Below are positions 1 through 64,000 of a stretch of 64,000 nt of DNA, in pieces. How positions within the stretch are numbered: position 1 is the first letter of the stretch; the number at the start of each line of letters is the position of its first letter. The stretch is from an uncultured virus (IMG/VR IMGVR_UViG_3300005077_000036) (lineage: Duplodnaviria; Heunggongvirae; Uroviricota; Caudoviricetes), in the IMG/VR virus record IMGVR_UViG_3300005077_000036; one strand, written 5' to 3'. The notes below the pieces were generated by a model, which saw nothing but the letters and a program-made list of their open reading frames with translations, was not told the DNA's origin and ran no database searches. A program made the translations under genes and the position numbers.

Positions 1-198
1 GCGCTCAAGGCGGCGTCTCACATGCTTGCGGGCGTAAAGGATGCCTGTTCGAAGCCGGACATACGAGAATCCATCGTCGAGTTTTCGAAGGCCTGGGCTC
101 ATTTGCGCACTCTCACGAATTTGATAGGCGCACCGGGCCCAGGTCCAGCCGTCCCAGCGGTTCCAGACCCGTTGATGTTCGACCCATCCGTGGTGTAA
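1..198 (+). CDS. 3' end of hypothetical protein (partial)
   Basis: Frame 1 is open from base 1 to TAA at 196-198 (ALKAASHML...FDPSVV). Confidence 0.5.
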   Translation, partial: ALKAASHMLAGVKDACSKPDIRESIVEFSKAWAHLRTLTNLIGAPGPGPAVPAVPDPLMFDPSVV

Positions 199-209
199 CC
201 TTCGCTCGG

Positions 210-542
210 ATGAGCGACCCCCCCTCTCGCAAGCCGTGTGACCGGCTGATCTCTGTCACCTCCTGGCTCAATGAGGCGCTCGTAGCGCAGCTGGACGAGC
301 AGTGCGCGAGTCTAGGTGTGTCAAGAAGCGAGCTGTGCCGTCGGGCGATATCAAGCTTTCTTCATTCCGGCCGGCGGTGTGACGGGTGTGTCAGGTTCCG
401 ATATTTCGGCGAGGGGGAGGCCAGGCCCGCGAACACGCAAGGAGTGTGTCGAATCATGATGGGCTCGCATCGGTATGCGACCCTGGCAGGACATGTCTGC
501 GACGCTTGGGCGCCAGCGGAACAAGAAAGGCGGAGCACGTGA
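210..542 (+). CDS. Ribbon-helix-helix (CopG/Arc-like) DNA-binding protein with Cys-rich C-terminus
   Basis: SVTSWLNEALVAQLDEQCASLGVSRSELCRRAI has the RHH pattern; CxxC follows. Confidence 0.6.
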   Translation: MSDPPSRKPCDRLISVTSWLNEALVAQLDEQCASLGVSRSELCRRAISSFLHSGRRCDGCVRFRYFGEGEARPANTQGVCRIMMGSHRYATLAGHVCDAWAPAEQERRST

Positions 543-1372
543 GTAAAACATTCGAGAAGCTCGGCGGCGGGCTCGACTACAAGGGCAAGATCCCCGTAAC
601 CGGCGTGGTGCTCGGGTTCGAGAAAAAACGAGGCCAGGTGTACGGGCTGGATGGGACGAAGCCCGACATCGACTTGCGAAATCTCGTGAAGCGAGGGATC
701 TACCAGGACGGCACGCAGGTCTGCGTGGCTGTGGACTTCATGCAGCAACTTTACATGCGGTCCACGTATCTCATCCGGCAAGGCCTCAGCAGCGCCGAGC
801 CATGCGAGGCTTCCATCCCGGGGCACTACCGGCTCGCTCGGGCTCGCAAGGCCGGCAAGGCCTCGAAGGCGAAAGGGTGGCGGCCAATCGACGTGGGCTG
901 CTCGATTCACGACCTGTGGATGGCGGCGCAGGAGGTGGGCATCATGCCCGCTTCGTCGTGGCCCTTTGACCCAGCGAAGGTCGACGACAAGGGACCCTTG
1001 GCGGCCTACCAGAAGGCCGGGACGAGGGACTGGCTCAAATGGCGCTACGTCGCTCCCGTGGAGGACGCAATTCGTGGCGCGCTGGTGTCCAACTACGGGG
1101 TTGGCCTTCCACTGCCTGTTGACCAGGGGCTCATCGATTGGACGTTCGACAAACCGCCCTGGCGCTTCGAGGGAGCTTTGAAGGGGTATCACATGGTCAC
1201 GGCGTGCGGCGCGACGAAGGAGGGCATCCTCTTCCATACCGCGTGGCGTGATTGGAACCGGGGGAGCGTTTTCGGGCTGTGCGATTGGTCGATGCTCAAT
1301 CACGAGATGACCGGTCTGCCCGTCATGCTGCTGCCTCAGGACGACTTCTTGAAGGCATGGAGGGCGAAATGA
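539..1372 (+). CDS. Papain-like (C1-type) cysteine peptidase
   Basis: YQDGTQVCVA resembles the catalytic Cys/oxyanion Gln motif; GYHMVTACG gives the catalytic His; HTAW replaces NSW. GTG start overlaps the upstream TGA. Confidence 0.7.
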   Translation: MSKTFEKLGGGLDYKGKIPVTGVVLGFEKKRGQVYGLDGTKPDIDLRNLVKRGIYQDGTQVCVAVDFMQQLYMRSTYLIRQGLSSAEPCEASIPGHYRLARARKAGKASKAKGWRPIDVGCSIHDLWMAAQEVGIMPASSWPFDPAKVDDKGPLAAYQKAGTRDWLKWRYVAPVEDAIRGALVSNYGVGLPLPVDQGLIDWTFDKPPWRFEGALKGYHMVTACGATKEGILFHTAWRDWNRGSVFGLCDWSMLNHEMTGLPVMLLPQDDFLKAWRAK

Positions 1373-1659
1373 AGGCGCTGCGGTGGATCGGTGTTGCTGC
1401 GTTTGCTCTGGCGACGGCGTGCAGCTCGCAGAAGGTGGTCGACCCGCCCGACCCGAGCTTGCCGGTGTGCGACCGGATGTGCGAGGCGCTGTCCCGGCTT
1501 AGCTGCCCGGAGGCGAAGGGCGACTCGGGCAAGAGCTGCGAGGAGCTTTGCGATGAGCACCAGGCGCTTCCGTACGAGACCTACGATGCGGAGGCGATAG
1601 CGCAGTCTCGAACGGTCGACGCGGTGCGCGCGGCTGGCGCCGAGTGCAAGACAGAGTAG
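1369..1659 (+). CDS. Cys-rich lipoprotein
   Basis: MKALRWIGVAAFALATAC signal peptide with lipobox; CxxxC motifs; ATGA-coupled to the peptidase. Confidence 0.7.
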   Translation: MKALRWIGVAAFALATACSSQKVVDPPDPSLPVCDRMCEALSRLSCPEAKGDSGKSCEELCDEHQALPYETYDAEAIAQSRTVDAVRAAGAECKTE

Positions 1660-1674
1660 AACGATTGCTTTTTG

Positions 1675-1703
1675 TATAAGCACCTGCTAAGCGTGCGCTT
1701 AGC
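1675..1703. promoter_or_regulatory. Triple-heptamer operator, copy 1
   Basis: TATAAGC-ACCT-GCTAAGC-GTGC-GCTTAGC directly before ATG 1705. Confidence 0.65.
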
Positions 1704-1704
1704 C

Positions 1705-2358
1705 ATGGCCCCCCTGAGAAAATTCACCGACCTCATCTGCGGCTGCGGAGATCCCTCGGCCGTGCTGAAGCAGACGTGCGCATTCCTTCGCGTGATGGAG
1801 GAGTGGAGCCGAGAGGCGCGAGAGCGCAACTACGAGTTGAGAGACAGGGAAGCCGACGCAGCGCGCGCGAAGGAAATTCAGCAAAAATTCAAGGATCTCG
1901 CTGGCAGCGAGGAGTCGTACTGGCTGTGGCTGTACTTTCTCACAGCTGCCGACCTGGCGGAGCACGGGACGAGCGTGCGCTGGTCTTGGCCTACTGCAGA
2001 AGGAAACCAGATCCTTCGCCGCTGCGAGGGGTGTGAAACCGACGAACAGTGGGATGCGACATACGAGAAGCTGGTGAGCGAGATCGACTACGACGAGCCG
2101 CCAGATTCCGGCCGCAGGGGCTGTGCGTCGACCGTGCGGTGGAGGACTACGGACCCGAGACCTGTCGAGAAAAGCCTCGGAATTGTGGTTGTGTTCGAGC
2201 CGTCACCAGGTGCTTTATTGGCGACGTGTGCGGTCGTTTCGCCGGATGGCAAGGTGTATGCTCAGGCCTCGCCGGGGCTCTTGTTGATTGACGCAGACGC
2301 CGGGTGGACAAACTGGGCTTGGGTGCCTGCTCCACCGAAGGAGGAGACCGATGTTTGA
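1705..2358 (+). CDS. Hypothetical protein
   Basis: Co-oriented ORF overlapping the next gene. Confidence 0.55.
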   Translation: MAPLRKFTDLICGCGDPSAVLKQTCAFLRVMEEWSREARERNYELRDREADAARAKEIQQKFKDLAGSEESYWLWLYFLTAADLAEHGTSVRWSWPTAEGNQILRRCEGCETDEQWDATYEKLVSEIDYDEPPDSGRRGCASTVRWRTTDPRPVEKSLGIVVVFEPSPGALLATCAVVSPDGKVYAQASPGLLLIDADAGWTNWAWVPAPPKEETDV

Positions 2359-2950
2359 AAACTGGATGAATGAATACATGTCCAAGCGGGGGTACGAGGT
2401 GAAGCGGGTGCATCCGCCCGACCAGCCGGTGAGACGAGTGCTGCTCGGGGCGGTTGCGGGTGCTGCTGTCGCGTACTGCCTGACGCCCAAGGCCACGCCC
2501 TCGCTCGTTCGTGCGGTCTCTGAGCTGGCTCCGTACCTGACCAACATCATCATGGCTCACAAGGCCCGAGAGGTTCCCCCAGCCTCGCCGAGGCCCGAAC
2601 AGACTTGGATGCCGAGGCCCGAGCCGGCTGCGGGTGAGCAGCAAGGGACCTTGACCGACGAGCAGCTGAAAAACATGCCGGAGGGATGCTGCGGGTGGAA
2701 ATACGTCACGCCCAACCTGAGGGTGCAGAGGGTGGGGCTTGCGTCGGGGAGCGACCGCGTTGGCGAGTTCGGGCACATCGAGTTCGTGCTCGTCATCCGG
2801 GACATCACCACGGGTGCGGACATGGTCCTGCCGGTAAGTGCGCTGGGACGTCTGATGGAGGCTGCCAACGGGCCCTCTTCCCACGCTGACGAGCCTGACG
2901 TTTCTGGCGAGCCTGACGCTGCTGACGAGCCTGCGCCCGAACCTTTCTGA
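2351..2950 (+). CDS. Hypothetical protein with hydrophobic segment
   Basis: GAGGAG RBS before ATG 2351; hydrophobic VLLGAVAGAAVAYCL; acidic DEPD repeats at the C-terminus. Confidence 0.6.
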   Translation: MFENWMNEYMSKRGYEVKRVHPPDQPVRRVLLGAVAGAAVAYCLTPKATPSLVRAVSELAPYLTNIIMAHKAREVPPASPRPEQTWMPRPEPAAGEQQGTLTDEQLKNMPEGCCGWKYVTPNLRVQRVGLASGSDRVGEFGHIEFVLVIRDITTGADMVLPVSALGRLMEAANGPSSHADEPDVSGEPDAADEPAPEPF

Positions 2951-3027
2951 TCCTCCCGTCTCCCCTCCCGCCTTCCTGTTACACTTTTCCGCTTGGCAAA
3001 GTCGCCGCACCGTGGCATGCTCGCGGC

Positions 3028-3903
3028 ATGGCAAAGACACACGACATTCCCGTGTCTCGATCGAAACTGCGCAGCGCGGAAGCGCTATCGTCCTCGATGC
3101 TCGAAATCCTGACCGAGATGGCGGCTGGTGCGGCCAAGCTCGAATCGCAATTCATGAGATTCGATCGATTTCTGGCTGGCTCCTTGTTGCAGGAGGAGGC
3201 GGAGCGAAAGGTTGCGCAGAGGAAATACCCGTATGCGGATTACCCTGACCCTACTACGATCGCTGAAACGCGGCGGCGCTTGCTGGTGGAGTTGGATTAC
3301 TTGGGCACGTTGCTCACAGAGGCCAACGAGATTCTCATTCGCCGGCTGGACGACCTTGAGGGAGAAGAGATCCTGCCCGGGACGCCGCTGGTGGTAGAGC
3401 TTGTGAGGGATCTACGCAGCAAGTACGACGAGGTCCGTGCGGAGGTGGAGCGACTGAAAAGACACCACGTACATCCTGACGTCGTCGAGCGCGAGCGGGA
3501 CGAAGCCGTGACCGCTGAGATGGTGTCGGTCGCCATGCGCATCGGCATGCCCCTGCCCGAAATCGACACCGCTATCACGCCAGCGGACATTGCGATGTTC
3601 GTCAAGTCGGAGCGGGACAAGACCGTTCGCGCCGCGCTATCCACAGCGGTGGATGTCGCCGATGAGTGGCTCAGGAATCACAAGGCAGCCGGAGACACGA
3701 TCGACGACTTGGCCGAAGACCTCTTGAACGCCTGCATCTTGCAGGACAAACAGTATGAAGCCAGGTGCGCCGAGGCCGTTCGCGGCGCGCTGGAGGCGGC
3801 GGCGCTCGAAGTGAATCATCGGATCTGCTCGGCATCATGGCGAGCTATGACTACCGAAGAACAGGCAAGAACCCTCCGAGCCGCCGTGCTGAGGGTGAAG
3901 TGA
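3028..3903 (+). CDS. Coiled-coil hypothetical protein
   Basis: 291 aa helical ORF; TGGCATGCT -10-like element just upstream (leaderless). Confidence 0.6.
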   Translation: MAKTHDIPVSRSKLRSAEALSSSMLEILTEMAAGAAKLESQFMRFDRFLAGSLLQEEAERKVAQRKYPYADYPDPTTIAETRRRLLVELDYLGTLLTEANEILIRRLDDLEGEEILPGTPLVVELVRDLRSKYDEVRAEVERLKRHHVHPDVVERERDEAVTAEMVSVAMRIGMPLPEIDTAITPADIAMFVKSERDKTVRAALSTAVDVADEWLRNHKAAGDTIDDLAEDLLNACILQDKQYEARCAEAVRGALEAAALEVNHRICSASWRAMTTEEQARTLRAAVLRVK

Positions 3904-4217
3904 TGGGACGATTCGACACACCGACACTGATGGACCTCGCAATCGCAGAGGATGACAGGCGGGCATACGCAAAGCGAAAGCAACAAGAGGAAATCGCTAC
4001 CCTTCGAGCACGTATCGTCGAGTTGGAGCGCCAGTGCGAAGCGTGGGCTGCGTCCGACAAGCGGCTCATGGGGCTGATTGCGGAGCGAGACGAACGCATC
4101 ACCGAACTGGAGCGCGAGCGGGACGAGGCTGCTCAAGTAGTGTTGAAGACCGTGGCCGAGTTTGTTGGCGACCCTGACATGCTTCGGGATATCCGCGCCG
4201 CCGTGGAGGGAGAGTGA
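3903..4217 (+). CDS. Coiled-coil hypothetical protein
   Basis: TGATG coupling; shares ERERDEA with the previous gene. Confidence 0.55.
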   Translation: MGRFDTPTLMDLAIAEDDRRAYAKRKQQEEIATLRARIVELERQCEAWAASDKRLMGLIAERDERITELERERDEAAQVVLKTVAEFVGDPDMLRDIRAAVEGE

Positions 4218-4220
4218 GCG

Positions 4221-4589
4221 ATGAAGACGCGCGGGATCATAGGTAAGCGCATCGTGGCGATTCGCCAGCGCAAGTTCTTTTCATCGCACCTCGGAACGAT
4301 GGACAACACGATTCTTGAAATCGAGTTGAACGACGGGACGCTCCTGCGCCCGTTGGTAGGTGAGCAGGACGGGTCATACTCGGTCGATTTCGTCGTGGTG
4401 AGGGGGATAGCCAAACCAGACGTGTTCCGAGAGGGCTGCGTGGACGAGGCGTACATGGTGGAAGTGAAGCCCGACGCTCCAAAGTGCAAGCACGGGCTGC
4501 ACGAGTGCGAAAAATGCGGGCAAAGGCGAACGGACGCTACCCACAAGACCGTCCGTGGCAAGGGCGTTGTGGGTCGAATCAAGAGGTAA
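4221..4589 (+). CDS. Hypothetical protein with C-terminal Cys/His motif
   Basis: GGAG RBS; CKHGLHECEKC. Confidence 0.55.
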   Translation: MKTRGIIGKRIVAIRQRKFFSSHLGTMDNTILEIELNDGTLLRPLVGEQDGSYSVDFVVVRGIAKPDVFREGCVDEAYMVEVKPDAPKCKHGLHECEKCGQRRTDATHKTVRGKGVVGRIKR

Positions 4590-4593
4590 CGAT

Positions 4594-5139
4594 ATGCTGA
4601 AGATAAACAAATCAATGTTCCTGCAGGTGGTGGCTGTTCTCGCCTCCGGGTGCTCGACCAAAGACAGCGCAGTCTCGGCTGACTCCACCACGTGTGAGCA
4701 GCTCTGTCAGATAGAGTACGCCTGCGGTGGAGACGCGCGGGATCAGGTCCGAGACGAGTGCGAGCGCCACTGTGAGCAGGCTCTCGCTGGTGAGTGCGCG
4801 CCTGTGTTCGGTTGGCTGGCGCAGTGCGACCTCGCTATCACAGGGCACGGGGATGTCGCGTGCGTCGCGGAGGGCATCATCTACCAGGTGCCGGGCTGCG
4901 AGCACTGGGGGGATGCCTACGAGGTGTGCGAGCAGGCCGGAGGCAGGCAAGCATGTCAGAGCACTTGTGGGTGGGCTGCCGAGGCGTGCTCTGCCGAGGA
5001 CTACGAGCAGTGCATGTTGGAGTGCTACTCGACGTATGGCGCTTGTCTTCGAGGGACCGCGCCGGGATACTTCTGGTTTGCCTGCTCAAGCGGGCAGGAA
5101 TCCGAGCGAATGACTAGCTGCACTGACATCGGAGGCTGA
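4594..5139 (+). CDS. Cys-rich lipoprotein
   Basis: VVAVLASGC lipobox; repeated CxxxC motifs. Confidence 0.65.
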   Translation: MLKINKSMFLQVVAVLASGCSTKDSAVSADSTTCEQLCQIEYACGGDARDQVRDECERHCEQALAGECAPVFGWLAQCDLAITGHGDVACVAEGIIYQVPGCEHWGDAYEVCEQAGGRQACQSTCGWAAEACSAEDYEQCMLECYSTYGACLRGTAPGYFWFACSSGQESERMTSCTDIGG

Positions 5140-5140
5140 C

Positions 5141-5488
5141 GTGGCTTTGACAGAAAACGAAAACGAAGACGCGGGTGTGCCCGACTTCATCACGGCGCGA
5201 TATGCTGTCGGGGAGCCTGTTACCATTCCGCCCCCGGCGACGAAAAATTGGGGGTGGATTTATCATCAATCGTGGGTGCAGGGCGACACATTGACCGTCA
5301 TGTGGCGGCGAAGTCGATGGCATGTCAGGGACAGCGACCTGTGTCAGTCGTGTGGCAAACCCTTCGGTACCCCTTGGGTGGCAGGTGCGAAGTACGTTTG
5401 CCCGTGCGGGATGGTGTACGTGTCGTACGTGAACGAGCCCAAGCGAAGGTACGACTGGAAACCAGAGCACTCGTACGGTTCAGCGTGA
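5141..5488 (+). CDS. Zn-ribbon hypothetical protein
   Basis: GGAGG RBS; CQSC...CPCG. Confidence 0.5.
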   Translation: MALTENENEDAGVPDFITARYAVGEPVTIPPPATKNWGWIYHQSWVQGDTLTVMWRRSRWHVRDSDLCQSCGKPFGTPWVAGAKYVCPCGMVYVSYVNEPKRRYDWKPEHSYGSA

Positions 5489-5496
5489 GAAGGGTC

Positions 5497-6261
5497 ATGA
5501 ACTACCGGGATTTCGTCAGAGAAGCAGTACGGCAGCACGGGAAAGGGCATCAATTCGTTGCGGTCGTGCCCTTGAAGTTGGAGCGCTCGGGCAACACCCG
5601 AGAGCACTGGCGAAAGACGCACAAGCGCACGCAAGAGCATAAGATGCTCACTACCTCCTGCTTGCGACTCCAGATCGCTCCCGGTCGGTTTATGTCGCTA
5701 CCGGTTCAAGTCACCATGATTCGACTGGGGCCCAGGCGCATGGACAGCGACAACGTGGTGTCCACGTTCAAGGACGTCCAAGATGCAGTGGCCGATTGGC
5801 TTGGGGTGGGCGACGGAGATTTGCGCGTCGACTGGGTGTACAAGCAAGCTCGGAGTACGCAGTACGGGGTGGTCATTTTGGTGAAACCCAAGGCTGAAGG
5901 CGGTTACGGAGCCCTGTTCAGGCAGGCGAGGAAAGCCGCCAAGGTGACGCTTGCGGCTGCCGCCCGGCACCTGGACGTATCCACCTCGTTTCTCTCGGAT
6001 GTGGAGCTTGGCCGGAGGCCTCCGATGGCGAACGATCGCACATGCCTCGCGGCGGAGCTATTCGGTGTGAAGCCAGAAACGCTGGTTGAGGCTGCAGCCG
6101 TTCGGCGGGGCGAGTACGTGCTCCCCGCGTCCGTGAGCGACAAAGGCCTGAAGGCTGGCGCTGCGCTAGCGTGTGGGTGGGAGCGCTTCGACGACAAAAC
6201 TTTCGACGAGATTCTTGACGTGATTCTCACTACAAAACAATGCGGAGGCAAACATGGGTAA
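5497..6261 (+). CDS. RusA-like Holliday junction resolvase fused to XRE HTH
   Basis: RRMDSDNVVSTFKDVQDAVADWLGVGDGD resembles RusA DxDN/K/D motifs; the C-terminal LAAAARHLDVSTSFLSDVELGRR is an XRE HTH. Confidence 0.65.
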   Translation: MNYRDFVREAVRQHGKGHQFVAVVPLKLERSGNTREHWRKTHKRTQEHKMLTTSCLRLQIAPGRFMSLPVQVTMIRLGPRRMDSDNVVSTFKDVQDAVADWLGVGDGDLRVDWVYKQARSTQYGVVILVKPKAEGGYGALFRQARKAAKVTLAAAARHLDVSTSFLSDVELGRRPPMANDRTCLAAELFGVKPETLVEAAAVRRGEYVLPASVSDKGLKAGAALACGWERFDDKTFDEILDVILTTKQCGGKHG

Positions 6262-6370
6262 ACGTTACATCGTGGAAGAGGTTAGCAGTGGGCCCGGTTG
6301 TTTTTCTGTGATAGGGTTCATCGTGGTGGTGCTTCTCATACTGTCCGCTGCAGCAGGCATCGTGAAGTAG
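6254..6370 (+). CDS. Small single-TM membrane protein (38 aa)
   Basis: GGAGG RBS; MGKRYIVEEVSSGPGCFSVIGFIVVVLLILSAAAGIVK; below the ORF-track cutoff. Confidence 0.55.
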   Translation: MGKRYIVEEVSSGPGCFSVIGFIVVVLLILSAAAGIVK

Positions 6371-6417
6371 GCCCGGCCGACGTGGCAGCTCGGCGCCTCC
6401 TGTCGTAGCATGCCGGC

Positions 6418-7560
6418 ATGGTTGCTCGCTCCAACCCCTTCATTTCCACGGCCACCGACGCTCCGCCCCGGGTGCCTCGTGTGCTCGAAATGCTCTGGCG
6501 CCAGGGCCGGTTGCCGGTGCCTCCGCAGCTCAGGGGCGGAGGGGAGGTGGAGCTTGTGGGCAGGGGTGCGTTCGCCTATGTGATACCTGCCGAGGGGTGG
6601 AACGCGGTGTACAAGCTGACGCACGACATCACGGAGGCCTTCCTCGCGTCCGTCCAGCAAGACGGGCGCCTGTCGCCAGCTACGAACTCGATCCTGCCGC
6701 GCTACCTCATGGACCCCATTATCCACACGGAAGAGGGCGGAGCACCGATGGCGGTGATGCTGGTCGAGTTCATGGAATCGCCCCCCCGTGGCTGGTTTTC
6801 CCCACGAGGCTCGTCGTCTGCTCGCAAATGGTTCGACCATGACGTGCTCTTGCAGTTCGCGGGCATCGACGACCCGAGGCGCCCGATGGAGCAAGACGAG
6901 TGGACGCGGCGCCGCGAAGGTATGCGAAAGCTGGCGAAGAAACCTCGTTTTGACGCCATGTTTACGCCGTACTCGTCGCCGGGCGCGCGCAGGCGTCAAG
7001 GCCGATCGGATGTGCTCGACCGCTTGAATCACTGGGGACTTTCATTCGCAGCCCACGTTTCCGAAGCAATGCAGCCCGCGGAGATCCCCCGGGGTTGCGA
7101 GCGAGAATGGCAGCAGGCGACGCAGATCGTCAAACAGCTCCGGCCGTCCATCTCGGAGCCGCTGCCCCCCGGAAGATTCTCGCTTGAGGACTCGCCGTAC
7201 CTGGGTCGCAGGCCGCTGTGGATGGTCGTGCACGACCTTCGCGATGAGGAGCAAGAGCGGGAGATGACGCTGGCGGCGTACCTCTACTTCGTCCTGAGGT
7301 GTGCGCAGCATCCGACGCTCCGTCCCCTCGGGCTGGGTTTAGAGTCGATGTACCGTCAGGGGCTCATCGCGTGCGACGTGAAGGTGGACAACATGGGCCG
7401 CAAGCTGCATCCCGATGGGACTTTCACCCCAGCGCTCATGGACGGCGGGTGGACCTGCCCGGTGAAGAGCACCTGGGAAGCCGACTGGGCCGGCATCGGG
7501 GCGTACATGCCATGGCCCTTGGAAGTTGAGCGTGCCGCGGGAATCCGGCCGAGGAGATAA
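6418..7560 (+). CDS. Protein-kinase-like fold protein
   Basis: VGRGAFAYV Gly loop, VYKLT Lys, CDVKVDNMG catalytic loop, MDGG metal-binding motif; N-terminal MVARSNPF tag. Confidence 0.65.
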   Translation: MVARSNPFISTATDAPPRVPRVLEMLWRQGRLPVPPQLRGGGEVELVGRGAFAYVIPAEGWNAVYKLTHDITEAFLASVQQDGRLSPATNSILPRYLMDPIIHTEEGGAPMAVMLVEFMESPPRGWFSPRGSSSARKWFDHDVLLQFAGIDDPRRPMEQDEWTRRREGMRKLAKKPRFDAMFTPYSSPGARRRQGRSDVLDRLNHWGLSFAAHVSEAMQPAEIPRGCEREWQQATQIVKQLRPSISEPLPPGRFSLEDSPYLGRRPLWMVVHDLRDEEQEREMTLAAYLYFVLRCAQHPTLRPLGLGLESMYRQGLIACDVKVDNMGRKLHPDGTFTPALMDGGWTCPVKSTWEADWAGIGAYMPWPLEVERAAGIRPRR

Positions 7561-7562
7561 CG

Positions 7563-8600
7563 ATGAAGCCTGCGCTGTTCATGGAAATGAATTGTACGAC
7601 TTACGTGTGCGGCAGCATGCTCACGGAGCTGTGGCCCGAAGGTAAGCCGTACGTGGTGACCGAGTCTGTCAGCGGGTTCTCCGCTGCCCACAAGCAGCAT
7701 TTTCAGGCGATTGCTGCCGCGAACGGCGGCAGGATCCTCGTTCCCCTGCTCAAGAAATACAAGATCAACCCTGCGGACGTATCGGGTATCGTGCTCGCGG
7801 GTTTCTCCGCCGGGTGCTGGGGCGTTGCGGAGATGCTGGCGGACCCGGATGTGGGGATGGTGTCCGCGGTGCTGTGTGTGGACGGGCTCCACTACCCGAC
7901 GGGAGCGAAGTTCGAGACGTTTGCCCGACGTGCGGCAGCCGGCGAGGTCATGCTCGTGGACCTGTACTCGGCCATTCCGGTCAGTGGGTACACGTCCACC
8001 CGAGACAGCGCGCGCAAGCTCGCCTCCATCGTCGGCGCCAGCTCGGTTGCTCCCGTGCTCCCCGGCTCCGACGAGTCCTGGAACGTGGGCGGATTCTACG
8101 CGGTCGGCTTCCCGGGCAAGGACAAGCAAGCGCACATCGACCAGGTGAACAAATACCAGCCGCTTGCTTGGCAGCACCTCGTCGCTCCCTGGGTGAGAGG
8201 CAAGTCGACCGGGTCGGGCACCGGGGCGAAGCCGCCGGCTCCAACGCTGCCGTACTACCCCGGGCAGCCCTGTTCGGACCCCGCCACCATCCGGTACGTG
8301 CAGACGCTCATCGGGGCCACGCCTGATGGCAAGTGGGGTCCGCAGAGCCAGGCGAAGCTCGACACGGTGGGCGGGTACTACTACGCGTTCGCGCCGGGCT
8401 GCACGGGAACGGTCCCCAAGGCCTCCTCGGGCGGGGGCTCTGGCGGGGGCTCTGGCGACTCCGGGGGGGCTGGAGGTTCGGGAGGTGGCGGCGGCGCGCC
8501 GGCTCCCAGCACGGCTGGCCTGGAGGCGGGGACGGCCATCGTGGGGGGAGCTGTAGGCTTCGCTCTTGGGCGGCTGCTTTCAAGGTGGGTGCGGCGATGA
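7563..8600 (+). CDS. Alpha/beta-hydrolase-like protein with PG-binding-like domain, Gly linker and C-terminal TM anchor
   Basis: LAGFSAG nucleophile elbow; QTLIGATPDGKWGPQSQAKL resembles PG_binding_1; hydrophobic tail followed by RWVRR. Confidence 0.6.
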   Translation: MKPALFMEMNCTTYVCGSMLTELWPEGKPYVVTESVSGFSAAHKQHFQAIAAANGGRILVPLLKKYKINPADVSGIVLAGFSAGCWGVAEMLADPDVGMVSAVLCVDGLHYPTGAKFETFARRAAAGEVMLVDLYSAIPVSGYTSTRDSARKLASIVGASSVAPVLPGSDESWNVGGFYAVGFPGKDKQAHIDQVNKYQPLAWQHLVAPWVRGKSTGSGTGAKPPAPTLPYYPGQPCSDPATIRYVQTLIGATPDGKWGPQSQAKLDTVGGYYYAFAPGCTGTVPKASSGGGSGGGSGDSGGAGGSGGGGGAPAPSTAGLEAGTAIVGGAVGFALGRLLSRWVRR

Positions 8601-9370
8601 GAAGTGCGAGAGCCAACGCGTTCGTTCAGGTCAATCGAGCCCAGCGGTCGCTTCTACGGAACGTCGTGAAAGGGCGATGGGTCTCGGAGTTTGGCGCAGG
8701 GGATTTGGAGCTTGCGAACATGATGGCGGGGATGGGCGCTAAACAGGTATTTGCCTTGGACCGGAGTTACTACCCGTACAACATCGACCGCCTGATCCCC
8801 GTCATTCGTCCACGCGTGGAGATTCATACTCCGCCCCAGAGCTTCTCGGAGTTGCTTGCCGACGTCCAGGAGCCTGAGTCCAGGCCTATGCAAAACGACC
8901 GTGTAGCGGTTGTTGCTTGGCCGGATGCAGGAACGAGCGATCGTGACGAGTATGAGATGGAGGCGTTGGCAAGGCTGTTGAACCAATTTGAGTACGTCGT
9001 GTACATCGGGAAAAACACGGATGGGTGTGTATGCGGGCATCTTGTGCTGTTTGAATACCTCGTGACAAGGGAGGTCGTCGCTCACGCGCCTGACCGATAC
9101 AACACGATGATCGTTTACGGTCATCGAGATCGCTCGTATCCGTACATCCTGCCCGAAGAGGCAGCGGCTCTGACCACGTGGAGCCGCAGTCGGCGGGGTG
9201 GTCGCATCGTGAGCTACGAGGACTCGTTTCGCATCGCCAAGGTGGCGTCGAGGGGGTACGAGCCTGGCGTCGTGTATGCCCCCGAACCGCCTGACTGGCG
9301 CCCGGATGAGTTCATTCCCGAGGACTACTACACGAGCAATCGGAGCCGAGGAGGGCGGCGGCGCAGATGA
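8597..9370 (+). CDS. Class I SAM-dependent methyltransferase-like protein with shared C-terminal tag (array gene A)
   Basis: VSEFGAGD motif I and VFALDR motif II; starts MRSARANAF; ends DWRPDEFIPEDYYTSNRSRGGRRRR. Confidence 0.6.
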   Translation: MRSARANAFVQVNRAQRSLLRNVVKGRWVSEFGAGDLELANMMAGMGAKQVFALDRSYYPYNIDRLIPVIRPRVEIHTPPQSFSELLADVQEPESRPMQNDRVAVVAWPDAGTSDRDEYEMEALARLLNQFEYVVYIGKNTDGCVCGHLVLFEYLVTREVVAHAPDRYNTMIVYGHRDRSYPYILPEEAAALTTWSRSRRGGRIVSYEDSFRIAKVASRGYEPGVVYAPEPPDWRPDEFIPEDYYTSNRSRGGRRRR

Positions 9371-9852
9371 ACGAGCTTTTGGTAGAAGGAAAGCTCATCG
9401 CGGAGCCTGCCTGGGCTAAGCTTGTTCAGGCTGGTACGAAGATGATGCGCTTCAAGCGTTGCCACATTGTGGGCGGTGTGTGGCACATTGATCCGTACAG
9501 GCCGGTGTTTGTGGGGTTCGATAAATGCCTGATTTCCGATGCAGACCTGTCCGGCTGGAAGTCGAATCGCCCGTTTTCTCAGTGTCATCTTGTTGATTGC
9601 AACCTCAAGCGAGTTGTTTCAGGCTCCTTCTGGCGGTGTGTAATCGCGGGGTGTGAGGTTCCCGCGCTTACCGAGGTCCACGTGAGCGTCGCCGGGGGGG
9701 TGGGGGTGCTTGCGGCCCCCGTTTACGAACGGCGGCGATCTTACTTTACCCAATGCACCTTCTTCGATTCGTGGGACGAGGACCAAGACTGGCGCCCGGA
9801 CATGACGCTTCCCGAGGACTACTACACGAGCAACCGCAGGAGAAGCAGATGA
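9367..9852 (+). CDS. Pentapeptide/beta-solenoid-like protein B1 with shared C-terminal tag
   Basis: FxxCxI/L repeats; paralog of 11038-11535; ends DWRPDMTLPEDYYTSNRRRSR. Confidence 0.6.
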   Translation: MNELLVEGKLIAEPAWAKLVQAGTKMMRFKRCHIVGGVWHIDPYRPVFVGFDKCLISDADLSGWKSNRPFSQCHLVDCNLKRVVSGSFWRCVIAGCEVPALTEVHVSVAGGVGVLAAPVYERRRSYFTQCTFFDSWDEDQDWRPDMTLPEDYYTSNRRRSR

Positions 9853-10442
9853 CGCGAACAATTTCTCATGAGTATTTCCACGACTTCGATTGGATTCAGC
9901 TGCCTCCCATTAAGGAGGCTATCAAGCCACGTCCGTACGTGGCGGGATTTCCGGCGGGCTTTCCCCCTGACGTGCTACGCGATACCAACTTCGCCCATTG
10001 CTCGTTCTACAAGGGCCGGTGGAACGTGGCCATGCGCGCCGTTGATTTCCATGGCTGTAACTTCATAGAATGCGACTTTACGGGTCTGACGCTGACGGGT
10101 TCGGCGACGAACCCGGGGGCGATCAGCAAATCCGCCTTCCACGGATGTGATTTTCGGGCGCCAACCCTCTTGAGGACGCTAGATTGTTCATTCTTCGCCT
10201 GCAAGTTTCCTGCTCTCCGGTATGAGGGCGCGCAAGGAAGGGCTGCGTCTTTTACGAGCAAGATGTTGCGTGCGACAACCGTACAGCCTCCCGACTTGGT
10301 GGGTAAGCGTGGAGCGTTACTTATCTTGGATGCTGCCGTAAGATCAGGGCAACCATTGTCCCACGAGGCAGACTGGCGCCCGGACGTGTTGACGCCCGAA
10401 GACTACTACGCGCGCAACTCGAGGCGCAGGGGGCGCAGATGA
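9849..10442 (+). CDS. Pentapeptide-repeat-like protein C1 with shared C-terminal tag
   Basis: FAHCSF, FHGCNFIECDF, FHGCDF; paralog of 10439-11041; ends DWRPDVLTPEDYYARNSRRRGRR. Confidence 0.65.
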   Translation: MTRTISHEYFHDFDWIQLPPIKEAIKPRPYVAGFPAGFPPDVLRDTNFAHCSFYKGRWNVAMRAVDFHGCNFIECDFTGLTLTGSATNPGAISKSAFHGCDFRAPTLLRTLDCSFFACKFPALRYEGAQGRAASFTSKMLRATTVQPPDLVGKRGALLILDAAVRSGQPLSHEADWRPDVLTPEDYYARNSRRRGRR

Positions 10443-11041
10443 CGGTGTTTCCCGAGCCGGTACTCATTTCGCATGAGCATTTCGACGATTTCGATTGGAC
10501 TCAACTGCCTCCCATTCAAGACGCGACCGCGCCTCGTCCGTACTTGGCGGGTTTTGTTGACAAGCTACGCGACACTGAATTCGCTCATTGCTCTTTCTAC
10601 AGGGGCCGGTGGGGCGTGGGCATGAATAGGGTCAGGTTCCATCACTGCGATTTCATAGAATGCGACTTCGCGGGTTTGACGATCAATCTGGGCTCTTTGC
10701 ACGATTCATCGTTCCACAGGTGCGATTTTCGAGCAGGCTCCCGTGTGTCGCGAACGCGAACCATCTTGACGACGCGAGACTGCTCATTTTTCGCGTGCAA
10801 GTTCCCTGTTCTTCGATTTCGCAACGCTGAAGGTAGATACACGATTTTTACAAAGCAAATGCTGCGTGCGACAACCTTGCAACCACCCATTTTGACGAGC
10901 GATTGCAAGATAGTTTGCATACGCATTTATGATGCTGTCGTAATATCAGGGCAACCAATGTCTCACGAGTCAGACTGGCGCCCGGACGTGTTGACGCCCG
11001 AAGACTACTACGCGCGCAACCGGAGTCGAAGGCGCAGATGA
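10439..11041 (+). CDS. Pentapeptide-repeat-like protein C2 with shared C-terminal tag
   Basis: FHHCDFIECDF, FHRCDF; ends DWRPDVLTPEDYYARNRSRRRR. Confidence 0.65.
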   Translation: MTVFPEPVLISHEHFDDFDWTQLPPIQDATAPRPYLAGFVDKLRDTEFAHCSFYRGRWGVGMNRVRFHHCDFIECDFAGLTINLGSLHDSSFHRCDFRAGSRVSRTRTILTTRDCSFFACKFPVLRFRNAEGRYTIFTKQMLRATTLQPPILTSDCKIVCIRIYDAVVISGQPMSHESDWRPDVLTPEDYYARNRSRRRR

Positions 11042-11535
11042 ACGAAATCAACATAGCCGACAAGCTCATTGTAGAACCTGTGTGGGCCAAGCTCGTCCCC
11101 GCTGCTACGAAGATGCGCTTCAAGCGTTGTCACGTCACGGGCGGCTTCTGGTATACTGACCCATACAGGCCGGTTTTTGTGGGATTCGCCCAATGCTTGA
11201 TTTCCGATGCGGATATGTCTGGGTGGCACTCAGAGAGGTCGTTTTCTGACTCCCACATCGTGCAATGCGACATACGGTCTGTGATTTCTGGTTACTTTTG
11301 GCGATGTGTGATCGCGGGGTGTCAAATACCGGAGCTTGCAGAGATCGAGATGAACTTCTCTGGGGGAGCGGGGCACAAGACACTTGCGACGCGTGAGCCC
11401 GAAGCGAGGCGTTCCGTGTTTATCGACTGCACTTTTTTGGACTCATGGGATGAGGAGCAAGACTGGCGCCCGGGTGTGACGCTTCCCGAGGACTACTACA
11501 CGAGCAACCGGGGGCGCGGGAGGCGTGTCCGATGA
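11038..11535 (+). CDS. Pentapeptide/beta-solenoid-like protein B2 with shared C-terminal tag
   Basis: Paralog of B1 (RFKRCH, DPYRPVFVGF, FWRCVIAGC); ends DWRPGVTLPEDYYTSNRGRGRRVR. Confidence 0.6.
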   Translation: MNEINIADKLIVEPVWAKLVPAATKMRFKRCHVTGGFWYTDPYRPVFVGFAQCLISDADMSGWHSERSFSDSHIVQCDIRSVISGYFWRCVIAGCQIPELAEIEMNFSGGAGHKTLATREPEARRSVFIDCTFLDSWDEEQDWRPGVTLPEDYYTSNRGRGRRVR

Positions 11536-11744
11536 AATTTGGCTCCGCAGTGTGGGTTCTTCGGGGCGGGGGCGCGCCTTCAGGGACGCCAGGATGCAGC
11601 CGGCGGGTGAGGGGCGTGCTCGTTGGAGCGAGAGGCAACGAGCGTCTCGTGCGCCTCGCCGAAGACGACCCGTACGATACCGTCGGCTGGTCCAAGCGGG
11701 GGCAGATCGGCAGATGGAGCGCGAGCGCTGTCATTAGCGCTTGA
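11532..11744 (+). CDS. Hypothetical protein
   Basis: ATGA-coupled to the last array gene. Confidence 0.45.
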   Translation: MKFGSAVWVLRGGGAPSGTPGCSRRVRGVLVGARGNERLVRLAEDDPYDTVGWSKRGQIGRWSASAVISA

Positions 11745-11775
11745 CTTTGCCTGCTTCGGGTGGTTTTATTGCCGC

Positions 11776-12684
11776 ATGGTAAAGAGCGTCAAGGCAGTAT
11801 GGGCCATGCAGTCGCCAACGCTTCTTGGTCGCCTGCGTTCGAAGCACTGGGACCTTCGGGTTATTTCGCTCGGAGATGATGACATGGCTGAGCGAGCCCA
11901 GTGCGGGCTCGACGCGATGGAGCCTGGGTTCGCTCCCGACCTGGTGTTCGTGTGCACCACGAAGCAGCTGGAACAAACGAGGGTCCGATTCCCCCTCGCC
12001 AGCGTCGTACGTGCGGTGCACCAAGGGTACTACCACAACATTCCTCATTGGGAATCTTGCAGTGAACACTCGCCCATCGTGGTGTTCTCCTACATGAATG
12101 CAAGGCAGCTGCGAGCCGACGTGAGAGTCAAGTGCTCGGTGCTTGTGCCCACCTTCGAGCCTGGCGTGCGCCGATCATGGAAATGGAAGCCCGATGTCTT
12201 CTGGACGATGATGAGCCGCCCTCATGCGAGATCGCCGATGACACGGGCTGGCGTCGAAACGGCCCTGTGGTGGGCGAGGCAAGCCCGAGCGACCATCAGG
12301 CACTCGTGGTTTGGCGAACAGGCGGCTGACGGTTTCCTGGACGCTGCCGGGCGTGCTGCTCTGACGGCAAGCTGCACGGCGTACTTGTCCGTGCTGCCGG
12401 TCAAGTCGGGGCTCGGGCTTGGCGAGCATGAGTGCATGCAGGCGGGCTGCCCCGTTGCGGGTAGCCGATTCGGCGACGTGACAGAGATCGACGTTGAGCG
12501 ATACCAGTTAGCCCTTTCCGATTTTACAGACACCATCGGAACCAAGAACATGGTGATTTCCTGTGCGTCTTCTCCCGACGTCGCGAACCTCGCTTCGTAC
12601 GGAGGTATGCAGTACCTGAGGGACAGATATTCAAGCCATCATACCGACTTGTCCGTCGAGAGGCTTCTCGATGAAATGTTGTGA
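11776..12684 (+). CDS. GT-B fold glycosyltransferase-like protein
   Basis: SGLGLGEHECMQAGCPVAGS resembles the GT4 E-x7-E/G-x-P-V motif; TTGACT at 11741 upstream. Confidence 0.55.
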   Translation: MVKSVKAVWAMQSPTLLGRLRSKHWDLRVISLGDDDMAERAQCGLDAMEPGFAPDLVFVCTTKQLEQTRVRFPLASVVRAVHQGYYHNIPHWESCSEHSPIVVFSYMNARQLRADVRVKCSVLVPTFEPGVRRSWKWKPDVFWTMMSRPHARSPMTRAGVETALWWARQARATIRHSWFGEQAADGFLDAAGRAALTASCTAYLSVLPVKSGLGLGEHECMQAGCPVAGSRFGDVTEIDVERYQLALSDFTDTIGTKNMVISCASSPDVANLASYGGMQYLRDRYSSHHTDLSVERLLDEML

Positions 12685-12956
12685 CGCTTGACAGCCGGGT
12701 GAGACCGGCCACGGGAGTGGTGATGGCTCGTATCTTGGGCGTGTATGCGAAAATTCAGTGTCAGGTTTGCGGCGCCTTTGGCGACCGCGTGAAAATGACC
12801 GGCAGCAAGGGGGACGAGTGCGCAAGGTGGCGCCACCGCTTGAATCTAAAGGTAAAGCGTCTGGAAAGCAAAGGTTGGCGATTTGTGCGCCGGCAACGCT
12901 TGATCAGGGCCACGTGCCGGCAATGCTTTGCTGCTGCTAAGGAGAAAGTGCTGTGA
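12681..12956 (+). CDS. Zn-finger hypothetical protein
   Basis: CQVC...CRQC. Confidence 0.5.
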   Translation: MTLDSRVRPATGVVMARILGVYAKIQCQVCGAFGDRVKMTGSKGDECARWRHRLNLKVKRLESKGWRFVRRQRLIRATCRQCFAAAKEKVL

Positions 12957-13288
12957 GCTTTCCCACGTTTCGAAGGCTGAGACCGAACCCGCAGACGCCT
13001 GATGGTGCACCGCTGCTTCGTAGAAACGAAGTAAAACTCTGGTGCGAAGCAGCAGTGAGGCAAGGGATAGGGTGTGCGGACGACGTGATTTTCGCCCTCA
13101 GACAGCGCTCTGGCGCGGCGTACTCGGAGCAGACGCTCGAAAGGCTCGTCTACGCCACGAAGGAAGACGGGAAACCGTGGCCCTTGAGGTGCGCGTGGCA
13201 TGGGTGCGAGAACGAGCACCCCAGCGCGCCGGAGGGGGCGTCGAGCGACACAGAGGGTTGGCTTTGTCCGGAGCACAATCATGGGTGA
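12953..13288 (+). CDS. Hypothetical protein with Cys/His motif
   Basis: GTGA coupling; CAWHGC...CPEH. Confidence 0.5.
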   Translation: MSFPTFRRLRPNPQTPDGAPLLRRNEVKLWCEAAVRQGIGCADDVIFALRQRSGAAYSEQTLERLVYATKEDGKPWPLRCAWHGCENEHPSAPEGASSDTEGWLCPEHNHG

Positions 13289-13484
13289 CCCGCAATTTGG
13301 ACTCCGAAAGCTCCCTGGCGAAAGCTGGCGGGAGGCCGCGCTTCGGGTGGCGAAGCCGTGGGGGCTTGAGGCCGAGGTTGCGGACCAGTACGACCTGGAA
13401 GTCAGCCGCGGAGTCGAAGACGCTCGTGCCGCATGGAACGCGTGCTTCGATTGGGACGTCTTGGAAGTAAGGAACGCAGAATGA
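13281..13484 (+). CDS. Hypothetical protein
   Basis: GGAG RBS; MGDPQFGLRKLPGESWREAALR. Confidence 0.5.
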   Translation: MGDPQFGLRKLPGESWREAALRVAKPWGLEAEVADQYDLEVSRGVEDARAAWNACFDWDVLEVRNAE

Positions 13485-13723
13485 CCGAGATTGAGCTGGT
13501 TGATCAAGACGTGGTGCGTCGGCGCAAGCAGACGGAGGCGGAGCGAGCGCTCAAGCAGGCGCAGGATCTCGCTCGCACCGTCAAATAGGCGACTTCGGTC
13601 ATGCTCTTGCCTTCTGGCGAGACGCACATGGACAAGATGGAGGCCGCGCTCCGAACGTCGAGCGCTGTCGTTCGGCGCAACGAGGCGCTATCCCGGCTTT
13701 TGGCGCTCCTCACGGGGGGTTGA
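13481..13723 (+). pseudogene. Helical protein interrupted by in-frame TAG at 13586-13588
   Basis: MTEIELVDQ...ARTVK*ATSVMLL...LLTGG; ATGA-coupled upstream and ends 2 nt before the next ATG. Confidence 0.45.
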
Positions 13724-13725
13724 TC

Positions 13726-13908
13726 ATGGGGGGGACTCGCATTCCCATGTGGTGGGTGTGCCCAGAATGTGGCGCTCGAACAGATACAAATTGGACGTTT
13801 TGCTACCACAGGTGCGCCTGCGGGCGGCGCGTGTGGCTAGGCGATTTGCTGCCGGGCAGCAGACAGGTGCGAGCAGACGCTGTGCCCGATGACAACACGG
13901 GGGAATGA
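13726..13908 (+). CDS. Small Zn-ribbon protein
   Basis: WVCPECG...CACG. Confidence 0.45.
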   Translation: MGGTRIPMWWVCPECGARTDTNWTFCYHRCACGRRVWLGDLLPGSRQVRADAVPDDNTGE

Positions 13909-13909
13909 C

Positions 13910-14350
13910 ATGGCTCACATTTTGGGTGTGGGTGTCAAAATAGGTGCGCTTCCTAAAAAGAATATCCGATCGAGGTGGAAGCAGACGAACGACGGGTACG
14001 TGTGCCGGGTGTGCGGCGCTCGGCAGGATAAGCCCACGATGCTGTGTCCAGATCCCATCTCCACTGCCCCTTCGGGCAAGGGTGTCACCTTTCAATGCTT
14101 TGACGTCGAGCAGGTTGGCTTTCCCGGGTGGATGGTTGAATTGTGGCGTCGTCCCTTGTACCTGCTGCCGCCTTACACCCATCCTGCCAGGAAGGGCGGG
14201 GCGACGGTCACGTGCTTGTCCTGCGACGCCAGACTTCACGTTCCCAGCTTGAGCGTTTTGCAGCAGGTCGCGCTCAGGGCGGGGTGGAGGCAGGTCGGAG
14301 AGCCCCGGCTCGGTACGTGGACCTGCCCGAATTGTGGAGGTGAGCTGTGA
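13910..14350 (+). CDS. Zn-finger hypothetical protein
   Basis: CRVC, CLSC, CPNC. Confidence 0.55.
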   Translation: MAHILGVGVKIGALPKKNIRSRWKQTNDGYVCRVCGARQDKPTMLCPDPISTAPSGKGVTFQCFDVEQVGFPGWMVELWRRPLYLLPPYTHPARKGGATVTCLSCDARLHVPSLSVLQQVALRAGWRQVGEPRLGTWTCPNCGGEL

Positions 14351-14655
14351 GCAGGAGAGCTTTGACTGTGTGGGTGGACGCGGAAGACGACATGTGCGGC
14401 TGGTGTGCGAAGCAAGACAAGCCGTTCATGCGTTGTTCGCAATTCAACGTCACTCTTGGATGGAGAGAGCAGCAGGGCCAGCTGGCTTTCATTCGCTGCC
14501 AGGCTTGTCTCGAAGCCGAGTCGCCCGCGCTTCAGCAGGCCGGGCACGACCGGGACGCCAGGGCTCAAATGCCGACGCTACCCAATACTGGCGGGGCGGA
14601 CGCCGAAGCGATGCTACAGCAAGGCAGGCACGAGAGAGGCTTCCGGCATGAGTAG
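14347..14655 (+). CDS. Cys-rich hypothetical protein
   Basis: GGAGG RBS and GTGA coupling. Confidence 0.5.
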   Translation: MSRRALTVWVDAEDDMCGWCAKQDKPFMRCSQFNVTLGWREQQGQLAFIRCQACLEAESPALQQAGHDRDARAQMPTLPNTGGADAEAMLQQGRHERGFRHE

Positions 14656-14745
14656 GCACACCAAAGCGGATCTTATCGTGGGAGTGCTCATCGCGCTTGC
14701 GGTGGCTGGCTTGGTGGCGCTTTCATTCCTGCCGGGGCGTTAGAC

Positions 14746-14955
14746 ATGTCCAGGAGAGAGACAGCAGCGTTCAAAGCTCTTGAGACAATGATTGACGTGG
14801 AGGTCACAAGCCGACTTCAGAGCATGCGAGAGGCCGGCGTGGACGTGGAGGAACGGTGGAAGTTCCTGCTTACAATCGCAAAAGAAGTGGGCGACGCACG
14901 CGACACCTCGGTGCTGCGTGGCATCCTCAGCCGGGTTCGGCAGTCAAAGGAATAG
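14746..14955 (+). CDS. Hypothetical protein
   Basis: Co-oriented 69 aa helical ORF. Confidence 0.5.
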   Translation: MSRRETAAFKALETMIDVEVTSRLQSMREAGVDVEERWKFLLTIAKEVGDARDTSVLRGILSRVRQSKE

Positions 14956-14984
14956 GGAGCGGGAGCGCTTGCAAGGAGGATGCG

Positions 14985-15326
14985 ATGGATTGGACGGAGT
15001 ACGCCGAGGCGAATAGGGTCAAAGATGCCGGGGATAGAGAGGAAGTTTTGCTTGCGTCGCGTGACTACAGGACTGCTCCCGAGAGGCAGCAGAATGTTCG
15101 TTTAGCTGGCTGGATGCTCAGGCGCCCAGCTAGCAAGGCGCACTGGGCTCCCGTGGTGGCAGCGATGGCTAACCTTGCTGGTGCGCTTCGATGTGCCTGG
15201 GAACGAAACGGCTGGGCGATGCTGGCGATGCTCGTCGGCGCTTTCATTTGTCTCGTCGTCTGGCGGCTCCATCTTGTTTTCGTGAAGGGTCGTGTCATTG
15301 TTGACGTTGAGAAGGCACGAGCCTAG
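14985..15326 (+). CDS. Membrane protein
   Basis: AGGAGG RBS; hydrophobic C-terminal helices. Confidence 0.5.
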   Translation: MDWTEYAEANRVKDAGDREEVLLASRDYRTAPERQQNVRLAGWMLRRPASKAHWAPVVAAMANLAGALRCAWERNGWAMLAMLVGAFICLVVWRLHLVFVKGRVIVDVEKARA

Positions 15327-16652
15327 CTGCGTGCCTGTTTGGGAAACGTCTGCATTGCCATCCACAGTAGAACCTTGTTTTTCCTAGGTGGGTCGCTGTT
15401 GTAAGGGCCCCTGTGCTGAAGCACTTCGCCTGTCCTTTGCTGTATCTCGGCTGTGGACCGGCCCTCGTCTGTGGCTATGGACAAGATGAAAGAGTGTCCC
15501 TGCTCGACCAGCGGGATGAACGTGTCCACGCAGTGATGCATGGCTTCGTGCTCCTCAAGGAGGTCTTGGCCCGTGGTGAGAAACCTCACGCCTCCAGGCA
15601 GGGACCATCCATGAGGCTTGCGTGCAATGATTCGGGAGGCCTTCCGGTGCGCTTCCTCCCTCTCCCTTTTCACTCGCTCTGCTGCGCGTTCGAACGCCTT
15701 TTTGATAGGCGTGCGAACACCTTCTGCGAGATCGACATCCTGTATTTCGTCAAGATAATCAATGTAGCGCCCCCTGCGCACGGGCAACCCGGGGAGCCGG
15801 CGCTCCTTGAACATCTCCGGCCACTTGCCCCTGTCGTAGATCGCTTCCGCCCATCGTGACACGAGCACCGTTCTCATGACGAAACACTCGTCGTCGTCCA
15901 GGTCCGGGTGACCAACCTTCAGCCCAATTCTCTTTCGGATCCAGCTCGGCGGGATAGTCGTAATACTCGTGGTCGAGGGCAAGTTGCTGCGGGCTCATCC
16001 CCCTGACCAACTGGCGAGCCACGCGTATGTCTGCCAGTGGGTAGTCAGGATAAAGCGTTCGTACAATCATCGTCTCAGTGGCACAGAAGGCACTTTCGCT
16101 TTGAGGATCAAGCCTTTTACGGTCCGCTTCTTTGAAAGGTACGCCCTTGCCAGGCTGGGTAAGTGCCTCCATCATCGCAGCGCAGGCTCTCCTTCCCGAA
16201 GCGTAAGCGAGCCGCACTCTGCCTGTCGGGTCCGCCAAAATCTCTCGGTTGATTGCAAAAATCTCGCTCCATTCTTCGTCCGTCCAGTCGTCAACCTCGT
16301 GGCGGTGTCTTGGCGGGGCGAAGCACAAGGCGTACGCTTGTGCTTCCGGCTCCAACTTGCCGAGACGAATCAGAAGGTCGTCCGAAAACTCAGGCTTGAT
16401 CATCTTTGGCTTCGGGCTTTTCCCGCCTACATGCCGGTATACGAAGTCGGGCGAATCGGCCAGCTCCCTGTCTTTTACGCGAAGGGCTCGGACTCGCATT
16501 CGGGCGAGGCTTGGCCTGCGCTTCGCACGGCGCTTTGCTTGAGCATCCGTGATGTTCGGCCGTGCTAGCCTCCGCCTACAAACCCAGAAGCATGCCGCTG
16601 CGGCGGACAGAGCTGCGGCAGTCGCAACGGCGCTTTGGTACATCACCTTCAT
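15323..16652 (-). pseudogene. PcfJ-like protein with N-terminal TM, split by a frameshift near 15950-15985
   Basis: C-terminal LTTGQDLLEEHEAMHHCVDTF...RSTAEI...QHRGPYN is PcfJ-like. Both ORFs (15759-16652 and 15323-15982) align colinearly to the single ORF 43827-45161. Confidence 0.65.
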
Positions 16653-16667
16653 GGGTGCAGTGTGCCA

Positions 16668-17417
16668 CTACCTCCCGATCATGCGAAGGATGCGAGGCGC
16701 TGAATGGGTGCGGATGCGGCGGAGTAGCGATGCCCTGTCCGGGTGCAGGTGCGTTGACCGGACGAATTGACGCAGCCCCTCCGGCGTGCCGGCGAACACG
16801 TTCAGGTCTACCTTGCCCCTCACTCCCGGCACGCTCCCCTGGTCGGTCGTCTGCCAGAACACCCATTCGTCCCAGCCGCCGGGAACACGGGGAGGCTTCG
16901 CCGTGAAGTCGGCTATCCACAAGGGCCAACGCCATAGCTTGTGGTCGAAGCTGAACAGGAAGTACGGGAAGCCGTACACGATGGGGCGGCGGTGCAGCTC
17001 GTTTTCGATGATCTCGATGAAGGCGAGCGCCCGGCCAAGAGCCGTCGAGGCACTCTCCCCCGCCAGCGTCTCGAAGTCGATCACTGGGGGGAGGTCTCGC
17101 TGAAGCAGCCCTCCCGCGTCCTTGATTCGTGCGATCATGTCCTCGGCCTGGTCCACGCCACTGTACGATGGTCGAAAGTACATGTAGGCCCCCCGAATGA
17201 GGCCTGCCTCAAGCGTCCCTGTCCAATTTTCAGGGAACCTCGGGTCTACCTTCAGGAAGCTGTCGGCCGTTCGAACGAACGCGAACGTGTGGCCGTGCTC
17301 CGCCACCCGTTTCCAGTCAACTTGTCCCTGGTGGTACGAGACGTCTATGCCGCGGGTGATCTCAAGGCTTGCCGGAGCTACCTGCCGCACGGTGCCGAAG
17401 GCTTTGTCTTGCGTCAT
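16668..17417 (-). CDS. GH25 lysozyme (endolysin)
   Basis: GIDVSYHQG, RGAYMYF, PPVIDFE, LWIADF, FWQ, VDLNVF. Confidence 0.9.
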   Translation of the reverse strand: MTQDKAFGTVRQVAPASLEITRGIDVSYHQGQVDWKRVAEHGHTFAFVRTADSFLKVDPRFPENWTGTLEAGLIRGAYMYFRPSYSGVDQAEDMIARIKDAGGLLQRDLPPVIDFETLAGESASTALGRALAFIEIIENELHRRPIVYGFPYFLFSFDHKLWRWPLWIADFTAKPPRVPGGWDEWVFWQTTDQGSVPGVRGKVDLNVFAGTPEGLRQFVRSTHLHPDRASLLRRIRTHSAPRILRMIGR

Positions 17418-17476
17418 TCTCAACACGTACCGCGACATCCTTGGCTGGGGAAGGGTGCGCTGGCACAATCCGGGGC

Positions 17477-17737
17477 ATGCGTCCGATCGCTCTCATGCCC
17501 ATCCGCCCCGGGGGCCACAGTGCCATCCGGAAGCTCCTGCGTCGAGCTGGCATCCGCTGGTATCAGAAGGAGTACATCCCCGCGAGCCGAATGGTTTCGT
17601 ACCTGGGCTCGGGCGGCGGCTACTCCAGGGGCCACTACGTGGTGTACCCGTCCCCACGCCAAAGCAACTTCATCCGAAGCTCGTTCTGGCGGCGCCAACG
17701 GCAAGGCCGGCCCACCCTTTTCGTGATCGGAAACTGA
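17477..17737 (+). CDS. Small basic hypothetical protein
   Basis: TGGCACAAT -10-like element 7 nt before ATG; Arg-rich. Confidence 0.45.
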   Translation: MRPIALMPIRPGGHSAIRKLLRRAGIRWYQKEYIPASRMVSYLGSGGGYSRGHYVVYPSPRQSNFIRSSFWRRQRQGRPTLFVIGN

Positions 17738-17738
17738 C

Positions 17739-18572
17739 GTGCCGACGAACCTTCTGTACTGGGGCGGCCCGGTAACGGGCTCGCAGCCGAACGCAGTGGA
17801 CTGGGGAGCGCCCACCAAGATCGTGACCGTGGGTGAGAACGGCTCCGAGGCCAACGCGTCTCGTGCGGCTGCTCTCATTCAGGCGGGGGGAGGGTGCGGG
17901 TGGAAGGCGCTGGCGAAGAAGGCGGGGCTTGCGCCCGAGGAGGTGGGCTCGTTCGGCATCGCCGGCTTCTCCGCGTTCCACGGGGCGGCGCGGGAGTTCT
18001 CCCGGTCGGACTGCGACTTCAGCCGTATCTCGTACATCCACCTGGCCGACGCCTGCTTCATGGGAGCGGGCGCGTCCAAGCCGTACGAGGCGCTGCTGCG
18101 GTTCGCTCGGGCAGCTGTGGACCCGGGGTCGGGCAAGCTCATGGTTGCGACGACGAACGGCCCCTGGGACCAGGCGCTTCACTACTCACACGCGGGCACG
18201 AACTACGACCTCACGAGCGGGGCGCAGTGCTTCCGGCTGATCTGGAACGCCGCAACGGCCGGCAAGAGCATCAGCACGTCCGTGTCGCTGCCTCCAGGCC
18301 TGCCGGCGCCGACGTTGGCGCAGCGGTGTGGCAACCTCATCTGGCTCCACTACGAGCCCAAGGGGTCGGATTCGCACGGCTACCATGTCCATGTGCTTGC
18401 GACGCCTCTGATGCAGTGGTTCGGCGCTCCGTGGATGCGTGGCGAGCGGCCTTCATCCGGCCTGCCCATCCCAGTCGGCATGCCCACGGACTTGGGCAGC
18501 GTGCTGGCTGGCGCGGCGGCGGCGGTGCTTGGCTTCCTGGGTTTCCGGTGGTTTCGTCGGAGGAGAAGATGA
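17739..18572 (+). CDS. Alpha/beta-hydrolase-like protein with C-terminal TM anchor
   Basis: IAGFSAFHG; paralogous to 7563-8600; tail VLAGAAAAVLGFLGFRWFRRRR. Confidence 0.6.
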   Translation: MPTNLLYWGGPVTGSQPNAVDWGAPTKIVTVGENGSEANASRAAALIQAGGGCGWKALAKKAGLAPEEVGSFGIAGFSAFHGAAREFSRSDCDFSRISYIHLADACFMGAGASKPYEALLRFARAAVDPGSGKLMVATTNGPWDQALHYSHAGTNYDLTSGAQCFRLIWNAATAGKSISTSVSLPPGLPAPTLAQRCGNLIWLHYEPKGSDSHGYHVHVLATPLMQWFGAPWMRGERPSSGLPIPVGMPTDLGSVLAGAAAAVLGFLGFRWFRRRRR

Positions 18573-19084
18573 CGACCAGGGGTCGAATGTTTCTATCGGT
18601 CGATCCGAGGTGCATCGACGATGAATTTGAGGAATGCGCGTTCTTTGGCTGGGATAGCTCTGCTATAAAGCGGTGTACGGGCAATTGGACCACATTTCGT
18701 AGGTGCTTGTTCCAGGACATCAATTTTTATTTTCTAGACTACATAGAGATGGAAGACTGTACGATTGTCAAGTGCGATTTCAGCGCGGCCAAGCATGCTG
18801 AGCTCGTGGAGGACTACCTTCTGCTGGCCTACTGCCGCAGACGTGCAGTGATGACTATTTGCGATCCCAGGTTCAACGTGTGCTGTCGGGCGCCCGCGTC
18901 CATCGGGTGCTCGGTAAGTCGAGTTCTGCGAGGGCAGGCGACGCTACCGGAGCTGATTCGAGTGCACGGTCATTCAGGCGGCAGGTGGGCTCTCTACGGT
19001 GGCATGGCCGCTTTCGCCATCGCCGTCGGCTATCTCGTGTGGCGGCCTACGTCCCAGAGATCGTCGTCGGGACAAAAAGCATGA
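18569..19084 (+). CDS. Pentapeptide-like protein with C-terminal TM
   Basis: FEECAF, FRRCLF, MEDCTIVKCDF; tail ALYGGMAAFAIAVGYLVWR; ATGA coupling. Confidence 0.5.
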   Translation: MTTRGRMFLSVDPRCIDDEFEECAFFGWDSSAIKRCTGNWTTFRRCLFQDINFYFLDYIEMEDCTIVKCDFSAAKHAELVEDYLLLAYCRRRAVMTICDPRFNVCCRAPASIGCSVSRVLRGQATLPELIRVHGHSGGRWALYGGMAAFAIAVGYLVWRPTSQRSSSGQKA

Positions 19085-19508
19085 TGTCGTCCACCTTGCG
19101 CATAGCCTGGTCGCTGCCGATGATCCCCGCCGCAGTAAGGTGGGCGGCTGCCATAACGAACACTGAGGCTATCTCTGCAGCTGAAAACGCCAGCCTGCGA
19201 TCCAAGTCCTCGCCTGCTGCCCTTTCCCCCCTGAGATGGTGATTGAAGTCCGCAAGCCGGATAGCCAGCGCTGTCTTGCCGCCTGGCGCGCAAAAATCCA
19301 CAAAATCGTCCACATAGCAGACGACGAGTGCATTTCTGTAAGCTGCGGCGGCGTTCTCTCCAATGTAATAACCTGCATCTTCCGACCACGCTGCTTGCAC
19401 TACAGACGGGTCCACGCCCAGCCATCTCGCGTATGGGACCGGGCTTAGATGCTTGATTGCTTCTGCTCTTAGCTCCACGCCGATGAACACTGATCCGTAG
19501 AATTCCAT
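19047..19508 (-). CDS. Hypothetical protein
   Basis: MEFYGSVFIGVEL; TAATG coupling with the upstream gene. Confidence 0.5.
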   Translation of the reverse strand: MEFYGSVFIGVELRAEAIKHLSPVPYARWLGVDPSVVQAAWSEDAGYYIGENAAAAYRNALVVCYVDDFVDFCAPGGKTALAIRLADFNHHLRGERAAGEDLDRRLAFSAAEIASVFVMAAAHLTAAGIIGSDQAMRKVDDIMLFVPTTISGT

Positions 19509-19726
19509 TACTTGTCCTCGCCTTTCCCGCTGCCCTCTGGGGGCTCGTCCAAGGTGATGTGTGTGATAGGGTACACCCGGTGAAGGTTGATCGCTTGGTG
19601 GATTGTCATGTCGACGAGCCAAGGAAACTCGGTGGTTCCGATGCCGAACCTGAAGGATCCACGCGCTCTCGTCATACGGATCGTGCTGCGTTTGCCGTCC
19701 TTGCTTGCAGAATCACCTTTACACAC
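19508..19726 (-). CDS. Hypothetical protein
   Basis: Fits the gap in the minus-strand operon. Confidence 0.4.
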   Translation of the reverse strand: MCKGDSASKDGKRSTIRMTRARGSFRFGIGTTEFPWLVDMTIHQAINLHRVYPITHITLDEPPEGSGKGEDK

Positions 19727-19729
19727 CGC

Positions 19730-20260
19730 TCACGCCTCCATCGCGCGTAAGCAGTGGGGCCACGCTTCCGATAGGAAAGCCTTCAGCTGCTTACATGGCC
19801 CGATCTGAAGATGCTCGTACGCGCATTCGAGCTTCGTTGATTCGAGGTACTCTCTCCATTCGTCATCTGCCAGAAAGGATCCATCGGCGTCCCGAAGGTC
19901 CCTGATCCGGTCAAGCTCTCGCTCAGCCTCCCTGCGCGTCCATGCTCCGGTGCGTAGCTTTTCGCCAACGAGCTTGCCCAGGTTCCTTCCGGTTGCTTCT
20001 AGGTCCGGTTGCTCCTCTCGTCCGCTCATGAGCTTGTCGTACAATGCATCTGTCGGCATCGAGCACAGGAAGCGACGAAAGTCTCTGCCCATCTCCGGGT
20101 CCCATCGGTAGCCGTAGGTGCCCCAGCTGCTCACAATCGAAAGGCACCAGGAAAAGACATCAACGTATATGTTGGCCGTGCCAGTATTCGTGTACACGTA
20201 GTGAGCAGAAACATGGCGCTCGGTTACTCTTGCTTCACGTCGGGCGGGTGTCTTTTCCAC
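19730..20260 (-). CDS. Phage hypothetical protein
   Basis: GGAGG before GTG 20260; LSIVSSWGTYGYRW...LYDKL pattern, loosely similar to 26857-27471. Confidence 0.55.
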   Translation of the reverse strand: MEKTPARREARVTERHVSAHYVYTNTGTANIYVDVFSWCLSIVSSWGTYGYRWDPEMGRDFRRFLCSMPTDALYDKLMSGREEQPDLEATGRNLGKLVGEKLRTGAWTRREAERELDRIRDLRDADGSFLADDEWREYLESTKLECAYEHLQIGPCKQLKAFLSEAWPHCLRAMEA

Positions 20261-20556
20261 TTGCTCACCTCCATCTTTACGACAGCTCGCACCATCGTTG
20301 GTAGTATCGTGCCCAGCCCGTCCGGATACCAAACCTCCGCGGACACCGCTCCGTTTGGGCACGTTTGCACGACGACTTGAATGACGTGCTGCTCGTATTG
20401 CAGATCAATTTGGAGCGGGCCGACCGGTTCCGAAAAGCTCCAGCCCAGTATGCGTGCCTGGGGGTACTTCCTGCAGTAGAACGTGAAGGCCCGAATTACC
20501 AAACGGGCCGACTGCTCCTGAGACTCGGACAGCTGGAACTCTATTTGCTGGTACAT
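20224..20556 (-). CDS. Hypothetical protein
   Basis: Follows ssb with a GAGG RBS. Confidence 0.5.
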   Translation of the reverse strand: MYQQIEFQLSESQEQSARLVIRAFTFYCRKYPQARILGWSFSEPVGPLQIDLQYEQHVIQVVVQTCPNGAVSAEVWYPDGLGTILPTMVRAVVKMEVSKWKRHPPDVKQE

Positions 20557-20564
20557 CGCCTCGC

Positions 20565-21257
20565 CTATTCGGGCATGAAGTCATCGTCCGGGTTGTCTGC
20601 CGGCTCCTGTTCGGGAGAGCTGGCTGGCGTCTCCTGGTCGGGGGCGCTCGTATTCATGCTCTCACCATTCTGCTCGTCCGACCAGTCCATGGCCGGCCCG
20701 TCCGGGTCCGGGGTCATGGGGGCGGGAGCTTCTGGCTGGGTCTGCTGGGGCGGCTGCTGGGGCGGCTGCTGAGGCGGCTGCTGGGGCGGCTGCTGAGGCG
20801 GCTGCTGCTGGCCCTGAGGGCGCTGCTGTTGGTTCTGGGGGCGCTGCTGCCCCTGAGGGCGCTGCTGCTGCCCCTGGGGACGCTGCTGCCCCTGAGGGCG
20901 CTGCTGCTGGCCCTGCTGCCCCTGGCCCTGCTGGCCCTGCCCGTGATCGTTGCAGCGCCGGATGGTCGTTGGCTTGAAAGCATACGCCTTGCCGTTTCGA
21001 CCTTCGTATTCGTGAATCGTCCCCGTCACGAACACCACGTCGCCCTTCTGGAAGAGCCCCTTCTTTCGCTCGGCTGCCTCTCCGAAAAATCGGAAGTGCA
21101 TCCACGTGGGGCGAGACGTCCACTCGCCGTCGTTGTTCTGCACGGGGAGGTCCGCGACGCACTTGAGTGTCAGGGTCGTCTTGCGGTTGGCCGCTTGCCC
21201 CATTTCGGGGGCGACTTGTACGCGGCCAAGGAATGTGAATTCAGCGTATCCGTACAT
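20565..21257 (-). CDS. ssb: Single-stranded DNA-binding protein
   Basis: OB-fold pattern (FLGRV...PE, TWMHFRFFGEAAE, KGDVVFVTGTI); Q/P-rich linker; acidic DDDFMPE tail. Confidence 0.85.
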   Translation of the reverse strand: MYGYAEFTFLGRVQVAPEMGQAANRKTTLTLKCVADLPVQNNDGEWTSRPTWMHFRFFGEAAERKKGLFQKGDVVFVTGTIHEYEGRNGKAYAFKPTTIRRCNDHGQGQQGQGQQGQQQRPQGQQRPQGQQQRPQGQQRPQNQQQRPQGQQQPPQQPPQQPPQQPPQQPPQQTQPEAPAPMTPDPDGPAMDWSDEQNGESMNTSAPDQETPASSPEQEPADNPDDDFMPE

Positions 21258-21275
21258 GATTGTCTCCGTTCTTGC

Positions 21276-22139
21276 TCAGAACACGGGTTCGTCAACGAAC
21301 TCGCCCTCGACGATTTCCGGCTCATCGTCAAAGTTGTCATTTTGCTTCGATTGGGCGGGCTTCTGCGGTGGTGGTGGCGCAGGGGCCTCGTGCTCGATCG
21401 TGGCAGCGGATGGCGGCCTGTTCGGGGCGGAGGTGTTTGGGATGAGCAGATCCAGGCGGTTGTCTTCATAGGCCTCCTCGATGGACTCGGCTCGGATCAA
21501 TTCGGTGCTTCGTGGGGCGTTGGACAGGGCTCGGCGGATTGCGGTCTTCTTCCACATCGAGTCCGGGTGGGTGTTCCATGGGCTCTTCGGGTCTCTCGAC
21601 CGAGCGCTGCACCGCCTTGCAGCTTCGATGTCCTCCATCGTCACAACCGAAGGTTTCCACACCCCGCTGCTTGCGGTCCCGCCGACGAGCACCTTCGCGA
21701 ATGCGCACAGGGGTCGCCCTCGGGATTCCCGGAGGTTCGGCCGGTAGCGAACGTAATTGGACGTGCCCAGGTCGTACTCAAAATCGTCCTTCTCTCGTAC
21801 GACGTGCGCGTCGATGAGGTGGACGAGCGGATGCCTGTAGGCAAGCTCGATCAGTCCCTTGTACCCGATGATCAGCTGGCCGACCTTGCGGCCTGAGGCG
21901 TCCTTGAAGCCCACGATGTAGGCCTGCTCGTGGACCTTGCCGACCCGAAGGCCAAGCTCAGATGCGTGGACGAACCCCCAGAAAAGGCTGTTGGGCTCGA
22001 TTTGGCGCAGCTGCGGATCCCGATCCAATTCCACGTCCATGGTCGCTACCAACCGGTCGAAATCAACTCCGACCGGAAGCGCTGGGACGAGAAACGACTT
22101 CGATTTCTTGATGTGTACGATTGCGGCTGGTGTTGTCAT
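21276..22139 (-). CDS. recT: RecT-family recombinase
   Basis: AYIVGF, QLIIGYKGLIELAYR, VVREKDDFEYDLG, SPWNTHPDSMWKKTAIRRAL. Confidence 0.9.
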   Translation of the reverse strand: MTTPAAIVHIKKSKSFLVPALPVGVDFDRLVATMDVELDRDPQLRQIEPNSLFWGFVHASELGLRVGKVHEQAYIVGFKDASGRKVGQLIIGYKGLIELAYRHPLVHLIDAHVVREKDDFEYDLGTSNYVRYRPNLRESRGRPLCAFAKVLVGGTASSGVWKPSVVTMEDIEAARRCSARSRDPKSPWNTHPDSMWKKTAIRRALSNAPRSTELIRAESIEEAYEDNRLDLLIPNTSAPNRPPSAATIEHEAPAPPPPQKPAQSKQNDNFDDEPEIVEGEFVDEPVF

Positions 22140-23227
22140 GTTCTGCTCCCTGGTGTGCTCGCGAACTCCGCAAGCATCTCGACAAGCGTTTCGTCGATTG
22201 CGTCGTCTGTTTCCGGGCGGGTCCACACGCGAAGGTAGTGCGTTGGATCGCTTTCGAGGTAGTTGAATTCGCTCATGCGGATGCCAAGCTCCTCGCATAT
22301 CCTCTGCGCGCTGATTCGACCCGCTTTCTCTATCATCTTGGCGTTGCCCCAAGGTCCCGACATCTTCTGGTAGCGTCCGAGGGCGGCTAGCAGGTACTGG
22401 CCGGCGATCTCTCGCTCTTGCTTCGCAAGGCGCTGCAATCGGCTTGCAGCCTTGTACCGGTAGGCCCATTGTTGAGCTTCGTCCGGGGCGCTGAGCGAGC
22501 TTTCCATAACGACGGGTCCTAGGGTTGACCGCAACCATTTTTCGTACGCATCCGAGCCGTCCGGCGGCGGTGGTATCTGCGGCAGCACGTGCCGGTTCCA
22601 GAACTCCTCCGCGAGCCCGAAAAGCTGCTGCGCGACCTGCTCGTTGTAGCGCAGCTCGAACACCCGGAAGCGGCTCCCGTACAGGAGAGCTGCCACGTCG
22701 CATCTGCGATATCCGGTGACGAACATCTGCCACTGCGCCTGGACGTAAACGCTTGGGGGAACCCGGTCGCTGTCGTCGATGAGTGCTTCTCGAAGGTCCC
22801 AGTCGCGCCCCATGAATGACCCGACCAGCTTGCACTCCAGCAGATGTGACGCCTTGCCTGTGACGACCAGCTGTTTTTTCTCGCCTGGGTCTGGTTGCGC
22901 GTCCGAGAAGATGATGAACCGGTCGGGCGTTGCTCCGGCCCATTCGTAGGACGGGTGCTGGTAGGTCGTCTGGCTGAAGTACATCGACCAGACGCCGGCC
23001 GTCGGCTTGCACAGGTCCATGTAGAAGGACGCGAGGACAGCTTCCATCCGCTGCCCCATGTCCGCGGGAGAGCCCGCAGCGGGCGGTTCAGGCAAGGCCT
23101 GGGGGGGAGGCTCGACCTTGCTGAGGTACACCTGCAAAGCTGCCTTGCCTCCGGGCGTCGCGAGGGCCGCCACGTCGGTGGCGGTGAGCATGCGCTGTCG
23201 CTGCTGCAGCTGCTTGAGTGTGAGCAT
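22136..23227 (-). CDS. YqaJ-like viral exonuclease
   Basis: LTATDVAAL, GQRMEAV, GATPDRF, LLECK, YVQAQWQMFVTG; adjacent to recT. Confidence 0.85.
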   Translation of the reverse strand: MLTLKQLQQRQRMLTATDVAALATPGGKAALQVYLSKVEPPPQALPEPPAAGSPADMGQRMEAVLASFYMDLCKPTAGVWSMYFSQTTYQHPSYEWAGATPDRFIIFSDAQPDPGEKKQLVVTGKASHLLECKLVGSFMGRDWDLREALIDDSDRVPPSVYVQAQWQMFVTGYRRCDVAALLYGSRFRVFELRYNEQVAQQLFGLAEEFWNRHVLPQIPPPPDGSDAYEKWLRSTLGPVVMESSLSAPDEAQQWAYRYKAASRLQRLAKQEREIAGQYLLAALGRYQKMSGPWGNAKMIEKAGRISAQRICEELGIRMSEFNYLESDPTHYLRVWTRPETDDAIDETLVEMLAEFASTPGSRT

Positions 23228-23266
23228 GGGTTCAGGCGTACCACTACCGGCTGGTAAACGCAACCG

Positions 23267-23301
23267 TTGACATCCCGTTGCCTTCTGGTAATGTCAGCCA
23301 A
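23267..23301 (+). promoter_or_regulatory. Sigma70-like leaderless promoter in the divergent yqaJ/HTH gap
   Basis: TTGACA at 23267, 16 nt spacer, TAATGT at 23289, ATG at 23302. Confidence 0.55.
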
Positions 23302-23640
23302 ATGGACCAAAAAGAAGCGCGGCCAGATCCGCATTTACTCCCGATAGGGCACGCGAAGCTATACCGGTGGTTTCAGGCGAAGAGCCAGCCTTTGCGCTGG
23401 CTTGGTGAGATGTTTCAGGTGCCCGAGCCTACCGTATACCGCTGGCTCAGTGGAGACCGGGTGCCAGAGGCGCATTTTCGCATGGCGATAGAGCGGGTCA
23501 CGGAAGGTGCCGTTCTGCTCCCCGATTGGCTCACGGAGGCGCAGGTGCGAATGGTCTACCCGGACGCGGAGGCGGAGGTGATTTTGAATCAGCGGCGCCT
23601 GGATTCCAAGACACTCGAAGCGGAGGGTTACCATGTTTGA
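23302..23640 (+). CDS. Cro-like HTH regulator
   Basis: LGEMFQVPEPTVYRWLSGDRVP...IERVTEGAV...DW. Confidence 0.7.
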   Translation: MDQKEARPDPHLLPIGHAKLYRWFQAKSQPLRWLGEMFQVPEPTVYRWLSGDRVPEAHFRMAIERVTEGAVLLPDWLTEAQVRMVYPDAEAEVILNQRRLDSKTLEAEGYHV

Positions 23641-24715
23641 ACGGCTCAGTGCTCCGAAGCGAATCATTGCTGACGTAGCCGAGAGGGCTGCTGCAAGGTT
23701 CGAAGACCGCATGAGGCGGGGCTCTAAGGGTGATGTGCGCATCCGCATCGAGGACGAATTTGTTTCTGCGTATGGAAGGCAAATTTCCCTAATGAGCGAG
23801 TCCGGCCAGGTTGTTACTCGCGAGATGTACGACATTCTGATCCCCAGGTACGAGGATATGGTGTCCATGATAGCACGCGTCGAACTTGCGTATTGTTTGC
23901 TAGAATCCATCACGCCCGACTATGCGCGGTGGTGGAGCAGTCAGGTGCTTGAGCGTCAGTGCGAAGCGACCTTCATGCGTGCGGAGGGGGTGCTTCGGCC
24001 TGTGGGCGGCTGGGTTGATCCTGTCTGTACGGCTGTCATGGTCCTCATGCGAACGCAGTCCCCTCAGATGTTCGAGCGTGCCTTGGCGGCTCGGGGGGCT
24101 GCAGCGGCGAACGTGACGCTGCTGGAGGGGGGCGCCATCGTGGATCTTAGGGTGGAGGGGGCTGCGGACCTTGCGTTTCGAATTCAGCTGCCAACCAAGA
24201 CGGAGCTGGCCGATCTGCTCGAATACCGTCCGCTTGTCGTGCGGGTACGGCCGGCAGCGTCACAATGGCAACACCAGCAACCGGCGCCGGAAGTCCGCGT
24301 TCAAGTCGCTGGGGGCAAGGCAACGATTGCCCGCGTCCCTGGCGTTGAAGATAGCTCGCAGCTTCTTATTGGAAGCAGCGGGCTGTGCACGCGAGCATTC
24401 GCGAGGGCATTTGGCGATTTCCCGAACCTCACGAGATTCCTCCAGCTGTCGTCGATGAGGTATTGGAAGTTCGAGGCGCTCGGGTACCTGTCAGCACTTC
24501 TTATTCGAGTCAGGCGCCACGAGATGGCGCACGGTCGAAATGGTTACGACCCGCTCATCCTGGGCGCTGCGCATTTTCTCAACAACGCTAAGCCTAACTT
24601 GGGTTTCTCCATTCTCGAAGGGGCATCGAGCCCTCTTACTGATCTTGCCGACGTGAGCAAGATCGAGTTCGAGGATGACGTGCCCATGAAAGAGGAGCCC
24701 GAGAAATGGAATTGA
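23633..24715 (+). CDS. Hypothetical protein (360 aa)
   Basis: GGAGG RBS; long ORF. Confidence 0.6.
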   Translation: MFERLSAPKRIIADVAERAAARFEDRMRRGSKGDVRIRIEDEFVSAYGRQISLMSESGQVVTREMYDILIPRYEDMVSMIARVELAYCLLESITPDYARWWSSQVLERQCEATFMRAEGVLRPVGGWVDPVCTAVMVLMRTQSPQMFERALAARGAAAANVTLLEGGAIVDLRVEGAADLAFRIQLPTKTELADLLEYRPLVVRVRPAASQWQHQQPAPEVRVQVAGGKATIARVPGVEDSSQLLIGSSGLCTRAFARAFGDFPNLTRFLQLSSMRYWKFEALGYLSALLIRVRRHEMAHGRNGYDPLILGAAHFLNNAKPNLGFSILEGASSPLTDLADVSKIEFEDDVPMKEEPEKWN

Positions 24716-25020
24716 CTCGGAGGGAGGCATGGCTCGTTTCGAGGGTGGAGGCGCAGACCGACAAGCTCAGGACGAGCGCGCCACTGCCTCGCTTCCCTGT
24801 GCCGCCAGCCGAGCGTAGCGCGAGCGCTCGCCCTGCGACCGAGATCGGCTTGGACTGGGGCGATTTCTCCTTCGAGCTTGCAGAGGAGCGATCGTCTCGC
24901 GAACGCATTCTGTCCATGAGGCCAATGCTCAGACAGCGCCTCCGGGTTGCGAAATCCGTTCGGCTCATGCCAGCGGGGGCTAGCGTCACTTTCGACTGGC
25001 AGCAGGAGGAAGAAGTATGA
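24706..25020 (+). CDS. Hypothetical protein
   Basis: Overlaps both neighbours; ends VTFDWQQEEEV. Confidence 0.5.
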   Translation: MELTRREAWLVSRVEAQTDKLRTSAPLPRFPVPPAERSASARPATEIGLDWGDFSFELAEERSSRERILSMRPMLRQRLRVAKSVRLMPAGASVTFDWQQEEEV

Positions 25021-25640
25021 AAACTTGGCTGGACTCGTTCATTGCGGTCGACGTCGAAACGACGGGGATGCTCGACGGGGCTCGAATAGTCGAGGTCGGC
25101 TTCGCGTGGTTTGAAGACAGGCGTCTCGCTCGCAAGTTCTCGACGTTGGTGAACCCCGGTGACATCGACTACACGGCTCCCGACGTGTCCGAAGCGATGA
25201 AACTCAATGGCATTCGGCCGGAAGAGCTTCAGGGCGCGCCCACTTTCGATCAGCTCCTTCGCAATTTCTTCCCCAAGTTTGGCCGAGAGCCCTGGGCTGG
25301 GCACAATCTCATGTTCGACCTGCGCATGTTCACCCAGGAAAAAACCAGGCTGGCTCGCCGGACGGGGCTCAATTGGGACGCCTTCGTTCCGAGGCCTCGA
25401 CTCAAGCTCGACACCATGCTGCTGGCCCACTGGCTCGACAAAACTCTCCCCCATTACAATCTCAAGGCTGTAGCCGAGGCGTATGGCGTGACCATGGATG
25501 GGCATCACCGCTCCATGCCGGACGCGAAGGCGTGTGGGGAAACCTTGATCGCAATGTCTGATCACCTTCCGCTCGACGACGAGGCGATCACACAAATACA
25601 CGAGCAGGCAAGGGAGCAGTGGAATGAACGATACAAGTAG
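25017..25640 (+). CDS. DEDDh 3'-5' exonuclease (DnaQ-like)
   Basis: AVDVETTG, GHNLMFD, LDT, HHRSMPDA. Confidence 0.9.
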   Translation: MKTWLDSFIAVDVETTGMLDGARIVEVGFAWFEDRRLARKFSTLVNPGDIDYTAPDVSEAMKLNGIRPEELQGAPTFDQLLRNFFPKFGREPWAGHNLMFDLRMFTQEKTRLARRTGLNWDAFVPRPRLKLDTMLLAHWLDKTLPHYNLKAVAEAYGVTMDGHHRSMPDAKACGETLIAMSDHLPLDDEAITQIHEQAREQWNERYK

Positions 25641-26064
25641 CGACTCGGTTGACGCGACCGGATCAGAATTTCCGTCTCGAATTGAGCTGGTCCGTGTACA
25701 CGGGGGATTGGACATCACGTGCGAGGGAGTGCCCGTAACCGGTCGAATTTGCACCAAGGTGGATGTTGGGAGCCAAGCATCGTACGTCCTTGCGGACGAG
25801 GTGTCAGACCTGCTGGTTCGGATCAGGAGCGAGACGCAAAGGCTTTGCTCTCTTTACGTCGCGGATGCGTTCGACGTCAGTGGCGGTACCCTCCGGTTCG
25901 AGGGTCGTGTTCTGGCTACGGGCGTTCCCCTTTCAGCCCAGCTTTGGTTCAAGCGCGAGCTTGCAAAAAAGATCGCGAGCGTTCGGTTCCCCGCGTATCA
26001 CCACACGCCCGAAATGCTTCTCGCCTCGGTCTCAAAGCGTCCGAAGCGCCCTATCTCAACTTGA
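25624..26064 (+). CDS. Hypothetical protein
   Basis: Co-oriented ORF overlapping the exonuclease end. Confidence 0.45.
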   Translation: MNDTSSDSVDATGSEFPSRIELVRVHGGLDITCEGVPVTGRICTKVDVGSQASYVLADEVSDLLVRIRSETQRLCSLYVADAFDVSGGTLRFEGRVLATGVPLSAQLWFKRELAKKIASVRFPAYHHTPEMLLASVSKRPKRPIST

Positions 26065-26743
26065 ACACCCCGAGCGATCGGCGCTGCCTTCTGCGGGGGA
26101 GACGCCGGATGGGCTTTGCGAAGGATGCGGGCCCAGCGAGCCCTACGGCTGATGCCGGGGTGCATGTTAGCGCCGCCCACACTGCTGCGGCCCAGGCGGC
26201 GTATCCCTTTCCGGTCATGTGGATTCCGTCTGGCGACCGCTGTAGCGTCAGGGATTTCGTGTCGAAGGTCGGGATGCCAAGCGTCAGAATCTGCGGCGAC
26301 GCCCGGTCCTCCTTGGGCAGAGCCGGCGGCAGTACCCAAAGTATGGGCCGACCCGAGGCCTGGAGCATGTTCACGAGCTTTTCGAAGCGCGCTCGCAGCT
26401 CTTCGGGCGATCGGTTCGTGTACGTGTCGTTCGTTCCCAGGCTGATGACGACCACGGAGGGGTTGTACGCCAGCAGACCGCCCAGGCGTGTGGGGTTCAG
26501 CCAGGGGTCCACCCTGGCGCCCACCTCTGCGTCCGCCACGAGCGTGACGCCTGCTTCCTTGGCAAGTGCCCTCAGCGGCGCTGTGAGCCCCACGGCGAGG
26601 CTGTCGCCGAGCAGGGCGATGGTCTGGCCGGGTTGTACCTGGGGGACGCATCCTGGCGCCCCCGATGCCAGGTGTACGGCTACACCGACGCCTGCCAGGA
26701 CAAGAAGGCTCGTGTACAGCGCTCGCTTGGAAGGGGGTCGCAT
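26051..26743 (-). CDS. SGNH/GDSL hydrolase with N-terminal TM or signal peptide
   Basis: LLGDSL, ISLGTND, DGIHMTGKGY. Confidence 0.85.
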   Translation of the reverse strand: MRPPSKRALYTSLLVLAGVGVAVHLASGAPGCVPQVQPGQTIALLGDSLAVGLTAPLRALAKEAGVTLVADAEVGARVDPWLNPTRLGGLLAYNPSVVVISLGTNDTYTNRSPEELRARFEKLVNMLQASGRPILWVLPPALPKEDRASPQILTLGIPTFDTKSLTLQRSPDGIHMTGKGYAAWAAAVWAALTCTPASAVGLAGPASFAKPIRRLPRRRQRRSLGVFKLR

Positions 26744-26798
26744 TGACCGCACGTTATCCTGCTTGCAGGCATTTGGGAAGGTAGGCGCGTTAGCTTTC

Positions 26799-26827
26799 GC
26801 TAAGCCGTCGCTAAGCGCTTGCTTATC
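26799..26827. promoter_or_regulatory. Triple-heptamer operator, copy 2
   Basis: GCTAAGC-CGTC-GCTAAGC-GCTT-GCTTATC in a divergent intergenic gap. Confidence 0.65.
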
Positions 26828-26856
26828 ACGTCCGCTTGGAGTACGTAGGAAAAGTG

Positions 26857-27471
26857 ATGAAACCCAAAACCATGGACCAGTACGTTCAAGAACACGTGGA
26901 CCTTGCTGCCCAATGGCTCAAAGATCACGTGATCCTGTGTCACGAGCAGAACGAGCGCGTTGGCATTGTGGAAGTTGGCAACCGCAGTGGTTCAAGTGTT
27001 CACCGATGTGAGCTGATGCTTGTGACGCACTCCGGGCACCTTGTCATGACCGGAGACCACGACACGATCTGCTGGGCCCGATACCAAGGGGGCGGCGGTG
27101 TTGCGGGAGCCATTGCTTGGATGGCTCGAAGCGGCGTGTGCGGGTACGTCAGGGAGAAAGCTTCCATTGGCATGGGGCAGATCGGCGTTGAGGACTGGAG
27201 TGCGGAGGTCGCGCTGGATCAAGCATTGGATTACCTGCGCGAGGCGAAAGAAGAAGCAACAGTCGAGGCTAGGGCAGTCAATGAAGTGGAGCTGTGGCTG
27301 AAAGTGATAGACATGATTCGAGACTGCGCGCACCAGCAGAAAATCATCGAACATATCGCTGATCACGACTCCGACTGTGAGCGACTGGATTTGGGTGTGG
27401 TGCCCTCACAGCGCCTTCTGTGGGGTTGGAGCATCGTGAAAAAGGCTGACGAGCTTCTGAGGAACAAATGA
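26857..27471 (+). CDS. Phage hypothetical protein
   Basis: GHLVMTGDHDTICW...YVREKA. Confidence 0.6.
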   Translation: MKPKTMDQYVQEHVDLAAQWLKDHVILCHEQNERVGIVEVGNRSGSSVHRCELMLVTHSGHLVMTGDHDTICWARYQGGGGVAGAIAWMARSGVCGYVREKASIGMGQIGVEDWSAEVALDQALDYLREAKEEATVEARAVNEVELWLKVIDMIRDCAHQQKIIEHIADHDSDCERLDLGVVPSQRLLWGWSIVKKADELLRNK

Positions 27472-27935
27472 CAACGAAAGTAGTTAGGACGACCGGCGTC
27501 GTCGAAGGGCATGTGAACGAGGTCAAATTGGAGTCTCCGAGCAAGTGGGAGTCTCCGAGCAAGTGGCTGCACAGGCCGCACACGGTGACCTTGATCAACG
27601 TTCGATTCGAGCACCTGGTGGACTGGGCAACTGGAGTTGTCACAGGTGAGCCCAGAAAGCTCACCAAGTGGGAGGCGTACTGGCTTGTGTCCAGTGATCG
27701 TTTGCCTCCTCAGGATCGAGAGCAAGAACGAACATGTACGTCGTGTATCGCAACCCGTCGGATTATCCTGATAAGTTCGTGGTTCGACACTACGTTGTCA
27801 TCAGCGGAGCGGTTCTGGTCGAAGATGGCCCGCCGATGGCTGTCGTCGATACGTTGGAGGATGCGAGGGGCAGCATCGCAACCACCGCGGGTGAACTCGT
27901 CCGCTTGCCTCGCCACAAGGACGACGACCCCGTGA
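27468..27935 (+). CDS. Hypothetical protein containing an 18-bp tandem duplication (3' end uncertain)
   Basis: GGAGTCTCCGAGCAAGTG twice (ESPSKW x2); the 3' part overlaps 27734-27955. Confidence 0.4.
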   Translation: MTTKVVRTTGVVEGHVNEVKLESPSKWESPSKWLHRPHTVTLINVRFEHLVDWATGVVTGEPRKLTKWEAYWLVSSDRLPPQDREQERTCTSCIATRRIILISSWFDTTLSSAERFWSKMARRWLSSIRWRMRGAASQPPRVNSSACLATRTTTP

Positions 27936-27955
27936 TAGTCGAGGTGTGGGTGTGA
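27734..27955 (+). CDS. Small phage protein
   Basis: YVVYRNPSDYPDKFVVR...TLEDARGSI...DDPVIVEVW; compact, protein-like ORF. Confidence 0.65.
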   Translation: MYVVYRNPSDYPDKFVVRHYVVISGAVLVEDGPPMAVVDTLEDARGSIATTAGELVRLPRHKDDDPVIVEVWV

Positions 27956-27956
27956 C

Positions 27957-28586
27957 ATGGCGCGGGAAAAGAAAACAGTTATAGCTATCAGGCAAGGGCA
28001 CATCCGAGAACGCTGCGGCATCGACGAAAACTTGCCTGGGGAGGTGTCGGGGCTGACTGCCGAGGAGAAAGAGAAGCTGTTTCTGGACATGATGATAGAA
28101 GTCCTCAAACGGCTGTACACGACTGAGCAAGCGGGCAGGCTGGCGAGGATCCATCTCTCGTTTCACGCAGCTCTCATGAAGTTCATGACCTTGAAAACGG
28201 GTCACGCCTCCGTCTCCAGAAGGTGGCATCCTCGCCTCGTTCATCAGCTCATTCCGGCCACCGTGGCCGATGAGGCGTACGTTCCTCCGCCGCTGCTCGT
28301 CCCTCCGGACGTGTGCGTGGGCGAGGTGGTGGGCCGCCTCGACAGCTTGCCCACGCAGTACGAGTCTCTCGAATCGCTCCGCCAGGCGTGTCTCACTCTT
28401 GGTCTTCGATGGCAGCACGTGCAGAAAGCTATCGTGGTGCTTCTCGACGAGAAAAAGGTGTGGTGTGCACAAACGAGGGACGTGCGTGGAACGTACATCT
28501 TCGGAACGCTGGGAGAAATCCCGGCCGAGCTGCGCGAAGTTACCGACAAACAAGAGCTTGTGAGGGCGATGGCATGCTATCCATAG
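27957..28586 (+). CDS. Hypothetical protein
   Basis: 209 aa ORF within the operon. Confidence 0.55.
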   Translation: MAREKKTVIAIRQGHIRERCGIDENLPGEVSGLTAEEKEKLFLDMMIEVLKRLYTTEQAGRLARIHLSFHAALMKFMTLKTGHASVSRRWHPRLVHQLIPATVADEAYVPPPLLVPPDVCVGEVVGRLDSLPTQYESLESLRQACLTLGLRWQHVQKAIVVLLDEKKVWCAQTRDVRGTYIFGTLGEIPAELREVTDKQELVRAMACYP

Positions 28587-29497
28587 TGGTTCCTGTTCTG
28601 CGTGTGAATTTCTTCAGCGAGGTGCTCTTCCCGAGCCTATGCTTGGTGGACCCGCCTCCTGGCCGGCTCATCGTCGTCTCCAACGAGATCCACCCGGAAA
28701 CGTGGTGGGCGGAAATTGGCCGGTCGCTTCGCCCCAGGTTTCGCGTGGAGATGTACGGGTTCTCGTCCAAATACTACCCGTTCGGCCCGAAGGATGTGTC
28801 GCTTCGGCGAAACGTTGGCTTGTGGGCGACGCACCCTCACGATGAGGTGGTGTTCATCGACGACGACGAATTCTTCCCGAGCACGTTCGCTTCGGACTGC
28901 TCGCAGGCGCTTGCCGAGGCCGAAGCGAGGGTGGAAGGCCCATCTTGCGTATGGGGCAACTACAGGTACGTCGAGGGAGACGGGTCCAACTACGCGGAGC
29001 TTTCGGTTGCACCGCCCTCCGCTGGCGAGAGTCGCGAAAACCCTCCGAATTTCATGCATCAGTTTGAATCGGGGTACGCGGGGTTGGTGATTGCCCGCAG
29101 TCTATTCGTTCGGATGCATGGCGGCTGGGACATGGCATTCTGCGGCAGGCACAATCAGGAGGACCAGTATTTCGCCCTGAAGATGGCCCAGAGTGTGACC
29201 CGGTCAACGCGCATCTTCGTCAGCGAGCCTCCGTTCGTGTGGCATCCGAAGGTTCGTATCCCTTACCATCCGCCGGCCAAGTCGAACGTCTGCGAGTCGC
29301 ACAACTTTCTGTTCCAAGACAAAGAAGCTGAGCGGGAGTGGAAGTTCCAGAGCTGGGCGGGACGGCGCTACAAGAAGTGTCTTCGCTGCCCCGCCTATCA
29401 ATTCCGTCTCGATGATCTCCAGACGTCCGAAATTCTGATGCCGTACGACCCTACGCTCGTCGAGCTGCGGCACTGGCAGGGCCCGAGCCCGGTCTAG
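28574..29497 (+). CDS. GT2-like glycosyltransferase
   Basis: LSIVVPV, RRNVG, VVFIDDD, GGWDMAF, QED. Confidence 0.75.
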   Translation: MLSIVVPVLRVNFFSEVLFPSLCLVDPPPGRLIVVSNEIHPETWWAEIGRSLRPRFRVEMYGFSSKYYPFGPKDVSLRRNVGLWATHPHDEVVFIDDDEFFPSTFASDCSQALAEAEARVEGPSCVWGNYRYVEGDGSNYAELSVAPPSAGESRENPPNFMHQFESGYAGLVIARSLFVRMHGGWDMAFCGRHNQEDQYFALKMAQSVTRSTRIFVSEPPFVWHPKVRIPYHPPAKSNVCESHNFLFQDKEAEREWKFQSWAGRRYKKCLRCPAYQFRLDDLQTSEILMPYDPTLVELRHWQGPSPV

Positions 29498-29826
29498 TCT
29501 TCGTCCTCGTCCTCGTCTTCGTCGTCGTCGTCTGCGTCCCCAAGGCCGGGGAAGTCCGGGTGAAGCACCTTTTCCATGTGCTCCGGGCAGAAGCGGTCGA
29601 CGAACTCGCTTGTGACCGCGTCTGCTATCTCCCCGGCAAGCGCGGCGCAGTCGTCGAGGTGAAGTCTCTCGGCAGCGATGTCGAGTATCGAAGGTAGCGC
29701 TCGTGTGGCGGCGCTTAGCCAAGCTTGTCGAGCTTCCCTCCGTGCGGTCTCAAGGTCTATACCGTGTGAGAAGATACCTGCTTCTTGCTTGACTTCGTTT
29801 GCCTGGCTACGGTTTTTTGCTGACAT
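29494..29826 (-). CDS. Hypothetical protein with acidic tail
   Basis: GGAGG RBS; ends DADDDDEDEDEDED. Confidence 0.55.
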   Translation of the reverse strand: MSAKNRSQANEVKQEAGIFSHGIDLETARREARQAWLSAATRALPSILDIAAERLHLDDCAALAGEIADAVTSEFVDRFCPEHMEKVLHPDFPGLGDADDDDEDEDEDED

Positions 29827-30016
29827 GTTCCGCCTCCTGGGCGTCAAGGAATTGGGCTAGTGCGTACCTGATCACGCCGGTTCTGCCGACACCGCGCGCG
29901 CTCCGAGCCTGGGATGCGGCAACCTGCTCCACGTACTTATCGAGCCTGGCTGCGATTTCAGGCTGAAGCCGGAGCATGATTACGACCTGCTTGGGGCTCT
30001 CTTTCGTTGACGGCAT
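29807..30016 (-). CDS. Ribbon-helix-helix DNA-binding protein
   Basis: VVIMLRLQPEIAARLDKY...GRTGVIRYALAQFL. Confidence 0.65.
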   Translation of the reverse strand: MPSTKESPKQVVIMLRLQPEIAARLDKYVEQVAASQARSARGVGRTGVIRYALAQFLDAQEAEHVSKKP

Positions 30017-30060
30017 CGTTCGAGATTGCTATCACTTTGCTCAGCAAACTGCAAGCGGAG

Positions 30061-30090
30061 GCTAAGCGAATGCGTAAACAAATGCTTGAC
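30061..30090. promoter_or_regulatory. Degenerate triple-heptamer operator upstream of the RHH gene
   Basis: GCTAAGCGAATGCGTAAACAAATGCTTGAC versus GCTAAGCGTTCGCTTAGCAAATGCTTGAC at 61557. Confidence 0.5.
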
Positions 30091-30504
30091 AAGCTGATCG
30101 CCCAGCAGGCGGAGCTTGACTGGGCGGCAGCCCGCATCCCGAACATCGTCAAGGGCTTCCGGCTTGCGGAGGCGGCCACCATCAACGCGCCGTTCCGGTT
30201 GTATGTTCATCTGCCCACGCGGGTGGAGGTTCTCGTGACTGGCCGAGAGACAGTGCTTGGTCGGAGCATGGTTGTTGTGTTCACGGCCGAGAGCGTGTCG
30301 CGAAAGCTCAGCCCGCGTTTCCTGTGCGAAAGCTCCTGCCGGTTTGCCGCTGTCCCGGAAAACTCGCCCGTGGTGATGCAGGTCACCTCCCCGGACGAGA
30401 TCGTGTGCGCGGTTCCCATCGACCTCGATGGCTTCCGCGAAATGCTTCAGCCCGAGCGTCAACTGGTGGTGGATGGCCCTGAGGTGAGTGAGCCCCTCGG
30501 ATGA
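30070..30504 (+). CDS. Hypothetical protein (start uncertain, 30070 or 30082)
   Basis: ORF coupled by ATGA to the HTH gene. Confidence 0.5.
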   Translation: MRKQMLDKLIAQQAELDWAAARIPNIVKGFRLAEAATINAPFRLYVHLPTRVEVLVTGRETVLGRSMVVVFTAESVSRKLSPRFLCESSCRFAAVPENSPVVMQVTSPDEIVCAVPIDLDGFREMLQPERQLVVDGPEVSEPLG

Positions 30505-30860
30505 CGCGCTTTTCGAACAAACAGGGGGCATACCTGCGTGCCGTTCGGAACGAGACTGGAGTCACGCTGCAGCAGGTGGCGGACGCTCTTGGCGTGACCA
30601 AGCCGTACGTTTCGGACGTGGAGACGGGCAAACGCCAGTCGTTCCCCCCGAAGTATTGGGCGTCCCTGCTCAAGATCCTTCCTGAGCTGGATGTTCACGA
30701 TCTTCGCGATCTTGCGATAGCTGATGCGGTGGAGACTGCGAGGGGACGTGCTACCGAGCGGTTTGCGATTCCGCCCCAGCTCCTGATGCCATCGAAGCAA
30801 CGAATTCGATTTGTGGATATTCGATCCGGTGGAGCAGTCGATGAGAAAGAAGCTACCTAG
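30501..30860 (+). CDS. XRE-family HTH regulator
   Basis: [26 protein letters not shown]. Confidence 0.8.
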
Positions 30861-31293
30861 CAAGCGCTTCGGTTTCAATCAGGAGGCGGTCGTCGGGGGG
30901 CACAAGGTCTTTCTTCGTACGGGAGAGTACGAAGACGGGACTCTCGGCGAGATTTTTATCGACATGCACAAGGAAGGCGCGGCTTTCAGGTCGATGATGA
31001 ACTGCTTCGCTATGTCGATCTCGATAGGCCTGCAGTACGGCGTCCCTTTGGAAAAGTACGTGAACCTGTTCACCTTCACGCGCTTCGAGCCGTTCGGCGT
31101 AGTGACTGGGCATGACACGATTCGATACGCAACCAGCCTGGTCGACTACGTTTTCAGGGTGCTTGGAGTGTACTACCTTGGCCGAGTGGACCTGGCGGAG
31201 TTGCCGCAAGAACAGCAACCCGGGTTCGAGGTGACGAGCAACACTCCCATTGAAAAGAAGAGACGCGATGAAGGTGGTAGTTCTAGGCTGTGA
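30841..31293 (+). CDS. Stand-alone TSCPD-like domain (class II RNR C-terminal domain)
   Basis: [50 protein letters not shown]...FTRFEP matches the NrdJ C-terminal region. Confidence 0.85.
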
Positions 31294-32404
31294 CGGCTTT
31301 ATTGGATTCGCGCTGGTCCAGGCGCTTCTTGCGGCAGGGCACCACGTAGCAGGCGTGGACAATCTCAGCCGGCGGTGGGCAGTCCCAAGCGTGCTCCCGA
31401 TTGAGTCTTTCGACGAGCGGCTTCGGCGGCTCGAAGAGCGGTGGCCTGGCCAGGTGTTCAACTGGTCTATCGAGGAGGTTGTGAGGCTCGGTCGCGGCTC
31501 AACGTTTGACGTTGCAGACTGGCAGCCGGACGTTGTGATTCACCTTGGCGAGCTGCCAAGCGCTCCCGATTCGATGAGCAGCGTGGAGCGAGCCTGTGAG
31601 TACGTGCAGTACAACGTCGAGGCGACGATGAACCTGCTGTGGCACCTTCGGTCGTGTCCGAACGTGCACCTTATCAAACTTGGCACAATGGGTGAGTATG
31701 GTACGCCCGACCACATGATCTGGGAGGACGAGGAGGAGGTGTCGATCAACACTCACACCTGGACGCATGTTGGCAAAACCATGATGAGGATGCCTACGTG
31801 TCCGGGAAGCGTCTATCACGCCACCAAGGTGATGGATTCCGTTGCCGTGGACTTCGCGTGCCGAACGTGGGGGCTCCGGGCGACGGACGTGATGCAGGGT
31901 GTTGTGTACGGCATGGCGGACGTTCCCTTTCGCACGAGGCTTGACGTGGATGCGGTGTGGGGCACCGTCGTGCATCGTTTGTTTGCTCAAGCCGCGTGCC
32001 AGAAACCTCTGACCGTGTACGGTAAGGGGGAGCAGAAGCGAGGCTTTATCTACCAGGGCGACGTCCTGAAGTGCCTCCAGATCGTGATGAAGCACCCTCC
32101 TACCGCGGGCTCACGCAGGATCATCAACCAAATCGGGCACATCTACTCGATCAACGATATTGCAGAGCTGGCTATCATTGCGGCCAACGAAGCGGGCCAG
32201 CGCGTCGTGGTCGACCACGTACCGAACCCTCGGGCGGAGAAAGACGATCACTTGTATTCTGTGGAAGCGCACTGGCTGGCAGACAGGGGCTATCGTCCGA
32301 GGTCGCTAGAAAACACGGCTGAGGAGCTGTACAAGCTCTTTTCGGAGTGCCCCAGAGACGCACTTGAGGCTCGGCTGAGAACAAAATCGCCTGTGTGGCG
32401 ATGA
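31268..32404 (+). CDS. sqdB: UDP-sulfoquinovose synthase-like extended SDR
   Basis: [81 protein letters not shown]: SqdB/SQD1/Agl3 signatures. Confidence 0.85.
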
Positions 32405-32417
32405 AAGGGGGAGGTGA

Positions 32418-34691
32418 ATGTCACAGGTAATCTCGATTCGATGCGTGCCGAGGGAAGGCCACGGCGTGGCCGCGACGATGGCGTCGATGGTTCTCGCCGA
32501 CCCATCGTCGATCGGTCGCAAAATCCTGATAGCAAACGGCGCAGCGGACACTGGCTACCTTAGATTTTTGGAGGAAACGGCGCAGGGGGCCGAAAGCATT
32601 GTATGCGTGCACCCAACGCCGTCCGAGATCAGGCAGCTGGCTGCAATGGACAAGCTGCGTAGGAGTGCTTGGAACGCGGAAAGATGGCTTTCGTGCGCAA
32701 TCGATGGCACAAGTCCTGTAGTTCTGCTCGAAGACGACCTCATTTTCAGGCCTGGGTGGTTGCAACAACTTGAAACGGCGGCGGATTCAATCCGGCGGGA
32801 TATCGGAGACCGGTTTATCCTGTCCGGGTATCACAGGCTAGCCTTTCCGGGCGAAGCTTTGTACTACGAGCGGGAGAAAGGTGTGCCCTTCTGGGGCACC
32901 CTCTGCATGTACGTGCCGGTGGGGCTTCAGACGGACTTGCAGCATGTTTTTCGCTCGAACGCGAAGTCCTGGCAAGCTCCCATGGATACGCTGATAGATC
33001 GCTGGGCTTGTGCCAGCAGAGTGCCCATTTTCTACACCCACCCGTCTGTGGTGCAACACGCTGGCGTGGAAGCTTCCGCGGTGGGGCATTCGTCTCATAG
33101 CAAAGAAATCCGCCAGGCTCGTGGCTTTTCCGGCAACAGGCAAGGCGCTTCGGTGGTCATGACGTGTGCTGCTCGGGTCGAAGGGGCGCAGAAGATGGTT
33201 GCGCGCACCTGCGTAGGTTTGCAGCTGGGGCTCGACCAAGTTGGAGCCCCTGCGGAATGGACGCACATGGTGGCGGTGGACCGTGGCGGAAATCTGCCGG
33301 CGGAGTGGGGCCAAGTTGCGGCTGTGCCTGATAGTGACTGGCAACTTGTCGAGAGCCGAAGCGTTGCATACCAGCAAACTGTGAACATAGCGAATGCGCT
33401 TCGGGCCCTTCGCCAAGCAACCGGAACCGTCAACGTGCTGTGTGAGGACGACCTTGAGTTCGACGACGGCTGGGAGGCGAAGGCATTCGAGGTGTACGAC
33501 TGGCTTGAGCGGTCCCGCGTTGATTTCATCCTAAGCGTTTGCTGCATCATGCCGGCAAGCGCCTTCGACAAGACGTCCCGACGTGACGTGCTGAAGCTCC
33601 GCCCAGGTGTGCGCTTCTGGGGCCTTCAGTGTCTCATGATGCCCAGCTCCACTGTGAGGTTGATCTCCTCTCACGCTGATAAGCTGATTTCCGGCTGGAC
33701 TTTCAACTACGGGACAGACAACCACAAGAAAAACTCCATCGGCGACCGCGTTGTGTGGAGCGCCATACGAGCGCTTGACATCCCTGTGTACACGCCGAAC
33801 CCGAACCTGGTGCTCCATGTGGGCGATCAGAGCATTTGCTTTCCGGGTCGCGCTCCCGCCAGAGGCGAGCTGTATCGCCGCCCCATCCTGCCTGTGTGCT
33901 CGAAGCGTTCGCGTGCGGAGTCTCGGGCGCTGCTGTCCTCGGTGCTTATCGATGAACCTTCGCTGCCCGCGGCGAGGTACGTGGCATGGGATTGCTCGAA
34001 GGCGCCTTCGACGGTGCGCAAGCTCGTATGGACGAGAGCAAACCCGGTCAACCGGGTGCTTGGTAGCATTTTGAGCCTTCGCGGCGCCACTTGGGAAAGC
34101 GATGCGGAGGCTCTTTCTCTCGTGTTCGGCCCTCCCCCGCCCGAGATGGAAAACGGCTGGGAGCCTGTCAGGACTCAAGAGGTGCGTTACGGGGGCTGGG
34201 GTGCCTGTGCCCCCTTTTTGCTTGGACTGCTCCGTCTGGCCGGAGCGGGCGCCTCCATCCTGCACGACCACAGAATCCGGTGCGTCAAATCTGATTGGAA
34301 AAAGGTACTCGAAATTCTCAAGTCCGAAGTGCCCGGCTCAATTGACGAGCACCGATCTTACTCCGTTTTTGCTCCACCAAACCCTGGAGACATCTTGGTA
34401 AACGAAGGTGATGAGAGGTCGTGCGTTGCCATCCAAACGGTGCCCACGGCTGCGCCACCGAGGAAGTTCTACGTCATGGGATGCAGGATGGCGTGGAAGA
34501 CTCGCGATGGGGAGGGCGCTTGGTGCCCGGAGGTGTGGACGGACGACATCGGGTGGAATTGCAACAGCAAGCGTGCCTGGTGTATCATCGGAGGTGAAGC
34601 TTTTGCCGTGAAGGCAATCATCCGCACCGAACGGCTGCCTTTTGGTTCCGCGGGCTGGGAAATAAAGAAAGATGCCACACTCGGGCCCTGA
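32418..34691 (+). CDS. Multidomain glycosyltransferase (two GT-A-like domains plus an unknown C-terminal domain)
   Basis: LLEDDL...FWGTLC...PSVVQHAG and LCEDDL...FWGLQC...NLVLHVG. Confidence 0.7.
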   Translation: MSQVISIRCVPREGHGVAATMASMVLADPSSIGRKILIANGAADTGYLRFLEETAQGAESIVCVHPTPSEIRQLAAMDKLRRSAWNAERWLSCAIDGTSPVVLLEDDLIFRPGWLQQLETAADSIRRDIGDRFILSGYHRLAFPGEALYYEREKGVPFWGTLCMYVPVGLQTDLQHVFRSNAKSWQAPMDTLIDRWACASRVPIFYTHPSVVQHAGVEASAVGHSSHSKEIRQARGFSGNRQGASVVMTCAARVEGAQKMVARTCVGLQLGLDQVGAPAEWTHMVAVDRGGNLPAEWGQVAAVPDSDWQLVESRSVAYQQTVNIANALRALRQATGTVNVLCEDDLEFDDGWEAKAFEVYDWLERSRVDFILSVCCIMPASAFDKTSRRDVLKLRPGVRFWGLQCLMMPSSTVRLISSHADKLISGWTFNYGTDNHKKNSIGDRVVWSAIRALDIPVYTPNPNLVLHVGDQSICFPGRAPARGELYRRPILPVCSKRSRAESRALLSSVLIDEPSLPAARYVAWDCSKAPSTVRKLVWTRANPVNRVLGSILSLRGATWESDAEALSLVFGPPPPEMENGWEPVRTQEVRYGGWGACAPFLLGLLRLAGAGASILHDHRIRCVKSDWKKVLEILKSEVPGSIDEHRSYSVFAPPNPGDILVNEGDERSCVAIQTVPTAAPPRKFYVMGCRMAWKTRDGEGAWCPEVWTDDIGWNCNSKRAWCIIGGEAFAVKAIIRTERLPFGSAGWEIKKDATLGP

Positions 34692-35232
34692 ATTCGACGA
34701 ACTGTTCCTCCGGCTCGTGAAGCGAGCGAACCCGCTCACGTGCTTGGACGTGGGGATCGGCGACGGCAAGCGTGGAAAAATGATTCGCTCCGTCTGCCCC
34801 AACGCGCAGATCGTGGGCGTCGAGGCCGAGATGAGCTACGCGTCTCGTTTCGATTGGAGCATGTACACGCGTGTTCACTGCGGTACTTCCATCATCGACT
34901 TCTGTACTAAGCATTCGACTAGCTCCTTCGATCTCGTTGTTTTCGGGGACGTCCTAGAGCATCTCTGGCTGACCGACGCCTTATCCGTCCTCGAATTCTG
35001 GCAGGAGCGGTCGAAGGCGTGTGTGGCGATTTGGCCGATCGGCTATCACCAGGACGCGATTGACGGAGTAGCCTCTGAGATTCACCGATGCAGGATCCAC
35101 CTGTCTGACATGGTTGGCCGGGTGCCCGTGATCCGATACCACGAGCACGACCGTGGGAGAGGGCAGAGGAAGTGCTTTGCGGTCGTTCGAGGGCGGCTTG
35201 CTGACAAGCCTAACGATGTCGCGTACGGATAG
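34672..35232 (+). CDS. Class I SAM-dependent methyltransferase
   Basis: LDVGIGDG, IVGVE, FDLVVFGDVLEHL. Confidence 0.8.
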   Translation: MPHSGPEFDELFLRLVKRANPLTCLDVGIGDGKRGKMIRSVCPNAQIVGVEAEMSYASRFDWSMYTRVHCGTSIIDFCTKHSTSSFDLVVFGDVLEHLWLTDALSVLEFWQERSKACVAIWPIGYHQDAIDGVASEIHRCRIHLSDMVGRVPVIRYHEHDRGRGQRKCFAVVRGRLADKPNDVAYG

Positions 35233-35240
35233 GTCGAAGC

Positions 35241-35963
35241 ATGGATGCCTTCATCAGGTGCGTCAAACGCCCAGCAACGAACGTGTTCCGCACGGTTGCA
35301 ATGGCTTGTGTGCAGAGTCCTTGCTTCCTGCAACGAGTGCGGCTCAACCTTGTGAGTGGAGACGGTGGCCGGGAATTCTTGGGACCGTTTGCCAGGAGCT
35401 TGGGCGTTGAGCTTCGCTACTCGGGCGATGACATCTACGCCCAGCTCAAGCACTGGCACCCTAAAGCCAGGGGGGCATGGTCGTACCGGGTTGCGCTCTA
35501 CTTCGCGAAGGAAACAGGGGCGGACGCGCTTCTGATGGAAGACGACCTGCACTTTGCGAACGGGTGGTTTGAATACCTCATGGAATGTGTTGATGAGGCT
35601 AGGGCGAAGGTATCCGGGCCTTGGGTGCTGAGCGCGTACTTTGGTTTCCCTGCTACGCCCGACAAGCCTCAGGGCAGGATATTCGAACAGCCGAAGGGCA
35701 CGCAATTTTACGGCAACTTGTGTACCTTCTGGCCCCGCGACCTCATCTCTGGTGCGCACGCGTACTTCAAATCCACGATGGATCGTTTGCCCAAGAAAGA
35801 GGAAATGCACACCGATATCATGGTCATGCGCTACCTGCAGTCGTTGAAAGGCAAGGTTTTGTACACGTACCCGAGCGTCGTGCAGCACGTGGGGGATGTT
35901 ACGACGCTGCGAGATGACGGCATCCGGCGTTCGAAGATTTTCGACGACTTCTACTCGAAGTAG
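35241..35963 (+). CDS. GT-A-like glycosyltransferase (paralog of the domains in 32418-34691)
   Basis: LMEDDL, FYGNLC, YPSVVQHVG. Confidence 0.7.
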   Translation: MDAFIRCVKRPATNVFRTVAMACVQSPCFLQRVRLNLVSGDGGREFLGPFARSLGVELRYSGDDIYAQLKHWHPKARGAWSYRVALYFAKETGADALLMEDDLHFANGWFEYLMECVDEARAKVSGPWVLSAYFGFPATPDKPQGRIFEQPKGTQFYGNLCTFWPRDLISGAHAYFKSTMDRLPKKEEMHTDIMVMRYLQSLKGKVLYTYPSVVQHVGDVTTLRDDGIRRSKIFDDFYSK

Positions 35964-36355
35964 TAGCTCTCGTTGCCGTACGGGTCGCTGCCGTATGGGT
36001 CGGCGCCAAAATCGTCGTATCTACTGTCTGGCTCGTTGAAGTACGAATCGAATAGCGCTCGACCTCGGTGCTCCAACGAAGGAGCGTAGCGCCTGACGGC
36101 CCACTTCGAGGCGTAGTAACTCGGCGCGGCCAGCGGCATGATCCACAAGGCCGCCTCGGGGGACGCTTTGAGCAGGCGCTTGTAGTCGAGGTCGTCGTTC
36201 GGCCTGGCTCGGCGCTTCCCCGCCCAAACGAGCGCGGCGGCTCCGATGGTGGCCGCCAAGGCGATCGCCATGATGGTCGGCAGGGCGGACGCTGATGGTG
36301 CCTGCTCGGGCTTGGTGGGATCAATGGCTGGGGGTCGACCACTTGGAGGTGTCAT
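35951..36355 (-). CDS. Single-TM protein with GKRRARPN motif
   Basis: TM IMAIALAATIGAAALVW followed by KRRARPN; Tyr/Asp-rich tail. Confidence 0.55.
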   Translation of the reverse strand: MTPPSGRPPAIDPTKPEQAPSASALPTIMAIALAATIGAAALVWAGKRRARPNDDLDYKRLLKASPEAALWIMPLAAPSYYASKWAVRRYAPSLEHRGRALFDSYFNEPDSRYDDFGADPYGSDPYGNESYYFE

Positions 36356-36492
36356 TGGGGGCGTCCTGGTCTTGAGCGCGCTGTGGGCCGCAGGAGCGGC
36401 AGCAGACGGCGGTTTCGAGCTTCCTCGTGAAAGTGCGCGGCGACTCCCGCAATCGCCATCCCGATCGCAATCCCGCTAACTATCGCGGACAT
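36352..36492 (-). CDS. Small TM protein
   Basis: MSAIVSGIAIGMAIAGVAAHFHEEARNRR; ATGA-coupled to the next gene. Confidence 0.4.
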   Translation of the reverse strand: MSAIVSGIAIGMAIAGVAAHFHEEARNRRLLPLLRPTARSRPGRPQ

Positions 36493-36576
36493 GATGTTTC
36501 GGGATTCGGGCGATTCGGGGCGCACGCCAGCATTGTCGTAGCCGCCTTTCCTTCCTGCAAGGTTGGTTGACATTCT

Positions 36577-36605
36577 GCTAAGCGACTGCTAAGCGAACGC
36601 TTATC
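36577..36605. promoter_or_regulatory. Triple-heptamer operator, copy 3
   Basis: GCTAAGC-GACT-GCTAAGC-GAAC-GCTTATC between TTGACA (36567) and ATG 36606. Confidence 0.7.
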
Positions 36606-37100
36606 ATGTTCACGAGCTTGGAGTGCGTTCTCGTGGCTCGAGGCTGCAGGTCTTTCACCGACGAACAAGCGGTTCGAGGTGCTCTAGGCTGGCTTCGAAG
36701 CCGCAGCAACCTGTCGCTTGTGCGTCATGGCGCATCGGGGTGGGACGCGGATGACCCCGCCTCTTGGGACGTCGACAAGCTCAGGGGTGTGGATCGGTAC
36801 GCGGATGCTTGGGCGTGGGCGGTCGATCTGCCGGTTGAGCGCATTGCGCCGAGCCGTGCGTTGGGTGCTCGGGCCGCCCGAGTGAGAGACGTGCAGCTAC
36901 TCGCGAGGGCTGAAGCACCCATGATGGTTTTGTATTTTTCGTGGGAGCCAAGCAGTAGGTTCGAGGCGATCGTTCGGCGGGTCTGGACGGGCGCGTTTCG
37001 ACTACCCGCGGAAGCGGGCCTTGGCGCTCGTGGATGCGTCCGGCTGTACGGGGACGTTCAGGTGATCCCGAGAGCGTGCGATCGTATCGACCTTACGTGA
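36606..37100 (+). CDS. YspA/SLOG-like (DUF2493-like) protein
   Basis: VLVARGCRSFTD, LVRHGA, RGVDRYADAWA, VRDVQLL. Confidence 0.6.
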   Translation: MFTSLECVLVARGCRSFTDEQAVRGALGWLRSRSNLSLVRHGASGWDADDPASWDVDKLRGVDRYADAWAWAVDLPVERIAPSRALGARAARVRDVQLLARAEAPMMVLYFSWEPSSRFEAIVRRVWTGAFRLPAEAGLGARGCVRLYGDVQVIPRACDRIDLT

Positions 37101-37335
37101 TGTACGAGTACACAAACCGGGCGGGCTCGTCCCCGACTTGCGTTTCGAGCAGCTTCGTAGGCGTCGCCTTCTGGATGAAATCCACCGCGTCAGCCTTGGA
37201 GAAGTGCTGCTCTTCCGTCCCGCCGAACGGTCTTGTTCGACGGGCCAGAAATATCTTGCTCGTCATCTGAGTGATGTACCCCACGATCGTGCTGTCTGCT
37301 CCTGGCATGGTCAAAACATACTCTTGACCGGGCAC
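37093..37335 (-). CDS. Hypothetical protein (start uncertain)
   Basis: Protein-like ORF in the minus-strand block. Confidence 0.4.
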   Translation of the reverse strand: MPGQEYVLTMPGADSTIVGYITQMTSKIFLARRTRPFGGTEEQHFSKADAVDFIQKATPTKLLETQVGDEPARFVYSYIT

Positions 37336-37437
37336 GCGGACAAGGTTCTTGACTTGGGACTGGGGGCGGTTTAGCCTGAGGTGTGTTCTTGCTCTGGTAC
37401 GCCCCGGGTGGCTCCGCTCCGGGGCGTACGCTTTTTG

Positions 37438-38160
37438 TCAAGACAGTTCGCTCCACACGTAGCGCATGATCCGGCGCTTGTTCTTCTCAGTCAAGTAGCC
37501 TTGGATCAGCTCCCAGGTATAGGACCGGGAGACAGCGGCGCCAACGTCTCGCGTGCGGCTGAGGTGCTCGGCTGCTTCGAGGGTGATCTGGCGCGCGTAA
37601 GCCCGCACCTCGGACGGAGAGTTCACATACCTGGCGAGGGAAGCCTCGTCGGTTGTATCCGTCCGCATTGGCTTGCCCTGGACGATTTCGGCGGCATGCT
37701 GGGCTTCGTGAAGAAGGCGTCGGTAGAGCCAGTATTCCAGGTCTGCGCCCGATCTTCGTGTGGACGTCCCGTCGCTGAGGGGAGCTACCCAATCCCTGCT
37801 TGCGAACAGGTCCGCTTTGGTTTGCCCCTCCGTGATGTGCAGAAGGATTGCGCTGTCAAACTGCGGGAACGACCCCCGGAGGCTCGAAGGCATTGTCGCC
37901 GCGAATTGCCCTCGGACTACAGTACTAATGTTGGGCACAGGTGGCGAAATCAGGGTAATCACAAGCACAGGTCTTTGCCTGCCTCGCACCTGCTCTACGA
38001 GAATTCCTCGGTAGGACAGGGGCCCGGTTGCTGACAGCGGCTCGTGCATTCCCACATGAGACAGGGATTTTTCCACGTCAGCTGCGATGTTGGCGGCTAC
38101 CTGGGCAAGTCGTTCTGGCTGAACGGGTGCCAGCCATGGGTTGGTTCGGGCGCGTCGCAT
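37438..38160 (-). CDS. Zincin-like metallopeptidase domain protein
   Basis: LLHEAQHAAE (HExxH) plus YVNSPSEVRAY; begins MRRARTNPW. Confidence 0.6.
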   Translation of the reverse strand: MRRARTNPWLAPVQPERLAQVAANIAADVEKSLSHVGMHEPLSATGPLSYRGILVEQVRGRQRPVLVITLISPPVPNISTVVRGQFAATMPSSLRGSFPQFDSAILLHITEGQTKADLFASRDWVAPLSDGTSTRRSGADLEYWLYRRLLHEAQHAAEIVQGKPMRTDTTDEASLARYVNSPSEVRAYARQITLEAAEHLSRTRDVGAAVSRSYTWELIQGYLTEKNKRRIMRYVWSELS

Positions 38161-38162
38161 GG

Positions 38163-38608
38163 CTACAGGGGCAAGTCGGGTGGGAGCGCAGCGAGCAATG
38201 CTTGCATCCCTTCGAGCATCTCGGCTTCGTCCTGCGAACGGCTGGAACGTAGCCTCTCTGCCTGGCTCCTCGCCACTTCGCGCCACCGTGCTCCTGCGGA
38301 GCGTTCAAGGCGCTCCTGCAGCGCATGCTTGTCGGACTCGCAGCGCGCAACGTAGGCGTCGTATTCCCGCGATATCTTTAGGATCTGATCTTCTAGCTGA
38401 CGTGCTGTCCTCTTGAGCACGTCGGCTCGCTCTTCATGATACCTCTTCGACTCTTCCCAGAAGTTTGCTTGATCTCGCCGGAGGGCTCGCTGTTGCGGGA
38501 GGCGAACATGCGCTCCTTTCGCCCTGAGAAGTGTGTCCAGGCGGCCACTCCCACAAGCCCAGCGGCTGCGGTGGCCACAAGCGTTGCCGTTAGTGCGGGA
38601 GCCTGCAT
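38163..38608 (-). pseudogene. TM plus coiled-coil protein with an apparent frameshift near 38495
   Basis: MQAPALTATLVATAAAGLVGVAAW...RMFAS continues in the -1 frame as QQRALRRDQANFWEESKR...LPL. Confidence 0.5.
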
Positions 38609-38613
38609 GGTGC

Positions 38614-38805
38614 CTACGCCTTCAGTTTGGATGCCACGTCCGTGGCTGCTTGCCCTGCGATCCAGGCGCCCACCACCCATTTGATGAAATCGAGCGCTTG
38701 ATCTCCGGCGATACGGCCGGCGACCGCGAGCACGACGATGATGAGAACAGCAACGAGCGCAATGACGAACTTGCGCGATGAGAAGAGTTCGACGAGCTTG
38801 TCCAT
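38614..38805 (-). CDS. Holin-like two-TM protein
   Basis: SRKFVIALVAVLIIVVL...WVVGAWIAGQAATD. Confidence 0.65.
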   Translation of the reverse strand: MDKLVELFSSRKFVIALVAVLIIVVLAVAGRIAGDQALDFIKWVVGAWIAGQAATDVASKLKA

Positions 38806-38968
38806 GGCTTGAAAATATTGCATCCTTCCGGCGCGCGCAAGGAGGCGGGCTATGGTTATGGATCGTGATGAAGCCGTGGAATTTCGAAGGGCTGCCAGGG
38901 TGAGGGCGAGGAGGCGCAGGGCGCTTGACGTGCTCGGCAGGGAGGTTGACCGACTGCGAATTCGCCTG

Positions 38969-40549
38969 CTACCAGCCGTCTACATTGCCAGTGCGCTTTG
39001 CTTTTCGGCGGAGCAAGAGCAAGGCTAGAAGAGCGGCTGCGACGCCCGCGGTTGCAGCGGGGATACCGTAATCTGGATTGGCTCTCGCCCAGTCCCAGGC
39101 GCGGGCCATCGCGGATTTTCGGCGGTGTAGGCTGGATAAATTGATCGTTCTCCTAATGAAAGGGGGCTCGGGCAATTCCAGAGAGGGAGATAAATTGCGG
39201 GTTAGCAACGAGTTAGGGATGATGGTCTTCCGTTTTACTATCGAAAAGGACGGCTTGACCATTGTCAAACTAGCTTTTGTAGCAAAACTTGATCTGGACA
39301 AGCTTCTTTTAGACTTGAGGGCGTAGTCGCTTGCGAAAGCGTCAATAAAGTGCAGGATAGCGGGCTCAAGTTTCATGATGCGATGCTCAACGAATAGCTT
39401 CGTCACCATTGAAACGAAGACCTCTACGTCTTTCTTAGTGCACTCCGAGCACACCTTATCGTACCCCCAGTCGGACCACTGGTCCCCACCATTCAGGTAG
39501 ACGATTTTCCCTTGCGTGGATGACCGACGAGCACTGTCGTAGAACCCAAGCTTACGCAGCTCCATGTGGAAAAAGTCGATAAACACCTCTCGGGCGACGA
39601 GGGCATCATCGCTGGCGGATTCCGGCGCAGGCACCGGCCATGGGGGTTTCAAGACTTCACGGTGGATAGCAAGTTTCCGCTCTGCATCCACAAATGCTAT
39701 CAGCTCTTGAATCCTGCCAGAATTCTTCTTGCTCTTCGCAAATTCATACGCCATGAGCAGCGCCCTGTCGCGGTCGTGCCAAGCCCTCCATCGCTCGGCC
39801 ACGCGCTGCCTGATGCCCGGATCGTCTTGAACGAGATCAACGAACGGCATTGCAATCCCTTGACGCCTTGTTCTCTCGCCCTCCCAGAGGCCCACAATGG
39901 CACCATTGAGGGCGCCGTTGGTTGCACCTACGATGCTATCAAAAACTTTTCGCTTTTTGTCTTTGGAAAACTCCGACTTTGATTCTCCAAAAACAGATGA
40001 GACGAGAGTGCCTATGGGCTTTAGAATCTTGAGCCCTTGGCCCAGAGTAAGAACATCAATAACCCCGTCGATGCCCACTCCAAATGTGACTGCGTTCATC
40101 ACATTTCGAATGTGGGGCCACGCGAAATCGACAACGATCGGAGCCGCTTTTGTGCAGAATGTAGTGCCTACTCCGGATGTGTAAAAGGAGCACGCTGCAA
40201 CGGCAGCGAGAGTCAAAGCTGCTTTGGCGCAGGCATCGCCGTCCCCTCCTTGTGCACAGCTCATTGCTAAATTCAACACTTCTGGACTTATGCCTGTATA
40301 AGCAGACGCGGCGTTGAATACGGCGGATTGAGCGCAGGTCGTAGGATCGTTGGCGCACCTCTCAATGTCCGCGATTGGAACGCCGGTCTCCTGCGACAGT
40401 TGTTCCATGAGCCGCCGCTTTGCCTCTGCGGTCGCGCATGCCTGCGGGTCCGAGTGACAACGCATGATAGCGTCGTAGACGCGAAGATACGAAGCGGCTG
40501 TCGGATCCGTTCGAGCGTACTGCTCAAGAAGTAGTCTTGCCGTAGACAT
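38969..40549 (-). CDS. Large protein with Cys-patterned N-terminus and C-terminal TM anchor (possibly structural)
   Basis: CHSDPQAC, CANDPTTC, CAQGGDGDAC; tail AGVAAALLALLLLRRKAKR; the DNA looks more AT-rich than its flanks. Confidence 0.6.
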   Translation of the reverse strand: MSTARLLLEQYARTDPTAASYLRVYDAIMRCHSDPQACATAEAKRRLMEQLSQETGVPIADIERCANDPTTCAQSAVFNAASAYTGISPEVLNLAMSCAQGGDGDACAKAALTLAAVAACSFYTSGVGTTFCTKAAPIVVDFAWPHIRNVMNAVTFGVGIDGVIDVLTLGQGLKILKPIGTLVSSVFGESKSEFSKDKKRKVFDSIVGATNGALNGAIVGLWEGERTRRQGIAMPFVDLVQDDPGIRQRVAERWRAWHDRDRALLMAYEFAKSKKNSGRIQELIAFVDAERKLAIHREVLKPPWPVPAPESASDDALVAREVFIDFFHMELRKLGFYDSARRSSTQGKIVYLNGGDQWSDWGYDKVCSECTKKDVEVFVSMVTKLFVEHRIMKLEPAILHFIDAFASDYALKSKRSLSRSSFATKASLTMVKPSFSIVKRKTIIPNSLLTRNLSPSLELPEPPFIRRTINLSSLHRRKSAMARAWDWARANPDYGIPAATAGVAAALLALLLLRRKAKRTGNVDGW

Positions 40550-40779
40550 TACTGCGCCTTTCCGGCCTTGTACGCGAGCCCCAAGCCTACGACGATGGCG
40601 AGCCCGATTCCGACTCCAACAATTGCTTTCGTGGTGTCGAGAGCGGAAAGTGGAGCGCTCGCGCCCGCGTCCGTGTCTGAGTCCGTGGCGGCTGTCCGGA
40701 TCTGGGGCGCTCCCTTGGGTGGGAGTAGTTGGATTTGAGGGGAAGGCTTTCGCGTAACTTGCGTGATGAGCGTGGGCAT
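40549..40779 (-). CDS. Small C-terminal TM protein
   Basis: AIVGVGIGLAIVVGLGLAYK; GGCACAAT -10-like element just upstream. Confidence 0.55.
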   Translation of the reverse strand: MPTLITQVTRKPSPQIQLLPPKGAPQIRTAATDSDTDAGASAPLSALDTTKAIVGVGIGLAIVVGLGLAYKAGKAQ

Positions 40780-40820
40780 GCCCGGATTGTGCCCGGACCG
40801 GGCGCCCGCGTCAAAGTGCG

Positions 40821-41975
40821 CTATCTGCGCGAGCGCCTGGCTTTTCTCGGGCGGCTAGTGCCTCGTGATTGGACGCGATCGAGGGCGTCGTCGATGCGGC
40901 TCCCGATCTTTTCTTGCACGGCTCGGGAGTAACGATGCTTGTGCACCTTGAACCACTTGGCAGCTCGCCACGGTAGGATGCTCGCCCATTTGCCGCTTCT
41001 CGAATTCACTGGGTACGCCCAGCACTCTGGGTAGGCGTAGTCGCTGCGTTTGGTAGCTCCCAGGCGCATGTATTTCTTGCGGGGCTTCTTCCAGCAGGTT
41101 GCACCGCCGCGCTTGCCCCGGATCCCTTTGCCCCGGCGGTTCGCCTGTGCCTCTCCGACTTGCACGATCGGCGATGGGCGAATGACGTCGCCTTGGAGCG
41201 CGCCAGCGTACGGTTCACCGTACACGGTCGGCGAAGACACGGCTGGCATGACCTGTGTGTGGCGGGGAAGGTGCTGCATCGGGGCGGACGGGGTTCGGTG
41301 GTACGACGCGTATGCCTTCGCCCGATCTGCTGCTCGGCGACGTTCCTGCTCCCAGCCGTAGTCGTCGACTCGCTTGTACGCCGCCGCTCCGATGTCATAC
41401 GCCCTCGAACCTGCCCGCTCTGCGAAGTCAGAGGTCGTCTGGGCGTAGTCTTCCCAAGGCAAGTCACGGACGTGCTGGTAGCCCCTTTTCGCGGCGCCAG
41501 CAGCCTGTTTCCCGTACTTCTTCCAAGGAACGGCTTTGACCTTTTCGTAGCCCTTGCCGGCGTACTCTTTGGCCTTTGAGCGGTAGGAAGTTCGGGAAGC
41601 GCGTCCGGGCAAGCGCTGGGGCTCGTCGTCGCCGTCGTCGTCCTCTTCCAAGTCTCCCTCGTCGAAGTCGTCGTCGAACTCACCGTCCAACTCGTTGCCG
41701 ACCTCATCGTCCATTCCGTCATCTTCGAACTCATCTTCGAGTTCGCCCTTCCCCCCGGGCAGGCGTTTGATCATTCGCATGACTTCTGCCTCCGACATCG
41801 CTCTGCTCGCGGGCACCGAGTGGAGAGCTGGCTCGGATGTCGCGGGTGGTTGCAAAAATCGGTTCTTGCTCCGGCGGCGATGCCTCTTGACGAGCACGAT
41901 GCCCATGTAGAATGCGACCGCGCTCAGGGCCACGGCGACGAGTGTGGTGGAGGGGGAAGTAGGCGACTCCTGCAT
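40821..41975 (-). CDS. TM protein with acidic tract, helical repeats and basic C-terminal domain
   Basis: TM followed by KRHRRRSKNR; D/E tract; repeated W..Y segments; RSDYAYPECWAYPV is loosely DUF6582-like. Confidence 0.6.
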   Translation of the reverse strand: MQESPTSPSTTLVAVALSAVAFYMGIVLVKRHRRRSKNRFLQPPATSEPALHSVPASRAMSEAEVMRMIKRLPGGKGELEDEFEDDGMDDEVGNELDGEFDDDFDEGDLEEDDDGDDEPQRLPGRASRTSYRSKAKEYAGKGYEKVKAVPWKKYGKQAAGAAKRGYQHVRDLPWEDYAQTTSDFAERAGSRAYDIGAAAYKRVDDYGWEQERRRAADRAKAYASYHRTPSAPMQHLPRHTQVMPAVSSPTVYGEPYAGALQGDVIRPSPIVQVGEAQANRRGKGIRGKRGGATCWKKPRKKYMRLGATKRSDYAYPECWAYPVNSRSGKWASILPWRAAKWFKVHKHRYSRAVQEKIGSRIDDALDRVQSRGTSRPRKARRSRR

Positions 41976-42098
41976 GCCCGAAGAATCCGCCACCTCGAAG
42001 GCTGGCGCAAGGATGCGCCTACGGGACGTACCTGCCCGGAGGTAGCGAGACATACCTCACAAAGCTTTGGCCCGTGACAGTGTACGCGTCGCTCATGC

Positions 42099-42434
42099 TC
42101 ACACCTGCAAGCCTCTGGGCCACCCCTTTGACGCCAAGTTCATGTGTGCAGCGTCATCTGCGAACCAGGCCTCCGCTTTCCGCCAATCATCCTCAGATAA
42201 TTCAGTGTCAAATTCGAATCTGTCCATCACCGCGCGATGTATGTCTGGCAAGTACGCTTTGTAAAAAGCAAACCAGAACGTATGCTCGTTGAGCCCGGCT
42301 TCCCGGCTTAGAAACATGAGGTATTCGGACATGTCCGCGTAGGACCGGACGCCGTCTCGCTTTGCGGCTCGCACGATCTTGCGAGCAACGCTCTCCGGGT
42401 TCAAGTGTCTAAACTTGGGACGCCTTCGACTCAT
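42099..42434 (-). CDS. Hypothetical protein with basic N-terminal ..LNP tag
   Basis: MSRRRPKFRHLNPE; TACACT 6 nt before ATG. Confidence 0.55.
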   Translation of the reverse strand: MSRRRPKFRHLNPESVARKIVRAAKRDGVRSYADMSEYLMFLSREAGLNEHTFWFAFYKAYLPDIHRAVMDRFEFDTELSEDDWRKAEAWFADDAAHMNLASKGWPRGLQV

Positions 42435-42479
42435 GCGGCGAGTGTACGGCGCGACGTCGGGATCGAGCAAGGGGGGTGG

Positions 42480-42767
42480 TCAGTTGGTTTGCGCGCACTC
42501 TCGCAGGTGTTTGATGAACGATTCGCACTCCTGCCGGTCAACTGGGGAAATTTGCCCGGTCAGAAGGCGCTTCTGGTGTTCGAGTATACACTCGTGCTCC
42601 CAGTCAGTTATCTCGACTGTGGTCGAAGCTCCAGGCGTTCGGGCGGGTTCTGGTCTTCGATACACTTCCCATGCGTACTTGTTGAAAAGCGTGACTTCGT
42701 AACCACCGTCCATGATTTGGTAGGCTAGGAGGCGACAGCGTGGGTGGGTGATTAGGATTCTCGGCAT
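42480..42767 (-). CDS. Hypothetical protein
   Basis: GAGG RBS; MPRILITHPRCR. Confidence 0.5.
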   Translation of the reverse strand: MPRILITHPRCRLLAYQIMDGGYEVTLFNKYAWEVYRRPEPARTPGASTTVEITDWEHECILEHQKRLLTGQISPVDRQECESFIKHLRECAQTN

Positions 42768-43449
42768 GCTCAATCCTCGAACATGTAGGGGAAAGCACGG
42801 GCTGCAGTCGCCCGGTCGCACCAGCCTTCAGGAACCTTCACTACGTCCCGAAAGCCTTCGCTTACGAGGAAGTGAGACGTTCCGTCTTCGAGCCTGTATT
42901 CGCGGAGTCTGCAGTGTTCGTCCGGGGGGCAGGATCGTGCGTTGATTGCTTGACCGAACGGGGTTTGTTCTGCGCACGATTCGAACGCAAGCGTCGTGAT
43001 GGGCGGTGTCCTTGGACTGATCTTCATGTTCGAAGCGTGCATTATGCGCGTGTGCACGTCAACAAGATTGCCCGTCTGTTGACGGCTTGCCGTCGCGTCA
43101 CTGCCGCACAGGTGCCTTTGGCACCTCGCGACCGCATCATCCCTCAAGAGGGTATGAGACCGGCCTACTAGGCCGGATACCGACTCCCTTCTGTAAGAGT
43201 AAAGAGGGTACGCGCGCACTTGCTGGGAAAGAGGGGGGTTCAGGGGAGATAGGGTACGCGCTTCTGCGTGTTGAAAGTCAATAATCACCACGTAGTGCTA
43301 CCCCACACGTGACGATTCCGTACCTAATCGCCACGTATGGAGCCTCGCGCCGGTCCCCACCTCCACCCATGGCCGGCGGCACACTGAGATCATCTGCAGC
43401 CCGTCGAGGCCGACCTGCCCGCGAACGCGCATATCGTGCACAATTGCGA

Positions 43450-43479
43450 TTGACCGTGTGCTGCGCAGGTGCTAACCAT
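43450..43479 (+). promoter_or_regulatory. Sigma70-like promoter at the start of the plus-strand block
   Basis: TTGACC-17 nt-TAACCAT. Confidence 0.45.
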
Positions 43480-43535
43480 GGCCATGCTCGCAGGGTGCGG
43501 GCACGATGGACCGCTCGCAGGAAGGACCGGGAAAG

Positions 43536-43757
43536 ATGAACCGGGCATTTTTCGAAGAACTCGACGCGGCATGGGGTATTGACCACGGGGTGGATGCGCT
43601 GGCGGAGGACCACGGCACCCTGCACGACTACGACACGGCGGCAGCAATCCGCCCGGCCACTGCCGAGGAGCGCGCCGAGTCTGTGGCCGCTGCCGAGACC
43701 GACGGGGGCGCAGGAGTCATCCGCGTGGATGGCCGTCGGTGCTACGTGCAGGACTAA
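43536..43757 (+). CDS. Small phage protein
   Basis: HGTLHDYDTAAAIRPATAEE...GVIRVDGRRCYV. Confidence 0.55.
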   Translation: MNRAFFEELDAAWGIDHGVDALAEDHGTLHDYDTAAAIRPATAEERAESVAAAETDGGAGVIRVDGRRCYVQD

Positions 43758-43826
43758 CCACGACGCCACCCACCTCGCCCCGCAGGTTCGTCCCTCGGTC
43801 GCGATGGGCGCGTCCGGCCCGGTCGC

Positions 43827-45161
43827 GTGCGGGCGCTGGCGGAGCTTGCGCGCAAGCTCCGCGCGGAACACGTCCCGCGTTTGTCTCGTAGGCGCACGCG
43901 CGCACTGCTCCGTTTCGACGGAGCCACGCTGCGCGCGTGGATCGGCGACAAGCACATGACGGGCGACCTTGTGCGCCCGGACTGGGAAGGGTTGCGTGCG
44001 GCCGAACAGGCCGTACGCGAGATGGGACCCGTCCTGCAGGACGCGCGCGTGCGCGCGTTCGATTGGGCGACCCCGCGAGCCCGAGCGTACGTCTCGCTCC
44101 GAGAGGCGGGCGCCGACGTGGGTCGGCTGGTCGATTGGACGCACGGGGAGGAAGCGTGCGCACGCTGGGTTACCGAACGCGGGTACACCCGCTCGGTCGC
44201 GCCCTATTGGCGCGACCTGTCGGGCATGGCCGACGCTTTCAACGCGGTCGTGCGGGCGCGCTACTCGTTTAGGGATACGGATCTTGACTCGTACGAGAAC
44301 GCGGACTACGCGGTCGATGCCGCGAGCCGCGAGATCCGCGACCTTCGCGAGCGCTTCCAGGTTTGGGGCTCCGCTCCGGGCGTACGCCTGGACGGTGAGC
44401 ATGAGGTGGAGTCGGGCGAATGGCTCGTCGGCGAACGGGCGACCGTTCGCGTAACCTCCGTGCACAACCACGTCGTGGTTGTGCACGCGGCGCCAGGGGC
44501 GACCGTGCACGCGTCGGCGGAGTTGGGAATGGTCATCGTGCACGCGGCGCCAGGGGCGACCGTGCTTGGCCCTGACAGCGCTCGCGGCGTCGTGGTGATA
44601 AGCCGGGACGCGCCCGACACGGTGCACGGGCGCATGGCCGTTGCGTACGCCGTAGCCACTGAGTATGTGGTTGCGCCCATGCTTAAGGGTGCGCTCTGCC
44701 CGGCGTATCCCGATCTGGACGTTCGCAAAGCTGCCCAGATCGTACTGGGCAAATCGCCCGTCGAGCTTTCGGACGGGCAGCTTACGCGTGCGGAAGCGCA
44801 CGCATGGTGCGTCGATGGGGCGAAGCTGTTGCCGCAGCAATGGCTGATCCGCCATCTGCCGATGCCCGAGGGGGCGCCGTTCTGCCCGCGATCGGTCACG
44901 ATCGCTCGGTGGATGCTCGCGGTCCACAAGCGCGGCGCGTGGGGCCAGCTTACGCGCATCCGCACGATTCACGGCCCCGCTGGGGCGACCGTTCGGTCTG
45001 CGCTGATCGCGCAGATTGACGAGATCCAGGACGTGGATCTCGTAGAAGGCGATCGGACGCACGTGGACGTCGCGTTCCAACGCGCGGCCCAGCGCGTGAT
45101 AGACCGGCTCGAAGCGTGCAACCCGGAGTCGGAAAGGGTGCTCGCACCACGCACCACGTAG
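43827..45161 (+). CDS. PcfJ-related protein lacking the C-terminal PcfJ core
   Basis: IDEIQDVDLVEG..AFQRAAQRV matches LDEIQDVDLAEG..AFERAAERV at 15.7 kb; internal repeat VHAAPGATV x2. Confidence 0.6.
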   Translation: MRALAELARKLRAEHVPRLSRRRTRALLRFDGATLRAWIGDKHMTGDLVRPDWEGLRAAEQAVREMGPVLQDARVRAFDWATPRARAYVSLREAGADVGRLVDWTHGEEACARWVTERGYTRSVAPYWRDLSGMADAFNAVVRARYSFRDTDLDSYENADYAVDAASREIRDLRERFQVWGSAPGVRLDGEHEVESGEWLVGERATVRVTSVHNHVVVVHAAPGATVHASAELGMVIVHAAPGATVLGPDSARGVVVISRDAPDTVHGRMAVAYAVATEYVVAPMLKGALCPAYPDLDVRKAAQIVLGKSPVELSDGQLTRAEAHAWCVDGAKLLPQQWLIRHLPMPEGAPFCPRSVTIARWMLAVHKRGAWGQLTRIRTIHGPAGATVRSALIAQIDEIQDVDLVEGDRTHVDVAFQRAAQRVIDRLEACNPESERVLAPRTT

Positions 45162-45227
45162 CATGCGCGCGTTTTCTATTTATCGGCGACGGCGGCGGAG
45201 CAGCGGAGCGAAAAATCAGAACCAAGC

Positions 45228-45256
45228 TTGACTTTGTTTTTTCCGCGTGGTAAAGG
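45228..45256 (+). promoter_or_regulatory. Sigma70-like promoter of the AAA operon
   Basis: TTGACT-17 nt-TAAAGG with extended TG; A-rich upstream. Confidence 0.45.
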
Positions 45257-45320
45257 CAAGGCTCCCTTGCAGCGGTGCAAGGCGGAACGGAACGACGGAA
45301 CGAATGAAGGAAGGAACACA

Positions 45321-46865
45321 ATGGCCACGACAACAACCACCCTTGTTCAACGATTGGCGCACGCACGTGCGCGAGGCGTACCGCTCATCGCTGTGCGTAC
45401 GCCGGACATGCCCGCCAGCGTGCGGACGATCGCAACCGGTGTGAAGGAAGCACCGGTCGTCGCGTGGGACAGCGTACGGGGGTACTACTCCCCGTTCCTG
45501 TCCAACGACAAAAGCGACCGCGCAAAGGCGAGCGCGGACGCTCTCGCCCGCATGATGCAGGACTTGGATCCTGCGATGACCACGGACGCGACCAGTGCGC
45601 TCGAACTCGCGACCGAGGCGCCGGCCGGGACGTGGGTTGTCATGCAGTCCGCACACCGGTTCACGGACGGCGCGCAGGATGGGAAAGCCACGCAGGCGAT
45701 CCTGAACCTGCGCGACGGCTATCAGTCGACCGGGCGCACGCTGGTCCTGCTCGGACCGGCGTTCACGTTCGCGCCCGAGATTGGTCAGGACGTGTACGTC
45801 ATGGAGCAGCCGTACCCGACCGAAAGCGAGCGCAAGGCGCGCGTCCTCGAACTCGTTGACAAGGCCGTTCCCGGAAAGGTGAACGACCGAGCGGTCTCAC
45901 AGGCGGTCGCGTACACCCGTGGACTTGCGGACTTTGTGGTCACGCAGAGCGTTGCGCTCGCTCTCGGCCCGAAAGGGCTTGACCTGGACGTGCTGCGCGA
46001 AGTCTGGCGCGAAGCGATCGACGCGACCCCTGGCCTTCGCGTACAGCCGGACGGTCGCCTCGAAGACATCGCGGGGCTGGCGAACCTGAAGGCGTTCGCC
46101 CAGCGTGTCACAGGCGGAACCGGTCGCCCGGACGTGATCGTCTGGGTGGACGAGATCGAGAAGGCGCTCGCGGGTGGGTACGGGTCGGGCGCGGACTCGT
46201 CGGGCGCTTCCCAGGCGATCCTCGGCGCCATGCTGCGCGAGATGGAAGGCGCCAAGGATGAGGGCATGATCTTGCTCGGCCCGCCTGGTACGGGCAAGAG
46301 CATGAGCGCACAGGCGTTCGGGGCGACCGCTGGCGTTCCCACGGTCGCGTTCGTCCCGGAAGCATGCAAAGGATCGCTCGTCGGGCAAACGGAGCAGAAC
46401 GTTGCCCGTGCGATGCAGGTCAAACGCTCGATCGGCGGACGGGCGTACTGGGTTGCGACGTGCAACCGGATTGACACCCTGCCGCCCGAGCTTTTGCGCC
46501 GGTTCACGGACGGCGTCTGGTACGTGGATCTCCCGGACGCGTCCGAGCTTGACGCGTTGTGGAGCCTGTACCTCGCCAAGTACGGGCTGAAGGCGGACGA
46601 CCGACCGGCCCAGTGTGACGGGTGGACGGGCGCGGACATCCGCAACGTCACGCGCCGTGCCGCCCGCGACGGGGTGAGCGTGATCGAAGTCGCGAAGCAC
46701 CACGTACCGAGCGCACGCGCTTCGCGATCAATCATCGAACGGCAGCGCAAGGCTGCCGAAGGTACGTACGTATCCGCGAGCTATCCGGGCGCGTACAGGA
46801 TGCCCGCAACCGGGCCCGGTATCGCAGGCGACGCCGGGCGCACGTTCGACATGGGAGGCGAGTAA
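45321..46865 (+). CDS. Ycf46-like AAA+ ATPase with permuted Walker B/Walker A order
   Basis: DIAGLANLK, VWVDEIEK, GPPGTGKS, SLVGQTE, VATCN, LPPELLRR, YVDLP, GWTGADI. Confidence 0.85.
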   Translation: MATTTTTLVQRLAHARARGVPLIAVRTPDMPASVRTIATGVKEAPVVAWDSVRGYYSPFLSNDKSDRAKASADALARMMQDLDPAMTTDATSALELATEAPAGTWVVMQSAHRFTDGAQDGKATQAILNLRDGYQSTGRTLVLLGPAFTFAPEIGQDVYVMEQPYPTESERKARVLELVDKAVPGKVNDRAVSQAVAYTRGLADFVVTQSVALALGPKGLDLDVLREVWREAIDATPGLRVQPDGRLEDIAGLANLKAFAQRVTGGTGRPDVIVWVDEIEKALAGGYGSGADSSGASQAILGAMLREMEGAKDEGMILLGPPGTGKSMSAQAFGATAGVPTVAFVPEACKGSLVGQTEQNVARAMQVKRSIGGRAYWVATCNRIDTLPPELLRRFTDGVWYVDLPDASELDALWSLYLAKYGLKADDRPAQCDGWTGADIRNVTRRAARDGVSVIEVAKHHVPSARASRSIIERQRKAAEGTYVSASYPGAYRMPATGPGIAGDAGRTFDMGGE

Positions 46866-46866
46866 A

Positions 46867-47211
46867 ATGCCTTGCTGGACAATCAGCACGTTCACGGTCG
46901 ACCTCGACAAGATCGATCCTGCGAACCTTCGCGGGTCGAACGGGTTCGAGGGGTTGACCGTACAACAGACCCGCAACGGGCTGTACGTCAGCGACGCGTC
47001 AGGCGCGTACTGCGTGATTCAGGACGGCCAAACCGGCGTCCAGGTGATCGCGCAGAACGAGACGGACGCGAACACGCTTGCCGCGAAGCTGCGGCGGGCA
47101 CACGCGACCGCTGTGGTCGAGAAGGCCGCGAAGCGGTTCGGTATGAAGGTGCAGAAGAGCACGTTCAACGCGGGTACGCGAGTGCGTACGCTCAAGATTT
47201 CGGGGGGGTGA
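46867..47211 (+). CDS. DUF1257-like protein
   Basis: Follows the Ycf46-like ATPase; LRRAHATAVVEKAAKRFGMKV...LKI resembles the DUF1257/Ycf35 C-terminus. Confidence 0.55.
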   Translation: MPCWTISTFTVDLDKIDPANLRGSNGFEGLTVQQTRNGLYVSDASGAYCVIQDGQTGVQVIAQNETDANTLAAKLRRAHATAVVEKAAKRFGMKVQKSTFNAGTRVRTLKISGG

Positions 47212-47214
47212 GCC

Positions 47215-47424
47215 ATGGCGAACGGATGGGAGATCACGATCCTTGAGAACGGGGACATCCGCGTCACGTCGGAAGCGTGGACGGGCCCCAAACACATGAC
47301 CGCCGAAAAGTTCCTGCAATTCATCGCGCAGGAAACGAAGGGCGAACACACACGCGTTCGGCGGACGGACGCGAAGCATCACCATCACGAGCACGAGCAC
47401 GACCACGAGCACGAGCACAAATAG
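47215..47424 (+). CDS. DUF2997-like protein with His-rich tail
   Basis: ITILENGDIRVTSEAWTGPKH; tail HHHHEHEHDHEHEHK. Confidence 0.55.
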   Translation: MANGWEITILENGDIRVTSEAWTGPKHMTAEKFLQFIAQETKGEHTRVRRTDAKHHHHEHEHDHEHEHK

Positions 47425-47456
47425 GAGCACGTACGACCATGAACGAAGGAACGAAC

Positions 47457-48605
47457 ATGAACGCAACGCAAACCCAAGATCCATTCGCAAACTGCGTGGT
47501 ATTCACGCTCTCACAGTCCGCGTGGCGAGTCACCCGTAAGGTGTCCGGCGCGGACGTCGAGGTGTACGCGGTCGGCGAAGTCACGGGCACCGACGACGGC
47601 TCGACCAAGGTCGATCCCAAGCTTGCCACCGTGACAAAAAAGCTCCTGGACAAGTGCCCGGAGTACGCCCGTATCGGCAAGCTGGACGGAGCCATCCGGC
47701 GCGACCTGCGCGAACTCTGCGTCCCGTCCGGGATCATCCGGGGGGGGAGCTACCTGTTCTCGTACGCGTCCGTGCCGACGGTCGAGAAGCTGGTTGAGAC
47801 GTACAAGGCCGAGCGCGAAGAGGCGGTCGCCGCGTTCGTCGCTGTTTACCCCGACCTAGTGCGCGAGATCGCACGCAAGGCGAGGGAGAATCAGGGGCTT
47901 GCGGGCCTGTTCCGCGCGAGCGACTACCCGGCTCCCGGCGCGATCGCGGAGAAATTCACGGTCGAGACGGGGTACGAGGTGTTCGGGCAGGCGCCCGAAG
48001 CACTGGCACGCATTTCGGCGGACCTGTTCGCCCGCGAGCAAGACCGCATTCGCGCCAAGATCCAGTCGTCCGTGTCCGAGGTGCAGAACGCGATGCGTGC
48101 GGGCCTTCTAGGTCTCGTGGACAAGCTCCACGAGCGCTTGCAGCCGGGGGAGGATGGCGCACGCAAGGTGTTCCGCAACTCGGCCGTGTCGAACGTGACC
48201 GATTGGCTGGCCCTGTTCGACCAGCGCAACGTGACCAACGACGCCGCACTCGCGGACGTCGTGGCCAAGGCGCGCAAGGTCATGGAAGGGCTCGACCCGG
48301 ACACCTTGCGCAAGGATGAGAACTACCGCGCAACTGTGAGCAAGCGGCTTGCGGAGGTGTCCGAAACGCTCGGCGGCATGGTCGAGAAGGCGGCCGTGCG
48401 CACGTTCGACTGGTCGGAGGAATTGGACGCGGACGAGAACGCGGAGGGCTCGAACGCGAACGTCGAAGCGACCGACCAGGGCGCTGAGGCGATGAGCCAG
48501 GGCCCGCAGCCGTCCGCGTTCGATGACGAGCCCGACTTCGGACCCCCGGACGAGCCCGACTTCGAGCCGCCCGAGGACGCTGACTTCGTCCAGGCGTTTG
48601 CGTAG
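47457..48605 (+). CDS. DUF3150-like protein
   Basis: FTLSQSAWRVTRK, TKKLL, FVAVYP, FRASDYP, VFRNSAVSN, RNVTND, PDTLRKD; acidic tail. Confidence 0.6.
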   Translation: MNATQTQDPFANCVVFTLSQSAWRVTRKVSGADVEVYAVGEVTGTDDGSTKVDPKLATVTKKLLDKCPEYARIGKLDGAIRRDLRELCVPSGIIRGGSYLFSYASVPTVEKLVETYKAEREEAVAAFVAVYPDLVREIARKARENQGLAGLFRASDYPAPGAIAEKFTVETGYEVFGQAPEALARISADLFAREQDRIRAKIQSSVSEVQNAMRAGLLGLVDKLHERLQPGEDGARKVFRNSAVSNVTDWLALFDQRNVTNDAALADVVAKARKVMEGLDPDTLRKDENYRATVSKRLAEVSETLGGMVEKAAVRTFDWSEELDADENAEGSNANVEATDQGAEAMSQGPQPSAFDDEPDFGPPDEPDFEPPEDADFVQAFA

Positions 48606-48623
48606 TCGTCCGCGTTGGCATCG

Positions 48624-48660
48624 GGAGGCGTTCGGGTCGGTACAGCCCGAACGTCCTTCC
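48624..48660 (+). other. Intergenic GC stem-loop
   Basis: GGAGGCGTTCGGG...CCCGAACGTCC; no U-tract. Confidence 0.5.
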
Positions 48661-48666
48661 GCGATC

Positions 48667-48702
48667 ACAGGAGCATGAACAGGAGCATGAACAGGAGCAT
48701 GA
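48667..48702 (+). repeat. 12-bp tandem repeat x3 (ACAGGAGCATGA)
   Basis: Read directly; each unit contains AGGAG and an in-frame ATG. Confidence 0.9.
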
Positions 48703-48704
48703 AC

Positions 48705-49040
48705 ATGAGTACGCAGGAACGAGAGTTGGCGACGTTTCGCCTAGGCGACGTCGAATTGAGAGTGGACGCGAACTTGCTTCGCAAGCTTGGGTACAGTGTA
48801 CACACGACCGGTGAAGTGTCCGGCCCGTCCGGTTCGCAGGAGGATGTGCTCATCGAAGCGCTCGCCCGTGGACTTCGCGGGGACGACGCGATCCGGTGGG
48901 CGATCGCGAAGAAGAGCGAACGCAACCACGAGGTGCTGATCGCGAGCAAGCAGCTACAGGTCGCCGAGGCGAACCTGCGAGCCAGCCAGATCGCGCTTGG
49001 CGCCGAACGGCTTCGGCTGCGAACGAAAGGGGACGAGTGA
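48705..49040 (+). CDS. Hypothetical protein
   Basis: MSTQERELATFRLG; AGGAG 7 nt upstream. Confidence 0.55.
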   Translation: MSTQERELATFRLGDVELRVDANLLRKLGYSVHTTGEVSGPSGSQEDVLIEALARGLRGDDAIRWAIAKKSERNHEVLIASKQLQVAEANLRASQIALGAERLRLRTKGDE

Positions 49041-49793
49041 TGCTGCCCCTTTTCATGCACATACTCGGAAGCGGCCTGACCGTACGCGGACAGGGCGCAA
49101 ACGTCCCTTGGCCCGACCCCGTGGACTGGTCGCTTAACATGAAGTTTCAGCCGCGCCTCGCCCTGCGTGCGGCATCATTCGAGCCTGAAGTCGAGCCTTT
49201 TCTATGGGAAGGCGTGGCGCCCGTGCCGGGCGCTGGCTGCAACGTGTGGGCGCTCAAGGACGAGAGCACGTTCGCACAATTTGGGGACTGGCGGTACGCG
49301 ATCAAGCGCCTGCCCGCAAACGGGGTCCTCCGCATCGCCTCAGGCAACCGTGCTGGGTACGTGCGGATGGACGGCGAGGTGCTCATACCGGGGATCTGGC
49401 ACAACCGAAAAGAAGACCCGATCATGAGCATCACGCCTCAGGAAATTTTCACGCTGCGTCCAGGCGTGCGCGCGGCCAAAGGGCATACGATCATCGCCGG
49501 TCTGGGCCTGGGATGGCTGCTGCTGCAGGTAGCGCGCAAGCGCTCGGTCACACACGTGACCGTCGTCGAGAAGGACGCGGCTCTGCTCCGGGAAATCGAG
49601 CCTCGAATGCGCGCGATGCTGCCCTTGGGCAAGCCGGTCGACTTTGTGTGCGAGGACGCCATGACGTGGGCGCGTACGCAATCGGCCGACGTCTTGCTCG
49701 CCGACATCTTCGAGGCGTACGGGTGGAACACCTTCCCGCACTGTCCCCAAATCAAGCGCACATGGGTGGGGCGCTGCAGCGTACGGAGGCTAA
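49040..49793 (+). CDS. Spermidine-synthase-like SAM-dependent methyltransferase (3' indel suspected)
   Basis: MSITPQE, IIAGLGLGW, VTVVEKD, VCEDA, LADI; the alternative-frame stop TAA at 49791 sits just before ATG 49796. Confidence 0.6.
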
Positions 49794-49795
49794 CC

Positions 49796-50803
49796 ATGAA
49801 TGCGAACGTAATTGCTGAGTACAAGCGATTCCGCGAGATGGGCTGCAAGGGAGCAGACGCGCTGTGGATGGCTCGCGTGTTCACGGTGTTCCGCGAGCAG
49901 GAGGGGAACCACACCGTACGGCAGCGTATCGTCCCATGCGAAGAAGCGTACGACGATTCCTACTTCGACACGTGGACGGAGAGGACCGAACGCCAGATCG
50001 CGCACTATCGCAAGGCACTTTGGGCGACGGTCGAGCGCGAGGGCTTGTGGCAAGTGGACTTCGAAGTTCGCTGCCAGGACTGCGGCACGTGGACGTTCGT
50101 GCAAGGCGTGTCGAGCTTCGTCGGCGAGCCCGCCGACGTCGAGCTAGTGGACTGCATGCAAGAGACGCTGGAGTACGTCGAACACAGGTACAGCGTTGAC
50201 TTCGGGCCGGAATGGGCGAAGCTGCACAAGCGGCCCGTACAGCCCGACCTGCAGCCTGAACTTGCACGCGAGATCGTACGGGAGAACGTGCTCTTGCAAA
50301 TTGCTCGCGGTTGCAACGTCCATACACTGCGCACTGAAGTCGAAGACGGCGCTCGCGTGAAGCAGTGCGAGGATGGCGCATGGGTGGACGTTCGCGTGTT
50401 CGTCCCGCGCGAGGACTTCGGCAAACCCATTGCCACGATCGTCGAGCTTGCGAACATCATGGGCGTACCGGTCCACGAGAACGCGTACGAAACCAGGCGC
50501 GCTATCGCGAGGTGCCTGTACAAGAACACGCCGTCAGGCATCAGCTTCCGGGCTGACGAGCACACGGTGAGCGTGTCCGGGTACTGCGAAGGATCGGACA
50601 CGGAGCTTCCCGAATACACACTCGCCTTCCCGTTCACGGACAAGGCATTCTGGCTCGCAGTCAAGACAGCGGACAGGGACGCGTGCGCGGAATGGGACAT
50701 GACGCACGGCTGCGACGGGTGTGCGACGAGCACGAACCCGGACGGCACGCGTCCCGTAGATCCCTGCTGCCCATCATGCAACGGCTGCGGGGTTGTGATT
50801 TGA
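49796..50803 (+). CDS. Mosaic hypothetical protein with C-terminal CxxC motifs
   Basis: GGAGG RBS; MNANVIAEYKR...CPSCNGCG. Confidence 0.55.
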   Translation: MNANVIAEYKRFREMGCKGADALWMARVFTVFREQEGNHTVRQRIVPCEEAYDDSYFDTWTERTERQIAHYRKALWATVEREGLWQVDFEVRCQDCGTWTFVQGVSSFVGEPADVELVDCMQETLEYVEHRYSVDFGPEWAKLHKRPVQPDLQPELAREIVRENVLLQIARGCNVHTLRTEVEDGARVKQCEDGAWVDVRVFVPREDFGKPIATIVELANIMGVPVHENAYETRRAIARCLYKNTPSGISFRADEHTVSVSGYCEGSDTELPEYTLAFPFTDKAFWLAVKTADRDACAEWDMTHGCDGCATSTNPDGTRPVDPCCPSCNGCGVVI

Positions 50804-50841
50804 ACACGAACGCACGGATGACGACACCGAGGAACACGACC

Positions 50842-51831
50842 ATGAGCGAGAACACGAACACGAACACGAACGCAACCAGTGATTTCCACTCCATCTGCTC
50901 GGCAGTACAGAGCCAACTCGAAGCGCGCGACCGGAGGCGCGACATGCTGGCGAGGCGCATCCAAGACACAGCCGAGAAGGCGATGAAAGCTGCCCGAGCA
51001 CGCTCAATGAGGGTGGGCGATCACATGCTCGAATACGTCGAGGTGACAGCCCCGGTGAGCCAGTGGGCGTGCGGAAGCTACATGCGCACGCGCCGCGAAA
51101 CACACCTCCTGCTCGACTACAAGTGGCTGGAAGAGCAGGACTTGGGGTTCTTCGACGGCAACAACATGCAGCACCAGCAGGGACCGGCGATCGCGGCCGG
51201 ACACACGGTGCGCAGAGCCACGGTGCGCGAGCTTTGCTCGGTGGCTAAGGCGCTGCCCGAAGCGATCGCGGACATGTTTCGCAACATACAAATGCAAGCC
51301 TCGTCAGAAGCCGAGGCGGCCAGCACAGCCATCGACGAACTCGCGCTGCAGGCATTTTTGCTCAAGCACGACCTGAACGTGATGAAAATCGTACGAGCAC
51401 CCGGAGGCACCGCAAGGCGCGACGTCGACGTTCAGGACGTGCGCGTACCCGATCTGTGGCAGGCGATCGAGAACATGACGTCGAGTGACACGTTCGCCTA
51501 CTGCGCTGACGAGGTGAAGGAAACGTGGCACCTTGCACACGACCTGCTCTGGAACCTGCGCCAGCCAGCGCTCAACCGCAAGATCGAGCACTGGGCAACG
51601 CTCCTGTGCGACATCGCGCGCCAGACGGCGGAGCTTGAAAGGGCGCGACGCAAGGTCGAGACCGCTTGCCTGAACGTCGATTTGCTCGACGACGGAAACA
51701 CGGTCGTACTCACGGCAGGACTGACGACCGCACTCGAATACCTGGCGAACGACATCTACCAGGGCGACGACGGTATGGGCGGATTCGGCGACTGGTCGAA
51801 CGCGACCAAGGCGAGAGTCCGGGTGATCTAG
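50842..51831 (+). CDS. Mosaic hypothetical protein
   Basis: GAGG RBS; long ORF. Confidence 0.55.
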   Translation: MSENTNTNTNATSDFHSICSAVQSQLEARDRRRDMLARRIQDTAEKAMKAARARSMRVGDHMLEYVEVTAPVSQWACGSYMRTRRETHLLLDYKWLEEQDLGFFDGNNMQHQQGPAIAAGHTVRRATVRELCSVAKALPEAIADMFRNIQMQASSEAEAASTAIDELALQAFLLKHDLNVMKIVRAPGGTARRDVDVQDVRVPDLWQAIENMTSSDTFAYCADEVKETWHLAHDLLWNLRQPALNRKIEHWATLLCDIARQTAELERARRKVETACLNVDLLDDGNTVVLTAGLTTALEYLANDIYQGDDGMGGFGDWSNATKARVRVI

Positions 51832-51905
51832 GACGCAACCCTCCCTGTACGCATCCCCCGGTGCGTACAGGCGAGGTTTTGCTTGACTTTGCAACGGAGG
51901 CGATC

Positions 51906-52361
51906 ATGCGAAACGAACGAAGTGGACGTGGAAGAGGCGGTCGAGACAACGGACGGAGCGACAAAGCCCGTAAGCGCGGGCCGGGCCCGTCGAAGGCGGA
52001 AGAGCGCATTTTGGACACCTCGCTCGAAGCCTGCGAGGCGATAGACGAGGTGGCCGACCGGCTGCCCGAAGCCGACCGGCCGGTCGTTGCGGCACTGTGC
52101 CTCAGGCTGATGTGCGCCTCGGTGGGCAAGCTCGATACCGCCAGCATCGCCGAGATGCTCGCCCGGTCGACCGCGATCGCGAGCGACAAGATGGTGCAGG
52201 CCCTCGCGGACGAAGCCGCAGAGGACGAGGACGAGGACGAAGACTACGACGAGGACGACGACGAGGACGACGACGAGGACGACGACGAGGACGACGACGA
52301 CGACGAGGACGACGACGAGGACGAGGACGACGACGAGGACGATTGGGAGGACGAGGACTGA
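51906..52361 (+). CDS. Bipolar protein with RG-rich N-terminus and long D/E tail
   Basis: MRNERSGRGRGGR...; about 45 nearly uninterrupted D/E residues; GGAGG RBS. Confidence 0.65.
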   Translation: MRNERSGRGRGGRDNGRSDKARKRGPGPSKAEERILDTSLEACEAIDEVADRLPEADRPVVAALCLRLMCASVGKLDTASIAEMLARSTAIASDKMVQALADEAAEDEDEDEDYDEDDDEDDDEDDDEDDDDDEDDDEDEDDDEDDWEDED

Positions 52362-52440
52362 CCTCGCATTCCCCTGGCGAGCCTGACCGCCCGCCAGGGG
52401 GCCAAGGGGGGCGTACACGCTTTGCAACGGAGGCACGAAC

Positions 52441-53247
52441 ATGAACACGAAGGCAAACGGCAGGGAAAAACTACCATCATTCTACGCGGACCCGTTCGAG
52501 CTTGTGATCGTCGGCGTCGACACGCAGGACGGGCGAGAGCACCCACTATGGGACGCTCGCTCATTCGTTGCCCCGCCCGAGGAATTCATCGCCGGGATCA
52601 TCCGGCGGGGCGTACGCAAGCCCGTACTCGTCAAAAAACGCGACGACGGACGGCACATGATCGTGGACGGGCGCAAACGGGTACTGGGCGCCCGCCTCGC
52701 GATCAAACGCAGCGCGGAGATGGGAGCGAAGCTAGACATTCGCATACCCTGCCTGATCGTGCTCGGAAGCGACGTCGACCTGGAAACGGACGTGATCCTG
52801 CTCAACCAGCACCGCGTTGACGATGGCCCAGGCGAGCTTGCGGACAAGCTTCTGCAGTACCTCGATCACGGGCACACCATGCACGAGGCGCAAATATACT
52901 TCATGCTTAGCAAGCAAAAGCTGCTCGCTCTGCTCGCGCTGGCGCAGGCGCCCAAGGAGATTCGCAAAGCGTTCGACGAGGGGCGTATCTCGTTCGCGAC
53001 GGCTGTCCGTACTGCCAAACAGCAAGGCACGAACGAGGCGAAGCTCAAGAGCGCACTTGACACGAAGAAGCGGGGTCGTCCACGCGGACCTAGCCGAGCA
53101 AAGGTCGAGCGAGTGCTCGAAGCTGCGAACGAGGCGAAGGAGCCACCGCACCCGGAATTCTTGCGTGCGCTCAACTGGGTGCTCGGCCGCATCGACATCG
53201 ACGCAGCCGGGGTCGCGGACCTGGCAGGGAAGGCAGGCGCGTCATGA
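52441..53247 (+). CDS. ParB/Srx N-terminal domain protein
   Basis: GVRKPVLV, IVDGRKRV, LNQHR, GRISFATA. Confidence 0.75.
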   Translation: MNTKANGREKLPSFYADPFELVIVGVDTQDGREHPLWDARSFVAPPEEFIAGIIRRGVRKPVLVKKRDDGRHMIVDGRKRVLGARLAIKRSAEMGAKLDIRIPCLIVLGSDVDLETDVILLNQHRVDDGPGELADKLLQYLDHGHTMHEAQIYFMLSKQKLLALLALAQAPKEIRKAFDEGRISFATAVRTAKQQGTNEAKLKSALDTKKRGRPRGPSRAKVERVLEAANEAKEPPHPEFLRALNWVLGRIDIDAAGVADLAGKAGAS

Positions 53248-53456
53248 CGTGGAAACGCGTCAACGTCGCCCCGGAGTATAGCTCGCTCGGATGGGCGGAC
53301 GTCTGCATCGACGGCGAGATGTGCCACCAAGCGTGCCCGTGGCTGGAGTCCAAGCACTGCACGCTTTGGGGACATGCCCTCGATTTGCGCGCCGGGGAGT
53401 GCCTGCGATGCCAGGAGTGCGCGAAGGCAACGACACACGGGAGGTCGCCCAAATGA
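53244..53456 (+). CDS. Cys-rich small protein
   Basis: ATGA-coupled; CHQACPWL...CLRCQEC. Confidence 0.5.
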   Translation: MTWKRVNVAPEYSSLGWADVCIDGEMCHQACPWLESKHCTLWGHALDLRAGECLRCQECAKATTHGRSPK

Positions 53457-53830
53457 GTCCGCCGTACGAGCCTTACGAAATACCTGTCTACTTGGGCCCA
53501 TACTGTCGCAGGTTTCGGATTCGCGAGCCCGCCGAGCGAACCGCACGCGAACAAGGACTGTGCTTCGGCTTGTCCACGTTCGGGGGGTGGTACGTGGGGA
53601 CCGAAGAGAATCTCGAAGGCGCGGGCATCGCGGACCTGATCCGCCCGAGCGACTTGCGAGTCGAGAAGGTGGCCGAAAGCACAAACGCTAGCGTGCCTGA
53701 CGCCTACCTCTCGATCGACGAATGGCTGGGCGACCTGCAAATCGAACACGAGACGGACGAGGAGACGGACGAGGAGGTGGCCGTGCGCGTGTTCGACTGG
53801 TCGGCCGAAGCAACGGAAAGTGAGGCGTAG
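53453..53830 (+). CDS. Hypothetical protein (FGGWYVGT module, RVFDWS tail)
   Basis: GGAGG RBS; shares modules with 54058-54399. Confidence 0.55.
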   Translation: MSPPYEPYEIPVYLGPYCRRFRIREPAERTAREQGLCFGLSTFGGWYVGTEENLEGAGIADLIRPSDLRVEKVAESTNASVPDAYLSIDEWLGDLQIEHETDEETDEEVAVRVFDWSAEATESEA

Positions 53831-53831
53831 C

Positions 53832-54047
53832 ATGTTCACGTTCAGCGGAGTGTATTTCGAGGCGCGTACGAAGGCGCCACCTCGCAACAGCGAGGGGTGG
53901 TCACACGTGTACGGGGAATTCACCGGTCGGTCGTGCTCGTACACGGTCGAGATAGATGGCACCCGGCACATGCTGTACAAAACAGCCGACGGATGGGCTG
54001 CCGTCAGTGTGAACAACCGGGCGGACGTGCGCCTGGTCGCGGAGTAG
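53832..54047 (+). CDS. Hypothetical protein
   Basis: GAGG RBS. Confidence 0.5.
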   Translation: MFTFSGVYFEARTKAPPRNSEGWSHVYGEFTGRSCSYTVEIDGTRHMLYKTADGWAAVSVNNRADVRLVAE

Positions 54048-54057
54048 GAGCAGGATC

Positions 54058-54399
54058 ATGAGTACGCCCAAATGCAAGCTTTCGCTGAGCCCCGTACAGT
54101 GCAGGGCACTACTGCAAGCGATCGATCGACTGGACGAACGGACAGACGCCTTCGGCAGCGTGCATGACGTGAAGCTCACGATCGAAGAGTGGCTGTGCGA
54201 TGTAGACGTCGCTGGCGCAGATACAGCAGACAAGCCCATGCGCAAGTTCAACAATAAGCAGGCAGCCGAGGCGCAGGCACGGGAATGGAACACGTACTTC
54301 GCCATGTCCGTATTCGGGGGGTGGTACGTGGGCACCGAGCAGCAACTCAGGACGATAGGCGTCCCGAACCCTCAGCGTACGAACGCGAAGGAGCAATGA
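54058..54399 (+). CDS. Hypothetical protein (FGGWYVGT module)
   Basis: AGGAG RBS. Confidence 0.55.
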   Translation: MSTPKCKLSLSPVQCRALLQAIDRLDERTDAFGSVHDVKLTIEEWLCDVDVAGADTADKPMRKFNNKQAAEAQAREWNTYFAMSVFGGWYVGTEQQLRTIGVPNPQRTNAKEQ

Positions 54400-54400
54400 C

Positions 54401-54721
54401 ATGTCACGTCGCAAGAACACAAAGCCGTCCGTCGAAGAGCAGGTGCGCACGCACAAGGTGAACCCGCACCTCCTGTGGACGGAGAGCGATCCTAGGCCAC
54501 CCGAACGGGCAGTGCTCGAACTAGCCGCAGAGATCGCGTACGAAGAGGACCGCCGGGTGAGCACGCCTCCGTACCGCACGCACGTGTCCGTGTCGTGGGA
54601 TGCGCAGGTGAGAGCCGCCAACTATTTCAACGAGCACGGCCTGTACAAAACGCTCGGCTACTTGCTCGACCTGCGTACGAAGCGCGAGCGAGCGGAAGCA
54701 GCGGCCGGAGGTGCGTCATGA
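54401..54721 (+). CDS. Hypothetical protein
   Basis: AGGAG RBS. Confidence 0.55.
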   Translation: MSRRKNTKPSVEEQVRTHKVNPHLLWTESDPRPPERAVLELAAEIAYEEDRRVSTPPYRTHVSVSWDAQVRAANYFNEHGLYKTLGYLLDLRTKRERAEAAAGGAS

Positions 54722-55293
54722 AGGTTCCCAGCCAGACCACGCACAACCTGTACGTCGTTCTCACCTCCGCTCGTTCCGTGGACCATCACGGACTGCACAC
54801 CACCACGAGCAAGTACCTGCTCGCCCGGTTCGTGCGCCCAGGTGACTCGGTCGTCGCCGTACTCGAAGGGCTCGTGATCACGGTGTGCGAATGGACGGAG
54901 GATGACCGGTGCGAGATCGTGTCGCAGGAAGCACACCTCGACATGACCAGCCGATGGCAGCTACACGGAGAAAAGCCCGAAGCGGACGGGGACGCCTGCA
55001 CAATCATCATCCGAGGGCACCTCGGACGCGCCGTCATGCTCGGCGAAGACGGTGCCGAAGACGCGTTCGGCCACGACGTGCTCGCCCAGCTATGGCTGGA
55101 GACATTGAGCACGGAATGCCCCTGGGCATACGCGCCGGTCGATGTGACTTTTGATCCGTCCACGCACAGCGGACGCCTACGCGCTTCGCGGATCGGAGGC
55201 ACCGGGGGCGATCGGTCATGGGTCGTCGAGCGCAAGGCCCCCAAGCCGTACGAGGCTAAGATCCACATTCCGTGGGTACGCCTGTCACTGTAG
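54718..55293 (+). CDS. Hypothetical protein
   Basis: GGAGG RBS; ATGA coupling. Confidence 0.5.
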   Translation: MKVPSQTTHNLYVVLTSARSVDHHGLHTTTSKYLLARFVRPGDSVVAVLEGLVITVCEWTEDDRCEIVSQEAHLDMTSRWQLHGEKPEADGDACTIIIRGHLGRAVMLGEDGAEDAFGHDVLAQLWLETLSTECPWAYAPVDVTFDPSTHSGRLRASRIGGTGGDRSWVVERKAPKPYEAKIHIPWVRLSL

Positions 55294-55326
55294 GAAAACA
55301 AGAGCAGAACACGCAAGGAGCACACC

Positions 55327-55983
55327 ATGAGCACGACAGACGAACGCGTTCGAGTCCTCAACTTCGGACTGCAGCCCAGGCATGTGGAAGACATGTGGGC
55401 GGTATGGGGCGGCAGGGGCATCTGGACACCCGGTAGCTCGATCGACATCCCAGGCGACCGCCAGGACGTCGCAGGGCCCGACCATGCCATCCAGGCGCTC
55501 GCGCAATGGGTCGACCGCGAAGCCCTCCCCGCCATACGCAAGGTCATCGATGCCTGCGACCTGCGGCAAGATGACGACCGCGAGGTGATGTTCGTCAGCA
55601 GCCCGAGCAGCCTCATGCGCCTGTACGCAAACCCAAAGCGCCCTTTCGGGTACTTGCACCTGGGTGCGTGCTACGAGAAACACCCGATCGCGGCTTCTCC
55701 CTGGCGTGTAGATGAGGGGTGCGCGCCGTCGCGCATCATCCTGCACGCCAAGGGATGGGGGGTTACGCGCGAATGGATCACGCACACGCAGGTACTACTG
55801 CGCGGTCACGCGCCCTCGAACGAGCACGGTCACTACTTCATCGAGCGATCAAAGGCGCTCGACGACTACTGTGAGCGGGTGAAGCGGCACTCGCAATCGG
55901 GCAAAATAGCAACGATCGCGGGCATCGACAGCCTTTCGGTCTCATCCTCATGCTCGACCGACAGCAGGGAGGTGCAGTCATGA
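55327..55983 (+). CDS. Hypothetical protein
   Basis: AAGGAG RBS. Confidence 0.55.
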   Translation: MSTTDERVRVLNFGLQPRHVEDMWAVWGGRGIWTPGSSIDIPGDRQDVAGPDHAIQALAQWVDREALPAIRKVIDACDLRQDDDREVMFVSSPSSLMRLYANPKRPFGYLHLGACYEKHPIAASPWRVDEGCAPSRIILHAKGWGVTREWITHTQVLLRGHAPSNEHGHYFIERSKALDDYCERVKRHSQSGKIATIAGIDSLSVSSSCSTDSREVQS

Positions 55984-56196
55984 GCGTACGCACCTACTGG
56001 GAAATCATCACCCGGCACGACGCCAGCGAGGAATGGACGAACGAGGGCATCGAGGCGTGCCCTGGCTCGAACCGTTTCGACACGGAGGAGCGGGGACGCC
56101 GCCGCCAAGCTCGCCATCGCCGGACGCGTGTGCGGCCAGTTCGACGAGGTGGTGGCAAGCCTGGCCGAGCGCGAAGCAAGCAAACCGGGCAAGTAG
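55980..56196 (+). pseudogene. Small protein with an apparent extra G in the run at 56092-56095
   Basis: MSVRTYWEI...FDTEER continues as DAAAKLAIAGRVCGQFDE...GK* if one G is removed. Confidence 0.4.
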
Positions 56197-56229
56197 CCCA
56201 GTACCCTTTACAGGAGCAGGAGCAAGAAC

Positions 56230-56520
56230 ATGAGCACGAAAACACCGCCCGAGGAAACGTTCGAGCAGAAGGCTGAACGCACCATCACCGCAGCCCTTCT
56301 ACTCGTACGCCTCGAAGAACTCATGATCGCTACGGACCGGGCCGAGGAAGCTGGGGAGTGCGTACACACGCAGCGATGGGTGGCTGCACACCTGGTGCTG
56401 GCGATCGAATCGCTCGGAGGCAAGGTGCCCGAAGCAACGCGCACGGCCCTTGCAGAATGCGGAATGATGCAAGGCGCAGAGCAGTGGCAGCGCGCGCTCA
56501 TACGGAGGGCACACTCATGA
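56230..56520 (+). CDS. Hypothetical protein
   Basis: AGGAG RBS. Confidence 0.5.
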   Translation: MSTKTPPEETFEQKAERTITAALLLVRLEELMIATDRAEEAGECVHTQRWVAAHLVLAIESLGGKVPEATRTALAECGMMQGAEQWQRALIRRAHS

Positions 56521-57332
56521 ATACCGAGCTTACACGCCGGGCGACGGTCCGCGAACTCGTCGCCGCCTTCCAGACAGCCGAAGCGCAGGTCCGCTCATCG
56601 TTCGCGGCGCTCGTGCAGGCGGAGAAAGACCTGAACATCGCCTTCGGCGTCACCGGCATCCACCGAATCGATATCTCGGCGTCCGACCACCACTGGCGCA
56701 GCCGATTCGATGACGCGGACGCCGCAGTTGCCCGCATGGCTCGTGACGCGTGGAAGCTGATTGTTGACCGGCTAGAGCTGCATCGGGCCATGTCGATCAC
56801 GAGGTATGAGGCGCTGGCTCGGCAAATCCGCGATGGCAAGGATCTGCCGCCCATCACCGAGGAGGCGGTCGTAGCATTCGTGGCACAGTCCGCCGCCGAC
56901 CTGCCCACCATGTTCGAGGAGGCGATCCGCGAGGTGCACGACTGGCTACGTCCTCGCGGGAGCGCGTACAAGACGAACAGCGAATACGAGATCCCGCAGA
57001 AAGTCGTTCTCAGCTACGTGGTGGACCCCGTAGACAAGAGATGGGCGCCTGGACCCTTCCGTGTTTGCTACAGCACGGCACAACGCCTCATCGCCCTTGA
57101 GAACGTGTTCAACGGACTCGACGGCCGCGGACAGATCGCAAAGGACCACTACTCGCAACTACACCGTGCTATCGAGGCGTGCCCGCGTGATGTCGGTCAT
57201 GGAGAGACCGACTTGTTCAAATTCCGCGTGTTTGGGAACGGCAACGGACACCTGACGTTCAAGCGCAAGGACCTCCTGGCACGACTGAACCAAGTCGCTG
57301 GCGGCAAGCGCCTGCGTTCGGAGGCGGCGTGA
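56517..57332 (+). CDS. DUF4942-like protein
   Basis: LPPITEE, YKTNSEY, LIALENVFNGLDG, ETDLFKFRVFGNGNGHLTFKRKDL...LN. Confidence 0.75.
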   Translation: MNTELTRRATVRELVAAFQTAEAQVRSSFAALVQAEKDLNIAFGVTGIHRIDISASDHHWRSRFDDADAAVARMARDAWKLIVDRLELHRAMSITRYEALARQIRDGKDLPPITEEAVVAFVAQSAADLPTMFEEAIREVHDWLRPRGSAYKTNSEYEIPQKVVLSYVVDPVDKRWAPGPFRVCYSTAQRLIALENVFNGLDGRGQIAKDHYSQLHRAIEACPRDVGHGETDLFKFRVFGNGNGHLTFKRKDLLARLNQVAGGKRLRSEAA

Positions 57333-57382
57333 GCCCCACCGACGCGTACGACCGAGACTGACAAGCGAACGGAGCAAGAACA

Positions 57383-57712
57383 ATGGCGAATCACCTGAGG
57401 CTGGTTACGGAGCAAGCAGAGCCGGGCAAATGCCCGAATTGCGGAGACGCTTGGGGCGAGATCACACAGGGGGGCAAGGTCGTGTTCCGAGCATGCTTGA
57501 CATGCGGCACGCTCCCCGAGGACGCCCCTCGGAATCAGACCATCGAGGCCGAATGCAAGCAGTACGAACGGGCGATCGTGGACCTGTTCACGGTCGACGA
57601 TCGCTTCATGCGCGAGATCATCAGCGGAGACATCCGCGCCCTCATGCGCGACCGAGCGCGCCAGGCGAGGCAGTTTTTCCGGTACGCGCTTGCCGCAGCG
57701 AGGGACGCATGA
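57383..57712 (+). CDS. Zn-ribbon hypothetical protein
   Basis: CPNC...CLTC; GGAG RBS. Confidence 0.55.
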   Translation: MANHLRLVTEQAEPGKCPNCGDAWGEITQGGKVVFRACLTCGTLPEDAPRNQTIEAECKQYERAIVDLFTVDDRFMREIISGDIRALMRDRARQARQFFRYALAAARDA

Positions 57713-57849
57713 AGGGGCTCCGCAGTCACGAGATTCTCCCTCCCACCTAGCATCCGCCCCGCCCCTCCCTAGTTTCGAATCCGATTGCATACGCCATAAC
57801 ATGTGCTACTGTCCCCGCATAACACCAGCAGGGGACAGCGGAGGATCAC

Positions 57850-58239
57850 ATGAATTTTCCCACAGGCTCGACCAACATGAAGATTGTTTTCATCGCGGCC
57901 AAGGCGAACGTTGATTGCCTCATCACGTTCTACGAATTCGAGTGCAAGTTCTACGGCCACCTGCGCTTACGGTTCTACGCCGACGACGCAGTATTTGAAT
58001 CGAACGACCGCAAGGAATGCTTCAGCATGGGACCTCGGGAGGTAAGCAAGCGTGCGGAGCTTGAATCTGGCACTATCGCAGCCGCCCGAGAGTTGATCCA
58101 CGAAGTATGCGGTGGCATCGAGTTCGAAGACGAGGTCGTCATACCAAACGTCTCCGCCGAGGCGCTAATGGTGGCCCTGAGCAGCCGCGAGTGGGCTCAC
58201 ATTCGAGTGATCCCGGCTATGGGGCAGAAGGCAAACTGA
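57850..58239 (+). CDS. Hypothetical protein
   Basis: GGAGG RBS. Confidence 0.55.
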   Translation: MNFPTGSTNMKIVFIAAKANVDCLITFYEFECKFYGHLRLRFYADDAVFESNDRKECFSMGPREVSKRAELESGTIAAARELIHEVCGGIEFEDEVVIPNVSAEALMVALSSREWAHIRVIPAMGQKAN

Positions 58240-58363
58240 TGCGCGAGCAAAACATCAGACTATTCAGCCGGGTTATCGAAACGCTTCAGGCTTGGCGCGT
58301 GTCGGCCTGGCTGTTGTTCACCATTCTCACAACGGACGTCGACGAAGGAGGCGCTGGCGACGA

Positions 58364-58576
58364 ATGAGCGACGAGGAAACTGCCTGGTGCGACTTTGGAA
58401 ACTGTATTGAGAAGGCGAGAGTACTCGTGTCCATACGGGTAATCCGAGACGACCGCGTCGAGCAGAGGCCCATGTGCGAGGCGTGCGCGCGCATGGCAGA
58501 GGTCATCTACTCGCAGAACCCGGAGCTTTTCAGCTTTGCGGGGAAGGTAGAGCTACCAGGAAGCCACGTCAAATGA
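58364..58576 (+). CDS. Small Cys-motif protein
   Basis: CDFGNC...CEAC. Confidence 0.45.
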   Translation: MSDEETAWCDFGNCIEKARVLVSIRVIRDDRVEQRPMCEACARMAEVIYSQNPELFSFAGKVELPGSHVK

Positions 58577-58890
58577 CTAACCATCGAATAAAACAAATCC
58601 GAGAGTCGCTCGGCCTGAAGCCCTCAACGTGGGCAGGCATCCTGGGCGTGCACGTTGTAACCGTGTACCGGTGGGAGCAAGAGCAAGACGCCTCTCCAAT
58701 TCAAGGGATAAACGCTCACATCCTCGCTGTGCTTGACACCATGGACGACGCTCGACTGCCAGCGCTCGGGAAGGCTCTCGAAATAGCGTACCTGACAGGC
58801 GGCCCAATGCTCGCAATGCACATTTTGCTCCGCGAGCACTTCAGGCACTTGAAAGGCACGGAAGCGTGGCCGAAAGGAGAGGGCGCTTGA
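58573..58890 (+). CDS. XRE HTH protein
   Basis: IKQIRESLGLKPSTWAGILGVHVVTVYRWE. Confidence 0.75.
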   Translation: MTNHRIKQIRESLGLKPSTWAGILGVHVVTVYRWEQEQDASPIQGINAHILAVLDTMDDARLPALGKALEIAYLTGGPMLAMHILLREHFRHLKGTEAWPKGEGA

Positions 58891-58892
58891 CC

Positions 58893-60572
58893 ATGGAGAT
58901 CCCTGCGCCTCCAAACCTCGCCTATCGCAATTTCCAGAAAGAAGGCATCGAGTTCGCACTCCGAGTGCTGCAGAACAACCGAGCATGCCTACTCGCCGAC
59001 GACCAGGGCGTCGGCAAAACCATCGAGGGCCTTGGTCTTGTGAACGCGCTGGCGGCCCAAGGCAAATGCACCCGCACGGTTGTCGTCACACCCGCACGGG
59101 TGGTGCGAAGCTGGGAAGCCGAGGCGTGCAAGTGGCTCGTGCAGCCCACAACCATCGAAGTCCCCTCGTCTGCTGACGACTGTTTCCCGCAGGGACCCAG
59201 GTTCACGATCGTCAACGTGGAGAAGCTCGTGGGCTCCCGTGCAAAAGGACTGCGAGAGCAGCTGATCAAGGAACCGATCGATCTACTCATCGTTGACGAA
59301 ATTCATCGGTACGCAAACAGCAAGAAGTCCTACTTCGCCTCGGTGTTTAGCTCGAAGAAGCAGGACGTGCGCGGCCTGTGTGCTGTTTCCTCCAACGTGC
59401 TCGCCCTATCGGGAACGCCAGCACCGAACGGCCCTCGCGACATGGCGTCATGGGCGGCGTACCTCTGGCCGCGAATTTTCGAATCCGAGTTCAAGTTCAA
59501 GGTTCGGTACTGCGACGGCAGACGGGTAACCATCCCGACGCGCGGAGATCCCGAGCGGAAGATTTGGATGTTCACAGGCCGATCGCACATGGACGAGCTG
59601 CGAGAAAAACTGCGGCCCGTGATGCTTAGACGAAGGAAGGATCAGGTGCTTACCGAACTTCCCGAGAAGCAGCGCCAGCTTGTGGAGATTGATCTGGACG
59701 CGCCGCTGCTGAACAAAGTCGCGTGGAAGAGCGACAACGATCTGGTGCGCGACCTGAGCGCGTTCAAAGACAACCTGTCCTCCGCGCCCGAGGAGCTTCT
59801 CAAAAAGACGTCCGCTGGCATGACCAAGGAGCTTCGCGAGGTCGGTCTTGCGAAAGCCAAAGCGGTCGCTGAGGCGATCGACGACGCCGCATCCGACCCG
59901 TGGAGGAAAATCATCGTCTTCACATGGCACCACGCGGTCACGGACGAAATCGCCCGCGAGACAAATGCACGATGCGTCGTGCTCGACGGTCGAACAAGCG
60001 CCTCGGAGGCCAAGAAAATCATCGACCGATTTCAGGCAGTGGAGAGCAAAGATCAGGTGCTTGTGGCCTCGCTCAAGGCCGCAGGCGTGGGAATCACGCT
60101 CACAGCCGCAAGCCTCGTGCTCATCGCCCAGCCAAGCTGGACGCCAGCGGACATGCTCCAAGCCGAGGACCGTGCATACCGTATGGGGCAGAAAAATAAG
60201 GTGCTGATTCGCTACTTCGTAGGCAGAAAGAGCGTCGAATGCGCCGTTGTTCGGGCGGCAATCGAGAAGCTCGAAGCAGGCGAGGTCATCGTCGGCGACA
60301 AGGACACTCGCCTGGGGTACGCCCCGTTTCAAAGAAAACTCGCTGCCGATCTGGCGAGGACCCTTCGCCTATCAGTGGACACGCGGCGGTCGTACGGGCT
60401 GAACGTTCAGATGACGTCGTTCGAGAGGATTCTCATCGCGTCGTGCGCCCAAGCTGAGTTTCTCACACAGAAGCAAACAGCCGTCATCTGGCGGCTTATC
60501 GAGCGAAACGCGGGGTCGGTTCCGCCTGATCTGGTGCAAGCACTCAGGCTAACGGACGGATCGAAGGGGTAG
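58893..60572 (+). CDS. SNF2/HARP-like SF2 helicase
   Basis: LLADDQGVGKT, IVDEIH, LSGTP, LRRRKDQVL, GVGITLT, QAEDRAYRMGQ. Confidence 0.9.
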   Translation: MEIPAPPNLAYRNFQKEGIEFALRVLQNNRACLLADDQGVGKTIEGLGLVNALAAQGKCTRTVVVTPARVVRSWEAEACKWLVQPTTIEVPSSADDCFPQGPRFTIVNVEKLVGSRAKGLREQLIKEPIDLLIVDEIHRYANSKKSYFASVFSSKKQDVRGLCAVSSNVLALSGTPAPNGPRDMASWAAYLWPRIFESEFKFKVRYCDGRRVTIPTRGDPERKIWMFTGRSHMDELREKLRPVMLRRRKDQVLTELPEKQRQLVEIDLDAPLLNKVAWKSDNDLVRDLSAFKDNLSSAPEELLKKTSAGMTKELREVGLAKAKAVAEAIDDAASDPWRKIIVFTWHHAVTDEIARETNARCVVLDGRTSASEAKKIIDRFQAVESKDQVLVASLKAAGVGITLTAASLVLIAQPSWTPADMLQAEDRAYRMGQKNKVLIRYFVGRKSVECAVVRAAIEKLEAGEVIVGDKDTRLGYAPFQRKLAADLARTLRLSVDTRRSYGLNVQMTSFERILIASCAQAEFLTQKQTAVIWRLIERNAGSVPPDLVQALRLTDGSKG

Positions 60573-60575
60573 TCA

Positions 60576-60977
60576 ATGGCATTTATCAATGAGGGCGAAG
60601 TTGGGGGATTGCGAGCACTTGTTCCAATCCAAGCAAACAGAATCGAAGATGGCGAGAGCATAACCGGCGCGGAGCTAAGGGAGCTTCGAATTTCGCGAGG
60701 CAGGTCGCTCGAAGACATCGCTGAGCGGGTGGGAATGAGCCCCGCCTTACTCGATGAGATCGAGCGGTGCGTCAGGCTCAGCGTCGATTTTGGGAAGCTC
60801 CGCGAAATCCTCCGCGTGGCTGACTGGCTCCGGCGAGACCCAATCAGAGTCTCCTACGGGGGCACGAGCCCTCAAGCGCCGAGCCATACCACCGCAATCG
60901 CTGGCATCCAACAAGCACCACCGCTCCCATCAGGAAGGGTTTTCGATTTTTCAGAAGAAAGTGGTCGAAACGAATAA
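60576..60977 (+). CDS. XRE HTH protein with RVFDFSEE tail
   Basis: LRELRISRGRSLEDIAERVGMSPALLDEIER. Confidence 0.7.
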   Translation: MAFINEGEVGGLRALVPIQANRIEDGESITGAELRELRISRGRSLEDIAERVGMSPALLDEIERCVRLSVDFGKLREILRVADWLRRDPIRVSYGGTSPQAPSHTTAIAGIQQAPPLPSGRVFDFSEESGRNE

Positions 60978-61012
60978 CGCTGGCGGGAGCCCAAGCCTTC
61001 CGACGGCCCGCG

Positions 61013-61047
61013 TTGACGATGCGGGACCGCCCACGTATGATCTTACC
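61013..61047 (+). promoter_or_regulatory. Sigma70 leaderless promoter
   Basis: TTGACG-17 nt-TATGAT-6 nt-ATG (61048). Confidence 0.7.
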
Positions 61048-61557
61048 ATGGCTGGCATATTCGGTAACGAGCGCGATTACGGCATCTTCGGACGCATCGT
61101 CGGCGATGTTGTCGATAAAAGAATTGGAGATGTTCAAGACATGCTGCAGGTGGTTGATCGCTACGCGACCACATCTACTACGACCACATCTGATCACCGA
61201 TGGCCGCTCCTGCCCCCTCCGGACATGTATGGGAGGGACGGCCGCTTGAACCACGAGTATCGGAGGGATGACTCCGAACTTCGGGAGCGCTTGCGCCAGC
61301 TCACGGCGGAAAGGGAGCGAGCGCAGGCCGATCGCGCGGCCCTTCAGCGAAAGCTCGACGAGCTGGAAAGACAGCGTCAGGACAGGGAGCGAAACCAAAT
61401 CATAGAGGAGCTTGCTGCGATTCGACTTGAACAGGAAGCGCGCGCCCGGCAGGTACGCTCCCAGCCTGCCCAGGCGAAGCCCAAGCAGCCGAAGCCGAAG
61501 CAGCTGACAGCCGGGACCGGAGGCGCGGACCGGCGCTTCGATTTCTCCGACGAGTAG
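61048..61557 (+). CDS. Coiled-coil protein ending RRFDFSDE
   Basis: Starts right after the promoter; coiled-coil centre. Confidence 0.6.
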   Translation: MAGIFGNERDYGIFGRIVGDVVDKRIGDVQDMLQVVDRYATTSTTTTSDHRWPLLPPPDMYGRDGRLNHEYRRDDSELRERLRQLTAERERAQADRAALQRKLDELERQRQDRERNQIIEELAAIRLEQEARARQVRSQPAQAKPKQPKPKQLTAGTGGADRRFDFSDE

Positions 61558-61585
61558 CTAAGCGTTCGCTTAGCAAATGCTTGAC
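61557..61585. promoter_or_regulatory. Triple-heptamer operator, copy 4 (reverse orientation), overlapping the -35 TTGACG
   Basis: GCTAAGC-GTTC-GCTTAGC-AAAT-GCTTGAC. Confidence 0.7.
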
Positions 61586-61617
61586 GACCAGCGCCGTCGC
61601 AGGCACGCTCCAATTTC

Positions 61618-62385
61618 ATGACGCAGCAAGGTCGAATCCGCTGGCATTTGGATTCTCGCCTGGTCTCGTACTCGATCGCCGTCTCCTCCGAGTACGCAGA
61701 GGGCAAGAACAACGTAGTGGCCTACACGACACGGTTGTGTGCACAGGCCGCCTTGCAGGCCGCTGCTGGGCTTGCAGCTCTCAAGCAGGCCTGTGAGGCT
61801 GCTTCAGATGCGGACGCCATCTTGCCCGGCGAGGATGGCGCGAAAAAAGACCGAGTCGCCACCGTCTTCCGATCACTCGCAGGAATCATCGAAGCACAAG
61901 CCGGCGAGCTTCGCGACACCTTCGAACTCATCTGCGTCCTCGCGGAGAACACGAACGAACAGCATCCCGCGATGGATAACATGCGCGCCTTGGCTCGGGG
62001 AATGGGGCTCGACCTGTCCGAGCTTCAGGTGCACGAGGACTCCGCGATCTACGCGGACGAGGCCGTAAAGCAAGCTCCCGAAAGGCCCATGCGAAAAAAG
62101 GGCAGCGCTCGCCCTGCGCAGCTCACCAAGGACTTGTACCGGGCCGACCGCATCCGGGATCTGGTCACGAAATGCCTCGCCCGAGAGATATTCTACGTTC
62201 GCACGGGCCCCCTCACAGGATCTCTAGTGCCCATCGAAGGACGAACAGCCTCCGGGTGGGTTGAGCTGGGGCGATTCCGAGCGTCCATGCGTGACGTGAA
62301 GCACGTGTGCAAGAAAGCCAACCGAGAACTATCCTCCCTCAAGCACACGCACCGCGACATCCTCGAAGAGAACGGGCTGTCATGA
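61618..62385 (+). CDS. Hypothetical protein
   Basis: 255 aa ORF ATGA-coupled to the recombinase. Confidence 0.6.
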   Translation: MTQQGRIRWHLDSRLVSYSIAVSSEYAEGKNNVVAYTTRLCAQAALQAAAGLAALKQACEAASDADAILPGEDGAKKDRVATVFRSLAGIIEAQAGELRDTFELICVLAENTNEQHPAMDNMRALARGMGLDLSELQVHEDSAIYADEAVKQAPERPMRKKGSARPAQLTKDLYRADRIRDLVTKCLAREIFYVRTGPLTGSLVPIEGRTASGWVELGRFRASMRDVKHVCKKANRELSSLKHTHRDILEENGLS

Positions 62386-64000
62386 ACCAGCCGCCACGAT
62401 TCCCAGGCGATTTGATCCCCAATCGCCCCGACGCTCTCGGCGTCGAACCCGATTCGCTCGCTCGCGAAGTGCCTTATGGTCAAGTTCGAGCAGAGTCTAC
62501 GAAATATCTCAATGCTCTTCGTCGCCTGGTCGCCCGCCTGGAGTCTTACGCAGGCGACACCTCCGAAGAATACCGGCGAGGCAAACGAAGCAGCCGGATG
62601 TCAGGCTCCGCGACTGCGAGGGTGTACCTTCGCTCGGTCGAGATTTGGAGCGGGTACTGCTACGAGAAATTCGGCAGAGAGCTTGATCCGGGCGAAGTGA
62701 GCGTCGAGGAGACGTACAAATTCGCCAAATGGATGCTCGGAGGAAACGATCCGAAAGGCCTCGCTCGAATCAACCCAGACACGAGAGGCTTTACGGTCCG
62801 CTCCAAGGGCGATGATGCGTACCGCTTGTTCCAAGCCTGCATCAGAGCAACGCGAACGCGCCAGCGCGTGACCATCGCAGACATCGCCAACGAGCTTGAG
62901 CCGGACCTTCGGGCGAAGTGGGGTGTGACCGGGGAAACGTACGCCGGACTGCACGACGCGATGATCGTGCTCACCCGAGAACTTCGCGTGGTCGACCGCC
63001 TTCCTCCCCTTCGCGAGCTTCGAGCCAAGTACAAAGGGTACAACCCGGACGTCGAAAAAAATCCTCTCACGTACCGCTACGAGGTGTCTCCCGCGAAAGC
63101 CTTGAAGATTTCGAGCGTGGCGGAGTATCTGTCGTGCTTGTCAGCGGTGTGGCGGGAATTCAATCAGCCAGAGTCGGGGTACGAGGGACCGCCGCTGCGA
63201 TTCAACCCGTGGACCGAAGTGGCAAGAGACTACGCCCGGAGGACCGCACGCCAAGTACGTGAGCGCAAAGAAGCCGGCGAATCCACCGTCATCACCACAC
63301 CCCTCGTGAAAGCGTGCCTCCTCGCTGCCGCTGGCGTGGGCCTCGAACAGCGCCGAGACACGCTGCTTTTGAACATCTTGGCTCGACAAGGACTCCGCTC
63401 GGAGGAGATCGCCGCAGCGCAGCGGCAAGACGTGAAGGATCAAGATGGCGTGCTCATCCTTTCAGTTGTTGGGAAAGGCAGAAAGCGTCGAACCATAGCT
63501 CTTTCATCAGCCGTGCGAGATGCTCTCACGGCCATGGACACCACCCTGCAGGAATTGACTGGACAGCGCCGCAAAAATAACGAAGGCATCATCGAGCCGT
63601 CCTACGGAGCGAGGTACGCAGCAGAGCTGCTGGAACCCACGTCCCCGCTCTGTCCAAGCCTCGTTCGATGGGGCGCCAACGCACGCGACGAGTTCCCCGA
63701 AGTGGCGGCGCGAGAGCCTCTCGACGTCTCCGGTATCCGAGCGATTATCTCCCGAATCGCAGAGCGAGCCCGCGTTCGAGAGGTGGCAACGGGCGTCATC
63801 AGACCCCTGAGCGCGGAGGAGCGGCAGCGGGTCCACCCACACTCGTTTCGCCACTACTACGCGACCGCTGCACAGAAAAACAACGTTCCCATCCGACAAA
63901 TCCAAGAGGATCTCGGACACGCGACGCTGAGCACCACCGAAACGTACGTCGAGGTGTTCACTCAGAAGAGCCTCGCAGCATCAACCGCGGTCGGTCGAGA
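62382..64000 (+). CDS. Tyrosine recombinase/integrase (partial, runs off the window)
   Basis: Manual translation: RRDTLLLNILARQGLRSEEI, VVGKGRK, HPHSFRH, LGHATLSTTETY (R-K-H-R-H-Y set). Confidence 0.9.
   Translation, partial: MNQPPRFPGDLIPNRPDALGVEPDSLAREVPYGQVRAESTKYLNALRRLVARLESYAGDTSEEYRRGKRSSRMSGSATARVYLRSVEIWSGYCYEKFGRELDPGEVSVEETYKFAKWMLGGNDPKGLARINPDTRGFTVRSKGDDAYRLFQACIRATRTRQRVTIADIANELEPDLRAKWGVTGETYAGLHDAMIVLTRELRVVDRLPPLRELRAKYKGYNPDVEKNPLTYRYEVSPAKALKISSVAEYLSCLSAVWREFNQPESGYEGPPLRFNPWTEVARDYARRTARQVRERKEAGESTVITTPLVKACLLAAAGVGLEQRRDTLLLNILARQGLRSEEIAAAQRQDVKDQDGVLILSVVGKGRKRRTIALSSAVRDALTAMDTTLQELTGQRRKNNEGIIEPSYGARYAAELLEPTSPLCPSLVRWGANARDEFPEVAAREPLDVSGIRAIISRIAERARVREVATGVIRPLSAEERQRVHPHSFRHYYATAAQKNNVPIRQIQEDLGHATLSTTETYVEVFTQKSLAASTAVGR

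Follow-up and report, generated by a model that had tools for sequence, protein, structure and literature searches.

Few enzyme folds are as intensively studied or as strongly conserved as the AAA+ core, which textbooks present with a single chain order: strand 1 with Walker A, helix 1, strand 2, helix 2, strand 3 with Walker B, helix 3 and strand 4. This order is found in the two-domain 'Ycf46-like' AAA ATPases encoded by Streptococcus satellite phage Javan368 (QBX09687), Mycobacterium phage Corndog (gp96), Pseudomonas phage SM1 (gp026), Rhodobacter phage RcDurkin (gp60) and Rhizobium phage L338C (gp050), relatives whose genes lie in the early region of tailed-phage genomes. The 64,000-nucleotide stretch of DNA from an uncultured virus analyzed here (hereafter referred to as the window; IMG/VR record IMGVR_UViG_3300005077_000036) encodes an ATPase that resembles these proteins in length (~500–570 aa), in its homologous N-terminal domain and in its DIxGL motif, Walker A and B motifs, xSxVGxSE pore loop, ATxN sensor 1, LPxELLRR motif and lid. 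The phage relatives differ from it in that their Walker A block precedes the Walker B block, and against the profile built from the family of the window protein all five (5/5) display the same crossing pattern, each aligning as four crossed pieces.

The window ATPase is the product of a 514 aa open reading frame (P0001; positions 45321–46865 on the plus strand, stop included, by ORF translation) that is enclosed by a longer, TTG-started ORF (45228–46865). The ATG at 45321, proposed as the start in an initial sequence-only reading of this DNA, is the likely one, since a purine-rich, Shine-Dalgarno-like stretch (gaaggaagga) lies directly 5' of it and homologue alignments begin at residues 1–15. 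The reading frame is open throughout, and its domains are listed in Table 1 together with those of the genes that follow.

Table 1. Features of the permuted ATPase and of the open reading frames downstream of it in the window.
Feature	Residues	Positions	Strand	Remarks
ATPase N-terminal domain	1–243	45321–46049	+	Degenerate, AAA-like; resembles p97 D1, without P-loop
DIAGL loop, helix alpha0 and linker into Walker B strand	244–270	46050–46130	+	AlphaFold2 helix 254–265
Moved block B: Walker B strand VIVWVDEIEK, pore-loop-2 region DSSG, helix alpha3	271–312	46131–46256	+	AlphaFold2 strand 272–276, helix 296–310
Moved block C: Walker A strand, GPPGTGKS, helix 1, strand 2, pore loop 1 KGSLVG, helix 2	313–374	46257–46442	+	AlphaFold2 strands 314–319, 341–344; helices 326–337, 356–371
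Sensor-1 strand WVATCN, LPPELLRRF with presumed arginine fingers, strand 5	375–405	46443–46535	+	AlphaFold2 strands 375–381, 399–401
Helical lid domain with GWTGADI motif	406–492	46536–46796	+	AlphaFold2 helices 407–479
Small ORF, 114 aa		46867–47211	+	Starts 2 nt past ATPase stop; position of DUF1257 in 33/80 loci
Small ORF, 69 aa, His-rich tail		47215–47424	+	Position of DUF2997-like ORF in related loci
DUF3150-like partner gene, 388 aa from ATG		47439–48605	+	ORF open from 47277; conserved downstream

Along the ATPase, the motifs begin with DIAGL at residue 249, followed by VIVWVDEIEK at residue 272 (nt 46134), DSSG...LREMEG extending to residue 310, GPPGTGKS at residue 320 (nt 46278), SLVGQTE at 352, VATCN at 378, LPPELLRRF at 387 and VDLP at 402. 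Walker B (VIVWVDE, 272–278) is hence encoded ahead of Walker A (GPPGTGKS, 320–327), and these ORF positions confirm the order DIAGL, Walker B, Walker A, sensor 1, LPPELLRR and VDLP recorded in the sequence-only reading. Expressed as structural elements, the chain runs through strand 3, helix 3, strand 1, helix 1, strand 2, helix 2 and strand 4, departing from the classical AAA order.

Alignment with normal-order AAA proteins yielded the crossed matches that had been anticipated for such a rearrangement, in three pieces. With phmmer against PDB chains, residues 313–362 of the ATPase corresponded to Cdc48 521–570, residues 271–312 to 581–622 and residues 376–461 to 628–719. A normal-order profile crossed in the same manner over the native ATPase (whole-protein E-value 4.1e-22), its positions 331–370 aligning with residues 272–312, 271–334 with 314–377, and 373–453 with 375–448. 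Swapping residues 271–312 and 313–374 in silico raised the score of this profile from 66.4 bits in three crossed pieces to 96.6 bits in one, and the reverse swap in the normal-order protein P0122 raised that of the permuted-family profile from 184.2 bits in four crossed pieces to 219.9 bits in one. As gauged from these alignments, the motif order is far beyond chance. The exchange of two beta-alpha blocks first described for this gene holds as a swap, with the correction that the blocks comprise one beta-alpha unit (271–312) and two such units (313–374), respectively.

To establish how widely this order occurs, we counted it as kept wherever a single match of the permuted-family profile spanned both junctions. 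Walker A varies within the family (GPPGCAKS and similar), which leaves many sequences unscored by regular-expression motif counts but not by the profile. The permuted order was present in 120/120 of the best database homologues. It was likewise present in 75/76 ORFs taken from genome loci; the single exception is a fragment. Among the best 150 cluster representatives at 50% identity, 147 gave one match across both junctions, and the other three were collinear and split only by inteins. The same order is found in gp103 of the cultured phage Tunturi_3, for which the complete genome is available. The family encompasses 4075 clusters at E ≤ 1e-30, the best 150 all falling below 1e-166. Its members come for the most part from the tailed phages and prophages of soil and freshwater bacteria.

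The window derives from an uncultured record, and the permuted order could in principle be an assembly or gene-calling artefact of its contig, for instance through chimeric joining or rearrangement at this site. Against this, order and breakpoints are identical in the 120 homologues, the 150 representatives and 75 of the 76 locus ORFs, which derive from many independent assemblies, and also in the complete Tunturi_3 genome, in addition to the frame being uninterrupted. We regard the probability of an artefact as negligible. Misassembly at the junctions, singled out beforehand as the finding that would undo the case, is excluded by the persistence of the order across independent assemblies, and the independent homologues sought in the same context do share it. 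On the strength of these comparisons, the permutation is real, family-wide and non-circular. Inteins are inserted within Walker A and sensor 1 of five family members, and these long members are not duplications; no intermediate forms with duplicated blocks were found among the best 150 of 37786 matches.

The residues expected of an active site are retained in the permuted family. Among 330 sequences, K326, E278, N382 and R394 are each present in 330/330, with D277 (324/330) and R393 (326/330) near-invariant, and further kept positions include G323 (330/330), G252 (329/330), P270 (300/330), G437 (326/330) and A438 (312/330), as well as the conserved E280 and K281. The window protein exceeds the Pfam AAA cut-off (PF00004; 50.2 bits vs 21.2) in two stretches, the best covering profile positions 1–52 of 131, and it possesses a Walker A motif with the invariant lysine, a Walker B motif with the catalytic glutamate, a polar sensor-1 residue at the end of strand 4 and, in the second region of homology, presumed arginine fingers, which we take to be R393 and R394 from the alignment to Cdc48. 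Given that every examined relative keeps both the order and the catalytic residues, a very conserved enzyme core has evidently undergone natural rewiring with no apparent loss of function. The ATPase is probably catalytically active.

The fact that block 271–312 matches Cdc48 only weakly when taken alone (7.5 bits, phmmer), together with the piecemeal Pfam AAA match, would fit a different account, in which the DEIEK block ahead of Walker A does not serve as Walker B, the domain is degenerate or regulatory, and the likeness of residues 271–312 to the Walker B region is a remnant. We consider this account very unlikely in view of the invariance of E278, the near-invariance of D277 and the retention of E280 and K281, and of the lack of any second hhhhDE motif after Walker A. 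The block swap moreover adds ~30–36 bits to profile scores in both directions, and residues 274 and 276 co-vary with the sensor-1 strand, as does residue 280 with P-loop residue 322. Inteins favour functionally critical sites, and their location in Walker A and sensor 1 is suggestive, if only that, of a working site.

The AlphaFold2 model proposed as a check in the sequence-only reading proved confident (mean pLDDT 93.1, pTM 0.88), including at both junctions (pLDDT blocks of 94–97 at residues 261–280 and 95–97 at residues 301–320). It assigns to the AAA domain strands at residues 272–276, 314–319, 341–344, 375–381 and 399–401, and to the N-terminal domain an alternation of strands and helices. 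Residues 239–492 of the model fit p97 D2 with a Z-score of 16.0 and an rmsd of 2.6 Å over 198 residues, the structural aligners being sequential, leaving ~55 of ~254 domain residues unaligned and not showing the place of the moved block. The whole model (5–483) fits the p97 D1–D2 region (209–763) with a Z-score of 17.9.

Co-variation in the family alignment addresses the arrangement of the strands. The top 150 couplings, out of 17020, include seven strand-strand pairs, the alignment being thin (effective 225 sequences, 190 columns). Six of these seven join neighbours of the normal sheet: strands 3–4 three times, and strands 1–5, 1–4 and 2–3 once each. Within the same top 150, no pair joins strands 3–1, 3–5, 1–2, 2–4 or 2–5. 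Further couplings (253–325 and 250–328) tie the DIAGL region to the P-loop and helix 1, and the couplings of helix alpha3 to alpha2 and of alpha0 to alpha1 agree with normal packing. Together, these couplings point to the strand positions of the normal 5-1-4-3-2 sheet within a three-layer alpha/beta/alpha fold. The predicted model and the co-variation both draw on the same family alignment and are thus not independent.

These data bear on the possibility that the permutation generates a truly different fold, with a new strand order and an active site built differently. Such a fold would be compatible with the coupled pair 376–397, which joins strands 4 and 5 and is off the normal neighbour list, and with the limits of the sequential aligners, which do not locate the moved block; the strand order, likewise, is judged from the model fit and the couplings. 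In contrast, the superposition on p97 D2, the six normal neighbour pairs with none for strands 3–1, the normal helix packing and the confidence of the model through both junctions all favour the usual fold, and we deem a different one very unlikely. The sequence-only reading of the locus as a non-circular permutation with its catalytic motifs intact is supported by crossed matches, homologues, predicted structure and invariant residues alike.

Standard family models capture this protein incompletely. The NCBIfam models for CDC48, FtsH and PAN match the normal-order P0122 in one stretch (E ~1e-33) and the permuted ATPase in fragments only (E 2.8e-7 or weaker), and Pfam AAA_lid_3 gives a weak match to residues 431–448. 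Standard profiles matching the permuted proteins only in fragments, the family is under-described in annotation. The label 'Ycf46' applied to the protein in the sequence-only reading comes only from automatically named clusters and from a name given by JGI, with no curated model behind it; Atlas clusters named 'ycf46' match the ATPase with TM-scores of 0.73–0.77. For related clusters the Atlas names the Pfam 38.1 family PF30482, under which the permuted family may already be curated. The anti-phage ATPase IetA/IteA was rejected as an identity, the match to NF042959 (37.4 bits vs a cut-off of 510) reflecting generic P-loop similarity and that of the PADLOC defence-system model for IetA being confined to residues 307–364.

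The similarity to the normal-order relatives extends beyond the AAA domain. Alignment of the permuted family to P0122 with hhalign gave a probability of 99.8% (E 2.5e-30) over 420 columns from residue 18, indicating that the ~240 aa N-terminal domain preceding the single active AAA domain is homologous to that of the normal-order proteins, and profile positions 11–251, which correspond to this domain, match L338C, Corndog and RcDurkin. The search with P0122 returned only proteins 82–99% identical to it, and hence no diverse normal-order set.

The ATPase gene belongs to a module of phage type in which a DUF3150-like gene follows downstream. A homologue of this partner is present in 67/80 loci, 10 of the 13 misses ending ≤1.6 kb downstream of the ATPase gene, and also in Tunturi_3 as gp96, where gp102 is a DUF1257 protein; within 7 kb of the gene in the normal-order relatives, it was absent from 4/4 checked (SM1, Corndog, RcDurkin and L338C). 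The window partner itself scores 12.7 bits against DUF3150 (PF11348; gathering score 24.9, E 0.079), and its homologue from one related locus (L077) scores 24.4 bits (E 2.1e-5). An Atlas structural match of the partner to a DUF3150 cluster (TM 0.70) 'meets the bar for a name'. Foldseek searches of the partner fold against the PDB returned nothing at E ≤ 0.001, and VIA wide gave generic helical-bundle matches only, with Z below 10. A predicted complex of ATPase and partner scored 0.04 vs a mark of 0.32, a value that speaks neither for nor against an interaction. Assignment of the two intervening ORFs was not sustained: the first has no Pfam match and an hhalign probability of 0.2% against the DUF1257 (Ycf35) neighbours of other loci, making the correspondence one of positional analogy only, and the second has no match to DUF2997, a family that its counterparts in two related loci match no better than at E 0.06–0.09.

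Taken together, these results indicate that the window protein is very probably a classical-clade AAA ATPase with two domains, in which a degenerate N-terminal AAA-like domain is followed by an active C-terminal domain carrying a natural non-circular permutation. In this arrangement, the unit made of strand 3, pore loop 2 and helix 3 (271–312) is encoded before the unit that begins with strand 1 and helix 1 and continues through strand 2 and pore loop 1 to helix 2 (313–374). The exchange involves whole beta-alpha units only, so that the functional loops emerging from the C-terminal ends of strands, namely the P-loop, the Walker B acids, both pore loops and sensor 1, presumably each stay within their own unit. 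Just three helix-to-strand connectors, lying at the far edge of the sheet, would be rewired, with alpha0 now leading to strand 3, alpha3 to strand 1 and alpha2 to strand 4, and since all crossover connections would keep their direction, the chain could fold into the usual 5-1-4-3-2 sheet. The order would have a single origin, the simplest route being that both blocks were duplicated in tandem and the outer copies then lost. By analogy with its normal-order relatives, the ATPase may form rings and remodel a protein or nucleoprotein substrate. It may also act together with the conserved DUF3150 protein encoded downstream, as part of the early module of tailed phages, which serves DNA metabolism.

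A bolder proposal, which we put forward tentatively and consider somewhat unlikely, is that the swap is the hallmark of a distinct phage machine and not a neutral accident. One ancient duplication-and-deletion event would then have placed the P-loop strand directly after pore loop 2 and helix 3, altering the relay of nucleotide state to the pore in a motor tied to DUF3150, and often to DUF1257 and DUF2997, for some step in the takeover of the host or in the early DNA metabolism of the phage. If true, no natural AAA+ core with a changed chain topology would precede this one, and nature would have supplied an experiment on how connectivity of the chain bears on AAA+ mechanochemistry.

Irrespective of that proposal, a very large natural family, comprising thousands of sequence clusters, exchanges two internal beta-alpha blocks with every catalytic residue kept. 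For the study of protein evolution, the family offers a clean example of an enzyme core permuted non-circularly, which can be compared with sister proteins of normal order. It also provides a natural test of whether covalent connectivity between the Walker B/pore-loop-2 unit and the P-loop/pore-loop-1 unit matters for the AAA+ mechanism.

Our literature searches for permuted AAA or P-loop orders found no paper describing a Walker B-before-A order, and those for Ycf46 in phages, DUF3150, DUF1257/DUF2997 and Tunturi_3 found nothing on this protein. Among known systems, p97/Cdc48 D2 carries the same catalytic motifs and gives the model fit described above, at an identity of only 16–24%; p97 differs from the window ATPase in its normal chain order, its active D1 and its N-domain for adaptors. 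The circularly permuted GTPases of the YlqF/YjeQ type are P-loop NTPases in which the order of the nucleotide-binding motifs has changed and the fold is kept. Their permutation is circular, creates new termini and affects a GTPase domain, whereas the termini of the window ATPase are unchanged and two internal blocks of its AAA domain are exchanged. A natural non-circular permutation is reported for the HK97 capsid fold of Bordetella phage BPP-1 (PMC3863775). It resembles that of the window ATPase in that a very conserved phage protein fold has been permuted, and differs from it in fold and function, the permuted protein being a capsid protein and not an enzyme core.

Translation of the ATPase ORF (P0001) confirmed the motif order proposed in the sequence-only reading (DIAGLANLK, Walker B, Walker A, VATCN, LPPELLRR, VDLP), and the nucleotide positions it proposed for the two Walker segments, about 46130 and 46278, equal residues 271 and 320. 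Window ORF calls nest P0001 in a longer, TTG-started ORF beginning at 45228; because a purine-rich stretch precedes the ATG at 45321 and homologues start aligning at residues 1-15, this ATG, where the start had been placed before, is the likely start. No hhhhDE motif is present C-terminal of Walker A. The catalytic motifs appear intact, as had been claimed: in a 330-sequence family alignment K326, G323, E278, N382 and R394 are invariant, R393 is kept in 326 sequences and D277 in 324 (E in the other six). Pore loop 1 of P0001 has the sequence K-G-S-L-V-G, in which V354 is conserved in 321 of the 330 sequences and G355 in 329.

Features of the window (nucleotides) and of the ATPase P0001 (residues)
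Feature	Position	Strand	Remark
PcfJ-like protein	15323-15982	-	
GH25 lysozyme	16668-17468	-	
SSB	20565-21257	-	
YqaJ/RecE-like exonuclease	22136-23263	-	
RNase T-type exonuclease	25017-25640		
Gene run	30811-35232	+	
Upstream ORF	43827-45161	+	444 aa
ATPase P0001	45321-46865	+	514 aa from ATG
Small ORF	46867-47211		
Small ORF	47215-47424	+	69 aa
Partner gene	47439-48605	+	DUF3150-like
ParB-like protein	52441-53247	+	downstream of ATPase
DUF4942	56358-57332	+	downstream of ATPase
SNF2 helicase	58866-60572	+	downstream of ATPase
DIAGLANLK	residue 249		
VIVWVDEIEK	residue 272		
DSSG...LREMEG	up to residue 310		
GPPGTGKS	residue 320		
KGSLVGQTE	residue 350		
WVATCN	residue 377		
LPPELLRRF	residue 387		
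VDLP	residue 402		
GWTGADI	residue 435		
AAA-part helices	254-265, 296-310, 326-337, 356-371, 389-394		predicted
AAA-part strands	272-276, 314-319, 341-344, 375-381, 399-401		predicted
Lid helices	up to residue 479		predicted (AlphaFold2)

Crossed matches to normal-order AAA proteins, as expected of such a permutation, were seen with Cdc48 D2, a normal-order profile and five normal-order phage proteins. The Pfam model PF00004 scores above cut-off in P0001 split into two stretches, the best spanning profile positions 1-52 only, and phmmer against PDB chains aligned residues 313-362, 271-312 and 376-461 with Cdc48 D2 residues 521-570, 581-622 and 628-719, respectively. Against a profile of 121 normal-order relatives, native P0001 gave three crossed pieces (66.4 bits), versus a single piece (96.6 bits) once residues 271-312 (strand 3, Walker B) and 313-374 (strand 1, P-loop, strand 2) were exchanged in silico. 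Reciprocally, a permuted-family profile matched P0122, a normal-order relative from Streptococcus satellite phage Javan368 (QBX09687), in four crossed pieces (184.2 bits), and in one (219.9 bits) after the corresponding exchange; the same four-piece crossing was obtained with Pseudomonas SM1 gp026, Mycobacterium Corndog gp96, Rhodobacter RcDurkin gp60 and Rhizobium L338C gp050. As a control, the NCBIfam CDC48, FtsH and PAN models matched P0122 in one stretch (E about 1e-33), versus fragments only (E 2.8e-7 or weaker) in P0001. Because the matches are crossed and collinearity is regained by block exchange, P0001 differs from the normal order by exactly one exchange of two adjacent blocks, with three breakpoints, one ahead of residue 271 and the others at 312/313 and 374/375, which supports the proposed non-circular, in-frame permutation.

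Misassembly, which the sequence-only reading had named as an outcome that would refute this interpretation, is ruled out by conservation of the order in independent homologues, including gp103 of the cultured Tunturiibacter phage Tunturi_3, which has a complete genome; the permuted order is not an assembly artefact. A word-indexed protein search scored 7998 candidates and returned 443 proteins at E <= 1e-3, of which the best 120 are 455-558 aa long and show 36-54% identity. In an exhaustive profile search, 37786 proteins reached E <= 1e-3, 11342 reached E <= 1e-10 and 4075 reached E <= 1e-30; the E-values of the best 150 all lie below 1e-166. Testing each sequence for one permuted-family profile match spanning both junctions recovered the permuted order in all 120 of the former and in 147 of the best 150 of the latter, the other three being collinear apart from the break that an intein makes at Walker A, as well as in 75 of the 76 ATPase ORFs called in genome loci (the remaining one is a 202-aa fragment). 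Five of the best 150 (P0187, P0234, P0264, P0131 and P0248) are 810-896 aa long owing to inteins, lying inside Walker A in three (GPPG / intein / xxKS) and inside sensor 1 in two (AT / intein / CN), with Pfam matches to Intein_splicing, Hom_end_hint, LAGLIDADG_3 or HNH_3.

A genome scan identified 375 relatives. The MAGs of the best 80 loci belong to Acidobacteriota (Bryobacteraceae, Terriglobia), Nitrospirales, Planctomycetota, Armatimonadota, Myxococcota or 'Deltaproteobacteria', Dormibacterota and Chloroflexota, and often carry several ATPase copies, with three or four permuted copies in several MAGs. Permuted ATPases occur on different contigs of one MAG (L007, L009, L026, L033) and of another (L021, L025, L028). 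Such multi-copy MAGs point to several related prophages or elements in a single genome.

The AlphaFold check proposed for the permuted chain gave a confident model (66-sequence alignment; mean pLDDT 93.1, pTM 0.88), whose best Foldseek matches are the tandem AAA proteins Rix7, p97 and Cdc48 (E about 1e-12). With VIA-align, residues 5-483 of the model superpose on p97 D1-D2 209-763 with Z 17.9, and the predicted AAA domain (239-492) fits p97 D2 468-764 with Z 16.0 and rmsd 2.6 A over 198 residues; about 55 domain residues stay unaligned, as expected because this sequential aligner meets a moved block of 42 residues. Mean-field DCA over residues 236-425 (effective 225 sequences), which draws on the same alignment signal as AlphaFold2 and is not independent of it, placed seven strand-strand couplings among the top 150 of 17020 pairs. 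In six of them the strands are neighbours in the normal 5-1-4-3-2 sheet, with three couplings between strands 3-4 (e.g. 274-377, 276-377) and one each between strands 1-5 (318-402), 1-4 (313-377) and 2-3 (275-343); the seventh joins strands 4-5 (376-397), and none among the top 150 couples strands 3-1, 3-5, 1-2, 2-4 or 2-5. Helices 2 and 3 are also coupled, as are helices 0 and 1; residue 275 is coupled with residue 330 in helix 1, and the P-loop with the DIAGL loop, all of which fits normal AAA packing. The exchange may be tolerated because each moved block would consist of whole strand-loop-helix units, so that neither the P-loop and Walker B acids nor the two pore loops and sensor 1 would leave the unit they belong to. 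At the opposite sheet edge, just three helix-to-strand connectors would change partner, each shifting to a strand one or two places off, with every crossover keeping its direction.

Aligned with hhalign, the family matches P0122 over 420 columns from residue 18 (probability 99.8%, E 2.5e-30), so the N-terminal domain of about 240 aa is common to both. In this collinear alignment the family Walker B block lies opposite the P0122 alpha0 linker, and the P0122 Walker B block faces a gap. From the alternating strand/helix pattern and the p97 D1-D2 fit, the N-domain of P0001 would be a degenerate AAA-like domain. The name 'Ycf46' derives solely from automatic Atlas cluster names and the JGI label 'SpoVK/Ycf46/Vps4 family' on a P0122 relative. 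AAA proteins in general have Walker A before Walker B, which makes the permuted order the derived state, and the identical breakpoints in every member suggest a single origin. Most simply, both blocks would have been duplicated in tandem and the outer copies then lost; no duplicated-block intermediate was found among the sequences inspected (best 150 of 37786 profile matches).

From its gene content the window resembles a phage or another mobile element, and 85-96% of the ATPase's Atlas neighbours are viral; within the 64,000 nt no gene for a capsid, portal or terminase was recognised. The run at 30811-35232 comprises genes for a TSCPD-domain protein, an NAD-dependent epimerase/dehydratase and a 757-aa protein weakly matching a glucosyltransferase, together with a methyltransferase-like ORF, and may serve the element as a cluster for sugar or DNA modification. 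The ORF just upstream of the ATPase contains the repeat VHAAPGATV twice and gave no family match in domain and defence-model searches.

Of the best 80 loci, 67 have a homologue of the DUF3150-like partner, and in 66 it lies downstream of the ATPase gene in the same orientation. Of the 13 loci lacking one, 10 end <=1.6 kb downstream of the ATPase gene. Structure searches with the partner's predicted fold (pLDDT 78) found no informative PDB match. Other frequent neighbours of the ATPase gene in these 80 loci are a small radical-SAM / Fer4_12 (4Fe-4S) protein (34 loci, at a median distance of 259 bp from the ATPase stop, but on its upstream side in some, e.g. L033 7337-7942), DUF1257 (33, median 9 bp), SSB (27), helicase (23), Gp157 (21), CAAX protease (16), AEP primase (16), Gp3-like protein (12) and PRTRC_E (11); no radical-SAM / Fer4_12 gene was identified near the ATPase in the window. 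A DUF2997-like ORF of 63 aa trails most DUF1257 genes, and in cyanobacteria DUF2997 and DUF1257 (Ycf35) are known as a conserved gene pair (PMC4284462, PMC13060386). Family searches assigned neither of the two small window ORFs at these positions to these families; the one in the DUF2997-like position has a His-rich tail (HHHHEHEHDHEHEHK) and lacks the GxGC motif. In Tunturi_3, DUF1257 directly follows the ATPase gene and the DUF3150 homologue lies six genes further downstream. Tunturi_3 gp96 (L001 9627-10664), recorded as 'HNH endonuclease', matches the partner profile over residues 44-343 (E 2.1e-88), and that label may be wrong. Judged by gene neighbourhood, our best guess would make the ATPase a ring-forming remodelling motor that belongs to an early DNA-metabolism module and acts with DUF3150.

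The initial observation on P0001 is thus confirmed and its reading as a permutation supported. Full-text search found no paper on a permuted AAA or P-loop order. The Atlas names PF30482 (Pfam 38.1) for the aligned part of two clusters related to P0001, a possible earlier curation of the permuted family. Non-circular permutation is known in other folds, for instance the HK97 fold of phage BPP-1 (PMC3863775).
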